NCBI GenBank assembly: GCA_000708835.1
Contig: DF236967.1
Span: 1 to 64,000 of the forward strand
Source of the DNA: Klebsormidium nitens
Taxonomy: Eukaryota; Plantae; Klebsormidiophyceae
Direction of reading: 5' to 3'
DNA: 64,000 bases
Both the position numbers and the translations under genes were made by a program. The notes beneath the pieces were generated by a model. It saw only the letters and a program-made list of their open reading frames with translations, ran no database searches and was not told the DNA's origin. Position 1 is the stretch's first letter. Every line of letters begins with the position of its first letter. Shown here piece after piece: positions 1-64,000 of this stretch.

Positions 1-2065
1 AGCGGCCGCGCGGGGTGGCGATGACGACTCCGCGGGCGCCACGTCAGGGATCAGGGACTTAGGCCAGGCCGCCGTGGAGGGTTTCGCCAGGTGCTCCGGC
101 ATGGGTGGCGGAGGAGGCGTAAGGAGAGCCTTCTCGGCGGGACGGCTGATGGTGACGTCAGCAGCAAGTGGGGCTGGCGCCGCCGGTGCTGGGGCTGCTT
201 TTGACGTCTTCTTGGTGAGTTGGCTGACGAGGAGCGCGTCGTTCGCCTCCTTCAGAGTGTTTGGCGCGGGCGGCCGCGGTGGCCTTGGCGCCGTCGGGGG
301 AGAGGTGCCGTCCTTCAAGTGTTGCAGGACGGTGGGGAGCTTGGAGAAGTGCTCCGCGAGGCCGACACGTGGCGGACTAGGCGTCCTCTCGAGGTCGAGC
401 ATTTGTGGAGAAGGGGAGCGCATCGGGGGCGCGCTCGAGGGGTCGTAGTCGCCATTGTTGAGGGACGCTTGGAGGTGGTGCTTGACGGTGCGTCCGATGG
501 CGACGGTGTTGGGGCGCAGAGTGCGCGACTGAGACTCCGTGGGGTTGTGGCCGACGTATGCCACGACGGTGTGTTCAGCGCCCTTGCCGCGCTTGAAGAC
601 GCGGGGCTCCGCGGCTGCTTTGCGCAGGGACGTCATGGTCGCCTGGTGGCGCTCCTCGGTGACTGGGCTGCGGTGAGGGCCGGGCGGAGGCGACCTGTTG
701 AAGACTTGAGGCTGATTCGGGGGCGGCTGCCGTCGGTTGGCGCTGAGGTCGCCTGTGGAAGCCGAGCGGCCGCGAGGGACGAAGGGGGACGGGGCGCGCT
801 CGCGGTAGTTGCGACGGGAAGAAGGGGAGCGCCCACGGTGGCGCGGGAGCGACCTGTCAGGGCGCCTAGGCGAAGGAGAGCGCTCGAGGCGACGCTGACG
901 TGGCTCGACGCTCTCCTGCTGACCTTCATCAGACCGCTTTCGCTTGGAGGGGCCTTCGTCAGGGCCAGGAGACCGCCGGTCGCGGCCGCTGCGGTCGCCG
1001 CCACCGCCGCTCGGGCCAGGAGGGGGATCCCTCGTGGAGCGGTCGCCTTGGCCGCGATCGTCGCGGGGAGGCCGCCGCCGCCGCCGCCGGGACCGGGCGC
1101 AGGGGGAGCGCCAACTTGTGTCGCCGTTCCGGACAGCATGCGATGAAGGAAGGCGCTCAGATGGCCCGCCAAGCCGGAGTCGACGCGCGTCGTCGCAGGG
1201 ATGAGCTGGCAGAGTCCCAAAATGATGGGCTGGTTGCCCGAAGGCGCAGGCCTGCCAGAGGGGTTTTGAAGGGGGATGGCGGTGAGCTGGCTGATCAGCT
1301 GGTGGATGTCGCCCCACCTTGGATCCGGGCTTGTGACGGAGAGCGCGGAAACGGACGCCAGGAGTTGGAGGAGCGCGCCCTGGAGCGCGTTTCTCGGGTT
1401 GGCGGTGTCGGCGCTCGACGCGAAGACAGCGGCGAAGTCAGGGGTAACAGTGGCGCTGATGATGGGGGGCTGAGCACGCGGCTGGCGTGAAGGGCGCCGC
1501 GGGGTAGGCCGCGTCGCCGGGGGAGCCGGGTGACGAGCGGACGTGCCGGTCGGGTCCGCCTCAGCGGCCGCCACGTCGTGGATGGGGCCGGCCGCGCGGA
1601 CTGCAGCGCGTCGGGGGGACGTCTCGCGCTCGGTCGCGGGCCGCACCGCCATAGGGGAGGTGTCAGGGGATGCCCAAGGAACGGATGGCTCGTCGAAGGC
1701 GCCAGCGTTCCTCCGGAGGCAGTCCATGACGTAACGTCGCGCCTCCAGTGGGTACAGCGTCTTGACGTCACGGCCGCCGTCGAGGAGGGGGTGACCTGGC
1801 AGCCTGACGTCAGAGAGACGCCTGTTCAGCGCCCACCAGTAAGGGGCGCGCGGCCGCCTCGTCGGCCCCAAGCCGATGATGGCGCCAGCTGGCAGCGGCA
1901 CGTTCCGGAGGATGGCGACCGCCTCGTCGTAAACAAAAAAGCGCGTACGCGCCGTGCGGTTGACGTGGTACTGGCGGAAGACGTACTCCCAGGTCCCGTA
2001 CGGGGCGGTGTGCGCGCGGTCCACCGGGGAGAGGTAGAGTGGGGCTGAGTTGTTGGGGCTGTACA
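1..2065 (-). CDS. Accessory ORF part B (partial at both ends, frameshifted near 1075-1090): Trp/Tyr-rich segment, helical segment, then Gly/Arg-Ser-rich and Pro-rich regions
   Basis: The frame of track ORF 633..2024 is open back to the gap edge (YSPNNSAPLYLSPVDRAH...). A second minus frame is open from 1437 to position 1 and reads PPRDDRGQGDRSTRDPPPGPSGGGGDRSGRDRRSPGPDEGPSKRKRS...RSPSPRRPDRS...MTSLRKAAAEPRVFKRGKG... The most natural switch point is the (GGC)n run. Confidence 0.55.
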
Positions 2066-2821
2066 NNNNNNNNNNNNNNNNNNNNNNNNNNNNNNNNNNN
2101 NNNNNNNNNNNNNNNNNNNNNNNNNNNNNNNNNNNNNNNNNNNNNNNNNNNNNNNNNNNNNNNNNNNNNNNNNNNNNNNNNNNNNNNNNNNNNNNNNNNN
2201 NNNNNNNNNNNNNNNNNNNNNNNNNNNNNNNNNNNNNNNNNNNNNNNNNNNNNNNNNNNNNNNNNNNNNNNNNNNNNNNNNNNNNNNNNNNNNNNNNNNN
2301 NNNNNNNNNNNNNNNNNNNNNNNNNNNNNNNNNNNNNNNNNNNNNNNNNNNNNNNNNNNNNNNNNNNNNNNNNNNNNNNNNNNNNNNNNNNNNNNNNNNN
2401 NNNNNNNNNNNNNNNNNNNNNNNNNNNNNNNNNNNNNNNNNNNNNNNNNNNNNNNNNNNNNNNNNNNNNNNNNNNNNNNNNNNNNNNNNNNNNNNNNNNN
2501 NNNNNNNNNNNNNNNNNNNNNNNNNNNNNNNNNNNNNNNNNNNNNNNNNNNNNNNNNNNNNNNNNNNNNNNNNNNNNNNNNNNNNNNNNNNNNNNNNNNN
2601 NNNNNNNNNNNNNNNNNNNNNNNNNNNNNNNNNNNNNNNNNNNNNNNNNNNNNNNNNNNNNNNNNNNNNNNNNNNNNNNNNNNNNNNNNNNNNNNNNNNN
2701 NNNNNNNNNNNNNNNNNNNNNNNNNNNNNNNNNNNNNNNNNNNNNNNNNNNNNNNNNNNNNNNNNNNNNNNNNNNNNNNNNNNNNNNNNNNNNNNNNNNN
2801 NNNNNNNNNNNNNNNNNNNNN
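2066..2821. other. Assembly gap (756 N)
   Basis: Run of N; the true length is unknown. Confidence 1.
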
Positions 2822-2836
2822 CTGTTCAGCGCCGCT

Positions 2837-4747
2837 TCAGTACATCATGTAGTACTCGATGGAGTTGCATCGGCTGGCGAGGAGCATCTGTGGTCTCCAG
2901 TCGGCTTCTGCAGTGGGGTGATAGTTGCCCATCCACTCGCTGTAGACCACTCGTTGGTGACCTTCAGGGGAGTTGTGGCCCGGCTGGGCCCGGTAGGCAG
3001 CGATGACGTCGAAGAACCTGTCGATGGGGAGGTGTTGTAGGGCGCGGAACTCGATGACGCCATCAGGGACGTCAGCGATGCCGCGGCACATCCAACCCGC
3101 CATCTGGAAGTCGATGGAGTTGAGCCAGAAGTAGTAGTGGCCGGGGGCGAAGTCGTGCGGCCGCGTCACGAATTGGGCGTCCCATGCCAGCTGGCAGAAG
3201 GAGGGCTGGGCTTCCTCCTGGCGCGGGTCGTAGACGTCGATTTTGAGGTGACGCCAGCGGGGGAAGATGTGAAGCTGGAGGGCTGACGTCACCGGGAGGA
3301 GGTTGTAGGACTTGATGCCGGTGGTCGGGCCATAGTCCTCCGCGGGGGTCTGGTTCTTAGACTGGTTGGCAAACCAGTCGGTGATGACAGAGCTGGCGTC
3401 AGCGTACGGGCGCGTCTTCAGCAGTTTGACGACGGTCCCGTCGCCGTTGGTGGTGAAGGTCTTCACGCGGCCCAACTGGAAGCAGTTGATGCCGTGCGTG
3501 TCGTAGTCGCTCCCGTTGTACCAGACAACTAGGTCTGGCACAACCCAGACTTTGTCGGCGGCGAGAATGCCGTTGTTGTAGAAGTTGCGGGAGCGTCCGT
3601 TGAATTCCTCCGGGGTGGGGGCGTGGCGAATGGTGTTGCCCAGCGTCTGCCACGTGCCGCCCTCACAGGTGACGTGGCGGTCTTGGCCTGCGCTGTCGGT
3701 GAAGATGGGGATGTGCAACCCCTGTTCCTGGAGCCACTGGGAGTGGGTGGAATCCATCGCCCCGCCTTCGATGGTTCCATCAAGCTGTCCGCCGGTGTGG
3801 ACGACGCGCCTCTTGCCGTCGTAATCTCTGGCGTAACCGGTGTGGCTGAAGACGTCAGCGGCCTCCTTCCGCAGGGCGTCAGTCTGCTCCATGATTGGGC
3901 CACGTTCCGGGGGGTCCACCAGGGGGTGTTGCTGCGCCAGCCGCCGCAGCTCCTGTTGGATGGTTTCGCCCTGGGCAGCCACCTGCTGGACTGCGGGTTG
4001 GGCCTCCGTGGACGGCGGGGCCGCCGGGAGTGCGGTCGTCTGAGGGGTCGCCGTCGAGGGGGGTCCTTCTGCACCCGGGGCGCCTTCCGCGGCCGCTTCG
4101 CGGCCTTCCTGCACGCCCTGGGCACGTGGCTCCGCGGCCGCCACAGCTCCTGCCCCCGCCTCCTGCTCCTGAAGCGCCTGCGAGCGCCTGATGGCCTGAT
4201 CCAACTCTTCTTCAAACTCGTCCCCCCTACCTGTGCCGCCGAGAGGGATCTCCGGGCGAGGGACCTCCCGCACTTCCTCCTCTGCTGCAAATTCGGGGCC
4301 TCCTTCTTCCAACGCCTCCTCGTCCACCGCCTGGCCCTCCTGGAATGGAATGATGACGTCTTCTGACGCCTCGCGCGCGCGCTCCGGGGGGTCCATCAGG
4401 ACATCGGCACAGACTTTGGTGAGGCCCAAAACTGGCCACAACTGCAGCAGCTTGTTCTTCACCCGGTCATCACCGGCCGCCAACTCGAGCTGCATCACCC
4501 GGTACTTGGGTAGCATCGCCATCAGCTGAGCCGCGTCGGGGGCTCCCTCCATCTTGCTGCAGACTTCCCGAAGGATTTCGATTTCACGCCGCTTCAGCAG
4601 TGGTACGGAGAGCAGGGGCACCGCCTTCTGGGCCGTCGCAATCTCCTCCTCCGTTGGGCCAAATGTCGTTTCGCTGGTGCCGCCGCAGGAAAAGGGGTCC
4701 TCTCCTTCGCTCGGTACCCAGGTGCGGGGCCATTTAGCCGCTGCCAT
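2837..4747 (-). CDS. Accessory ORF part A, 636 aa, unknown function; UIM-like motif plus an aromatic/beta-rich C-terminal domain with a BAH-like segment
   Basis: Uninterrupted ORF with the ATG in CCACCATGG context. It contains EEELDQAIRRSQ (acidic-L-x-x-A-x-x-x-S). No transmembrane segment is visible. Confidence 0.75.
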   Translation of the reverse strand: MAAAKWPRTWVPSEGEDPFSCGGTSETTFGPTEEEIATAQKAVPLLSVPLLKRREIEILREVCSKMEGAPDAAQLMAMLPKYRVMQLELAAGDDRVKNKLLQLWPVLGLTKVCADVLMDPPERAREASEDVIIPFQEGQAVDEEALEEGGPEFAAEEEVREVPRPEIPLGGTGRGDEFEEELDQAIRRSQALQEQEAGAGAVAAAEPRAQGVQEGREAAAEGAPGAEGPPSTATPQTTALPAAPPSTEAQPAVQQVAAQGETIQQELRRLAQQHPLVDPPERGPIMEQTDALRKEAADVFSHTGYARDYDGKRRVVHTGGQLDGTIEGGAMDSTHSQWLQEQGLHIPIFTDSAGQDRHVTCEGGTWQTLGNTIRHAPTPEEFNGRSRNFYNNGILAADKVWVVPDLVVWYNGSDYDTHGINCFQLGRVKTFTTNGDGTVVKLLKTRPYADASSVITDWFANQSKNQTPAEDYGPTTGIKSYNLLPVTSALQLHIFPRWRHLKIDVYDPRQEEAQPSFCQLAWDAQFVTRPHDFAPGHYYFWLNSIDFQMAGWMCRGIADVPDGVIEFRALQHLPIDRFFDVIAAYRAQPGHNSPEGHQRVVYSEWMGNYHPTAEADWRPQMLLASRCNSIEYYMMY

Positions 4748-5522
4748 GGTGGGGTGCTGTAATTGGTGCAGGAGGGATCCTGCTGATCGGGGGCTGTTCG
4801 ACTGGGATGGGAACGATAAGCTAGAGGAGCCAGACGCCAGCGCTATGAGAAGAACGGATTCTGAGATGGGTGTTTTGAGAATGTGGGAATGAGGGAAGCT
4901 GGCGGTTTGGACGAGAGGACGAAGCTACAGAAGGAAGTAAGGCTGTAGCCTCGAAGTGTAGGGGGAGCTAGCTCTAAGAATGGAAGAGTCTACTTTCGGC
5001 AGAGTAGATTGATGGCTGGGCTCCCGGACTTGTCGCGTAGACCCGAAAATGGCGGCGAACCGAACCAATACGAGAGAAAGTTGTCTCGGCCTACTCTCGT
5101 AGCTATCCTCGGGTTCTGACGAATGATTCTGCGGCGTTTGGGCTCTCGGGGAAGCTCTGCAGGCTCCCCGCTGACCTTTGTCAGGTCAACGTTGGGGGTC
5201 AAACTAGTCAACCTTTACTAAATCGAGCCCGCGGGTCTTGGGTCTTTTCCGAGGTTGCAACTATTGGGATTCTACGAGAGCGTCGGGCGTCTGCCTGATA
5301 AGGTTCTATCTGAGAGGAAGTGTCTCCGGTTTCTACTGCTACGAGAGGGCTTACTACTGAACTGGAATCGACTGGGTCTTCCTAGGTGACCTGCGGGGTC
5401 TGCTAACTTTTAAATCGACTAATCCTATTGTCACCGTAGATCGAAACCCTAGCGGTTATGCGCGCGCGTCGACCGGGTTTTGAAGTCGACCGCGTAACTC
5501 GGGGACCGGGCGCGTCGGGGGA

Positions 5523-6700
5523 TCACTCGCCGGCCGCCGGCTCGCGATGTTCGTGAATCAGGGTCACGTGGCGAGTCCAGCAAAGTTGATTGGCGTCCTC
5601 CAGGATGGCGACTTGCGCGTTGTCGTCCATGAAGCCGACGAATTGGTAGGGCCCTTCCCAGCCCAGGTCCAGCGGGTGTTGTTTGCGGGTCTTCCGCATG
5701 ACGACTTTGTAGCCAGGCGCCAAGTTGGACGCGCGGTAAACGCCTCGGTGTTGGCGCTTCTTGAAGGCTTCGATCGCCTTTTGCTGGCGCACGTCCTGGT
5801 TAAAGGCCGCCGCTCGGTAAATCTGCGCCTGGCGGGTCGCGCGGAGTAGGGCGTTAAGCCTCTGTGTTGCCACAATGTCCTCCAGGCAGCGGCCAGTGAC
5901 GTCATCGACCTCCTCGTCGGTGGCCGCCAGAGTGGTTTTGTAGCGCTGGGCGAACAGTCGTTCCACCGGGAGCACCGGGTGGCGGCCGTACACCATGTGA
6001 AACGCCGAGAAGAGGGTGGCGCCCCGCACGCAGATTCGATGAGCGAACAGCAAGTCGTAGAAGTAGCGCGGCCAGTCGTCGCCGTAGCGAGCTTGAAGCT
6101 TGCGCAGCCCCCGCTTGAAGTGCTTGACCGCTGATTTCGCCAGGCCGTTGATCCAGGGGGAATACGCCGGTAGGGGTTGGATGTAAGTGCCTTTCTCCTG
6201 GCACAGGCTTTTGACAGCGCCCACCGAGAGTGCGTTGTCCATGGTGATGACCGCCGGGGAGCCATGATGGCTGAATAGTTCGCGCCGAAGGAAATCCGCT
6301 ACTTCCTCGGTATCATTCCGAGCGCAGAAGGCCGCCAAGGACGTAATGCGTGTGGTAGTCCTCTAGGAGCGCCACGTATCGGTAGCCTTCCTTCGTGGGA
6401 GGAAAGGGGCCCAGCAGATCCAGGCCCACCTTTTCCCAGGGGAGGTCCGTCTCGGTGGGCACCAAGGTCCGATTGTCCGAGCGCTCCGTGGTGGGTTGGT
6501 TCGCCAGCTGGCACAGCGGGCACGTGACCACGTGGTCCGTGATGTCCTTGCCCATTCCGTGCCAGTAGAAGCGGTCGGTGATCAGCTTGCGGGTCTGTTT
6601 GTCGTTAGGGTGGCCGTTTTGGTTATGCAGGTGGTACATAACCGACTCCGCTTCTGCCTTCGTCAGGACGGGCCTTCGAATGGTGTCCGGGGGCGGCGCT
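5523..6700 (-). CDS. Integrase (HHCC zinc domain, DDE core, GPY motif; no chromodomain)
   Basis: HLHNQNGH...CPLC; WEKVGLDLLGP; ITMDNA; NGLAK; GWEGPY. Split by a frameshift near 6318. Confidence 0.92.
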
Positions 6701-8046
6701 TGGTTGGGTTGCGCCTTCGGGGAAGCCAGGCAATAAAGCCGTTCGCCCTCCTGATGGTACATTTTGGATCGGTCGCGGATTTGGCGTCGGAGGTCCTTCC
6801 TTCGGGTTACTGACTCGCTGTGGAAGGAGGGAAGGTAGCCGGTTTTGAGGTAGTACGCCACGTCAATGTCTCCGATGACGTACTCCATCAGGTCTGGAGT
6901 TGGGAAGCTCGACAGGTCGAAGGGGGGTGGGTTGTCGAGTTCGGGCGCCGGCAAAGGGGGGATGGCAGCTTCCGTTGGTTCCGGCGGTACGTTCTTCGAG
7001 AGTTCGATCTCCTGCTGTAGGCCCTGCCGAAGGTGCTGAACAGTGGTCTTCACTCGTTGAAGTGCGTCGGCCGCCGTGAGGTTGGGGTCTTGTTGAACTA
7101 GCGTGAGCGCCACTCGCTCGGTGAGAGTCGCCGCTCTCACCAGGCTGTCGTCCCCTCCATTTCGGTGAAACTTCGCGGCTCGACTCCAGTCGACCATTCT
7201 GGCCTCCGTTAGTGCGTCTAGGTCTGGGAAGGTTGGGGGTGCTGGCGGCAGCTTCTTGGCCTCTTCGTGAGCTTGACATATTTCGAAAATGTCCCAGCCA
7301 AGCTGCGCGTCTAGCAGCTTCACCTCGTCTAGCCTCAGATCCGGGTCCAGCTTCGTTGGTAGGAGGGGTGCTGACGTCAGCGTCGGGGAGAGATCGGCGC
7401 TGTCCGGGGGTCCAGCCTCCGGTGGTGACGTCATGACGAGGGCGGTCCGGTCCTCCAACGCCAGGCGCTTAGTCGGGAGCTCCGTTTGGTCGCCTTCAGT
7501 CTCCGTTAGATTGCGCTTTTCTCCAAGGTTGACAGTCGCTGGGGGCCGCTCCAAGGGAGGTTCGTCCGAGGCGCTTCCCTTCTGCGGCTGTGCGTCCGCC
7601 GCGGGGGCTGCCAGCACCAAGCACGCCTCCGTTTCTCCGTCCGGGTCCGGTTGCTCTGTCGCCGCAGGCTCCGAAGTCGCGGCCGCCAGCGCCTTCGGTA
7701 GGGCTTCCGGTAAGTCTGTGGTGTGCTTCGAAGTCGCGGCCGCCAGCGTTGGTTCTTTTGATGCTGTCACCGCGCGCGTTTGTAGCGCAAAGTCTGGGTG
7801 CTGGGCGGCCCAAAGTCGGTAGGGGACTGCCACAGCTCCGTGTAACGCGCCGGCTGGTTCCGGTAATCGGTCCTTCTCGCCGTATGGAACGGCGGGGTGC
7901 TGCCGGGCCCAGTCCTCATAGCGTATGGTGGGTACACCTCTGTCCCCTTGCAATTCCGAGACGTCCCGGGCTCGGTCAATTGTACAAACCAAAGGTGGAG
8001 TGCCCGGTTGATCTGTGGGTGGGGGGGAGGGAATTCGTGCTTTCCA

Positions 8047-9174
8047 TTAGTCGGTACTGGGCTCGCAGTAGTTGACCGTCGGGGCAGCTTCCACCAGTTC
8101 GCCGCCAAAGTGGGGTTGGTACGTGGAGAAAACGTCGAGCGGGACGACATCGGGTTCCCACTCCGGCAGAGGTGGTGCGGCGCAAGACGTTTCGAATGAG
8201 GGGAGCCAGTCGGGGGCAAAACCGTCTGCCAGAATCATATTGACCTCCGGCAAAGCGGCCTCCGTTTGGAGCTTGCGCGCGCGCGTTGGGCACTCCTGGT
8301 AGAAGTGTCCGGGTCGCGCACAGTCGAAACACTCGCGGTGTTCGAATGGTGGGGGCGCGGGCGCGCGTCGGCGCGACCGTTCGATTGTGAGGACGGTGGG
8401 GGCCTCCGTGTGCGGCAGCTCGCCGGTGGGGAAGCTGGCGTAAGCGGGGAGGTCATCCCAGTCCGTCGGCGGGGGGTCGTCATGGGGGTGCCGGCTTAGC
8501 GGGTCCACGTTGCTGTGAATGCGTCCGGCGCGGTGCACAACGGTAAAGTTGTACTCCATCAGCTTCATGTGCCAGCGCGCCAACCGCCCGGTAAGGTTGC
8601 GTTGTTGGTGAAGATACACCAGCGGGTTGTGGTCCACCCGGCAGGTAAAGGTGGGCCCGCCATAGAGGTAAGGACGAAATTTGACGGTGATGGCCCACAC
8701 CATTGCCAAAAGTTCGCCATCGGTGGTGGAATAGTTAACCTCAGCGCCGTGAAGGGAGCGCGAGGCGAATGCGACCGGGTGCTCTTTCCCGTCCCCGTCT
8801 AGTTGGCTGAGAGCGGCGCCGATTCCGTCGGTGCTGTAGTCGGTGTAGACAATGAATGGCTTCGTCGGGTCCGGCCGCACGAGAATGGGGGCGGTGCAGA
8901 GCGCCTTCTTGAGAGTGGCGAACGCGCGCGCTTGTTCGGGACTCCATTCAAACGCTGTGCCGAGCTTGGTCAGATGATGCAGGGGCTTCGCCGTTCGGGA
9001 GAAGTTGGCGATGAAGTGGCGGTAGTAGCCCACCATGCCGAGGAACGCGCGCACTTCGGAGACGTTAATTGGCGTCATCCAGCTGGCCACCGCCTTCACC
9101 TTCTCGGGGTCCGGCAAAAGCTGGTTTTCGCGGACGATGTGTCCGAGATGTTCGGCTTCGCTCGCGCCGAAGAG
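8047..9174 (-). CDS. RT C-terminus, RNase H, extra CCHC knuckle
   Basis: LFGASEAEHLGHIV...PDPEKV; YTDYSTDGIGAAL; YSTTDGELLA; VDHNPL; CFDCARPGHFYQEC. Confidence 0.92.
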   Translation of the reverse strand, partial: LFGASEAEHLGHIVRENQLLPDPEKVKAVASWMTPINVSEVRAFLGMVGYYRHFIANFSRTAKPLHHLTKLGTAFEWSPEQARAFATLKKALCTAPILVRPDPTKPFIVYTDYSTDGIGAALSQLDGDGKEHPVAFASRSLHGAEVNYSTTDGELLAMVWAITVKFRPYLYGGPTFTCRVDHNPLVYLHQQRNLTGRLARWHMKLMEYNFTVVHRAGRIHSNVDPLSRHPHDDPPPTDWDDLPAYASFPTGELPHTEAPTVLTIERSRRRAPAPPPFEHRECFDCARPGHFYQECPTRARKLQTEAALPEVNMILADGFAPDWLPSFETSCAAPPLPEWEPDVVPLDVFSTYQPHFGGELVEAAPTVNYCEPSTD

Positions 9175-12100
9175 TCATTTGGTTGGGCAAAGTTTCAGGT
9201 TGATGGCCGCCAGTTTGGTGAGGATGGTGTCGAGGGCCTCCAGATGCTTCTCCCAGGCTTCAGTGTGCACGCACGTGTCGTCCAGGTATTGGGTCGCCAC
9301 CGGCTCTGGTCCGTGAATCTCGTCGCTGAGCGTGATGTCCATCACGCGCTGGTAAGTCGCGGGCGCGCCGGTGAGACCAAACGGCATTCGCACGAATCCG
9401 CGCAGACCGTGGTGCGTGATAAACGCCGTCTTGTGGACGTCCTCGGGCGCCATGGGGATCTGCCAGTAGCCGGATTGAGCGTCCAGCATGGTGAAGTAGC
9501 GGGAGTTGCCCAGTTGGTCGAAGATGGCGTCGATTCGGGGCAGGGGGTAGTTGTCGGGCACCGTCACTTTGTTGAGGCCGCGAAAGTCGACGCAGAAACG
9601 CCATTTGCCGTTCTTCTTGCGCGCGAGCACCACGGCGGCGGCGAAGGGGCTCGCGCTGGGGCGGACAACGCCACACGCTTCCATGGGGCCCACTTGCTTG
9701 TCAATCTCCGCCTTTTCCGCGAAGCTTTGTCGGTAAGGTTGCATCTTGACGGGCTTGGAATCGCCGGTGTTGATGTGGTGGGCGAAGCCTTGGACAAGGC
9801 CCAAGTCGGTGGGGTCCCTGGAAAAGATGAGCGCGTGTTTCTCCAGGAGCGCCAGTATTTGCTCGCGTTGGGTGGGCTCCAGATTGTCCGCCAGACGGAT
9901 CTGGGGTCGGACCGCTTCCCAGTGGGTCCGTCTTTCGGCATCGCTGACGTCAGCGTTGGCAGCAGGCGGCGGGAGAACCACCGTGGTGTTGACCTCCGGC
10001 ATTTCGTCCGTCGCTCGGAATGAGTTCGCGAAATCTTGCTGCTCGGCCTCCGTGAGATTAACGATTTGGAAGCCACGCCGCCGGCGAGTCGCGAGCGGCA
10101 GAAGTAGGGCGGTTTCGTCATCCACCGGATGAAGAAGTTCGCCGTAGTGATGATGCTCAAAGCCCTCCGTGTAAAGTTGTGCCAGCATGGCGACGCGGGC
10201 GCGAGGCAGCAGGTTGTGCTCAAGGCTGAAACGAAGAAGACTCCGGGCTTCCGCCAAGGTGTGGAGTAGAATGGCACGGGTGACCGGCTTGCCTGTAGTC
10301 GGGGGCCCTTCCGGCGCTTGGTCAGGCGTGACGTCAGGTAGGGCCTCCGTTTCGCCGTGGTTCGCCGCAGGTGTGCAGCCGCTGGAGCTGTCCGCCGGAA
10401 ACGTCGTCGAGGTAGATTCTGAGGGCTCCGAAAGGTCGGAAGACGGATCGCCTGAGCTGTAGTCTGCAGGCCCGCTGTCGTCGGAGGCCACCTGAAGGCG
10501 CGCCGAAGAAGCCGCTGATGACGTCATAGCTGCGTCAACTGGTGGTCCGTTGGGGTCGGGCTCGCCTCCAGGGCCGCCGGGCTCGTTCTCTGATGGCAGA
10601 CAACTTGGTGCTTCGATTTGATACACCACTGGAACCGTGAGGGTTTGAGCCACATGCGCCTGGTAGATGAGTCCGGTGGGCGCGCCTTGGATCTGGCTGA
10701 CTTCAAGTAGCGGGAGCGAACGCCAAGCCTTCGTCTGGGGAAGCTTGAACCTGAAAAGGTCCGTTGAGTAGTCGATGACGCCGAACATGGCGCGTAGTGT
10801 GCCGACGCCGAGTAAAATCGGGTAGCGGAAGCCTTCCGCCACAATGAAGCGCGTGCGGACGTTGAGGTAGCGTCCGAATCCGACGATCGCGTCCACTCGT
10901 CCGATGCCGGTGCAGTCCGCGCCGTCGGCCACGTTAAAGCGCGCGCCGCCGCTGATGAGTTGCGCCTCTAGTCCCGACCTTCGGAAGTGGTCGGCGCTCA
11001 TCATGTCAACATTAGCGCCGCTGTCAAGCCAAGCGATGGTCCGATGACCGTCAACTCCACCCATTTTAGCGGCCACTTTCGCAATAGAGCGCCGGGGGGC
11101 GTCGGGGTCGACCTCCAAGTACTCTGCTGACGTCGTGATGATTGTGTTGACGGTCTCCACGGCGCGCAACGGGGGCAGCGTTGGGGGGCGTGGTCCGGCG
11201 GGGCGCTCCAACGTTTGTAGCGCTTTTCGAACGGTCGTTTGCAGGTCGCGAACGAGCTGGGGGCTGCCGTGCCGCACCGCCACCGCCATGGGCACCCAGT
11301 CTAAGGGAAAGCTTCCCTGAATGGTTGGCCGGTTTGCCACGTAGGCTTGTGAAGAGGCCTGCCCGCCAGCGTCTCCGGTTGGTTCGCCCATCGGGGGAAC
11401 TGGCGCCTTCGGTGGGGGTTTCGCCGGTCGTCGAGGTGGGGGCGTGGCTTTCGCGTTTACTGCAAGCGGGTTGCTTCCGTGGGGCGCCGGCGGAATCACT
11501 GGCCCCAAGTTGACGGGAAAAGGTTGGCGCTGCGCCGGGAGGAAGCGCCGGACTCCGTCAGCGACCTCCTCAGCAGCGTACACTTCGGCTAGGTGTGCGT
11601 CCTGGACAGTCTCGTCAGCAGCCAGCTCCAAGCTGTCGGCGCCGTCACAGGTGGCGGAGACAGTGTTGACAGAAGCTGGCGACTCAAAATCCGGTGGGGC
11701 TGAGTCGGACAAGTCGTCGTACGGATCGTAATCATGAGCGTAGTCGTCGTCCTCTTCGTGGCACGTGCGGCAGGGGCACTCTCCTTCGATGAGGTTGGCG
11801 CCCTTCTGATCGGAGGGGTGTGGGCACTCTCGTCGTAGGTGACCGGGCTTCCCGCAGCCGTAGCAGAGGCGCGGCTTCCCTTCGTCGCGGCGCTGGCCGT
11901 TCCACGCGGGGCGGCCGCCGTTTTGACCCGCCCTGTTGTTGTTGAACCGATTGTCGCCGCCCCGGTTGTCGCGGTTGTAGCCGCGGTCTGGCTGCTGGCG
12001 CTCGGTGCTGACGTGGCGGTTGTTGTCGGGCTCCGCGGCTGGGGAGTTTGGCTCCAACGGTGGCGGGTCTTCTACGGAGCGCACCATCGCCCGCGGGGCG

Positions 12101-12483
12101 CGCTTCGACTTCTCCTCCACCGTTTCCTTCGGTTTACGGTTTTTCGCCTCGTGGGAAGTCGCCTCGGCCGCCAGGTCTTGTGATTTGACGCGGTAATTGA
12201 GGAACTCTGCGTCCACAATCGCTTGCTCCAGAGTGGCTGGCATCCGGGTGTTGACCTGCGACTTTAGCGGCTCGCCAAGTGCGTTGATGAAGATCGTAAT
12301 CTTCACGTTCTCATCGTTGATGTTGGCTTCAAAAATGCGGTCGCGAAGTCGTTGCGCGAAGTTGAGCAGGCCCTCCTTCTCGCCCATCTTCATACTTTGA
12401 AGCTCGAAGTAGCTCTGCGACGAGTTGACCTTCGCGTAACGCTGTAGGAAAAGTCGTTTGAAGCCCTCCCAGTCGTCCACCAA
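9175..12483 (-). CDS. Gag C-terminal part, aspartic protease, reverse transcriptase
   Basis: CYGCGKPGHLRREC; WLDSGANVDMM; KWRFCVDFRGLN; LDAQSGYWQI; PFGLTGAPATYQR; YLDD. Confidence 0.95.
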   Translation of the reverse strand: MVDDWEGFKRLFLQRYAKVNSSQSYFELQSMKMGEKEGLLNFAQRLRDRIFEANINDENVKITIFINALGEPLKSQVNTRMPATLEQAIVDAEFLNYRVKSQDLAAEATSHEAKNRKPKETVEEKSKRAPRAMVRSVEDPPPLEPNSPAAEPDNNRHVSTERQQPDRGYNRDNRGGDNRFNNNRAGQNGGRPAWNGQRRDEGKPRLCYGCGKPGHLRRECPHPSDQKGANLIEGECPCRTCHEEDDDYAHDYDPYDDLSDSAPPDFESPASVNTVSATCDGADSLELAADETVQDAHLAEVYAAEEVADGVRRFLPAQRQPFPVNLGPVIPPAPHGSNPLAVNAKATPPPRRPAKPPPKAPVPPMGEPTGDAGGQASSQAYVANRPTIQGSFPLDWVPMAVAVRHGSPQLVRDLQTTVRKALQTLERPAGPRPPTLPPLRAVETVNTIITTSAEYLEVDPDAPRRSIAKVAAKMGGVDGHRTIAWLDSGANVDMMSADHFRRSGLEAQLISGGARFNVADGADCTGIGRVDAIVGFGRYLNVRTRFIVAEGFRYPILLGVGTLRAMFGVIDYSTDLFRFKLPQTKAWRSLPLLEVSQIQGAPTGLIYQAHVAQTLTVPVVYQIEAPSCLPSENEPGGPGGEPDPNGPPVDAAMTSSAASSARLQVASDDSGPADYSSGDPSSDLSEPSESTSTTFPADSSSGCTPAANHGETEALPDVTPDQAPEGPPTTGKPVTRAILLHTLAEARSLLRFSLEHNLLPRARVAMLAQLYTEGFEHHHYGELLHPVDDETALLLPLATRRRRGFQIVNLTEAEQQDFANSFRATDEMPEVNTTVVLPPPAANADVSDAERRTHWEAVRPQIRLADNLEPTQREQILALLEKHALIFSRDPTDLGLVQGFAHHINTGDSKPVKMQPYRQSFAEKAEIDKQVGPMEACGVVRPSASPFAAAVVLARKKNGKWRFCVDFRGLNKVTVPDNYPLPRIDAIFDQLGNSRYFTMLDAQSGYWQIPMAPEDVHKTAFITHHGLRGFVRMPFGLTGAPATYQRVMDITLSDEIHGPEPVATQYLDDTCVHTEAWEKHLEALDTILTKLAAINLKLCPTK

Positions 12484-14052
12484 GTTCGCGCCGGTCAGCT
12501 GGTAGTACTTGGTGTCCTCGGTGAAGTACCAAGACTCCGCTGCGTCTTGTAAATTGGCGGCGGCGGTGGTGACGAGCTGCGCGTTGGTAAACCCGGGGTA
12601 GCCCGCCTCGTCATTTCAAAACGCGAGATAAAATCTCGCGCGCGCCGGCCTTCTTCTTCGATGGTCCCTTTGAAGGGCCTCCCAATCTTCTGTGCCTGGA
12701 AGATTTTGTGGGGTGCTTGGGGATTCTCCGAGGGCGGCGCTGGCCCATAGCTGGGAATCGGGGGTCCGTACATCGCCTGCAGCCCTGGGGGGCCGCTGTA
12801 CGGAGCGCCGGGTCCGTGGCTGTAGATTCCGGTGGGGGCGTAGATGTATGCACCGTTCCGGCTGTCCGTTGGGGGGTGCTGTTGTGCGCCATAAGGACCG
12901 GCCATCGGGTAATGGGCGCCCGCCGGTGGTGGCGGCTGGTAGGGGGTCTGAGACGTCACGTAGCCGGGGTTGGTGTAAAACGGCGAGGATGACGCCGAGG
13001 GCGCGCCTGGGGGAGCCACAGGGGGTCCGCCAGCGCGTCCGTACTGGCCGGGTGGCACCGCGGTTGGGTTGAACGGAGCGCCCGGGTTCAACGGAACGCC
13101 ATATGGGTGCTGCTGAACCGGCGGTTGGTACTTGGGGCCAACAGGTGGTACACCGTGGTTCTGGTACGCGTGGTAGCCTGGGCCCATCGGTGCTGACGTG
13201 GCAAAAGGTTGGGCTGGCGCCGGTGGTGGCGCAGAGGCGGCTGCGTGGGGGCTTCCTCCTGAAGACTCCAGGTTTGGTTGGCCGGTGGAGGCGTAAGCGC
13301 CAGAATGACCAGCGTGGAACGCAGGCGCCATGGTAGGAGGGACCTCCGAGGGTATTCTGGTCGCCGGAAAGGTCGGCTGATGATACACCGCCGGTCGGGG
13401 CCCTTCTGGCGCCACGTTCTCGCCGTTGGCGTGGCCGTAAGTAGGGGGCGCTCGCGAGGGGGTGCCTGCTTGGTTGAACGTCACGGAAGCGTGTTGTTCC
13501 GGGGAAGAGGGCCTCGGTGTGGTCTGTCCCCTTGCAACTCCAGGCACGGGGGACGTGGCAGGGGGTGCCATGGGGTGCTGCACAGAGGGTCTTCCGCGGG
13601 TAGCTTGAGTGACGTCAGGTCCGCGGTAGGCGGCCGGCCCACTGCTCCTCAGCTCGGCGGCGCTCCTCGGCTTCCCTGGTCCGCTGCTGAGCTGCTTGCT
13701 GTTTCAGGTACTTGGCAAAACGTGTGATCTCGTCAGGGGTGAGATCCACAAACTCCCCCTCTGCAGGTGTGGTTCCGGTGACGTTGGAGGGGCCTGCTTC
13801 CTGCGAGTGGGCCTTTCCTCGGCGGAGTCTCTCTGCTTCGGACAGGCCCTCCTCCGGTGGGGGTCCTCCGCGAGGAAGTGGGTCTCCGGGGGGGTCCACT
13901 GCGGGGCTTCTGGGGGGTGTTGAACCTCCAGGAGGCTCTTGGTCAGGGGGATCCGCCAACGGAGAAGCAGGGGGGGTGTGCTCCCGCTGTTGCTCCGGTC
14001 CCTGATCGCCAGTGTTGTCCCTTCTGCGTCCGCGGGTGCCGGGGCCCGCCAT
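12484..14052 (-). CDS. Gag N-terminal Pro-rich region and start of capsid-like domain (frameshifted)
   Basis: Re-framing gives ...EQWAAAYRGPDV... and ...FISRFENDEAGYPGFTNAQLVTTAAANLQDAAESWYF...DDWEGFKRLF, typical of a retrotransposon gag core. Confidence 0.75.
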
Positions 14053-14101
14053 GTTCCTTTGCTAAAAGCTCAACACAAAGCAATTCCGAAGAATCCGGCC
14101 C

Positions 14102-14112
14102 CTCTGATACCA
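14102..14112 (-). other. Primer-binding site complementary to the initiator tRNA-Met 3' end
   Basis: The minus strand reads TGGTATCAGAG, the canonical plant iMet PBS, located between the LTR-like region and the gag start. Confidence 0.8.
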
Positions 14113-15094
14113 GGAAGACCACCGGAACGCTGAGACCACTAGCAGACCAAACTGCGCACCACCGCTAGCGCTCACTTCCGTATGGCTCAGAGTTATACTA
14201 ACCCACAATTAACCGTCAACGTAACTCAACGCAGAGCTACAGACAAGCTAACTATCGATTAGCAGGCAGCGGAATGTAGCGTGGGGCCCATGCAAAGCTA
14301 ACATGACAAGTGCGATATTACCGAGAAATATCGCACGAGGGAGTGTCCCATACCACTCCAGCTAGCAGTCATGTGAAGTAACAATCCGAGACAAACAATT
14401 ACAACTTGCGTAAGCTCACCACTGGCAGTGTCCCCGTAGAGTGGATCATTGTGCATTCACCATGTTGCAACACTGTGCATTCGCGGTGAAGTCCGAACTG
14501 GCTCAGAACCGAGCGGTGAAGCTGAGGCGAGAGGGTACGAGGCTGAGATCGTCAATTACGAGACTTAAGGCGTCTCGAGGGGGCCTGACAGGCTTACACC
14601 TATACAATGCCGGCAGACTGCCAGCCAAACGCTACGGAGACAAGTGTCTCTAACGAAAGCTACTAGAAGCAAGCGCCTCTCAAAACAAGCAACCAAACAA
14701 GCAACAAGTTCAATTGTGTCTACTCGTGCTAGCGTCTTACGAAGACTACCCGAACGTCTTCTTCCTGCGCTAAGACCTACTGTCCTGGTGGTACTCCGAA
14801 ACGCTAAGTCTTCGGGGCACCACTTCGGCTCGACCAATAAGCGATCAGAGTATCTTTCTACGAGTGGTTCTGCGCGACCCAAATCTATCGGACGACTCCA
14901 AGGACTAGTGGTCTTCATCGCTACCGTCAGCGACTGAACCCCACTGATTCTAACAATGACAACACTATGACATCAGCGGCGGCCGCCTAAAGCCTGCTCG
15001 CGCGCTTACTCGCGTATAACTATGGCTACGCGACCGGTGGTGTCGGACACTAGGTGGCTATCTCGGGGCACTACAGTATTCGTTGGATCTAACA
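14113..15094 (-). repeat. Probable 5' LTR (about 980 bp)
   Basis: Non-coding block between the PBS and the compositional boundary; begins TGTTAG. The 3' end lacks the usual CA, and the partner LTR is not in the window. Confidence 0.6.
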
Positions 15095-16874
15095 TCTTAA
15101 GGCTTAATGATATTTGATGAAGCATCTTTGAAGTTTGGAAATTGAACTTGTACAACGTTCCGACGCACATGATAATAATTGGCATTGGTAATATGGTAAT
15201 AATACAAATCGATTGAGTTTATACGTGAGCAATCAGATGTAAGTATCTACGTAGTAAAATAGATTTGTATCATGCACGAGTTGGATCAATACAAACATCT
15301 ACTTTCGTGCGGTCATTTGGGAAGTTCGGCACATTCAACATGATTTCAATATAAGATTGTCGGCTATTGCAAACACTGATGTGTTAGGTCTAAACTTTAG
15401 TAAGTGGATTGTTGAATATCTTCCAACTTCAACGGTTCAAATATTGTTTCAAGCTTGTCAAATCCTCCGTACGAAGGGTCAAATAGACTTCGAGATACCA
15501 TTTGCATATCACGACTAAGAAGCATGATTCAACGTAGCATCGATTGAATAGCAAATACCCCTTTTCACAATAAAATATATGGAGATACAAAATCCGGGAT
15601 TTATGCTTGGTAGATGGGTGTGTTTTCGGGGTACCGGCCGTTCGGTGGGGTTGATTGAATGCGGGTTCCATGCCCGTTTATCGGGTGGTTTTCCGGGGTT
15701 TTTGAAGATGCATAGAAGGCACCAACTCTCTTCGACAAAGTGCAAAAACCCGGCATTGGGCCTTCATTATGGGTGAATTTTCGGGGTTTGCTGTTCGTTG
15801 GTTCGTGGCCACATTACAGTTTGTACCGTGGTACATACCTACTACCGAGGAACAAATATTGAATTCCCGGAATTCTACCCGGGATTCGGCCCAATTTCGG
15901 GGTACCATATGCCCGGTTGGTGATTCCGGCGGGGCCGTGGGGGCTAGCACTAAAGCTGATGACGTGGCAGATCCGGCCGAATTTAGACACATTTATTGTT
16001 TTACGCCGACCGACCGACCCGCCCCCGAAGGGGGTGGACCGGAAACCCCATATCAAATTCGCGTAGCCTAATAGAAGTATAGCAGCTAGCAAATATGCCA
16101 GAAGTGAAGATACCGCATCAACGCGTTCAGGCTCATCGACGCATATAATGATATACTCGATGCCCGGCCAGGACAGATCGTAATATCATTGTCAACCTTA
16201 TCTACGCCACTAGCTAACGAGAGAACTTCCAGCATGACGGTATCCAGTCTTAAGCACGTCGCACATGCATGCAACTAACTGATTAGTGCTTTGAAGTTCT
16301 CTTTTGACTGTAGAGGATTAGTCACAAATTTTCGTTTAGTCCGCTTGAAGGTAGCGCGGGCAATATAGCACCTTGCAATATTTAGTGGCCTAAAACTCTC
16401 AAAATTACAGCCGATTATAAGGAGCAGAAATAAGATTCCGTACAATCCAATCATCATAGTTACAAATGATCTTTGCACCAATACAGTCAATACAGAGTCA
16501 CCTGCAATCGTCAATTGTCTCTCTGAATATCACCTTCTTAAAGTATTTTGGATACTTGCGTCTCTCTAGACCTAAATTGTGAAACAATCGGATACCTCCA
16601 TCGGCGGACAGTTAACCTAGAAACTTTCTGGTCCCCTAATTCAACAATAGAGACCCGAAGACCTCTCGACTCCTTTCAGAAACAGCTATTCATACACTAC
16701 TTGATCTTCTCTTGCTCTGTTGGCCTTTCGACAACATGTCCCTCTCGGAACGACAACTGAAAGGAGACGGAGTAGGACCCGACTCCTACTCGGCGCCTTC
16801 TTGAACTGTGCATATCGTACAAATTTGATAAAGTCGAATCTCGTGTCTCAAAAGGCTATCGTCCAGTTGTGCGG

Positions 16875-19800
16875 TTACCAAACTCCCAAGTAATTACCGC
16901 GAAGACCAAACGGCAAAGGGCCACCTGAAGAAGGTCCAAAACAAAGGTTGATCGTCAAGCAATTAGCCAGGACTTGATGGACTTTGACGTGGGCCAGACA
17001 AGCAACCCAGGCGAATTTTTCTAAGGAGCTCGATGGTTTGTTCGAACAATTATAATGCACACAGTCTATGAGACGCGACCTCAGCTCCTCGAAGTTGGTC
17101 CTCAGCTCCCAGAGTCCCATCAAGCTGCTTTTGTAAGGTAGTAACAAAGCAGGAGGAAGTTAAGCTATTCTCACCAGCGACCAGCATTTTAGTCCCCGAA
17201 GGATCATACGCATGAGAATAGATTGCGTGCTTGACGTTCTGGCCCCGAAAGTGCTGGTAATATACGTCGTTGTGCTCCTGCATTCGGAAGTTGCGGTCAG
17301 CCTCCTACATGAAACGAGGGCTAGACAAGCAAATCGCAAGCAATCATGTCCTTCGTCCTGGAATCTCTCATCCGTGCGCATAAAAGCGAGTGCTATAAGG
17401 CCCTTGCGTAGTAAACGTAGACGAATGAACGATGAGAAGGACACAAAGAAGCTGCCATAAAGAGGTGAAACCAGAAGAGGGGGGTATTTGTGTCTTACTA
17501 GGGCTCCTTTTCCGGTTTCGAAGTAGTACGACTCGGAAGGCTTTTTTCCCGAGGCCAGCTGCTCTGCGCCTTCCGGGCCCCCTGCACAATGGTGGATGTT
17601 GGCCGGGACACTCACTTGAACAACTCGAGTGTCCTCGGCTTGAAATGCAGCCAGGCAACGCACGGCGGACGGGTCACTTTCGCTTACGGATCCACGACTT
17701 CGAACAAGGTTGCGAGCTGTGGCTTGCACTTTAATATTCATCTCAGCTGGTTATAGTCATCCGAGATTAATGACTGACAAGGCAAGCGTCTTTTACCGAA
17801 CGTGCTTCCTTTCGGTGCTCTAGCACAATCGGATCTGTCAATACGACGCAACTTACGAAGGGGCAAGTACTTGAGGGTTCGCAAATCCAGGAATGATAGC
17901 CGCCCCTTTCCACCGCCTACGCTTAGGATGTCGCCTTTGAATGCAAGCGACCGGATCCCTGCGGAGAAGAACGATAAGATTGCGTCGCGTCCAGACGAGC
18001 CGCCTGTATTCGTTTCGGAAAAACCACTGTCTCTCGAACCTTGCGAGTGGACTCTTGTGGAGAAGCAAAGCGGGAAGAAGAGCGTCAGACTCGGTTTGAG
18101 GACGAGGATAAACACAGTGGCCCGTCGTATCATGGGGCACGTACCCCATCCTTCGTCGAGAGACTCTACAGAGTGCGCCACGTGACCACAGCGCATGTCG
18201 ACGAACGTGACGTGGTTGGCTGATCCGATGGCGGCGAGCGGTTGCATTACGGCCAAGGTAACCAGCTCCTTCTGGTACGGAAGCTTCACCGTCGTAATCT
18301 GTGGGAGATTAAAGGCAGTGTTGCAGGCTTTTTGAAGCAAGTCCAATGAGGCAGCAGGCGGCTTGTTTCAATCCGCACAGCTTTCTCTGATTTGGCAGAG
18401 AACAGCTACAATGCGCAGCAGTGTTCGGCTTTGCGGTTAGAGTGTGATACCTTCAAGGCAAAACAGCAGTCACACCAGTAGCGTTAACATATATCGTAGT
18501 CCACAGTTTGTGCTGAAACTTACCGACTCCATCACGTGAGGATCCCAGATCCTGAGTGTGCCATCTTGGCCCAGCGTCAATAGTTGCTGCATGTAGGCAA
18601 CGTGTTCAGTTAAAGCTGGATGGTGGAATTTTGAAACCGAGGCCTGGAAAGGACGAGGACGTCAGCTAAAACTCCAGAGGCCCGAAGCAGAGACAATGAG
18701 TACAAATTGAACTACTCATTGGGGTCAGCTGTATTAAGACGGCCGAATTCGGGTGTTAGATCCAATGGCTCATGACAAGAATGGAGCAACCAGATTTCAT
18801 TCTCTGACAATGAAACCTTTCTATTCAAGTGCTTACCTCTTTTTCAGCAGAGTAGCCTACATCTCGAACCTTTCCCCGATGATCTGCCCTCGATGCTTTT
18901 GGCTGTGTGTTCACAAATTTCCTGCCCGCTCGACAACTCCAAAGTTTTATGGTACCATCCCGAGAACCTGTGGCAATCAAATGACCGCAAGATTAATATA
19001 CCAAAACCTCCTCGAATTCTGCTGACCACAGCAAGTTAGAGTCAATCACCATGAATCGAAAGGCATCAGACATCTGGGTCAGAAAATGGTTCGAAGGACA
19101 AAGATGCTCGGCTGAAACAGTAATCTGCACAAGGACAATTCAACCCTCCAACATGCCGCTATAAGCGCGGAGGCATACCTGATACCAGCATGCTGTCAGT
19201 AACCCAGGCCGTTCCAAAGAGCCAGTCTTGATGTTTCTGCAGAGCAGATTGTTTGGGTGCTTTCAGGGCCATCTGATACAAACAACATCCATCTGTACAG
19301 AGGCCACAAGCACATGTACGCCAGTTTTGAACCTCAAAGACGGAGTGAAACGAACACGCAGATGTAAGGATTGACCTACTAGAGATCAGGCAAGCAATGA
19401 AATATTTACACTGATCCTTGATTCCAAGCTTTCCTGCTTTGGATGGAGTTCAAAATGAGCCCTGTTCATACGAGATTCAACCATCGACATTCCGTGCAGC
19501 AGAAGTGATGTAGAAATCTTGTTCAATCTAGCACATTGCTTGAGAATTGCAATGGAGGCACTTACAGATAGGACCTGCAGCGGTTCAAATGTTGGAAGCT
19601 TGAAGATTGAAATGTCATTTGGATCAGCGCCACCAGTTGCCAGCAAAGTCTGAGAGGCATTGATGGATCTGCAAGAGAGAATCGTAGGGTCTCCCATGGT
19701 GGACCTTCTGGATTTGCAGACTGCCGCCATGTGATGTCTAGCTCCTGGCTGTCCGCATTTTTGGAACTCCTTTGGTCACCGTACAGCTGTTAAGAGTCAT

Positions 19801-20452
19801 GGATGCCTTCTAAGGATGCTGAGGATGCAGAGATCATGGGCAGCCTAAAGATCATGTCCAGATCAAGACAATCTATTCAGATTCGTATAGTTCCGACATC
19901 AGAATAAACTCCACTGCATAAGCCTTGGCAAACGGGAATGTTCTCACATTGTATGTATCCCACTTCCTTCTTGACGCCGAGCTTCCTCCATCCTTCGAAC
20001 CTCCACAAGCGGTATCTCTATCTGCTTTCCCAAGAGGTCTTGCACAAAGAGCCTGTTGCACTTTGTTCCAAAGCAGATGGTGCCATCGTCAACCCATTTG
20101 GCAGCAAACACCTTGTCAATCCCTTCAAGCATGGCCACGTCCTGCTCAGGTCTCAACAATAGAGGAATGCGTGCTGCCATGGTGTCCTGGCACAGCTGCA
20201 TCCCCGACCTGCAACAGGTCAACAGAAAGCCCAAATGTATCTGTGGAACATGTTGCCAATGAACCATCTGGCTGGCAAGTTCAAGCTGAGCATCAACAAG
20301 AATTTGGCTCAAAAGCCGTATGAGGTGTTTAACTGTGTTTAACTGTATGACAACCTCCAGAATGGCTTGTGCCTTTTCAAGAGTAAGAGAGAGTTTTCGT
20401 CTTACCTTCTGACTGCAGTTATCTGCCGCTGGTACAAGTAGGACGTTGGCAT
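16875..20452 (-). CDS. DCAF12: DCAF12-like WD40 protein (CUL4-DDB1 substrate receptor), about 10 coding exons
   Basis: Spliced translation: MPTSYLYQRQ..; DKVFAAKW..GTKCNRLF; GIHT.SINASQTLLATGG; HQDWLFG; GSRDGTIKLW; KLPYQKELV; GIRSL; TGKG; HAIYSHAYDPSGTKMLVAG/GPLPFGLRGNYLGVW. All GT-AG phases fit. The start codon is uncertain. Confidence 0.85.
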
Positions 20453-21169
20453 CTTGGCAGCCTTTGTACTCTCAGGATTCTTAGTGCCTGAGAAGGAAGA
20501 CCATTGATACTTCTCCTTGGCCTTGCCCTACAAGCCGCATTGAATCACTGCAGGCCAATGTCAGCCATCCAGCTGATTGAACCGCTCACTCGTCAGGAAC
20601 CATAGAATGTCCCATTCTGAGCTGACCAAATGATTATGGGGACTTGATAGCTCACTGAAAGGCAACAGCAGCTCAATATGCTTGCAACCAGGTGGTACTA
20701 TTCTGGCAGCAAGCTTCCACAATCTGTCGAACCATTGAAGCTGCAAATTAGGCTACAGCGGCTACAGCGGCTACAGCATGCCTTTAGGATTCATTTCACC
20801 TTGGGCGCATTCGGCATATCTTAATCAAGAAGCAACAAATGAATTCTCACTGCAACAATGCCCACTGCTTGTTGTTTGCAGAGGGATAATGTAGCACTAA
20901 AGGGTGGCGCAATTGCAGCACCCATGGGCCACTCTCATTGTCCTCCAAGCCTTCCTGCTTTCATGGACATTACGTTCATCAGCAAAGCAGCAATCCTCAA
21001 TCCCACTCCTTGGAAATGACTTTGAACACTTTCCCTTGGGCCTTCCCTGTTACAGCTACCGTACTTCACGCTGACTGAGGCTGACTGTGCAGGCTGTGTC
21101 ACTGTAGGTGTACCTATGTACCTACGGTTCACAATCTACCTATGGTATAGCGTCTGCTTATACAAGTTA

Positions 21170-21730
21170 GGGTATCGTCATTTTGTAAGTGGTACCCCCC
21201 CATTCTTAAATCGACCATTTTTTTCGAAGCCACCTTTCTAGGACCCCCCGGTGGCCTCCTTCGGGCGATCAAGCCCCAAGCCACTCCCCCCCCCAGGCTT
21301 GTCAGTCACAGAACTTCTTCGGGCCCCGGAGCCAACATTTTCGCATTTTATTCCGCTTTTTAAGCGGAATTTTTTGAGGATTTGTTTCAAAAGGAGATGC
21401 ATACCGGTACCTAATTGGGCACGCTCATGCACTGTTTTCTGCATCTTCACAAACCAACTGTGCATTCGGTGGAAGACAAGAAAGCCCACTTTCTGGTAGT
21501 ATTGAGCCCATCTCGTCACAGATTTTGAACGTTTATGTGGGTATTTGACCAATCAAGCGCCTGTGCTTGGGCCTTCGGCCCAAGCCTCAAGCCCCCCCCC
21601 CCTCCCCGCTTGAGAGCTCGGACCCACTCCTAGCCACCCCCCCAGGGCGGTTAGAATTTACGAGTCAAGCCTCTAACGGGTACCCCCTATAAAAGAATGG
21701 GGGGGTACCAGCTACAAAATGACGGTACCC
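21170..21730. mobile_element. Tourist-like (PIF/Harbinger) MITE, 561 bp
   Basis: 38-bp terminal inverted repeats (35/38 match; GGGTAYCGTCATTTTGTA...CCCCCCCATTCTT) flanked by TTA on both sides (21167-21169 and 21731-21733). No coding capacity. Confidence 0.9.
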
Positions 21731-22573
21731 TTATAGGTAGGAACGGCCCGATTTCATCCAATTTTGCTCAATCATTGAGGTTGCGAACTCCGAACATCAT
21801 TTCTGTTTTCGATGCAGACACCACATGGAAGCAACATTTCCCGTCGATCATACGGGGAGCGCCACATCGACGGTAAAATTGAAAGCTTCAGATAATATAA
21901 TGTCGTCAGGCAATGTACTTCCTATCATGCCATGATGTAGGTACGTCTGAGTCTGACCAACGGTGCGTTGCCCGCTTATGTCACATATAAGCGCCTAGCT
22001 GACGTGCAATCTGCAAGCGCGAACACAGCAGCCCAAGTCCTTCTCAACTTCAATTCCAGAGACTCCTACAAAGGCCGGAGAACGGAGAGGCTAAAAAGTG
22101 GGAATAGGCAGATAAGGGAAAATATAGAGGCAGACTTAGGAAAAAAGAGAATTTCCTTTAGAGGGGGAAGAAAAAGGCATAGAAAGGAGAGGGGGGATAC
22201 GGAAAGGAGGGGGGATCGCCATGGTTACATGAGGAGTCTGTACTCTTGAACAGATAATGAAAACGCGTCGCGTACTCCCATGAATGCGTACTTTTTGCAG
22301 TCTGAGTCTGCTTATCTTGAAGAGGGAGAAGGGAGAGCCGTGGATGTCCATCGCACGGCTCAAATTCATCGAGTCCCACGCATTCTTTTTTTTAAGATTT
22401 TTTACTCTCTTTCGTGGATGCGTGAAGCTTTTTGCCAAACCGGATAGGGTGCTTGGACTTCAGCGGAACCTTAGCGGAACACCGGAAATCGAAAGGTCCA
22501 CGGTGCGAGCCCGAGCTTGGAAGGGTCATCTTTTCGAAGAAAGTGATGAGTACGGTGCGAGTTGTACGCTTCG

Positions 22574-22589
22574 ACCCTAAAACCCTAAA
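22574..22589 (+). promoter_or_regulatory. Telo-box (ACCCTAA-AACCCTAAA)
   Basis: AAACCCTAA about 360 nt upstream of the ATG at 22946. Telo-boxes are typical of plant translation-related promoters. Confidence 0.5.
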
Positions 22590-22945
22590 TCCCTGTAAAA
22601 CTGGCCCCTGTGACCCTACGACCTGAAGCCTGAGAAGGAGCAAATCACTCTATGCTGTTATCTTTGCCCAGTCTGTAAAAGCGACCAGACTGGTTTCCGC
22701 TCCTCCTAGGGCGTAACGCCAGTCGAGAACCTCCAGTATGTTGTATGTATTTGACAGATAATGTAAGCGTTACCTCCGGGAGGGGGACTTTCCCTCGCTA
22801 TGTATATGTATATCCGAGTAGATTCAGAAGCCTAAGGTTACCTAAACTCGAAAGTGGCGCCCCCGCAATCCACCTTTCTTACCTAGTAACCTACTTAATA
22901 CAGCTTAGACAGCATTGTTGAGACGTGTTCTATTGCATATGCACC

Positions 22946-24243
22946 ATGGCATCAGAGAGGCCGGAGGATGCACCAATGCGGTTGGACGACTTCAGTGAAA
23001 GGGCTTCAGATGCCGAGGTAAAGCTAAATAAAATACAGTCTATTCCTTGATCAGTTTGGCAGGAGAAGAAGATCTTTCCGTCTGGCTGATGTGGACACGC
23101 TCATTGTCTGTCACCTTTCTCATGTAGGCCGGACTATCTTCTTATATGCATATCATGAGGCTTGGCATTACATGTGATTGACTTGCACACGCAGAAGAAG
23201 ATTGGCTTGCTTCCTCTGGGCATCTGTGACAAGGAGCCTGGTCCACACTGTTACAGGCCAAATCAACCCCGCAGATGACGATGAACAATGGACTTCTCTT
23301 TATCTGGCCTTCCATTCATGACAAGGAATGGTGTTTCACCTCGGGTGCTCAACGTGCAGGGCCGCTTGAATGTCCTGGAAGAAGAGCTCCAGCGCCTGAG
23401 TAAGTGTCAGTTCAACGTCTGAATCTTCAATTGGATCTGTCGTGTCTACTTCAGCACCGGTTTGACCTCCTATCCGTTAAAATCGACTGCACAATATTTG
23501 CAGATCAGCAGGGTCTTCTTCACTGCTTTGAACAGATATGGCTGGGCAGGCTTTCTTGCTTTTTCTCCAACTGTCTCACGACGACAACTGACGAAAGCGA
23601 GTTGGGGACTTGAGAAAGTACGGGCAGCCAGGAGAATTCTTGAATTCGAGCACCAAATATGTGCCCTCCTTTCTGTAGGGGAGGGTGCAAGTGGCTCCAC
23701 GGCAGAATACAACGCCGGAGACGGTATACTTGAGGAGCTCCTTGTTCTGCGGAGTCAATTGGAAGCTGCCTTGGTTGAGGAGAAGGAGGTGAGTTAACAA
23801 ACCCGATCTTTGATCGGCAGCGAATCAACGCGCGCCAGACAGTAATATAAGCCCTGCACGAGAGATACACGATTGTTTGTCTTGTCCCCGTCCGTAAACA
23901 TGGCAAAGATGTTGCAACTCGTAGGCTGTATTGAACATGGGCAAGAGATGTACATCGGTGCGGTACAGCTGGCTTGACCTTTCCAGCTGTTGCAGCTTTT
24001 TGGAGGGTTGTTGCAGGTTTTGAGAGAAGCAAACGAACTTTGAATTGGTCCTAGGTCACCCATCTCACGGACCAGCAGATGCTCTTTCAAGGGGCTAGCT
24101 CATGTGCCTTTCATGTCCCTTCTGTGCAGGCAAAACTCTCACATCTGCAATTGAAGTCAGAAAACGACAAGCTCAAATATCGGATCAAACATTTAGTATC
24201 GGCCTTGAGAGAGTCAGATGAAGGTGCAACGAAGACAGTGTGA
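22946..24243 (+). CDS. 111-aa coiled-coil protein, 4 exons (22946-23017, 23360-23399, 23679-23788, 24130-24243)
   Basis: GT-AG introns with consistent phases give MASERPEDAPMRLDDFSERASDAEGRLNVLEEELQRLREGASGSTAEYNAGDGILEELLVLRSQLEAALVEEKEAKLSHLQLKSENDKLKYRIKHLVSALRESDEGATKTV*. Confidence 0.8.
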
Positions 24244-25365
24244 AGGTGAAGATTGACAGGGCCAACGGATCGACCATTTTTTGGGATGCAGCTTTTTGGG
24301 GGTTCCTCATCCGTGATGAGGATGAGTATACAGCCAGAGTTGACGGTCAGATATGCAAGAGCATAAGTAAGTTGCAAGGTGCAGTCAGATCAAAGCTGTT
24401 GATGCCCTCAGCTCCAAGCCGAGTGACGGCGCAAAGGTGATGCAGGTGGCCATGTTCCATGCGTGGCCATACACTGAGCCAGCCCGCAAAACCGTATGCA
24501 ACGTACAGCAGACGCCTCCGTCTAGGGTTGTGGCAGAGCATGACGGTCCCATTCGTTCGTCACTGAAACAACACACCTTTTAAAGATCGGACCGGGCCGC
24601 TCGGCGCGGTGCAACTCGGTAGCATGCAGAGAATGGTACATGCAGATGATGATTTTACTATCATTAGCCAATGCATCATTGGTGTATGCGCATGGTATAT
24701 GATGCGGTCCAAGATGCATAGCGCGATGAAAAGCTGCCTTTAAATATGAATCGAACGACAGCTACAGCCGGCCATACACCATGTGGGCAAGGACAGCATG
24801 AACAATCGACTCGACCTGGCACCATGCTGCCATCAAATATTCAATGCACCCGGCGAGGTCAACGTACCTACATATTGCAATACGATGGCCTGCAACTAAC
24901 GTAGAAACGTACATGGACCTATGTAGAGCTAGCATTCGGTGTTTCAAGCGGTCGGACAATGTGCTGCGGCATGCATTGAGGTTGCGGCGGCGGCGCTGAT
25001 CTTATGCATTCGCATTGCACACGCCAGGATCAGTAGATCCCAGAAGTTAATCGTATTTGTACGTCGAGCTAGCTGTACCAATCACTATGTTTAGGGTCTT
25101 CACATGGCCTTCATCAAGCGGCCAATGTGACGACAGCATCTTCAACTGAGTTGAATCGTGCATAAATTAAGCACATGCAGAACTTCCAGGCTAACAGCCG
25201 ACTGCCGCAGAACAACCACTCAACCTAGCCGAGACTCATCCTCATTTATCCTCGCGTACGGAAGGGGATAAAAACTTGGCACAACAGAGGCCCACGGCCC
25301 GATTGCCACTACAGTGGGCTTTTTGACGCCGGAGTCTTTCGCCTTGACAGAATAAGAAGCCGGTT

Positions 25366-28300
25366 TCATCTTTTGACGAGTATAATCTCTGGGCTTGGCG
25401 TCGGCCTCGCAACGAACCCCCGGATGCTCTGCGAAAAAGGACCCTGGCCGGGCACTAGCTCGACTCTATACCGCTTCAGCAGGGTGGCCAGCATTATCTT
25501 CTGCTCGGTCAACGAGAAGAGGCGGCCCACACACGACCGCGGGCCCCCTCCAAACGTGAAGATGGGCCGTGACTTCTCATCCCCGACTAGTGGCAACGAA
25601 GCCGCGTAAGTCAGGTCGACAAGTTTCCGGCCGGCTTCTTCCCCTTCGTCATGCTCAACCGCACTTTCCGCTTGAGAGCTTTTTGCAAGCTCTGTTTCCA
25701 CGGTTTTGGTTTTCGACACTACACCCGGAAGGCCTGACAGAGACTGGCTGGTCCTTTTCCACCTGTCGGGTCGGAACTCGCGGGCGTCATCGCCCCAAGC
25801 CTCGGTGCTCCGATGAATGGCTTGGATGGGCACGACGATGCTAGCCCCCGCAGGGACCTTGTACCCGCCAACCTGCACAGTTAGAAGATTGAAGAAAATC
25901 AATTCATGTACCAAAGGGTTGCAAACAAGGGTGTTTGCGAGCGAGGAGTGGAAAGCAATCCCAGATGGTAAGGGACTTTTGAAATATCCAAAGACATGCA
26001 AACCCGCAATCGGAGCTGACGTAGCATCCTTCGCGTCCTTAGCAGTACTCTCAAAGTCGATGCTGAGGATCGCTTGCAGTATCTCGGATTTCATCAAGCG
26101 ACAAGCTGTGCCAGGTTGCCAGAGAAAAAGCGCAAAAGCAAGCGAAAAAAGGCCGTCATCGAAACGAAGAGAGGGGACACGTCAGAAAACAACCAATAGA
26201 AGAGTGCGGGTCGTCTGACGTGTCTCAGGTTGAGATTGGCAAAATGTGTTGTCCTGGTCTGACTACGAACACTCTAAGAGCAGCACCGGTAAAACGGGGT
26301 AGAACATAATCAGAAGTGACGCTCACCTTCAGATCCGTGTCAATTGAGCAGCGCAGAAGTGCGGATGCAGCGGGCCACAGCCGGCCAGTCTCCAAAAGGA
26401 CAGCGCCGAGGTAGTCTAGCCGGGGAAGTTCCTCCTGCGGAATAATGAGGTACAGACGTCAGCCTCGCCAGCATCGACAAGAAGAGGGAGACCGTAGGGA
26501 AACCGAACCTGCCCAAATGGACCCCGTGAGTGCTGAAGTTTCGAAACCACCAATCCACAGCCCGTGTGCGCTTTGACTCGATTCCACGTGCGTCCTCGCA
26601 CTTGAAACCATCTCAGTACGTGCAGGGTCTGTATAGTTGGAAAGGAGGATGTCAGAGGTTTTCCGAAAGCCATAAGAACAGGCAGTGTGCACTTCGTACT
26701 TCAAATCTTGACACCGGGCCACCCCCTTTGTGCCCCGCAGTATTGACGACTCAATCTGGTGGACGGGACCAGGGCCGCAAAGGTTCCAGAAAATCGTCTT
26801 CTGAGACCACTCTCGAGCAGTGACAGAAACGAGCAAAGGTAGCTTCAAACGAGACCCCTGTTGCAATGCGGCTGTCAGGCCTTCCATGCTGGGCTGGCAG
26901 TCTGCGCAAGATGCCACGACAGCCCAATGTTGGGGGTACTTTCGACGCCTCACAACAGACGTCAGACCCTCCTTCCCTAGATATTATGGTCCTTGATGAA
27001 TTCACCGACCTTGTCAAAACCTGGAAAAGCAGATGGTTTTTCCCTTGCTGGACCTCCGCCTGTTCCTGGCCCCGCAAGGCGCCAACTTCTTGGTCTTTCA
27101 CACCCGTTGTTTCTGATACATCACGGAATCGAAGCGGGATCATATTCGAGCATAGTGATGCTGTAGCTGTTTCCCTCACTTGCGTCGGCGCCTCCCCCTC
27201 GACCAGCGCGTCCAGCTCCTGTTGCACTTTCGCTTGCACCTCTGGGTGCTCCGCCATCTTCAGAACCGCCCAGCACATGGCCATCGCAGTCGTGTCGTAC
27301 CCCCCAAACGCGGCTCCCACCAGGAACGACGTCCTCTCCTCTGGGGAGCTGACAACTCGCCCCCCGTCGGTGTGGCGGCTGCGAAGGGCGGCCGCAACTA
27401 GGTTGGGCTCGTCCCCGGGGCGGCTGTTCTGGAGCATGCGGCCGGCGATCTGGTGGAGCTTTGCGCCGCTGCGCGGTAGCCTGTGGAGTGAAGAGGGCTT
27501 CTAAGGACACCAGCTTGGAAGAGAAAACTGAGGAGGTCTGGCGATGTCATGGGGTAAACATCTGGAACTCCGACGAATGAATACTTCATATTAGATTCCC
27601 CAGGACAGTGGCCGAGCAGTCATCAAGCCAGCAAAGTGGGGCTGTTCCCAAAGAAATTATCAAGTGCAAAGTGCATCAATATGGGAAGCCGCATGTTTTG
27701 ATAATCCCTCAAACCAGCACCAGCATCAACCAAGTAACTTGCTTTTCAGGCCCTCTTCTGGATGTAGGCTCTGCGCTTTTTTGAAGAAAGTGTTCCCTCT
27801 CACTCACCGCTGTTCCAAAATGGGGTAACCACCTTCGTGCTCCACTTGGTCGCCCCGTCTGCCGCAACTGCCAGGTGCTTCACAAAGCCCTCCTTGTCCT
27901 CGGCGCTCAAGCGCTCAAACGGCTCTCCGAACAGCCCCTGAGTCATGACTTCAGCAGCGGCTGCCGTAAGCTCAGCGCTGAGGTCCACTTTCAGGCCCTG
28001 TTCTGCATACACCGACCAGGCGGCCGCAGTCTTCTCTGCAACTGAGCGGGCGACTGCCCCCAAGCGCAGCAGGGCCTTTGGACTAGCCAGATGCTGAAGG
28101 AGGACTGTGCGATGTGGCCTGCAGTGCCAACGAGAAGATCGAGGGTGTTAGATTGTGAGTTGTGATGAGTAAAGACCGGGATGCCAGCTGGAATCATGGT
28201 GGCATTTTGGGCAGACACACAACGAAATCAGAAAAGCCATCACTTATCTTGTGTGTCTTGAGCGGAAAAGTTTCTGACACCTTCTAACAAATTGCTCACA

Positions 28301-28910
28301 ATGATGTCATGACCCAAATTCAAGATCTAGAGTCCCTGCAATGTGAAAGAGATCCACAGGACTCCCTGGTTTTAGACGCTCCCGTCATACTGGCTCTCCA
28401 AGCCAAAGCTCCAGGCTGCTTCAGCGGCTCTGCACCACTAATTACCACTTGGAACCACTCGATCAAGACGCACCTCGCAAACTCCTGCTTCTTGAACGTC
28501 TGGTTGTCCTCCCCCAGGAACTGCAGCAGCTGTTTCATCATGGGCGGCCGCTCCGCCGCATTCTGCAGCACGTCCTTCACCGCGGCCGGGTCGCTAAATG
28601 AGATCCAGAGGCTGGACGGGCCCAGCCAGTAGCGCGCCACAGGCCCATACTTCTCATGGAGCCACTCGTAGAATGCAGACACGTTCCTGTTGGCCCCCGC
28701 CTTGCGCCGGTACTCTGGGTAGTTGCCGCTCAGGAGGCTGTCGGAGGGGGGCCCGGGGATCCTGTTCCCAATGTGAAGCGACCTGAGGTAGATTCCAAGT
28801 AAGGCTGCGAGCGACACCAGCGGGATGGAGAAGCAGGACCATGTGGCGACGCTCCACTCGCTGGGAGGGTCGTTCAGGAGCGAGAGCACGATCTGCTGCG
28901 CCGTGCTCAT
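25366..28910 (-). CDS. Cytochrome P450, 5 exons (about 28910-28476, 28121-27806, 2753x-27179, 26438-26328, 25872-25366)
   Basis: N-terminal anchor plus IPGPP; I-helix AAFGGYDTT; K-helix ETGR; FRPDRW; heme motif FGGGPRSCVG. Confidence 0.93.
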
Positions 28911-29702
28911 TGTGTCTCAATTTATGTTTCAAAATTGATGACAAGGTGGAGGAGCTTGGAAGCACAGAGTTGCTCCTGCCCACTCTACCCCTCAACAAAC
29001 TCGGATGGTGAAAGCCTGCAAAGGCAGCAGGAAACCCTCAAAAAGGCCCTTGCTCACGCAACCTGTTGACCACCACAGCCATCGTGCGCACTAGCTGCAG
29101 ACCCTAGCTGTAAACCCTGCTGCAGTGCAACTTCTGCTGCATTGCAGATAGAAGAAACCACCTGCTGTTCCATTCACTTGTCCGAGTCGCCACATCTAAT
29201 TTCTAGCTGCATTTTCCTCTATCCTAGGCCACGTGACCTGACACCTGCAAACGTACGAAAATTCGCCCGAGCCCAGAAGCGAAGGTGTTGGAAAAGGGGA
29301 TGTCGTATGAGCAGAGGGCTTATAGAAAGTGCGCACAAATATTGGCTATTCGCAAAATCAACCAACGCTAACAAATTAGAACAATCCTGAATTTGTAGTC
29401 TGAGGCCCGCTGCCAACGTGCTGTGCAAATATTGAATCCATTTCGGCAGTAATATACGTACGAGTGTTGCGTATTAAAATTCGAAGGAAGCCTGGCTCAG
29501 TCCTTCAGCGGCGTTCACTGTTCAGCCTTTGATCGATCAAGAACTTGAAGAAGTCTGGACAATCTCTCCTTGCAAATCTGTGCTGAGCGCAGACAGGCGC
29601 CCTTGATTTTCTGCCACCTCTTCTTCATACTTAGATAGGACTAGGCTAAAGTACGAGCTCTACAGACAGGTGAAGCTTTGAAAGTGGTTGAGTTTTTGAA
29701 AG

Positions 29703-32595
29703 ATGGCTTCGATGGTGGGTGGTTGCCTGCTCCTGGTCGCCCTTCTCACAGTGGTCAGCCCATCACTCGCACACGTAACTTGGGAGTCATGTGGTGAGCC
29801 AACTCAACTTTGAAAGCGAAGTTCAAGAGATGGCTAGACTCTTTATGCATGCAACCCAACAGCTGGTGGTGAGACAGTAATCGCTTTGATTGCTGTGCTT
29901 TTCTTAGCATTGATCGCGCACCCAAGCAATTGATCTCTCCTTTTGTCCGCCTGTTGTACTGCCCGTTTGTTAGTATATATACATTGAGCAATTGAGCGCG
30001 TGGTTTCTGCTTGACTTGATACTATGTTTTTAAATGTTTTCTGTTGGTTTTGGCCAGTTTCTGAAGTCCCCTAAGCTGTTTGAAGCGGTCCTCTGATGCC
30101 CCAAGTTTAAATTGACACTTTCTCAATGGAAAGATCGTATCATAGTAGGAAAAGCGGGCACAGTACTAAATTATTCATCTGCTTAGGCACTTGAGCGAGA
30201 GACACATCTCCGGAACGGGTTTCCTCCAAGGTGCACCTGCCTTTTATAAGAAAAGTTTAATCCAAGGCATCCCCTGAACTTGTTGTTTACGCAATTGCGC
30301 TATGGATTTGACAACCTCAACGGGTATTTTGATCTTGACTTCAAGAAAAGACTAGGTTTTGTGATCTTCCCCAACGGTATATGCACAATTTTGAGACCAA
30401 GTCATAGGTAGACCACACTAATCTTTTCAATCGAGTTGAGTTATCTGGAGACTCGCAAAGGTCATTCCTGTTTTTGAAGGAATTCACAAAGCTCCGCAGC
30501 ATCGGGGTTCAACTCGCAGGTATGTCTTTGATCAAGGGAGAATCGAACCTGGGTGTTTGGGTGCTTGTAACACAGATAAACCCAAGCTTTTGGGCCAGTT
30601 CACTTTTCTGGATCGAGTTTGAACCCCTTGATCGGCCTGGCAGGGTTGTTGTTTTGACGGAAGGGCTACGCGTTGAGACTAAGTTTTGTGATCTTCCCCA
30701 GCAGTATATGCAATTTTTTGAGCCCAAGTCATAGGTAGACCACACTAATCTTCAATCGAGTCGAGTTATCTGGAGACTTGCAAAGGTCATTCCTGTTTTT
30801 GAAGGAATTCACAAAGCTCCGCAGCATCGGGGTTCAACTCGCAGGTATGTCTTTGATCAAGGGAGAATCGAACCTGGGTGTTTGGGTGCTTGTAACACAG
30901 ATAAACCCACCCAAGCTTTCGGGCCAGTTCACTTTTCTGGGTCGAGTTTGAACCCCTTGATCAGCCTGGCAGGGTTCTTGTTTTGACGGAAGGGCGGCTA
31001 CGCGCTGAGAAAATACTGGACCGTTTTTGGCGCTGAATTCCATGGGGTCGTCGGATGTTGGTTCACCGGAGTTGAGCCAGCAGCTTGGTATCCAACAAAC
31101 TACTGTCTGGATCATATCATGGTCCTTGGCAAGAGGTTGCTCCACCAGTAGTCTTAGTCGGATGACTCCGGTTTTGTTCCCCATTCCTTTCCGGTTGGTG
31201 CCCAGTTGGTGCTCTGAGCGGTCCTCTCTCTCTTTCTTTATCCAGGAGAGGGAGATGTGGAGGTCTTGAACGTGACCATGACGCCTGATCCGGCCGTGAG
31301 GGGTGGAGTATTTACGTTCAACTTGCCAGCTAAAACACGTGAGGTTTCCTGCTGCCCCTTACTCTTGCATCAGATGCGGACGGAGTTGCTCTTTGTCTGC
31401 ATTGCGACTTGGCCCTTCTTCTTGCATTAAACGCCAACGAGGCCGCTCATTGCAGCGCAGGGCTAATCCACACTTGCTGTTTGTTGATATCTGAAGGGGA
31501 TGAAATCCGCAAAAGATGAGCGCATGTGAACTTTAGAAGAGTTCTCGTGTGGGCTCCCCATTTCTAGCCGAACGTGTGGTCCTGAGAAAACAGACTTCTG
31601 AGAATTTTTCTTCGTTGGAAGTGAGGAACCTTTCGTGTTGTGGATCTGCTTGCTGATGCTGTGAGCTGAACTAAAACGACGCACGGGAAACACCTATTTG
31701 TGTTTGGTGGACTCGAATAACATGACAGTAGCTTCTGTCATTAATCTCGGGCTTAGGTGATGTGTTTTGGACTTAAGGCAGGGTTTCGTAAGTTCGTGTG
31801 ACAAGTCTCCTGAACAAGACCGTACTAGTTGGCGGCTCTTCTTGGACGTTTGTGCAATCTCGTTATCCAATAAGATGTTTTCGGGCTTTTCGTGAGCTCG
31901 TGTTGTTCGTGCATACATCCTGATCTGAACCCGAAAGAAGCTACTTTTGTACCCAAGAATAGTCTTTGTTGTTCCTGACGGGAGTCAGCAGGTAAAGTTC
32001 GACACGTTACAAAAAAGACGTATGCGTGCGCACTACTAGTAGCTTCGGCAAGACGCTGTCGCCGAATGTTCGTAGATTCAAAGGTTTATTGTCTCTTTGC
32101 GCAGCGCGTGTCATCGAGGGGGGCCACGTTTCGGTCTTTGTTTTTTACAAAGGAATACCGGTCTACTTCGAGAACGACGACCTGTGCGTCAAAACGAAGT
32201 GCCCTATCACCAGCGACGTATTCACCTTCACCAACACGCAGCAGCTGCCATCCATAACGCCCCCCGTGAGTGCTCCAAATGCTTGTGTAGCTAGCTTCAC
32301 TTCTCTGTGTCGCTTGCTGCCTTCCTTGGCCGCACGTTGCTGAGTATCTCGACCTCGAATGCGGGTTCCTTCTTGCATTTCTCTTGCACATATGGAACTC
32401 GAGGAGTCGCTTGCAAAAGACGGCCAACGGGGATTCTTTTCGAGAGAAATGTTTTTCTGTTTGCAGGGGCCGTATCAATTGCGAATCAAGGCTAGTGACC
32501 TCGACGGCAAGCCGCTCTTTTGTGCAAAGATGAAGTTCCAGATCGTGTCAGGGGCAGAGTCCAAAAGTGCTCCTCTCCTTGTGGCCTCAAGATAG
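29703..32595 (+). CDS. ML (MD-2-related lipid recognition, NPC2-like) secreted protein, 4 exons (29703-29793, 31246-31338, 32105-32265, 32467-32595)
   Basis: Signal peptide MASMVGGCLLLVALLTVVSPSLA, then VTWESC, VTMTPDPAVRG, DLCVKTKCP, LPSITPPGPYQLR and LFCAKMKF. Splice phases are consistent. Confidence 0.88.
30349..31010 (+). repeat. Tandem duplication, 2 x about 327 bp, in intron 1 of the ML gene
   Basis: Copies start at 30349 (AGACTAGGTTTT) and 30676 (AGACTAAGTTTT) and are nearly identical, with small indels. Confidence 0.93.
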
Positions 32596-33341
32596 TGTTG
32601 CCCGACTTTAAACGGTCGAGACTCTCTTTTGGAGCTTTCGCTACTTGTATTTAGTTTAGAGGGGAGACATTCTTTATGTAGATATGGGTCTCGCTCACTG
32701 AGATGTGCGATTTAGTCGTACACCCGTGGAGTGTGTTGCATTCATGTGCTACTCGACTGATGCCGATATACCTATGCGACTTCCTGTGTACATTCTTTTA
32801 AGGGCTTCATAAGGTTTAAGGTTTTGACCTTCTCGAGATTGAAAGCCTATCTTGTATGCACCATCATGATATATGGACGTCCGATCATCATTCTAAAGAT
32901 GCATCGGGGCCGGGCCCAACATGGGCAGGCCCCATCCCCTGCCGGCTGACAACTTACAAGGCAAGACGGAATGAGCGAGGAAATAAGGGGTACGTGGTAC
33001 GTCTGGATGCCAGGACAGACCGTCGGTGTCCGACGGAGACCGGATGCTGTGATGCTCATTGTTAGCAGACCAGCGTCGGCGTACGAATCGGACAGCCGCC
33101 TGCCCACTGCTGCTGCTTATACCGTATATCATCCTCACCGTTGTTCCAGAATGGAGAAGATCAATGGCTACAATCTCATCTCATCTCCTTGCCACGCGCA
33201 TGGACTCATGTCGATCGGACGGCATACATAAGAAGGCGATGTGGAGCAACTAGAAAGACGGAAGTATTGGTCTTGTGATGGCGCATCACTGATCACTCAC
33301 GCGCACTACGTGCAAGGGAAGAAGAAAGCTAGGAAGAAGAA

Positions 33342-36300
33342 ATGGCGCAACGTCTGAGCTCAAAGCTGGCGCAGAAGCTGCTGAAAGGAAGCTCCATCGG
33401 CAAGCAAGCCGGGTCCAAATCAGTGCAGAATGGGAACCTCGAGTCTGCGCTGTCAAAAAGCAATCTGAAACCACCTGATGCGGTGGTGGCAAAGGGTGTA
33501 GAAGCGGGCAAAGCAGGCAGGTGGCACAGTGTTGAGCCAGTCGATGGTTTCGAATCACAGGTCACATCAAGGGGGTTGTTTGGTCGAGACACGTTTCCTT
33601 CAATTGCATCAACGTCAGGCAGAGGTTTTGCCTCGAGTGCGTGGCCTGAACTCCCATCACCGCAATCTATGGCCCCGAAGTATATCAAAAAGGGGCTGAC
33701 GTGGGTAAGGATCTGAGCTTCCCTTCTTGTTGCAGCATTGCCTATCAATGAGGTGGTAATCAAGAGTCAAGACCCCAGTTTTGGAGTCTCTTTGTGGCTG
33801 TCCTGATAAAGCAATCTGACCGTCAGCTAGCGACTGTGAAGATTCCGAGTTTGCATGAGCTCTTCTGGCGAGCATGCGATTTCGCACGGCACAGCATTGC
33901 AGATCAAATTGACATGGATGCACCCTGAGGTTGATGATCTGACGGTTGCTTGCCTCGCTCAATCAGTCGCAGTTGCGAAAGGTCTCGAGCCATGGGCATG
34001 GACTCCGTTCTTTGCCGGTGCCACTCAATCTTCACCAATGAATGGCGATCTTGTGCAATCACCAGATTCCTTGTCAACTGGAAAATGGCTCTGGTCCTGC
34101 AATATTGCTCGTGTAATGCTTTCTGCAATGCATCCAATCCAGAGTCTCAGCCAACTGGTTTATTTGCAGAGAAGAGCAATTGCTGCTGCCACCATCTCAA
34201 GCTTGCTAGGGACCATGGTTTATGCATCAACTAGGGACGAAGCCACTCTCAGGTACATGATCGCTCATCCTAGACAACAAGCTTTTCACTTCAACAGCCT
34301 AGCTGCACTGATGATGATGCCCAAAACAGAGATCGATCCCAGTATATTTGTGAAGTGTCCACCGTCAGCTACACGGTCTCTTCCCGGTCTCCAACAAACT
34401 GCTGGCTCCTCGCCTTACCAGGTCTAATGTCAATTGTTTTCTACAGTCGGCTAACCATTGGTTATTACGCCTCAATTTTGGAGCTTTCCCCACCCCTGTA
34501 TGAGGATAGGGTGTTTTTAGAAAAGCACATCAAGCGTTCCCGCTGTCCGGAAAGCAAAATAAATGTTTGTTGTCCTCTTGCTTACCCAGAACTCAAATAG
34601 ACACTCTGATCCATACTCTCTCATGCATTTGCACTTTATGACCACAGACAGGTCTTACCCCCCGAATTGATTTAAATGTTCGAGTTTATACACCACTTGT
34701 TTGCCGTCTACCGGCCCTTTACCAACAGTCAAGGATCTTGCTGCTGCTTTCGAGTCCAAATTTCGTGTTGTGTGGTTTTTCCCCCCCTCGTCAGCAATCC
34801 CTCGAAGGACATACCAGGTCGTCATCAGGGACTCCTCACTGCTCAACCACCTATTCAATAGACACATTTGATAATCCCATCTGCAGCTCATGGCTCTTTG
34901 AAGGGGCCGACTTCTTCTCTCCCTTCTTCCGCCTCCTCGACCCCGAAACCGCGCACCGCCTCGCTGTCCTCTCCGCCTCCTGGGGCCTCCTCCCGCGGGA
35001 GAAGCGGCCAGATCCCCCCGAGCTGGCCATCACAGTCTGGGGGCGGCGGTTCACTAACCCGATTGGGTTAGCGGCAGGGTTTGACAAGGACGCCGAGGCT
35101 GTGGAGAACCTGATACTAGTCGGGTTTGGGCACGTGGAGGTTGGGTCGGTCACGCCGCTGCCGCAGCCAGGGAACCCGAAGCCGCGCGTGTTTAGAATAC
35201 CCGAGGAGCAGTGAGTGGCCGCACTTCACTTTTGAATGGTTGGGTTTTGTCCGAAATGGCTGAAGAATCAGGGCTTTACCTGTTGCCATCGATTGTCTCT
35301 TGCTGTAGTCTGTTTGACAGCCAGGCATTGAAAGCCTGACTCGCCAATGATTCGTATCTTTTCTCGCAACAGCCTTATGTTCGCACGGTGGCCTGCTACA
35401 TAGATGCTCGAGCTTAGATCGTTCCATGCGAAGTCTCCTTCGAGGGTATTTTTGGTGAGAGTTTTAGGATTTTGAGGATCAGCCCAAATTTGACCTCGAG
35501 GAATTCGTTCTGTGTGTGATGGCTAACTCCGCTGTTGTTTCCGTCCTTCGTGGCCTTGATTGAGAAGCGTCCCAAGTTCTATCATGGATAAGGCCCCGGA
35601 ACGTGAGCAGAAGTCAATCTTGGTACTCATCCCAGCTTCGTGCATGTTTCTTCTGCAGGGCGGTGATTAACCGGTACGGCTTCAACAGCGAGGGCATCGT
35701 GGCGGTCGCGCAGCGCCTGGGCGCGCGGCATGGTCGGCAAAAGCTACAGGGCTCGGGGGGGGACCCCAAGGAACTCGAAGGAACGCACTTTGACTCAAAA
35801 ACGCAAAAAGGGGTGCTCGGTGTGAACCTGGGCAAGAACAAGGACAGCCCCGACGCGGGAGCTGACTACGTGCAAGGGGTGCACACGCTGAGCCAGTACG
35901 CGGACTATCTGGTGATCAACATCTCGTCGCCGAACACGCCGGGGCTGCGCAAGTTGCAGGGGCGCAAGCAGTTGCAGGAGCTCATCCGCAGGGTGAGGAA
36001 GATCGTCGAGTACTGAGTACTGACTGCTTGCTGAGAGAGCTTTAGGAGGTGTTCTTTAGAGCTTGGGATCCGGCAAGCGCTTGCAGGCGTTCGTGAGGAT
36101 CGTCAGAGCACAGCATGTTTTTCAGAACGTGATCTTCAGTGTTTGAACTGAAAGGCAGTCCGATTGGGGGCTAGCCCGTCGGCTCGAGCGAATGTTTCTG
36201 GTGCTTCCCTTCTGGGGGCTTGTCTTGGGGCGAAGTTTTTAGCTCATGCAAGCCAATTCGGCAGACTTGTGATCTAATTGCGGATTGTGACAGTGCTTTT

Positions 36301-37683
36301 GATGACTAAGTTTCTTGAAGCGGATTCTCCCATTGTTCCTGAAACAAGATAAAGTAAAGGAATGTTTTTTTCGCTGTCCATAGCTTAACTGATAAGCAGC
36401 CTAAATAAGGTCATAAACTAGACAACAAGCGGACAGTCAGCTCCGCGAGGGTCAAGTAAGAGGACAACTTCGACACAGAATGCCCGCCGCAAACTTTAGA
36501 ATCGTGTTCCCTGCACTTAAAAAAAATGATCCTCTCATTATGGCACCCATCTTCTGCACTCCCAACGCTATCTTTTCTCGGTTCCCTCGCTCCCGTTTGT
36601 GTCCTACGCATTTCCATTAAAACCTGTCTTGTGTAAGGTGCTCTATCTCAACCACAGCCCTCCTTTCCCCAGGTCCTGGCTGCGCGAGACGAGATGCAGT
36701 GGGGCGAGGACGGACCCCCCCCGCTCCTAGTTAAGATCGCCCCCGACCTGGCGCGCGCCGACCTGGAAGACATCGCCGCCGTCGCGCTCGCGGTGCACCT
36801 GGACGGGCTCATCATTTCCAACACCACCATCAGCCGCCCCGAGTCGATCCAAGGGCACGCCAACGGCAACGAGACGGGGGGCCTCAGCGGCCCCCCCCTG
36901 CTGGAGATGTCGACGGACGTGCAGGCGCAGATGTACAAGCTGACCAAGGGGAAGGTCCCGCTGGTCGGGTGCGGGGGGGTGAGCAGCGGGCGCGACGCGT
37001 ACAAGAAGATCCGCGCGGGGGCGTCGCTCGTGCAGCTGTACACTGCGCTGGTGTACAAGGGGCCGAAGCTGCTGCCGGATATGAAGGTGGGGACGGGGAC
37101 TCCGTTGCCGGTGTGCTTGGGAAGTTGGTTGGAGAGCAGATGTGGTTCTGTGTCCCGCAATTCCGCAGATCTGAAACTTTATCAAGAGTCAAACCCACGA
37201 GCTGATTGCATCGAAGCACCGAAGGTTGTTCTCTGTGCTCTGGCTGGTCATCCTGCTCGAGGCTGCGGATGTGGGTGTTGTAGTCTCGGGCGCCATTTAT
37301 GCATGAACTATCAGTGCAGTTGACATTCAAGAAAGGGGTTAGCACGTTTGGTGCGGCGCTTGCCATTTCCAGATCCGTCCGTGACTGTGCTTGACAGTTG
37401 TCAGAATAGAAACGGGTGGACCGTGGTCTTTGCTGACGGTGACTGTATTGCAAAGCTTGAGACCGGTGATTCCACAATTTTTTCATCGTGGGTGTGTTGT
37501 GCCAAGGGGTGACAGGTGTTTTCGAAAACCCACATCGTGCATTCGGCTCTCGCCCCTCCAACGAAGACCAAACCTCGAGCTCATTAATGTAATCTTTGGT
37601 TGTTGCAGAAGGAGCTGGTGGAATGCTTGAAGGCTGACGGGTTCAAGAGCATCGAGGAAGCGGTTGGCGCGGATTTCCGGTAG
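33342..37683 (+). CDS. PYRD: Dihydroorotate dehydrogenase (quinone), class 2, mitochondrial, 6 exons
   Basis: LDPETAH; [11 protein letters not shown]; [18 protein letters not shown]; NRYGFNS; [11 protein letters not shown]; LVKIAPD; NTT; GGLSG; GCGGV; ASLVQLYT; ends VGADFR*. Confidence 0.96.
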
Positions 37684-38155
37684 CACTGGCAAGGATCAGA
37701 ACCCGTGACAAGCTCGTGTCCTACTTTATGAGAACTCTTCCTACGAGGTCCCTTACACTTGAAGCCTGCATTTCCTTTTCAGCATGATCGTCAAAGGTCC
37801 GCCAGATGACGTATTGCCTTGCCCATTCCTAGCATGGGCATCCAGGGAGCAACGCTTCCGCTTGCAGCGAGTGACTTGCGACGAAGTTGAAGGGGCCCAC
37901 TACGCTTGCCCGAAGATATGCAGCGTGCAAGTACTCCATTCTACCTTGTTGTGGATATCTGCAATGATGCGTCAGCACATGCGGAAATGCTCCGATTGCA
38001 GGTTCATACATAGCATGAATGGTTGATAGTCGCGATCGATGGGTGCATACACGGCGCATCATCGGACGAGGGTCAAGGGCAAAATATCTCTCAGTTGCAT
38101 GTGATCGGCACGGCCGGTCCATTCATCACGGCGCAGCTGGCCGCACCGGTCATAT

Positions 38156-38199
38156 ATATAGCATGGCTGGCCCAAACCATTTGGCCAGCCATGCTATAT
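38156..38199. repeat. Near-perfect hairpin (17-bp perfect stem)
   Basis: ATATAGCATGGCTGGCC-caaaccattt-GGCCAGCCATGCTATAT. Confidence 0.9.
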
Positions 38200-38508
38200 G
38201 AATATCGACAAAAAGCTTAACATATGTATGATGTACCGTGCTAAAGCACGATGCGCATGCAATGCTTATAAAGGCACGATATCTGACGTTTAAAACGTGC
38301 CTATATTGCCGATGCCATTATTATATGCATACATGTCGACATGGAGTGCATCAAACATCCGATCTGGGTGCCAGCGCGGGCTCTTCTAGCTGCCACTGTT
38401 GCTCTCGTTGTGGCATGACGTTCTGATAATCATATATACTTCATCATATGATTTGACACGCCACATCCAATTAAGGATGTTAGCAGACATTGCACCCACG
38501 CTTAATCG

Positions 38509-41500
38509 TTACCTTTCCTTTTTTGCAAAAAAGTTGCTCAATTTCAGCTGCGTCCTTGTGTCGGGTTTTTGAGGCTTTCCAGTTCTGTTCCGACCGCGCT
38601 TTTTTCCTACCAAGGTCTTACTCGGAAACCCCGAAAGAGCTTTTGAACCACCAGGACTTTCAGTCTCAGACGCTCGACGTCTACTCCGCGCCGGCAGTCC
38701 CTTTCCGTCTTGAGCGCTAACTGGGTCTACCCCTCCTCCATTCAAAGTTCCAGCGGATTCTGAATCTACAGTCCCTAACCCGCCTGTCCGCTCGAAAACA
38801 TGGACAACATCGCCGTCGCCGGTAGCCAATTGTGAGCTTTCTCTATGCATGCCCCCATTCACGTTTCCGGCAGGCGTCTCCTGTAGCGGAGCACCTGACG
38901 GCATTGCACAGGTTCCTTCTTCTTCTCGAAGTCCAACCGCGTGCTCAGGCTCGACCCCACTTTCGGGAATCTCTTTTCCGCTTGCTTCAATTTCCTCAAC
39001 CGGGCCCCCCTCCCCCACCGTCTTCTCTAAAGCTTTTGCGCGCCCACTCTTCAGATGTTCCAACTCTTCTCCGTCATCTTTTTTCAACGGCGATCCCCGC
39101 CCCTTCTTCGACGGCGGCTCCGCCTCCTCTGTACGCGAGTACTTCTCTCCCCCCCGGACCCCCACTTTCCGTTTCGAAAAGAGCGCCGTCAGTTTGCTTT
39201 GCCCCCGGTCTTCTTGGAACTGCCTGATCCTTTTCGACGACAAAGCAACAGGGGGGTGCGGAGGCGGGGGCGGCTGGTCTTTGAGCGTCAAACTAACCGC
39301 GGTGTGGTCGCTCCACTTGTCGGGAGTGTCCAGGATCTCGGCGCCCACCAGCTGCCCTTTAAAGCCCTTGTCACAGACTGTGAAGTCGATCCTGGCAAGG
39401 GACAAAGCAGGGGGAAACTTCTGCGTGAGTTTCTCGAAAAAGCCTACTGTTTCCTGGACGCATCAGGATCCTCAAAAATGATTCCAGCGAAGATCATTCA
39501 AGGCCTATTTTACTTCTTCCCTTGTGTCTCGAGCTACATCGCATCAGAGGCAATTGATCCATCACGCAAATGACTCATTAATCGAAGTCAAGTAAACCCT
39601 TCTGCCAACCCCTTCCGACCCGACTGTACCTGTCCGGAGATAATGGTGGACAACTTTTACGCGTGGAAACGAGTCAGGGAGGGCTACGACGAGCCAGAGT
39701 GTGCCACGTGTCCGCACCTGGCGCCCTCGTTGAAGAGCCGCGCCGACTTCTTCTGGTTCCAGCACGTGAAGCCGTCCGAAACGTCCGGGTGGAGGTGCCG
39801 CCAGGCGTCCACATATTCGGACAGGAACGAGTCGGTCCAGGCCAGCTCCTCTGAGCGTCGGGAAGATGTAGTGAGCCTTTCAAATGATGGTCGGTGGGAG
39901 TGCGGTTACGAGTCACACAACGACCGGAAAGGCGAATGCTGAGGGCCGAGTTAAAACGAGAGCTAGCCTCTTGAACGGGCCTCTACTCCAAACCTTCTCT
40001 GCCATTAGAGAGCAAGCTGGCTCTCAAACGGACCTTGAGACCTTCGAAAGGAAGTAAACGTCAGCATCCAGTAATGTTGCTAGAAGCATCAAATGCGTTT
40101 CGCTTTTGCAGGCGGGACGAAACTGGTTTCAAAGACGGGGTATCCAAAACCTCGTAATCTACTCCAGAAGCCCTGTATCCTATGCCAGAAGAGGGGACCA
40201 GCCGTACCTGGGGCGTACACCTTGTGCAAGCCGAAGCAGGAGTGGATGTCGGCCGTCGTGTGGGAGACGTTCAGATCGCCCACCACGATGACGTGGCGCC
40301 CGCTGGCCACAAGCTCGTCGCCTGCACTTCAAACACAGTCCACAGACTTGAGAGTTTGTGATTGTGGTCTCCGGTGTGCCTGCGATGTGCAATTGGTTTG
40401 GCGGCAGACATTACAATGTCGCAAGTTGCGGATAGTTGTGGGAAAGACGTTGTATCTGGATAACCATGCTTTCAGGCAGAGCGTGTCAAGCGCGCCGAAA
40501 TGCATGGTCAAGTTTAACTAACTGCATCATCGAGCCCCATGGATTGAACAAAGTGAGATGGATATGGTCTCGAATTCATGCGTGTCCTTATTACGTGATC
40601 AGGACCCAGTACGAAAGTGAGAGGAAACTCACACTTGGCCCGCAGCGCATTCAGGAACTTCATCTTAAAGTCCAGTCGTGGCCTCAGGGGCTTCTCTCCC
40701 GCGTTGGGAACGTAGATATTGAAGAGCACGAACGCCCCATGGTCTGTCATCATCACCCGCCCCTCCTGGGTGATGTCATCCTCGCCTCCGCCCCCTCCCC
40801 CGGGCAGGCAGTCTGCGGCGGCGTCTAATGGCGAGAAGCCCTCTTTTACATAGGTCACGACACCTGAGGAGAAAAGCTATCAAGCTGAGCTCCAGGTTTG
40901 CTGTTTGCAAAAGACCGTATCATGAGATTCACTAGTGCTGGCTTCTGGCCCATCATTTAACTCATGAGGCTTTGTAAGGGTCTAGGCAGATCGAACTCCA
41001 TGACTGGCGGTGCCACCACTTCCAGAATCAGCACCTCCTGTGAATGAAGCAACCTTGAGAAACATGATGCCCTAAGAGACCGCCAGCACCGTCCCCATAT
41101 CTGCGTTCAACACAAAGTCCAAATCAGTTCTCTACAGGTGAACCATCAAACCTCAAATAGTCAAATGAGATTGGATTGACGCTCACCGCTGTAGCCCTTT
41201 TTGTTCTGGCTAAACGCCCAGAAGGACTCGTACCCTGGTACGCACGCCAGCCACTTTTCCAGCCTGTCTTCACGCACCTTGGCTTCCTGCAACTCATTGA
41301 ACAACAACCTCAATAAGCCATAGCACTGCGAAGATCTGTTAGAGTCCTTCCTTCCATTCTTCCCTTCTTTCGTTTTTGAGCTTGCCTAACTGAGCCCCAG
41401 AATGACTACGCGCTTGGCTAAGGATCTGTCTTGCTCGGTGACTGTTTCCCCCTTTATTGCTTTCCATAGCATTGGGGGCCTTTGATTGGTTGGGGCCGTA

Positions 41501-41855
41501 CACAATGTTGAGAGCCCCCCAACTCACACCTTCAAAAATAGTTGAGACTCCTCTGCCTGGGGCGAAGCTGCAAAGACTGTGCTACATACCACCAGTTCGC
41601 TGACTTAGCAGGATGGCCACGAAAACACAGACGCAATCATGGCCCACTTCCTCCCCACGCTGTGCTCAAGCTGTCCAGGCATGGCTAGCTGCTCAACAAG
41701 CTAAAGGTCGAGGGACAGAGAGAATTCTGTACCTGGAAACACACGATATCCGCCTTGAGGACTTGCGCAAAATAGTTTTCAACAGAGCCGTGGTGGTAGC
41801 TTGCCTCCTTTAGCGTGGTGGGCAGCCCGTTCACATTCCACGACACAATATGCAT
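38509..41855 (-). CDS. ExoIII/APE2-like AP endonuclease/exonuclease, 6 exons, with C-terminal PCNA-interacting (PIP) box
   Basis: SWNVNG; DIVCFQE; KGYSGV; EGR; NIYVPN; VGDLN; DAWR..HP; FTCW; RIDF; SDH; C-terminus QLKLSNFF. Confidence 0.92.
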
Positions 41856-44584
41856 CGCCCCACCGCCACGCGCCTGGCAAGAAAGGGGATACCTAGTGCT
41901 TGTTCGTCGCAGAGATCGCTGCTTGCTTCAAGGAGACAAATGAAGGGGCGCCGCAGCAGGGTGGTTCCGGGGTGGTTCCTAGAAATGACCTTTCATCCCT
42001 GTAGCAACAGGGGGGATGCAGCACCGATTGATAGCTCCGTCTCCTGAGTCCTACACCCTACCTTCCACATGCATGCAGCTCAGGAGTAAGCACTGGCAGG
42101 ATGCACGCAGCACCGCCAGGAAACTTTCTCAAACGCGCACACTGCCACTGACAGCGGCCAGCCTGATGACAGTGATGTCAAATTTCAGGGTTGCTCATAA
42201 ACCAGCCATTTATGTTCAAGGGTTATCTCACGGTTTGAGCAAACTTCTCGTCTGCCGGTTCTGGGACCGAACAGCATCATGCACCCGTACCATTTCGTTG
42301 TCCAGCAGCTTATAAATTAGCAGCGACTCCAGCTACCTACAGTCTGCCGGACGGTCTACCGTATCGGTTACGGGTCAAGGTAGGGGTTGGCTTCTTCAAC
42401 CATGTACAACCGGTTACCGTACCCAAGTTCCAACCGAAGCCCTTGAATTCATGACAGTTCGTTGCAGCTGCAGCGAGACGAGACTTTCAGAATCATACAC
42501 TTCTTGAATTCTCTCGCCCCAATTTTCTTGATATACTCTTCGGACCTGAAGGGCGCATCTAGGGCGCCCTAACTTTTGGTAGCTGATAACGGTCTCGTGC
42601 ACCGCGTTTGGGGGTCGGCCATGGTGGCCAGGGGAGTGGCAGCCTGGCAACAGGCTGATGGGTGTGTGGCAATGGTTGGGAGAGCGGATTGCAGGATGAT
42701 GGAGGTGGCGGGGACTATCGCTCTTAGAGACAGCCTCTCGGGCTCAGTCCATTGCAGGGGACTCAGCCGGTTGATTCCGCCTCAATGCACACTGACAGAC
42801 TTTGCGCAGCCGCAGACAACCCTCATAGGCTCCGGGTCACATTCGGTGGATATCCGCTCATCTACTGGCGTGAGAGGATACATTGCAGAGAGGCGAGGTC
42901 ATTCTGGCAGGGGATTCGTAAATGGTGGAGTCCATGGCATCTTTTATGCAGCGGGCATCCATGCCATCGGGGACAGTGCAGAAGAGCATGGTGAGCATGC
43001 GGCACGACATGTGGGAATCGAGGACGAGAGGCGCAACATCAAGCGGTGGACATCATCAGCAACGACTGCCGTGGAAGGCACCTTCATGCAGGGCGGTGGC
43101 GGACCACGTTTACCAGCAGGAGGGCCAGCTCGTGCTTCACAAGACCGGGACCCTCTAGTATATGACTTTGCGCAGCCGCCTACACCCCGTTACAGGCTCC
43201 GGGTCTTCAGTGCTAGTGTCAGAGTACCGGTTTACGTGGGGTTAGTTAGCGGGTCCGGTAACGCGTTCTACTACAGTTCTTGAGGGGGGTAGTCGAAGCT
43301 AGTGTGGGTTAGAGGTAGTATGAGATGTTTCGATTCTTAATGATTGCTTGCATGCAGGACTATTGTGACCATGTCACAACCCATGTAACACTTGCGTTCG
43401 CTTTGCGAACCATTGTAATCGAGGTCGTATGTGTGTGTGTACAGCACGCATCAGGATCATTGGCAATGGATGTCCTCTCTGTTTACCAACGAGCGCCAAG
43501 CTTTCCGCCAATCAGGGGGCCCGGGGCTAGTGTATGATGCTCAAGCCTGCGGTTCCAATACCCGTTGCAATGGAGCATAAGCACTGAGTTTGTTCAGTGG
43601 TTGAAAGTTGCAAAAAAGTTGGAAGCTGTTCAATGTGCGCAACAGAATGAATCTTGATGGCCTGAGGGGGACAGGTAACCAAGTCGGACTTCTGCGCACA
43701 CTACGAGAGCACCATCCATCGAGTTTCTCAAGGTGACTGAGTGGTAAGCTTGAGAAAGAACCTGCATTTTGCTTTCATTGTAAGATTGCTAAATCATTTC
43801 ATACCCCTGTCGTTGTGAAGAATGACAATAATCTGGCTCTTTTGAAACTCAAGTCTGCGCATACCTGTGGCAAAGTTCATTTGTACTCTTCAAACAAGGA
43901 CAAAATGGTGGCGCTTGATCTTGCACCAGATTCGGGAGGCGCCACATTTGGTACTGACCAAGTAGCTTATGCTAGGACAGTGCCAGTTCCGGATGATCCA
44001 GTTTTGATGTTCACCGCAATCATGAGAAGGGCACACGTCTGAGTTGCATCTTTTAAGAGCAGAGATAGTGAATGATAACAGTGAGCACAAACACATGGTT
44101 ATTTTGGCAATGCACTTCCAGGAACACAAACCTGTGAATTCAGACGCTGCAGCCATCATAGCTAAACAGGAGTGAATCCATGATTTAATGTCTTAGTCAT
44201 GCCTGTCACATTCAAAAGACTCATTCGTCGAAGGTACTTTTTATTCAATTACTTTCTGCGCTTTTTTGGACAAGTCCTCATGGTCAGGACTTCTGATGCT
44301 GCAAAGAAAGATTGTCTTAGCTACATTACCTGGTGGTCACGTCAGGCAGAAAAAGGGGGCGCATTCGACGAGCTTGAAACAGGCACTTTTGCAATATTTG
44401 GGCATGGCAGGGCTCCTCTCACCACAGCTCGCTTACAATGCATCAGCTCATCTTCCAAGCATTCCCACTGTGCAGATCAGCAAAGTACTGCTCAAACTGA
44501 ACAAGCTCAAGTCTGCAGGAGTAAGAGTGTCCTTGCTCACACACCCTGTGTTCTCTGCAGTCTGAGCGCCTGAGGTCAGCAGCC

Positions 44585-45811
44585 ATGAGGAGGCGCCCCG
44601 ACTCCACCATGCACCCCTTGGCCAGGCTCCCGCCCCTCCGCCTCGCGCTTCTGCTCTTCTTCGCCTTCCTCGCCTGCACCCTCACAGTATTCCTCTCCGT
44701 TCGCAACCAGACGTACACAGCGTTCCGCTGGAGGGCGGCCGCCACACGCGCCATGCACCACCACGATAGAGCATTAGTTACCAGCACGCACTTCCTTAAC
44801 TCCCTTAGTGATGATCAGCTGCAGCAGTGGAAGCCAGCGCACCAACCAGCCGTGACCATGGTCGTTCTGACCTGCCACCGGGCAGTCCCGTACATCAACG
44901 TTCTGGTGGCGTCGCTGCTACAAGGGCAGAGCGCAGAGGAGCTAGCGGACGGGTTCAGGGTGCGCCTTTTGAATGTGGAGCGGGACCCGGTTCTCCGGGA
45001 CTCTCACGAGGCGCGCCTGCTGCGAAGAATACCCCTCCTGCAGTATCAGGATGCGGCGGCAAATAGGATAGAGACTAACGAGACATGGGTCGCGAGGGGG
45101 GTGAAGGATTATATGACGGCGCTGAGGGCTTGTCAGGTGGGGGTCCCGACCCCCTGGTGCATCATAATAGAGGAGGATGCCCTTCTGACAAGCGACTTCG
45201 TTTGGAAGTTCAAAGAGGGCGTCGTTGGCGTTCTGGGGGACGGCGCCAAAACCACGGCCTTTGTAAAGCTGTGGACTACAGACTGGTGGGACGGTTTCGA
45301 AAACGAGGACTGGCCAAAGTTGGCGCTGGTGGTTGTCGCTTCGGCGGGACTGCTGACGGCGGTAGTAGATTGCCTTTGCTGCACAGAACGGCGACGAGGG
45401 AGCCACGCTCTGCCGCTTACACTCTGCTTTGCGTTCTTCGTGATCACCATTGCAGTCAACCTTTGGATAGTCAATGCACAGTTGTTGAGCCAGATCGGAG
45501 AGCAGCCAGGTAACCTGCAGCTTAGACCGTTAGGGCAACACCATGCTTCGGGGACTGTGGCAATCGCCTATCCCCTTCACGCAGTTCCAACAATCCTAGA
45601 GTTTGTAGAGTCGACCTTTAGAGCAGGCAGTCCTGATCCTATTGATGTGATCATTGGCAAGCTTTTTGTCGAGGAGCATCCAGAGTTGTGCGCTTTGGAA
45701 ATAGCACCTTCTCTTGTCCAACACATAGGTGTGTACTCTAGCGGGGGCATCGAGAAGAACGCTGGAGATTTTCTTTGGCTTAAGCAAGACTCGAGATTTG
45801 TTGATCGATAA
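44585..45811 (+). CDS. Intronless PGAP4/TMEM246-like GT-A glycosyltransferase with one N-terminal and two internal transmembrane segments
   Basis: N-terminal TM; DYMTALRAC; IIIEEDA; FVKLW followed by two hydrophobic segments; PSLVQHIGVYSS. This topology is characteristic of PGAP4 as I recall it. Confidence 0.72.
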   Translation: MRRRPDSTMHPLARLPPLRLALLLFFAFLACTLTVFLSVRNQTYTAFRWRAAATRAMHHHDRALVTSTHFLNSLSDDQLQQWKPAHQPAVTMVVLTCHRAVPYINVLVASLLQGQSAEELADGFRVRLLNVERDPVLRDSHEARLLRRIPLLQYQDAAANRIETNETWVARGVKDYMTALRACQVGVPTPWCIIIEEDALLTSDFVWKFKEGVVGVLGDGAKTTAFVKLWTTDWWDGFENEDWPKLALVVVASAGLLTAVVDCLCCTERRRGSHALPLTLCFAFFVITIAVNLWIVNAQLLSQIGEQPGNLQLRPLGQHHASGTVAIAYPLHAVPTILEFVESTFRAGSPDPIDVIIGKLFVEEHPELCALEIAPSLVQHIGVYSSGGIEKNAGDFLWLKQDSRFVDR

Positions 45812-46378
45812 ACGGACCAGAATAAACTCAGTGAATTGGGCCAAGTTTCTTCTGCAGTAACATGCTTTCTTAGTACTTCAAAGCATGTGATGCTCATCTC
45901 TTCCATCACGTGCAAATCGATAGCATCAACAGGATGATCATAGTATGCCTTCCACGATACCGAGGTGTTAGAGTATGTTGAAGTTGTAACTTGTTCATTT
46001 TAAAGATCGTTCGATCGTGGCTTAGCCTGAGTCGCATTCATGATTTCGTGTTCCCAGATCGATGGCAATTGGGTCATGCAAGCCCAATCCAAGGCTCCAG
46101 CTTGCAATCTCGCATGATCCGAGCTCCTGGCATATGGAACCCAATGTTGCTAGCGCACATTGTAGGCTGCGGCGCTGCAGTAATTTCCCCGCGCGCGCCG
46201 CGCGCCTTTCGAGTTCTTCTGTTCCGTTCAGATGTAAGCGGAAGCGGAACTACCGGAGTCTCTCGAGTTTGAAGTTCTTGATCAGTCTAGCTAGCAAATG
46301 CACCTCATCTTCAAGTTCTGCAATGCATGTGAAATGCAGAACCTAGTGCATCTTCGTTTGTAAAGGTGTGGTGGCGCC

Positions 46379-49300
46379 ATGGCGTCCCCTTGGCAGTCCC
46401 CAGGTGGCATTACCAGCCCCTGGGGCACAATGGTGGCCGGCCCTGAGGGCAAGCTGCGGAGTTTCCTGGAGGCAGATGGTGTTCTCCAAGATGTGGAGGT
46501 GGCAGGGCGAGCGGTTAGCGAAGCGCTAGAGCGGGACGTGCAAGCGTCAGGACTGGACCTGGCTGATGCACTTGATCCTTCCAGACTCCCTTTGAACCCT
46601 TACTCGACACAGCCCAAAGATGTGAGGACTCTTTCATTGTTTGTTGCTCAAAAACATCTGTTTTCAATGGTCAACAATAGCAGCGCTGCAGGAGGAACTA
46701 GTGGCACTGCACCAGCCAGCCTCGTAATGTTTCAGATATCTTTTGGAATGTGATTGTCATGTGCCTGTGCTTTGTGCTTCAATTGGTTCTGTTGACTTTA
46801 TGCAGACTCCTGTGTTCTGATCGACCTACATTATGCTGGTATGCGGTACAAGTTTCACCTAGTTTGTGCACCAGATTAGTTAGAGTGTAATCTACGTTAA
46901 CTCAGAATTCATTGATGCGCAGTGGCCGCCACCAGTGGACATTGCCAGTGCGCATGAGCTGCCCCCGGTTTTGATTGAGCGGTACACTGCTGCGGGGGGC
47001 CAAGGCACGGCGCTATGCGGCATATTCCCGCAGCTAAGACGCGCATGGGCCACAGTGGACAACTCACTTTTTCTATGGAGTGTCGATCGATGGTGAGAGC
47101 GCGAGCGTGGGCACTGTCTTCAGCACCGGATGCAAGATGGTGCCAGGCTCCTCGTGTGGCAAAGTCTACCTGAGACTGTCCATGTTGCTTGGGCGAGCAA
47201 GATGATTCTTACACTTGTGCTGGTAGCCTTTGCCAGACACATGACATGCTGTTGGGATCTAGCCAATCGTCTTCAAATCTCTTATTTCACTACGTCCTTC
47301 ATACGTATTTCCACCACCACCTGAGTGATGAGTGTCATTTGAGCCCCGAGCCCCTTATTTCCCAAGACGCACCCTCCTAAGACATGTCAGCAACCGTTCT
47401 GAGTGCAGGGATGGGACCTATATTGAGTACAGTGGCGAGGAGCAGGCCATCTGTGCGGTGGGGCTGACCAAGCCCAAGCCCGGGGTCTTCATCGAGGCTA
47501 TCCAGTACCTGCTGGTCCTGGCAACTCCTGTCGAGGTGAGTTGCTGCGCAAGCTGATTGCTGGCAAGCCTCAGAAGGGGACGCTCCGCTCTCGGCCCTGT
47601 GTTTGTTGGTGCATGTCTCATACCCATGAGCTTGATGAGTCCACTTTCCTGGGCAAAAGCCCAAGTGACGACCAGCTGCAGGGCGCCGGTATATTAGATT
47701 GTGTGTATCCAAGTTTGCAATCTTGTCCGAGTCACCATTTAAGAAATGGCTCTGTTCTTGTCGCAAAAGGATTCTCTTCCGCCCTCAGATTATTCTGTTG
47801 GGGGTCTGCCTCGGCCCCGGCGGCGGCGCTCCCCGCCCCTCCGACGACCTGACCCTGCAACCCCTCCCCGAGTACACCGTCTCTTCCGACGGCGTCACTA
47901 TGTGCTGCATCACGGCCAGCGAGGACGGCCGCATCTTCATGGGGGGGCGGGACGGCCAACTGCACGAGCTGCTTTACAGCACAGGGAGTGGATGGCAGAA
48001 GCGGTGCCAGAAGGTGACGCACGCGGGGGGGTTGGCCAACGTGCTGGCCAGATGGGTGGTGCCGAGCGTGTTCAGGCGAGTCTTTCCATCCAACGGTTCA
48101 TTATCTGCAATATTCTACTAATTTAGCCGAATTGATGGATCCAGGAAGGCTTTGAGAACATAATTTCCAAAGCCTTCTCGAAAGAGATGAGATGCAAGAG
48201 CCGAACATCCTTTGCGAGGTTAGGATGAAGCTCAAGTCTGATCTGACTTTCTAAAAATCAGTCCCTCCCTCATTGCTTGCTGAGAAACATTTGGTTCTTC
48301 GAAACCTTGCTTTCCAAGCCCGCATAGCTGCTCCTTCCAGTGATTTCCAGCCCACTGCCAGATCTTTCCGTCTTCATCTGCCATCTGCCAATCCACCCAA
48401 ACGAAAGCTCTCCCGAACCTCTGCTCAATTTGTGTATCCCCAGGTTCGGCACGCCGGACCCCCTGGTAGAGCTCGCCCTCGACGAGGAGCGCCACATTCT
48501 GTACGGACGCACGCAGGCGTCGCGCGTCCAGGTGTTCGATATCGGCCGGGACGGCCGAAGCGCCCCCAACAAAGTGGCCGAGGACGCAACCATCGGGGAG
48601 AGGGGCCTGGGAGGAGACGGGGGCGCGCGCGGCAGGTTGGGCGCAAAGAGGGCGATCGTGAGCATTGCGACGGTGACAACGGCAGAGTCGCAGAGGATTC
48701 AGCTGGTGGCGACAGCGATTGATGGAAGGAGGATTTACCTGAGTACGGTGCCGGCGGCCAGGGTGGGAGCTGAAACTTCGCAGCAGGTGTGTACGGATCT
48801 GGGGCACTGGATCCTGGGTCCTTGTATCAGCTGCATGCTGGTTTTGGCGGTTGTACAAGAGTGAAGGGCGTTGATTTGAGAAACTTGTCTGCTTTTGACC
48901 TGGAAACTTCCAATTCCGCAATAAAACAGAAGCGTCAGCAATTCCGGAACTCGCACAGCCTCGCTGGTACACCTCCCCCGACAGCAATCCGTCTCCTTGG
49001 CTTCTGAAACACCCCACCCGTCCCCTTTGCGTGCCTTCAGGACGGTCGGCCGTCCACGCTGTCAGTCGTGACCACCCGGCAGGGCCCTCCCGCTCCGCCC
49101 GGCCCCGGTCTCGGTTTCACGGGCCAGTCTACGAGTGGCGTCAAGGCCGAAGCCGCGCACTACTCCAGCGGGCTCTTCCTCCTCTCCGACGCGTCCCAGG
49201 AGGACTCGTCTCGCCTGATCATCTGCACCCGCGACAACACAATCTCGTCCCAGGGGGGGGGGTTCGCGTACCCCCGCACCCCGGGGGGATTGCGCGAAGT

Positions 49301-52300
49301 GTTGAGTGTCCTTCCGGTAGAGGGGCGCACGCTTGCGACGGCCGACGAGCTTCCTCCCCCGGAAGTCGTGTCCATTCTGGAAGCGGGGGGCTTGGTGAAC
49401 GGGACTTCTACCCCCCGGGTCGGTGAGCTGACGCGCGCACGGCGGCTGTGGGCCGGGGGTGAGCTGGCGACGCAGCACGTGTTGCCGCGGCGGAAGGCGG
49501 TGGTGGTTAGCTCGACCGGGACGCTGCGGTTAGTGGTTAACCGGCCAGTGGACGTGCTGCGGCGGCTGCTGGAGGGGCAGAGCGCTTATACCACCCTTCG
49601 GGAGTTCTTCGTGCGGTATGGCACGGGGGAAGCGGCTGCGATGTGTTTGTTGCTCGCGGCTGGGCTTGCTGGGGATGGAGAGACGCCAGCGCCAGCAGGT
49701 GAGCGGGAAGTTGGCGGAAATTGAATCAGTGGAACTTAGCAGAGTTTGACAGGCGGTGTCCTTAGACCCTTGTGGCTGCGATGCTGGGGATTGGGCTGAT
49801 GCGCCATTTGCCTCGAAAAAGCCGGCCGCTTTGTAACGGGAACATGTGATGCGACACATGCGCCACTTGCGCGTGCCGCGCCAGCCAGACCGAATGCTCG
49901 TTCTGTTCCCTTTTTCCCCTCGTAGAGCAACATTCTGAAGAGCCGATCCCACAAGCGAGCTTGCCTTTAGGTGTCGTTTCGCCACCTACACAAACCGTTA
50001 TATCATCTCTGCCTAATCCTTTATTGTTGACGATGATCCAGCCGTTGCTGAGCGCGCGGCGGAGGCATTTGAGGACCCGAACCTAGTGGACGTGCCAAAG
50101 GTGAAGGAAGACGGGCTCGGAACAAGCGGCGGCGGCGGGGGCAGTTCGTTCGACATGGGCCGTGCGATTTCCGAGCCTGTGCTGCAGTTCTCAGCGGCGT
50201 ACGAGGGGCTGTGCCTGGTGTCGGCGCGCTTGTTGAAGCCCGTGTGGCGACAACCCGTGGTCGTAGATCGAGGTGAGCGGGGAGCACGCTTTGTTTGGGA
50301 ATTTCAATTCGTCTTCCTGGTCCAAGAGTATGGCGCTGGGGACTTTCGAGTGGTTGGAAGTTCATTCAAATGAGATTTCGAGGCGAGGGGTGATTGCGAA
50401 GGAGATTCTGGAGCTAGGGATTCGAAATGTGGTTCATGGTCTCTAACGTTGTGAACGTCGCTGGAATTGTCGTCACTGCGATCCAACTCGAGCATGACGC
50501 CTTTACTGACATGTGTAAAGCCCATACGGTTGGTTTTTGCTTAAAGACAAGAAAAGACTGCGTTCAACGGAGAAATAGTTTCCGACTCTTCAGTAACGAA
50601 AAGACTTCCAAATAACCAGTCGCATCCAGAAGTCTCTTAACTTGGGTCAGGCCTCTCTGCCCCAGAGCCGTCCGCCAGAGCTTTCGTGTCTCCCGTTCCC
50701 GGCATGCCTTCCTGCAACGCCTAGACACCTTCGTTTACCATACTTTGACGTCTCATTACTCGCAATTGCATTCCATTCCACAGGCGGAATCATCGCTTCC
50801 CGCCTCCCGCCGGCCGCCCTGCACGCCCTCGAGAGCAAAATCCGCTCCTTGGAGCAGTTCCTGCGCAGCCGGCGCAACCACCGCAGGGGGTTCTACGCGC
50901 GGGTCGCGGGCGGCCCCCACCGCACGGGATACGGGCCCAGCAGCCCCTTAGTGGGGCAAGCGCTCAACTTCGACGGCGTCGGTCCGAGCGGTTCGGGGGT
51001 GATGGCCTGGGAGCCAACTCCAGCCAGGGGGGCCGCGGGCGGGGTACCGAAGCGCCCGAGGATGGCGTACAGCCAGGGGGATCTGGCGGCGATGGAGGTG
51101 AGGCAAGCTGGGGGGTCCCATGAGCATCTAGCGAGCGTACAGTGTCGGGGTTGACCTGCAGAGTTGCTTTGCTTTGCTGCTTTCAATCACCCCTTCTTAC
51201 AGCCTGGCCTTGAGGATCAATCACCTTCGGTCGCAACCAGAACGATTTAGCGAGATCATAAAGTAAGAGAAATGCTTTCCTTTCTGAGAGGGAAAGTACA
51301 AACTCAAAGGAACACAGAGACACGCAAGGCGAATGACAAACACGAAAGAGGGAACGGGCAGGCCAATTTGAATCGTAGAACTTTAGAGATCGGAATAGTT
51401 GGGAAATGCATAATCGGCGGGCCCTCGTTCCAGGTGCGCGCGATGGAGTGCATGCGGCGGCTGCTGCGGCGCAGCGCGGAGGCGCTCCTGCTGCTGCGCC
51501 TGCTGGCGGAGCACAACCTGGCGCGCCTCTTGCAGAGCCTGCGCGAGGACGACCGCAAGGCGCTTGCGCAGCTCTCGTTCCAGCAGCTCGTATGCACGCC
51601 CGAGGGGGACCGCCTCGCGACGCAGCTCATTGCCGCGCTGATGCACTACTACGTGTCGGGGGTCGCGGGAGGGGGCGGGGTCGTGGAGGAACTGAGCGCG
51701 CAGCTGCGGTAAGTCGTTATTGGGTGTCGCTGACAACCTGTTGAGTCGCTGCTGTGTGCTGCGTGCAGCGTGGTCAAGGCAGTTGGAGATAGAGCAAGGG
51801 CAAACCGCTGCTAACAAAGCGGAGACCCCACTTCTAGATGATGCAGAGGAGATTGTTCACTTGAGATTCCAGTGGAAGCGGCCGAGGGAGAAGACGAGAA
51901 GAGGTCAAGTTCAGAGGGAGGACGAGAGGAGCCCGGGAATTTTCTCTGATGGAGAAAATTGCAGACAAATATTTTATGATCTAGTTCTGTCCTTTGAAAC
52001 AACTTGGTGTAGCCTGCTTGATTGACGGGTTTGTCGGTCCTTGTTGTTGGCAAAATAGCGTTTTCAGAAGCAATGCAGCTGGAGACCACCATTCCTGCTC
52101 TCGTGTCTTCCTTGCTCTTCTCCAACTACTAATCGACGCTAAGACGTGCAGCCTTGGCCTGCTTTGCGATAAATGGCATCACTCCCCGCTCACTGCAGGC
52201 AAGGGTGCCCCAGCTACTTCAACGAGGCGGACCGCGTGTTCTACCAGGCGGTGGAGAACCTGCAGCGCGCGGCTGGGACGGGCGACCCCGTGGAGCAGCG

Positions 52301-55300
52301 CGCAGTGGCGCAGGACGCCCTCCGCCAGCTGGCGCAGGTCCCCGACACGCTGGACCTCGCGCCCGTCTGCAGACGCTTCGAGGCGCTCAGGTGGGGGAAT
52401 TGAGGAGCTCGATAAAGCTCCCCTAGCAATGGGTTTTGAGATTGCCTTGGTTCCGCGTGACCGCCGCGGCTCAACTTTTCTGCTCTGCATCTGCGCCGCC
52501 CAAAAAGGTCTTAATAAACTCGTCCGTTACATTGACTGTAAGGCCGAAACTAATACAAGAACTGAGTAGCATACCGTTGGGTATCGATTTCTGAAGGTAT
52601 AGGAATCGTTTGATCTAGAACGTGACACTAATTGTTGCTTGTGTCGACTACGAAGAAAGTTCTCGAGCACTTTTTCAAAGCACTGCCGCTGCCGGTGCTC
52701 TGCTTCTCTATACGTTGCATGCTTGGCCACAACCTCTCCCGACGGGATTGAGATCTGACGTCTCGCCCTATACGCGCACCGCAGGTTCTACGAGGGCGTC
52801 GTCGAGCTGCCGCTTCGGAAAGCGCAGGCCGTCGACCCCGCGGGCGATGCGACAAATGAGCGCATCGATCCCGAGCGGCGCACCATCGCGGTTCAGGCAC
52901 GAGACGCCTGCTACCAAGTCGTAACGGACGTTTTGAAAACCGTGGTCTCCGGGAAGCCGGAGTTCGCCGCTCTGGGGGGGCGCGGGCGGCCCCAGATGCT
53001 GCCCCCTGCGACGAGGAAGGAGGACGCACGGGCGCTTGTGGGGCTGGCGATGCGGCAAGGAGACCGGCTATTCCACGAGAGGATATATCAGGTGAGACTG
53101 AGGGGGGCGTTTGCTGGTAAAGGAGAGGCGAAATCGTCTGAGTTGTACCCAAAAGCGGCCGTGCCAACTTGCGGCTTTGCGGATCAGTGGATTTCGACAT
53201 CTTAGGTCTAAGGAATTAGGGCTAGGGAGTTTCGGAGAAAGTGCTCAAAAACGAAAAACTGCTCAGATCTTCAGTAACCTGTTCCTTTCTCCCCAGGCGC
53301 TGATGGACCTGGGCATGGAGCAGGAGCTGCTGGAGCTGGCTGCGCCCGACCTGGAGATGTTCCTCCGTGCGGCTGGGGGATACAGGGCCGCCAGGACGGG
53401 ACCACGCTCCGGGGGCGCGCAGGTACGCGTTGCTCGTCTATGACGCAAAACCGAGTCCTGCCCGAAAGCTGCGAACGTGTCAGAACCGGAGCGGAGAACA
53501 GCTTGCTCTTTTGGCCGTTCCTCGATCTGGATACGCAGCGGGATCGCTGAGAGGACGTAGCAGAACCAGCTGTGCGGTGGTCAAATTAACTTGGATCGCT
53601 TATTACCCGTAGGTTTGTTGTGAGGCTGACGCGTGGTCGACACCTCTGACACTCACTGTTGATCCTAGCCGCTGAGCTCACATCGCCGTGTCCTCGTCAA
53701 TTGACGTATCCTGGTCGTGTTGTTTGGCCCCTTCCTCTTACCTGCCTTCTAAAGAGAAGGCGCGCCCTGCTGACGTCCTCGACATCTTCCCCAGGACCCC
53801 TCCGCTGGCGCCGCCCGCCAGCCCATCACGTCCGGCCAGGCGCGCTACTTGGAGCTCCTCTCCCGTTACTACGTGCACAAGCGCCACTTCGCAGCGGCCG
53901 CCCACGTGAACTTGCGGCTCGCCGAGCGCCGTCAGCCCGAGGGGGAGACGTTAGCGATAACCCTGCAAGACCGCGAGAATAATCTGAGCTCAGCGGTGCT
54001 CCAGGCGAAGAGCCAGCGGCAGGCGCCGATCGGGGGGGGCACAGCGGAAACCGCGAATCTCCTGAATTTGTTGGAGGATAAGCTGACGGTGCTCCGGTTT
54101 CAGCGGCGGATCTACGAGGAGTTGAGAATGGTGGCGGAGGGTCCGATGCCGGAAGGGGAGGATAACCCGGACCGGGTTAGGGTGACCGAGGCGGGGCGCC
54201 GCGCGGAGGAACTAGGCGCGGAGCTCAAGAACGTGACGCAGCTGTATAACGACTACGCGGTGCCGTTCCAGCTGTGGGAGACCAGCCTGGAGATCCTGCA
54301 CTTCTCTAGTTACGACGGAGACTCGGGGGTGCTGGCGCGTATGTGGGAACGGTTGATCGCACAGGGACTGGAGGCTGGGGGGATTGGGGAGGCGGCGACT
54401 CGGGTGCGGAGAGTTGGGGGGCGGCTGCGGGGGGGGGGCGGAAGGGGCCCAACGGTCCCCCTGGAGGAAGTGGCGATGCTGCTGGAGACGGCGGCCCACG
54501 AGCGGTCGCAACAGGGGCAGGAGATGGTGCGTTTGTGCGCAGCACCGTGCAGAATGAATGTGTTTGTCGCTTTCTCACATAGGATTGGTGTACGAGTTTG
54601 TTCTGCACTCAAAACAGTCTACATTTAATGAATCATTTGTTATTACCGAAAAGAGAACGAGTTTGTTCTGCACTCAAAACAGTCTACGTTTAATGAATCA
54701 TTTGTTATCACCAAAAAGAGATCTCTTTGTGAGGCGGCCACCGAGCATGACAAAACAGGTTGTTGACCGACAAAGGAGCGACTCCTTGACCATCTGCTTT
54801 TCAAACCAAAGCACAGCAGTTAACACGGATTTGCATCACCGGGACGATGGAAGAACGGTCCCTCACCGCTGACTCGCGGACTTTCTATCAGGTGCGGGAC
54901 GACGAGGTGCCGCGCGCTCTCCTCGGTTCTTCCCCGGGCAACCCCGAGCCCGTCTACCGGGCGTACGAGCGGCTGCTGGCGCGGCACGGGCCGGCCCTGG
55001 GGCAACAACCCGAGCTCAAGCTGCGGCTGCTGACGTCAGTGCTGGTGGTGCTGCGCGAGTGGGCGTCGGCCAGCCAGGCGAATGTGGGGACGGCGGAGGT
55101 GTCGGCAAAGAAGGCGCGCGGGATCATTAGCAGTGCGTGCAACAGGTGGGGCGGTCGTCCGCACGGAGTTCGAGTTTCAAGTTTGGGAGTTTTCGAGCTG
55201 GCACAATCTCTGTGCGGGCTGCCGTAAAAAGAGTTCATTTCATTTTGTTGTGCCAGCGCTTGAATGAGAACGCTGGTGACAAAGGGATTCCGGCCCTCTA

Positions 55301-55624
55301 TGCTGTCTGAGATGACGATGACCCAAAATTGCGGCACTTGAGGCAGCGACGACTGAGCAGGTTCGAATCCCTTCAGCAGAGACGATGCTTGCGAATCCAT
55401 GGCCGTGTTCACGGAAGGTTCAGTGCTGCAAGGCCCTGTGTGCCCTTCATTGTGTTTCTCACCTCTTTAAGCCTCGTGACTGACAATTTTATCCATGCAG
55501 GTTCCGAGTCGAGCTGCAAAGGGTGAGTGGGCAGCCGGAGGAGAAAGAGGCGGTGGCTCGGGGCTTCAAGGAGCTCAGCGACTCCCTGGAAACGGAGCTG
55601 CCTGACTACCGGTTGCAGTTCTGA
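46379..55624 (+). CDS. NUP155: Nuclear pore protein NUP155, multi-exon
   Basis: ELPPVLIERYTAAGGQGTALCGIFPQLRRAWATVDNSLFLW; EYSGEEQAICAVGL; VFIEAIQYLLVLATPVE; LQPLPEY; GRIFMGG; FSAAYEGLCL; FYEGVVELPL; SQLYNDYAVPF-like QLYNDYAVPFQLWE. Confidence 0.95.
54592..54721 (+). repeat. Tandem duplication, 2 x 65 bp, in a NUP155 intron
   Basis: ACGAGTTTGTTCTGCACTCAAAACAGTCTAC... starts at 54592 and again at 54657. Confidence 0.92.
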
Positions 55625-56563
55625 GGGGGGCTGTCCAGCAAGGAAGGGGTTTGGTGCAGACCTGATCTGACGTTCAGAGGTTTTGGAACCCTCGATTTTC
55701 GGGAAGTGGGACCACTTCTATCTTCGGGGACGGCGCTGGCTTTACGGCACTTTCGGCACAGAACCTTTGATTCCTACAAAACGGGTGGCTGCTTGCTGAT
55801 GTGGTCTCCCGCACGTGCAAGACTCATGTGCGAGTTTCAGCATGAGGGGCTACTTGCGATTGGTCCTTATCTTACCAGTCTGGTCGACTCGACCTTCAGC
55901 GTACCCACAGTCTTGGCATGTGCTGTTTCCAATGGCACTCTCAACGCTGCACCTCTGTCACTCCGTCTGATCGGAATTGACCAAGCGCTAGATATGCTGC
56001 ACAATGTGGTGCCGCCAGCATGCGGTGCATGTATGTACCAAACTGTTATCGAGCGGACATTTAATTTGACGAGCACACCCGATCAGTATATCATGCAGGG
56101 ATCTGAGTCGCAACAGCAAGTTCTAACGTACCATTCAAAATTTCCGTTCGCGGCAGAAGTTCCTACTCACTGAGTGTGTTGCATATGCCGCCCTGGATCG
56201 GAGCATAACCTAGCAATCATGTGATATACGTGCGATACCGTACATTTGTACTGGCAGGCCGCGCAGGCTCGCTTTTGCTTAATGCGAGTCAGATCCTGCA
56301 CCCAACGTACGGTATCTTCGACATCTGCTATATACTGCATAAGCTGCATGTGGAGCTCTAATATGCAAGATCTGAGTTGATCCAATGTAGCATCCATTGC
56401 AGCGCGGCCGCGCGGCCAATTCCGCAGTGAACAAGTTACTATACAATATATGACCCGGTATTCGATGCATGCCACATGTAGCTAGCTGATTGCTTGCGTG
56501 TCGGTCGCGGCTGTCTAGGACAGGGCCGGCCCAATGATGGATGCAGCTCGCAACGAACCTGCT

Positions 56564-56591
56564 TCTAACACCTGGCCGGCCAGGTGTTAGA
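56564..56591. repeat. Perfect 28-bp palindrome
   Basis: TCTAACACCTGGCCGGCCAGGTGTTAGA, followed at once by another CCAGGTGTTAG. Confidence 0.92.
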
Positions 56592-57619
56592 CCAGGTGTT
56601 AGGCCGTAATTAAATCGCACTTCATGCGATACTTCTCCAGCCTGCAGCTATAGAGGCCCAGTGGACATCCTCAGTAGGTACCGGAACCTGCCCCGTGTGA
56701 CGGCCGCCGGCGTCTAAAACAAGTCGGCTTACTTCTTAAATGCAGTTTGATCGATCCTGATTGTTGTTCGGCGTTCATGCGCCATGCGCCTGTATGCGAA
56801 AGCGCTCATTGATATGAAGTGACCATCCAGGACAACACGTCAAAGGGAGCTGTCTCCCAGCAGCAGCCAGTGTAAAGCTGTTCATATGGTCGATACAGTG
56901 TGGCTGTGTGATCCTTACACATGGTGGTCTTGCCACATAAGCTGCCAAAATCCAAATCTAAACAGTGATGTCGAGAAACCATCATTACCATCCTGGCTCT
57001 GATGTTTAACGGAACCTTCCCTTTTGTTTTATCTACATGCTGACCTAACGGACGAGTTCCCAGAGCCGATGACAAATCACAACACATTGCCACGCTGTTG
57101 CTGAGCTCGTATCCGTGACAAAGTCCGAAACACGGGCGACTGTTATGCCAGGTTTCTATCCGCCCATGACACAATTCTGCCTCGACGGGCTGTGGCCTCT
57201 CACTGAACAAGAATGGTTTGCAACCACCGGTTGACGAAGCGTCCTCCCAGTCTAGTGCTAGCTCTTAGCCTGCAGCAGAACAGCGTATCAGTGTTTTAAA
57301 ATACGTATTAGGATTCTGTAGAATGTCTTACACACTGGCGCTCTCGTTATGGACGCAAGATGCATTCAGAGCCGGAATGTCTGGCCGCTGGTAGCACCGG
57401 TCAAGAGTGCACGCATCCTTCGAACCGAAGTTGCGTCCATCGAACCGAAGTGAGAATGATGAATTGCTATCTCCAAGCCCTGTTGCACCAACCAACTGAC
57501 TGGATACCTACGTCAACAAGATTCTCTTGACAGACGACAGCCCAAAGTCAAAGTCGGAGGAAAGAAACCATTGCCATAACTACGAAGCATCGGCAAGCAT
57601 CTGAGAACACCAAGCTAAG

Positions 57620-60453
57620 TCAATGGACGGGAACAACAGGTAGAGAGAAAGCGCGCGAAGATGGGCGCGCGGTTCTCACGTTCTCATCCCCGCTCTCGAC
57701 CGTCTCCTGCGGCTCCTTGAGGCATGCGTCGCACATGAACACGTCCAGCTTCTTCACAGCGCTCTTGGTCAACCCCACGCACTTTAGGTGGTACCTGCAA
57801 AGCACACCAACGGATTCTTGCAACGGATTGCTTCCCCCTGTGCATAGAACAGCGCCGTTAAAGACCGATAAAGCTACGGCGCTCTTTGAGGAACGAAGCA
57901 ATCTTACGTAAATCAACGCAGGGCATAGAACGATTTTAGCGTGCTTGGCTGCAAATTCACGGTTCACTCTCCAAAAGCCGAGTGGCAAAGTAGCTGGTAT
58001 GAAGAAGAACTGCCCTCTGGCAGCATTTCGGAACATCAATCCTGGACGAGACGTGCACGATAAGAAGACTGAGCACCTAACAACCAAGAAAGCGACATCA
58101 AAACCTTCGCAGCGCGCCTTTTTGACCGGAAATGCACTCGAAAAACCTGGCAGCGCCGTTTTCGGAGCGAGACGACACCCCGCATAACTGTAGGGCCGCT
58201 TTGGAAACCGACTTGCCGACTTGGAACAGCATGCATCAGCAACGAACAGCTTTCCCTGTACACGTGGTCAGTCCCCAATCGAAAGGAAGAGTCACCAATC
58301 CTACGCTCTTTAAAAGCCCTTAAAACATTTGGAGCACTTTTTAACTTTTGCATCCCAAGTCCAACAGCAAACAAGTATGGACTCAGTACGTTGAACGAGC
58401 ACCCTCTCACCAGTCACGACACTTCTCGCACTGGACCATAGGGTCGTCCGGGTTGTAGGGCATTTCGCAGGTGCAGTACCTGCAAACCCGGAGCTAGCCG
58501 TATTCAGTCGCACAAAGGCAAAGTGTGCTTCAATGGCTTACAATGAGATTTGGGCTTGCGAATTCTGACCCCTCAAAAGGCCACAACCGAGACCAATCGA
58601 CAGCAGCAAATTAGAGGAGAAGCAACGCTTACGCTTCTGCCGTCTTGAACATAACGACTTCGACGGCTTTGATGTACGCTAACCACCCCAAAAAGCACAA
58701 CGAAAACAACTTGTGTTTCGGTGCCTTTCAAGAGACGAATTTCGAGACCTTTTTGCACCGAGGTGTGACCGCTGAACACTTCAGACGAAGAAAACGAAAG
58801 GGCCTCTCACGACACTTCTTGATGACTGTACTTGGTTGGCGTTCAAAGTATCCGGTATGTCCTAGACTGGAGACGGCGAAAGTCCCGGAGATGCGATGAA
58901 GTCGGAAATTTTGGGTGCCTTACACGGCGACTTTGTCGGGCATGAAGGACCCCGTCTTGGCCTTGTACTCGAAGCGGCAGTAGAAGTCGTCCTCGCCCAG
59001 GTCCTCCATTTGGATGTACTTCTTGAAGCCGTGCACGCGGCACTTGCCCATGATGGCCTCCGCCCACACCTCGTCGTAGTGGTCCGACAAAAACAGCTCC
59101 GCCTTCCCGTGAAACTGCGCGAGAAGGAGCGGGGTTTGGTGGTTGGGACGGACATTGCAAGCGTTCCATGTTTTTGGCGTACGTTTTGCTGGTTTGCGTG
59201 ACAAGCCTACGGAACCACAGAAGCACAAGTGCGATGGCTGCGTTAAAGGGTTCGACTGACTTGGTTGAGCATCAGTCTGCCCGTATGCTTTTGCTTGGAT
59301 ACAGTGTTTCGTTCTTTTCAGAGCCGAACATAACCTTCTACTTGTGAGGAAAGACATAGCCAGATTGTTTTGACAGGATGCCTCTCCATTGCCAAACCAA
59401 GGAAGTTGCTCATTGGAGATTTCGCAGAACACTACCCCCCAGTGCAACCCTTGGATAAGCAGTCTGTGCATGGAAAATCGAAACACTGAGTCGCTTGTAT
59501 CGCAATCAGACTCATCCCCCATTTTGCACCTTGAAAACGCAATTTCTCGAGAGCCTGAGCTCAATTTCGACACCATGAATAGGTCCACTACTGTCAGGAT
59601 GGAATCTACTCACGGCTCGCCGTCCCCCTTTTGCTTCACTCGGCCTGTAGTACCACCGCGCCTTGATCTTCTCCTGCTTCTTGCCCTCGCCGACCGTAAA
59701 CAACTTTTCTACCTTGCCGATGTACGGCAGCTCTCCCGCCTCGGGACGCATGATCACGCAATCACCCACTGCAGCACAAAAAGGAGACAGGCACTCATTG
59801 ACGCGCCACGAAAGGAAGTATTTGACTTAAAAGACAGATCGTTTGGGGGAAAGCGCGGCGACACCTCGTTTGCCAACACAACGGATGCATGTTGTTGCCA
59901 TGGAGTGGGTGTAGGCGAAACGCTGGCGGTATCAACGAAGCGTGATGAGAGCAGAAACTAGGCAGATGAGCACTGTGCATTGGATCTGACTCTGGGCTTC
60001 CTTGCCGTCCGATCTAAATGCACTCGCGAGTGCAGACGCCCACTTTAAAAGCACGAGACCTGGCTTCCAATCCAAGCTTTAATCAACTTCAAGGAACTCA
60101 GGACCAGGAGGGGGCCTATCCCTGAATCTCCTTTCGCTGTAATGAGGCCCCACTGTCCACTGCTGACTCACGCAACGCCAGGAAAAGTCTGCAGCTGCGT
60201 CAGCGCAGTCTCAACCCAACTGAGACATGAAGCAACGACCCACTCAAGAAGTGGAAGACGGGTAAACATCACAAAATTCGGCAGGCGGGGTCCCAAGTTG
60301 GTGCATTGAGTAAGTGCCAGTGAATCAGTTTACGGCTCTGCGCAATCTGGAACTCTGCGGGTACTTACCTTTCACAGTACTGTCCTCCCCCTCCTGCCCC
60401 TTGATGTGGTACTCAGGGACGTCCTTGTACTCCTTTTGTTTCTTGCCCCCCAT
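57620..60453 (-). CDS. EBS/SHL-family BAH-PHD chromatin reader, at least 5 exons (3' end uncertain)
   Basis: MGGKKQKEYK..YHIKG; VGDCVIMRP..PYIGKV..RWYYRPSEAKGGRR; FHGKAELFLSDHYD; FYCRFEYKA; YCTCEMPYNPDD.MVQCEKCRDWYHLKCVG..FMCDAC. Confidence 0.93.
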
Positions 60454-60839
60454 GCCTTTTCCCCCTTGAGGCCCCTGCCAACCAATCACAGCGTCCCCTT
60501 CAGCGCTCTGATGTAGGGCACGAGCTAGGGCTTCTGCGTTTCTGGTTCTGAGAAGGACACCTGCAACTCAGACATTGAAACAAGCCTTTTGGAATTTGGG
60601 GAGAGGGTATTGTGTACAGCAGCGCGCTCAATCTTCGGACGGCATCTTGTTGCCATGCAGCTTCGGCTGGCCGTTGGAGTCAACAATTGCTCAACCGGAC
60701 TCCGTGAATTGTGATCGAGTCCCCATAGTGCATAACTCGCTGGCAGTCCCTGGATGCGTTGCAACGAGCCACTGTGCCGCGATGGCGAGAACGAGGTTGT
60801 CAAGGCGGACGCATTGGTTCCTCTGTCTCTTCAACTAAC

Positions 60840-60848
60840 TTAGGGTTT
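60840..60848 (-). promoter_or_regulatory. Telo-box upstream of the BAH-PHD gene
   Basis: TTAGGGTTT (AAACCCTAA on the minus strand) about 390 nt upstream of the ATG. Confidence 0.4.
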
Positions 60849-61773
60849 CCTGAGGACTTTAAGGTTTCCAAGGGTCAAGGATGTCGTGAGCGCAACCTGG
60901 ACGATGTTGCGGACAACAAAAAGGCGGGGAAACATAGTCTGGTCGCGTGCAAAACTGCACACAATTCATGCGCTCAGGTCGAGGTGCATCCTAATGCAAT
61001 TGCAAAGCAAAAATTGACAAACCTTGTCGAAGCAGAGAGAACTCCTGCCCACAGCAAGTTCGTCAAACAAGGACAACCAGTTCATCGTCGGACTTTCTCA
61101 CCTCAGTCGTTGCAAAGCCTTTCTTCCGCCCAAGCAAGCGAGACCGCTGTTCACCCTCACTCCTCAAGCCACATAAGTTTCCAGCTTTGCACCAGCTTTG
61201 CCCTGTGCGTTCGTTCCTGAGGTTCCTACTGCAGCTAGCTACATAGGCGAAGGGGCAAACGGCCACACATGCGCTCACAATCCTGAGTCTGATGCTGAGG
61301 ACTGCAATCTTTGCCTCAGTCTGCCTGACTTGCACTGTGCAACTTGAACTTGAACTTGAAGGCCCAGTAAATTAGGAGCTTAACCTGGAGGATGATCCCG
61401 CACAATCGAACGGCTTATGGCGCTCAGGCACACTCATCGAACGCCGTATACAACCCTCTGCATCATCCCGCCTTTTTCCTGCCGTCGATGAGCGATCTGG
61501 CCGCCCGGATTCTCAAGCCTTGAAGAGTCTTTGCTGGGAGGCCATTGCCATTGCAAATTGGTTCTTCGACTTGTTCAGTTCTTACTGATGTCATAAGAAG
61601 TCGTTCAGTTGCTTAGCCTTCAGGAAGCGCTTCCAACTTGGGTGAGCGAATGCAAAGGATTCAGGACTGCATATCAGCACGCGATTGACCTCTTGAATCC
61701 AGGTCCAGGTCAGGGCTTCAGAAACATTTTAGGCAGAGGTTCAATCGAGTGGGCCACAGAGAAGGCGTCTGAC

Positions 61774-63345
61774 ATGACGGGCGCGCACTGCACCCTCCAT
61801 TTCCGGGCTCCAGCACTTGCGGTGCCGTTTGCACAACAGCCCTCACCCCTGTCGAAATGCCACCCCTGGAGCGGAGGAGCATTACCAGCATTTGGGAGTG
61901 GACGCGATTTCTATTTCTCAGCTGCGTCTTCACCACTTCTTGGTGCACCAATCCACGAGAATTGCAACCCTTCAGAACAAGGAATGCCGAGGCGGCGTTT
62001 ATTCGCCCTGAAAGTAAGTGCGGTGCAAACAGTTGAAAAGGGCGGGGAGGGCAGTGCAGGAAAACCGCGACGGACGGTGTGGAAGCGCCCGGGGGAAGAC
62101 AAGCAGCAAGGAGTGCGGCGCCCGGGTCCGGTCGGCCGGCCGAGCAAACTTGCAGAGAGGAGGCGCGTCAGTCCGCTGAACCCCCAGCAGCAATCGGCGG
62201 TCAACACGCTGCTGAGGAACTTTAGGGCCTGGCCGCTGGATGCGGACTGGGACCAGTTGCTGGCGTCCGCTCGGCTGCCGGCCGAGCATGTCGACGAGGA
62301 TGTCCTGCAGAACCTTTTCCGTGTCTTGCCCTGGTACAAGTCGGGCAAGTCTCCCAAATCCAGCCCTGACAATTCGGCGAGTCTTGACAACTCAGCAGGG
62401 GAGGCGAAACCTAGCCCTGACAGCTCGGCGAGTCTTGACAACTCGGCGGGGGAGGCGGAAAGCGGGGAAGAAGACGGGGGAGGAAGGAAAGCGCATTCGG
62501 CGGGAGACGCTCTGCGCATGCTGAGCCTGTATCGCTGGTGGCAGGGGAAAAACCCCGAGCGCTTCTCGGGGCCCCTTGCGCTCCAGCTGGTGGTGTGCCT
62601 CTCGAAAGCGGAGCTTTTGGAAGAGGCTGCGAGCTTCGGGGACTCGCTGAAAGAGAAACTGTCGGAGCACTCCGAGTCCATTGACACGTCGACACTGACG
62701 AATCTGTACTACCGGATCGGGGCGTACGAGGACGCCATCCGCGTATACAACGAGGCGCGAGAGACGGAGAAGCCGGTCGAGGCACGGTGCTCGGTCGTGA
62801 CGCTCCTCTCGATGGAGGAGCTGGGCTACCCGGGCGAGAAGCTGTTTGCCGTCTTCAAGGCTGAGAAAGACAAGGCTGCGTTTCGCCACAAGAGCCTTAA
62901 CGCGATGCTGACAAAGGGAGTCACTTTGGAGGACATCAAAATGTCGCAGGAGGACGGGAAGATTCCAGAGGGCCTGATCAGCCGCCTGATCACCGCTCTG
63001 TGCGAGCTGGGGCGGCGAGACGAGGCGTGCGCGCTCGTGCGTCCGTTCCTGGAACCCGGTGCTCCCCTCTTGACTATTTCCATCCTCGTCAGTGTGATAA
63101 CGTCGCTGGAGAACATGGGGCTGATCGAGGAGGCGCAGCAGCTGATGGACCGCCACGTGGCGGGCGGGGTGGATATGGGGAAGGCGCTGAGCTATAGAAT
63201 GGCCCGGGTGCCGACGAATGCCGCGGCCGCGCTGGTGTACCGGTCGTTGATGCGCTTCGAAGGGTCCCACCGCAACAACTTCCACACGCACGTTCTGGCA
63301 ATCAGCAAGTTTGCGAACCTGCGGGACGCGGATGGGGTCTGGGAG
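61774..63345 (+). CDS. PPR-like helical repeat protein with a probable plastid transit peptide; first exon only, gene likely continues
   Basis: Long exon with PPR-like motifs (LTNLYYRIGAYEDAIRVYNE; LITALCELGRRDEACAL; VITSLENMGLIEEAQQLMD). Donor GAG|GTACGC near 63345. The start is uncertain (61609, 61774 or 61983). Confidence 0.72.
62362..62460 (+). repeat. 51-bp in-frame tandem duplication (17 aa)
   Basis: SPDNSASLDNSAGEAKP / SPDSSASLDNSAGEAES. Confidence 0.9.
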
Positions 63346-64000
63346 GTACGCGCTGTGGTGTTTCGTCTCGTTGTCGAATGTGCGAATATGGTCGTTGCCT
63401 TGTTTCTCTCCGGTATCCCGAGCACTGAAGTCAGAGTCACCAGACAGTAGGGAACCTGCATCAAAAACTTATTTACACCCGGGGTTGGCAGGTGAGCTAT
63501 CGTTTTGCTCCGTGCTTGACCAAAGGTTCAATCTTACTTCTGGCACAATCTTGTCGACAGGCCTGTGAATACTGCGTATTCAAGAATTGGTCACGGAAAG
63601 TGATGACGTAATATGCCCCGCTCTGCTGTGGCCGATTTTTTGGGCGGATCTGCACGGGTGCTTCATGACCACCGTCTATAGAAGCTCTTCTAACACTGAT
63701 TATGTCTACAGCGAGCTCGAATTGAGGAGAACCACAGACGCAGCCTGCTAACTTTGCAAACGAAATTCTCACCATTGTATGCCTAATCTCAGCCTAACGC
63801 CAGAATCAAGATTCCAGTTAGTAACCCCGTCGAGTTTATGAAGGAGCTTAATGGGAATGGATTACCTAGCCACCTGAGAGGGGTGACATTCTCTACGGGG
63901 TTTGTGTCCGTACGGATGCAAAGCGCATAGGTTCTCTTTCTGCATTTATACTCAAAAGTCTTGTCGTTACCCTTCGTTGGATTCCCCTTCGTCGAACTGA

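Follow-up and report, generated by a model that had tools for sequence, protein, structure and literature searches.

Plant-lineage LTR retrotransposons often carry extra genes behind pol, and to our knowledge almost none of them has a known fold or function. In plant Ty3/gypsy elements, additional sense open reading frames (ORFs) between pol and the 3' LTR are termed aORF-3S (review PMC7264820). Chromoviruses carry a chromodomain at the C-terminus of their integrase (PMC3350952), and in Klebsormidium nitens the element KnitGypsy-Dnmt3 has a DNA methyltransferase inside pol that is under purifying selection (PMC5890265). A gypsy element with a Tudor domain, placed C-terminally on an element protein and recognisable by sequence, was reported in 2025 from brown algae (stramenopiles).

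The gene described here was found in a 64,000-nt stretch of K. nitens DNA (DF236967.1:1-64000, hereafter the window). It resembles the aORF-3S genes in position, orientation, conservation across copies and lack of similarity to known proteins, yet it is far longer (~1,300 codons) and has a predicted Tudor/Agenet-type module. Like the brown-alga element it appears to pair a gypsy backbone with a Royal-family reader module that is not a chromodomain, but the Klebsormidium module is tandem, a sequence orphan, housed in a separate gene behind pol and carried by a streptophyte-alga host; it would be an independent acquisition. The proposed logic is that of the chromoviruses, an element-encoded reader of histone methylation tying integration to chromatin state, whereas the integrase in the window has no chromodomain detectable by Pfam, as a first-pass annotation of this DNA had already remarked, and the reader-like module, with its putative targeting role, sits in another protein. 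With KnitGypsy-Dnmt3 it shares the host and the principle of a gypsy element with an acquired chromatin or epigenetic module, although no DNMT domain was found by Pfam in the window element.

The first-pass annotation had described the ORF as retrotransposon-borne, which is borne out by the gag-pol domains upstream of it (Pfam) and by the presence of the gene behind integrase in other loci. The Ty3/gypsy element concerned is at the start of scaffold DF236967.1, and the ORF is located 3' of its gag-PR-RT-RH-IN (Table 1). The frame holding gag, protease and reverse transcriptase terminates at an in-frame stop; RNase H continues in the reverse transcriptase frame, with one in-frame stop between the two and a second at its end. 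Integrase, split by a frameshift near 6320, is 62-77% identical in amino acids to the integrases of loci L004, L006 and L008. The LTR was recognised by its similarity to pieces of two other loci: positions 14109-14325 are 85% identical to L001:6917-7133, itself downstream of a homologous accessory gene, and positions 14483-14735 are 74% identical to L004:21448-21705, also downstream of an accessory gene. The L001 homology ends where the primer-binding site begins, and we take this site to be of the initiator tRNA-Met type, as in plant LTR elements. No LTR direct repeats were found within 1-16000, because the 3' LTR falls beyond the scaffold start. We place the element in a Ty3/gypsy lineage of Klebsormidium-like algae that is not chromoviral.

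Table 1. Features of the element and its accessory gene, in positions of the window
Feature	Positions	Strand	Basis or remark
Accessory gene tail, Arg/Ser-rich, with basic runs	1..1098	-	56% identity to residues 888-1168 of the L002 ORF
Accessory gene continuation, small alpha/beta domain B and helical domain C	1131..2060	-	tblastn against the uninterrupted L002 ORF
Inserted DNA (N gap 2066-2821 plus 18 nt)	2066..2839		flanked by 5-bp duplication GTACA
Accessory gene, globular domain A (residues 280-636)	2840..3910	-	AlphaFold2 (AF2) pLDDT 81.4, pTM 0.82; structure searches
UIM-like motif in acidic linker (residues 177-194)	4166..4219	-	sequence EFEEELDQAIRRSQALQE
Accessory gene, N-terminal conserved region (residues 1-135)	4343..4747	-	motif W-x-P-x-x-G-x-[DNS]-P-F; alignment A3, eight copies
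Conserved 58-nt block just past integrase stop	5444..5501	-	86% identity to L001:7-64
Integrase (H2C2 zinc domain and core)	5523..7992	-	Pfam Integrase_H2C2 3e-14
RNase H part of pol	8047..9117	-	Pfam RT_RNaseH 6e-36
gag (zinc knuckle), aspartic protease, reverse transcriptase	9175..12483	-	Pfam RVT_1 4e-24, zf-CCHC, gag-asp_proteas
Primer-binding site TGGTATCAGAG	14102..14112	-	read in alignment, directly after LTR homology ends
5' LTR (3' end well defined)	14113..14735	-	similarity to L001 and L004 pieces

The 636-codon ORF at 2837-4747 on the minus strand is present as first annotated and is a real reading frame, but its end is not native. The stop codon at 2837 is supplied by inserted DNA beside the N gap, so the end of the ORF is not the end of the gene, which goes on through 1131-2060 and then 1-1098 on the minus strand. 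The 636 codons of the ORF form the beginning of a sense accessory gene ~1,300 codons long; uninterrupted relatives encode ~1,290 residues, and intact frames of that length (~1,290 codons) are seen in L003, L007 and L008. Copies of GTACA at 2061-2065 and 2840-2844 represent the target-site duplication of the insertion. A 5,625-nt contig from a related organism (run X5) joins 2060 straight to 2840 with the 5 letters shared, other copies are uninterrupted across this point, and homologs are collinear there. Positions 2822-2839 were confirmed by contigs of runs X1 and X3, which extend 9 nt further left; the 18 nt of the insert have no second occurrence in the window or the fetched loci. The window copy is decayed, cut by the insertion and hit by a later frameshift between about 1131 and 969, ahead of the tail, whose frame (1098..1) is then open and exits at the scaffold start.

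Beyond domain A, the region of domains B and C has 12 invariant columns in alignments A4 and A5. Its AF2 model is confident in a small alpha/beta domain (residues 20-120 at pLDDT ~90) accompanied by a helical bundle, and its searches in VIA and Foldseek, which in effect bore on the helical part, retrieved generic helical matches only. The tail contains RS and K/R runs by composition, and in the native product it is Arg/Ser-rich, Gly/Arg-rich and Lys-rich. Unlike env-like proteins, the product has neither a membrane segment nor a signal peptide; in the window ORF and relatives P0001, P0005, P0006 and P0007 no 19-residue Kyte-Doolittle mean exceeded 1.43. Given such a tail and no membrane segment, the accessory product is probably nuclear.

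In the window and in loci L004, L006 and L008 the gene comes directly behind integrase and shares its strand, and in L001, a partial copy, the available sequence begins 22 nt past the equivalent integrase stop. LTR pieces downstream in L001 and L004 place it between integrase and the 3' LTR. L003 has the accessory gene without pol, together with an LTR-like piece and a 149-bp direct repeat; a search there for signs of an LTR-ORF-LTR derivative of a spliced mRNA found no primer-binding site and no clear junction. A search of 1.84 billion representative proteins recovered only 16 relatives, all of them lacking Pfam domains, and no relative was found outside Klebsormidium-like sequences. When the full ORF was the query, a word-index protein search gave no match, because the low-complexity N-terminal half swamped it; limited to residues 285-636, the same search gave two relatives. 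Querying the ESM Atlas with sequence features yielded no usable match.

Such a gene might be a mere passenger: an ORF arisen by chance in GC-rich DNA, or a host gene that was captured, diverged and plays no part in the life cycle of the element. Membership of no known family, long low-complexity linkers and evolution faster than that of pol would all suit this idea; at the amino-acid level the accessory gene has diverged about three times as much as pol, a possible sign of weak constraint. However, the gene is under purifying selection. The dN/dS comparison envisaged by the first-pass annotation showed that the ORF is not neutral (0.22-0.46): the closest pair, L001 and L002, gave 0.22-0.25 at a dS of 0.36-0.44, the window against these two copies gave 0.3-0.46, and other pairs gave 0.2-0.47 with dS near or past saturation. 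Its position is also the same in element lineages that differ by 25-40% in pol, the three long intact frames speak against a chance ORF, and no host-like homolog emerged from the 1.84e9-protein search. We consider a passenger unlikely, and decidedly so, and regard the gene as belonging to a new family of accessory genes in LTR retrotransposons, whose Tudor-like module is predicted by modelling.

The AF2 model of domain A (residues 280-636) has a helical front part followed by two barrels at about 3281-3550 and 2840-3175, and the module is predicted to consist of two consecutive SH3-like barrels packed as in tandem Tudor (TTD) or tandem Agenet domains. Tandem Tudor/Agenet/SAWADEE histone readers rank first in four structure searches, with both barrels aligned together. 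Such chains head the Foldseek-PDB list (UHRF1 TTD, prob 0.97, TMt 0.61), and ESM Atlas structure rows point to Agenet and SGF29_Tudor clusters. VIA, run on 48,161 chains, aligned 104-129 residues to this class at Z 5.0-6.2, and a second look aligned 124-138 residues at 3.5-5.3 A and Z 6.0-6.7, the matched chains being 131-150 residues long in most top rows; by the tool's own warning, Z values that are <8 throughout, as here, may reflect a common arrangement alone. The matches are thus middling, with none from Foldseek at E<=1e-3, and nothing informative came from the BFVD library of viral structures. At the sequence level, Pfam profiles (Agenet PF05641, TUDOR PF00567 and related) did not match domain A, and no relevant Pfam family appeared in the ORF, its pieces, the relatives or all 15 alignment members. 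Against PDB sequences phmmer and hmmsearch returned nothing meaningful, the family profile retrieving no Tudor or Agenet chain.

The predicted two-barrel arrangement is that of the UHRF1 tandem Tudor, of the H3K9me readers AGDP1/ADCP1/AGDP3 (tandem Agenet) and of the FMRP tandem Agenet. Domain A differs from these modules in its 5-9% identity, the missing profile match and an aromatic cage that is putative. It also has long insertions, with one helix separating the barrels and others within barrel 2, and is preceded by a further helical stretch of ~120 residues. Barrel 2 has a strongly conserved aromatic cluster (YYFW and FQMAGW motifs); barrel 1 has an invariant W130 and no aromatics where beta3-beta4 cage residues would be expected.

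These same barrels had been read by eye in the first-pass annotation as one or two BAH domains, which with a ubiquitin-interacting motif (UIM) would couple ubiquitin binding to histone reading in the manner of DNMT1. BAH is classed in SCOP as an SH3-like barrel, and the modelling and structure searches did place two such barrels where the annotation had pointed, including its weaker candidate: the stretches 3403-3547 and 3039-3152 fall inside them (model strands 128-168 and 259-282). The barrels are nevertheless not of the BAH type. At E<=10, PF01426 (BAH) matched neither the ORF and its segments nor any of the 15 family members, while a host exon of only 43 residues in the window (59641-59769) reaches Pfam BAH at 8e-8. 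The resemblance of the ORF segment to that exon comes to 7/22 identities (18.5 bits), and a window-wide tblastn with the ORF as query did not retrieve the exon at E<=10. BAH chains were likewise absent from the 50 best matches listed for Foldseek-PDB, the wide VIA search and the second look, and from ten Atlas rows, where the neighbours are tandem Tudor/Agenet. A tblastn match of residues 424-472 to 48853-49029 (E 0.15) was dropped, as this is not the BAH gene.

The UIM consensus has an acidic run, a hydrophobic residue, x-x-Ala-x-x-x-Ser and then x-x-acidic. The linker sequence EFEEELDQAIRRSQALQE fits L-x-x-A-x-x-x-S after an acidic run (EEE-L-DQ-A-IRR-S), though the residue after S-x-x is Leu where the consensus is acidic, and we estimate ~0.3 chance occurrences of the bare L-x-x-A-x-x-x-S pattern in a sequence of this length and composition. 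PF02809 (UIM) gave no match at E<=10 in the whole ORF or in 41-residue cut-outs from the window, L001 and L002, and phmmer against the PDB found nothing for the motif. The pattern is kept in L001 and L002 only, the two closest copies; in P0007, P0014, P0015, P0016 and L003 the linker cannot be aligned and the pattern is absent. The motif is present where annotated, as a pattern of one subfamily, and its call as a UIM is weak. The BAH reading is largely refuted, and the combined UIM and BAH explanation seems very improbable.

Domain A was also considered as a papain-like (CHAP/NlpC-P60-type) cysteine peptidase or isopeptidase, possibly acting on ubiquitin-like modifiers. Candidate catalytic residues are Cys361 at a helix start, His418 and Asn421; in model numbering C82 lies just ahead of helix 84-95, is Cys in 11/13 aligned sequences, and is joined by H139 (His in 14/15) and a nearly invariant N142. 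The Cys-to-His spacing of 57 residues resembles that of CHAP, and CHAP entries recur in three libraries. They do so at low rank, with Foldseek probabilities of 0.03-0.08 and TM <=0.32, and no CHAP or NlpC chain stands in the VIA top 50. Moreover, Cys is replaced by Thr in P0013 and P0014 and His by Leu in the intact P0007, and the third residue comes just 3 positions past the His, unlike the usual triad geometry. A peptidase is, in our judgement, very improbable.

Less improbable, though still unlikely, is the idea of an RNA-handling factor, in which an FMRP-like tandem Agenet with Gly/Arg-rich and Arg/Ser-rich tails would serve the export or packaging of element RNA or its gathering into condensates, much as Cer1 CERV or the accessory proteins of retroviruses do. 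The tandem Agenet chains of FMRP and FXR1 align at Z 5.0-5.4 and have the top identities listed (14-15%), P0001, P0007 and P0011 contain G/R-rich stretches and RS-rich regions, and an accessory RNA-export protein of an LTR element has a reported precedent (PMC10309623). Yet histone readers outscore FMRP, Pfam detected no RNA-binding domain, and the tail is low-complexity and poorly conserved.

Our preferred reading, to which we give about an even chance (roughly 50%), is that this non-chromoviral gypsy accessory gene encodes a tandem Tudor/Agenet-like protein acting as a reader or adaptor. The ligand of the barrels would be methylated, most likely a silent-chromatin mark on a histone tail, the remaining conserved domains would hold element components, and integration would be steered or host silencing disturbed. 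A role as chromatin reader is plausible by inference from the predicted fold, and the protein may have the chromatin-targeting or anti-silencing function suggested at first annotation. More speculatively, this chromodomain-less streptophyte-alga lineage may encode a stand-alone reader of H3K9me-type silent marks that aims integration at heterochromatin, or competes with host readers of the UHRF1/AGDP1/SHH1 type to blunt silencing, with a ubiquitin-binding helix perhaps added in one sublineage.

With its extent and family defined, evidence of selection and a confident model pointing to a histone-reader-type module, the gene is directly testable by peptide arrays and insertion-site profiling. 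If the preferred reading is true, two gypsy lineages of one alga would each have taken up a chromatin module independently, which would strengthen the view that these elements engage the host epigenetic machinery. The module would also be the second Tudor-type module borne by a transposable element after the brown-alga one, here tandem and in a gene of its own. Between integrase and the accessory gene, the 58-nt block is more conserved between the window and L001 (86%) than the coding parts (about 70%), and in run X11 contig depth goes up at 5443-5600.

The window covers the first 64 kb of Klebsormidium nitens scaffold DF236967.1. A GC-rich Ty3/gypsy retrotransposon occupies the minus strand of the window from 14.7 kb down to position 1, and its integrase is followed by a 775-nt spacer and the open reading frame under study (2837-4747, minus strand, 636 codons). 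With two in-frame stops and one frameshift in pol, the window copy is decayed. The locus fetched via public gene model P0022 (L005) is identical to window 1-16242, reversed; P0022 itself (1,530 residues, predicted introns) spans window 1-6242, apparently fuses the end of the integrase with the accessory gene and with sequence across the gap, and is not to be read as a host gene. The first-pass annotation had called the protein retrotransposon-borne, and the other loci bear this out. In L004, L006 and L008 a homolog likewise stands behind gag-RT-RH-IN, in the same orientation. L001 begins 22 nt past the equivalent integrase stop and contains an 86%-identical 58-nt block. Window 14109-14325, before the primer-binding site, is found again downstream of the gene in L001, as is window 14483-14735 in L004, which places the gene inside the LTRs.

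Parts of the host element in the window and layout of the accessory protein
Feature	Position or length	Strand	Character
LTR piece	14113-14735	minus	
Primer-binding site TGGTATCAGAG	14102-14112	minus	
gag-protease-RT	9175-12483	minus	
RNase H	8047-9117	minus	
Integrase	5523-7992	minus	
Conserved N-terminal region	~135 residues		
Linker after N-terminal region			acidic, then Pro/Ala-rich
Domain A	~360 residues		
Domain B	~110 residues		12 invariant columns
Domain C			helical
Tail			Gly/Arg-, Arg/Ser- and Lys-rich

Some features of the element deserve separate mention. The 58-nt block directly after the integrase stop (5444-5501) is 86% conserved versus ~70% in coding parts; contigs of another sample part from the window exactly at 5444, depth climbs to its right, and the block may mark a point at which a shared pol end is joined to different cassettes. 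A stretch of ~440 residues (6670-7992), lying after RNase H and ahead of the integrase zinc finger, has no Pfam match. Compared with related copies in sequencing run X11, window 600-5600 shows 66 differences, 45 of them C>T and 18 G>A, as would be expected if methylated cytosines in silenced repeats had been deaminated.

The gene does not end where the window frame stops. Relatives P0001 and P0002 (the latter KFL_009310020), retrieved with residues 285-636 as query and 53-56% identical to them, extend beyond that point into sequence that corresponds to the window ORF 633-2024, on the other side of the N gap 2066-2821. At the DNA level, window 2843 aligns to L002:2491 and window 2061 to L002:2494. 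Among public contigs aligned over window 600-5600, a 5,625-nt contig from a related organism (~95% identical) runs from 5600 to 2840 and then directly from 2060 to 600, the joint sharing five letters; GTACA is present twice, at 2061-2065 and 2840-2844. The window organism's own contigs confirm 2822-2839 and reach 9 nt further into the gap, and other copies in its genome read through like the relatives, whose frame is unbroken at this position. The contiguous contig, the repeats and the read-through copies together identify 2066-2839 as inserted DNA with a 5-bp target duplication, and it is this insertion that supplies the stop at 2837. At an estimated ~775 bp it is of a size that a solo LTR could have; its visible end, …GCCGCTTCA, has no second occurrence in the window or in any fetched locus. 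A second lesion is a frameshift located somewhere from about 1131 to 969; the tail of the gene has an open frame that starts at 1098 and reaches the end of the scaffold. Intact relatives P0006 and P0007 have 1,293-1,294 residues; the broken halves of the window gene were searched and folded as separate pieces.

The accessory ORF is a real gene of an orphan family. The first-pass annotation had proposed a check for neutral evolution, and the ORF is not neutral (dN/dS 0.22-0.46): L001 and L002, the closest pair, give a ratio of 0.22-0.25 (dS 0.36-0.44), and comparing the window with these gives 0.3-0.46. Amino-acid divergence is ~3 times that of integrase and RT in the same element pairs. Among 1.84 billion representative proteins, a profile search picked out 16 true relatives, all unnamed and all from K. 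nitens or ENA and Logan assemblies; one bacterial match was spurious. Neither the window ORF nor any relative has a Pfam domain. The protein lacks any hydrophobic segment of membrane-span level and is therefore not env-like. Near the N-terminus, a W-x-P-x-x-G-x-[DNS]-P-F motif (window 4690-4730, residues 6-19) is kept in 7/7 alignable copies and resembles NPF/DPF trafficking motifs.

A BAH-like domain and a second, weaker candidate barrel had been proposed by eye. Pfam finds BAH in a 43-residue host exon (59641-59769, 8e-8) and has no BAH match in the accessory ORF, where the by-eye alignment to the host domain gives 7/22 identities. AlphaFold2 modelled domain A (residues 280-636), using 15 family sequences, at pLDDT 81.4 and pTM 0.82. 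Foldseek against the PDB returned no match at E<=1e-3; four of its top five rows, and the greater part of its list, are tandem Tudor and tandem Agenet chains (53BP1; UHRF1, prob 0.97, TMt 0.61; SGF29; ADCP1/AGDP1). An independent all-against-all structure search of 48,161 chains (VIA) matched NtAGDP3 Agenet 1-2 best (Z 6.2) and then the UHRF1 TTD (Z 6.1, 128 residues, 3.5 A), followed by AGDP3, FXR1 and FMRP; nearly all other listed rows were single Tudor, KOW or other small beta-barrel domains. A second look gave Z 6.0-6.7 over 124-138 aligned residues for UHRF1 TTD and AGDP1/ADCP1 chains, mostly 131-150 residues long, with SAWADEE, SGF29, BAHCC1-TTD and SETDB1 lower. Such Z values, under 8, are a moderate structural match, and no sequence-profile link to these matches was found. 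Agenet and SGF29_Tudor clusters also topped an ESM Atlas shape search, and no BAH chain was among the top matches listed in any of these searches. As the structure-matched range (model 112-357) takes in both stretches flagged by eye, the barrels hold up in the model but had been named wrongly: domain A is predicted to contain a tandem Tudor/Agenet-like module. CHAP (papain-like) entries recur at low rank, and conservation is high at Cys361, His418 and Asn421. However, CHAP match probabilities are 0.08 or less, no CHAP chain is among the VIA matches listed, and Cys or His is substituted in three members, intact P0007 included.

A ubiquitin-interacting motif had also been proposed. A UIM-like motif is present at residues 177-194, and L-x-x-A-x-x-x-S is kept, in an otherwise poorly conserved linker, by two copies, L001 and L002; their N-terminal regions share 39-49% identity with that of the window ORF. 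No such motif occurs at that linker in P0007, P0014, P0015, P0016 or L003, nor was there a Pfam or PDB sequence match, 41-residue cut-outs included. The motif would characterise a single sublineage at most.

Additional sense ORFs downstream of pol form an established class, most of whose functions are unknown (PMC7264820). K. nitens gypsy elements carrying a DNMT3 domain have been described (PMC5890265), and in 2025 an Ectocarpus gypsy element whose C-terminus bears a Tudor domain was reported as the first Tudor-bearing TE (PMC12477816). Our literature search found no account of the present family. It represents a new family of LTR-retrotransposon accessory genes, restricted to one lineage, for which a tandem Tudor/Agenet-like module is predicted. 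A chromatin-reader role reaches beyond the observed extent, context, breakage and selection of the gene, and we put it at roughly one in four or five; an FMRP-like RNA-handling role, with which the G/R and RS tails are compatible, is also conceivable.

The remaining observations concern individual loci. L003 holds an intact gene copy (P0006, 1,293 residues) with no gag-pol nearby and may be a non-autonomous derivative. P0006 is flanked there (L003:2585-10286) by a 149-bp direct repeat (2585-2733, 10141-10286), with an LTR-like piece at 2725-2901, and its ATG and stop lie close to the ends of two Logan contigs of other runs, which begin one base past the ATG and finish 85 nt past the stop. In L004 (12503-19490), the accessory gene of the related element is split by a nested chromodomain-bearing gypsy element, which has a PBS at 13082 and LTRs of 580 bp that are 90% identical. 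Beside the accessory gene of L002, an ENA contig, an ORF at 4970-5977 (minus) encodes a Replitron HUH endonuclease domain (PF21859, 6.7e-18) and probably belongs to a neighbouring Replitron transposon.
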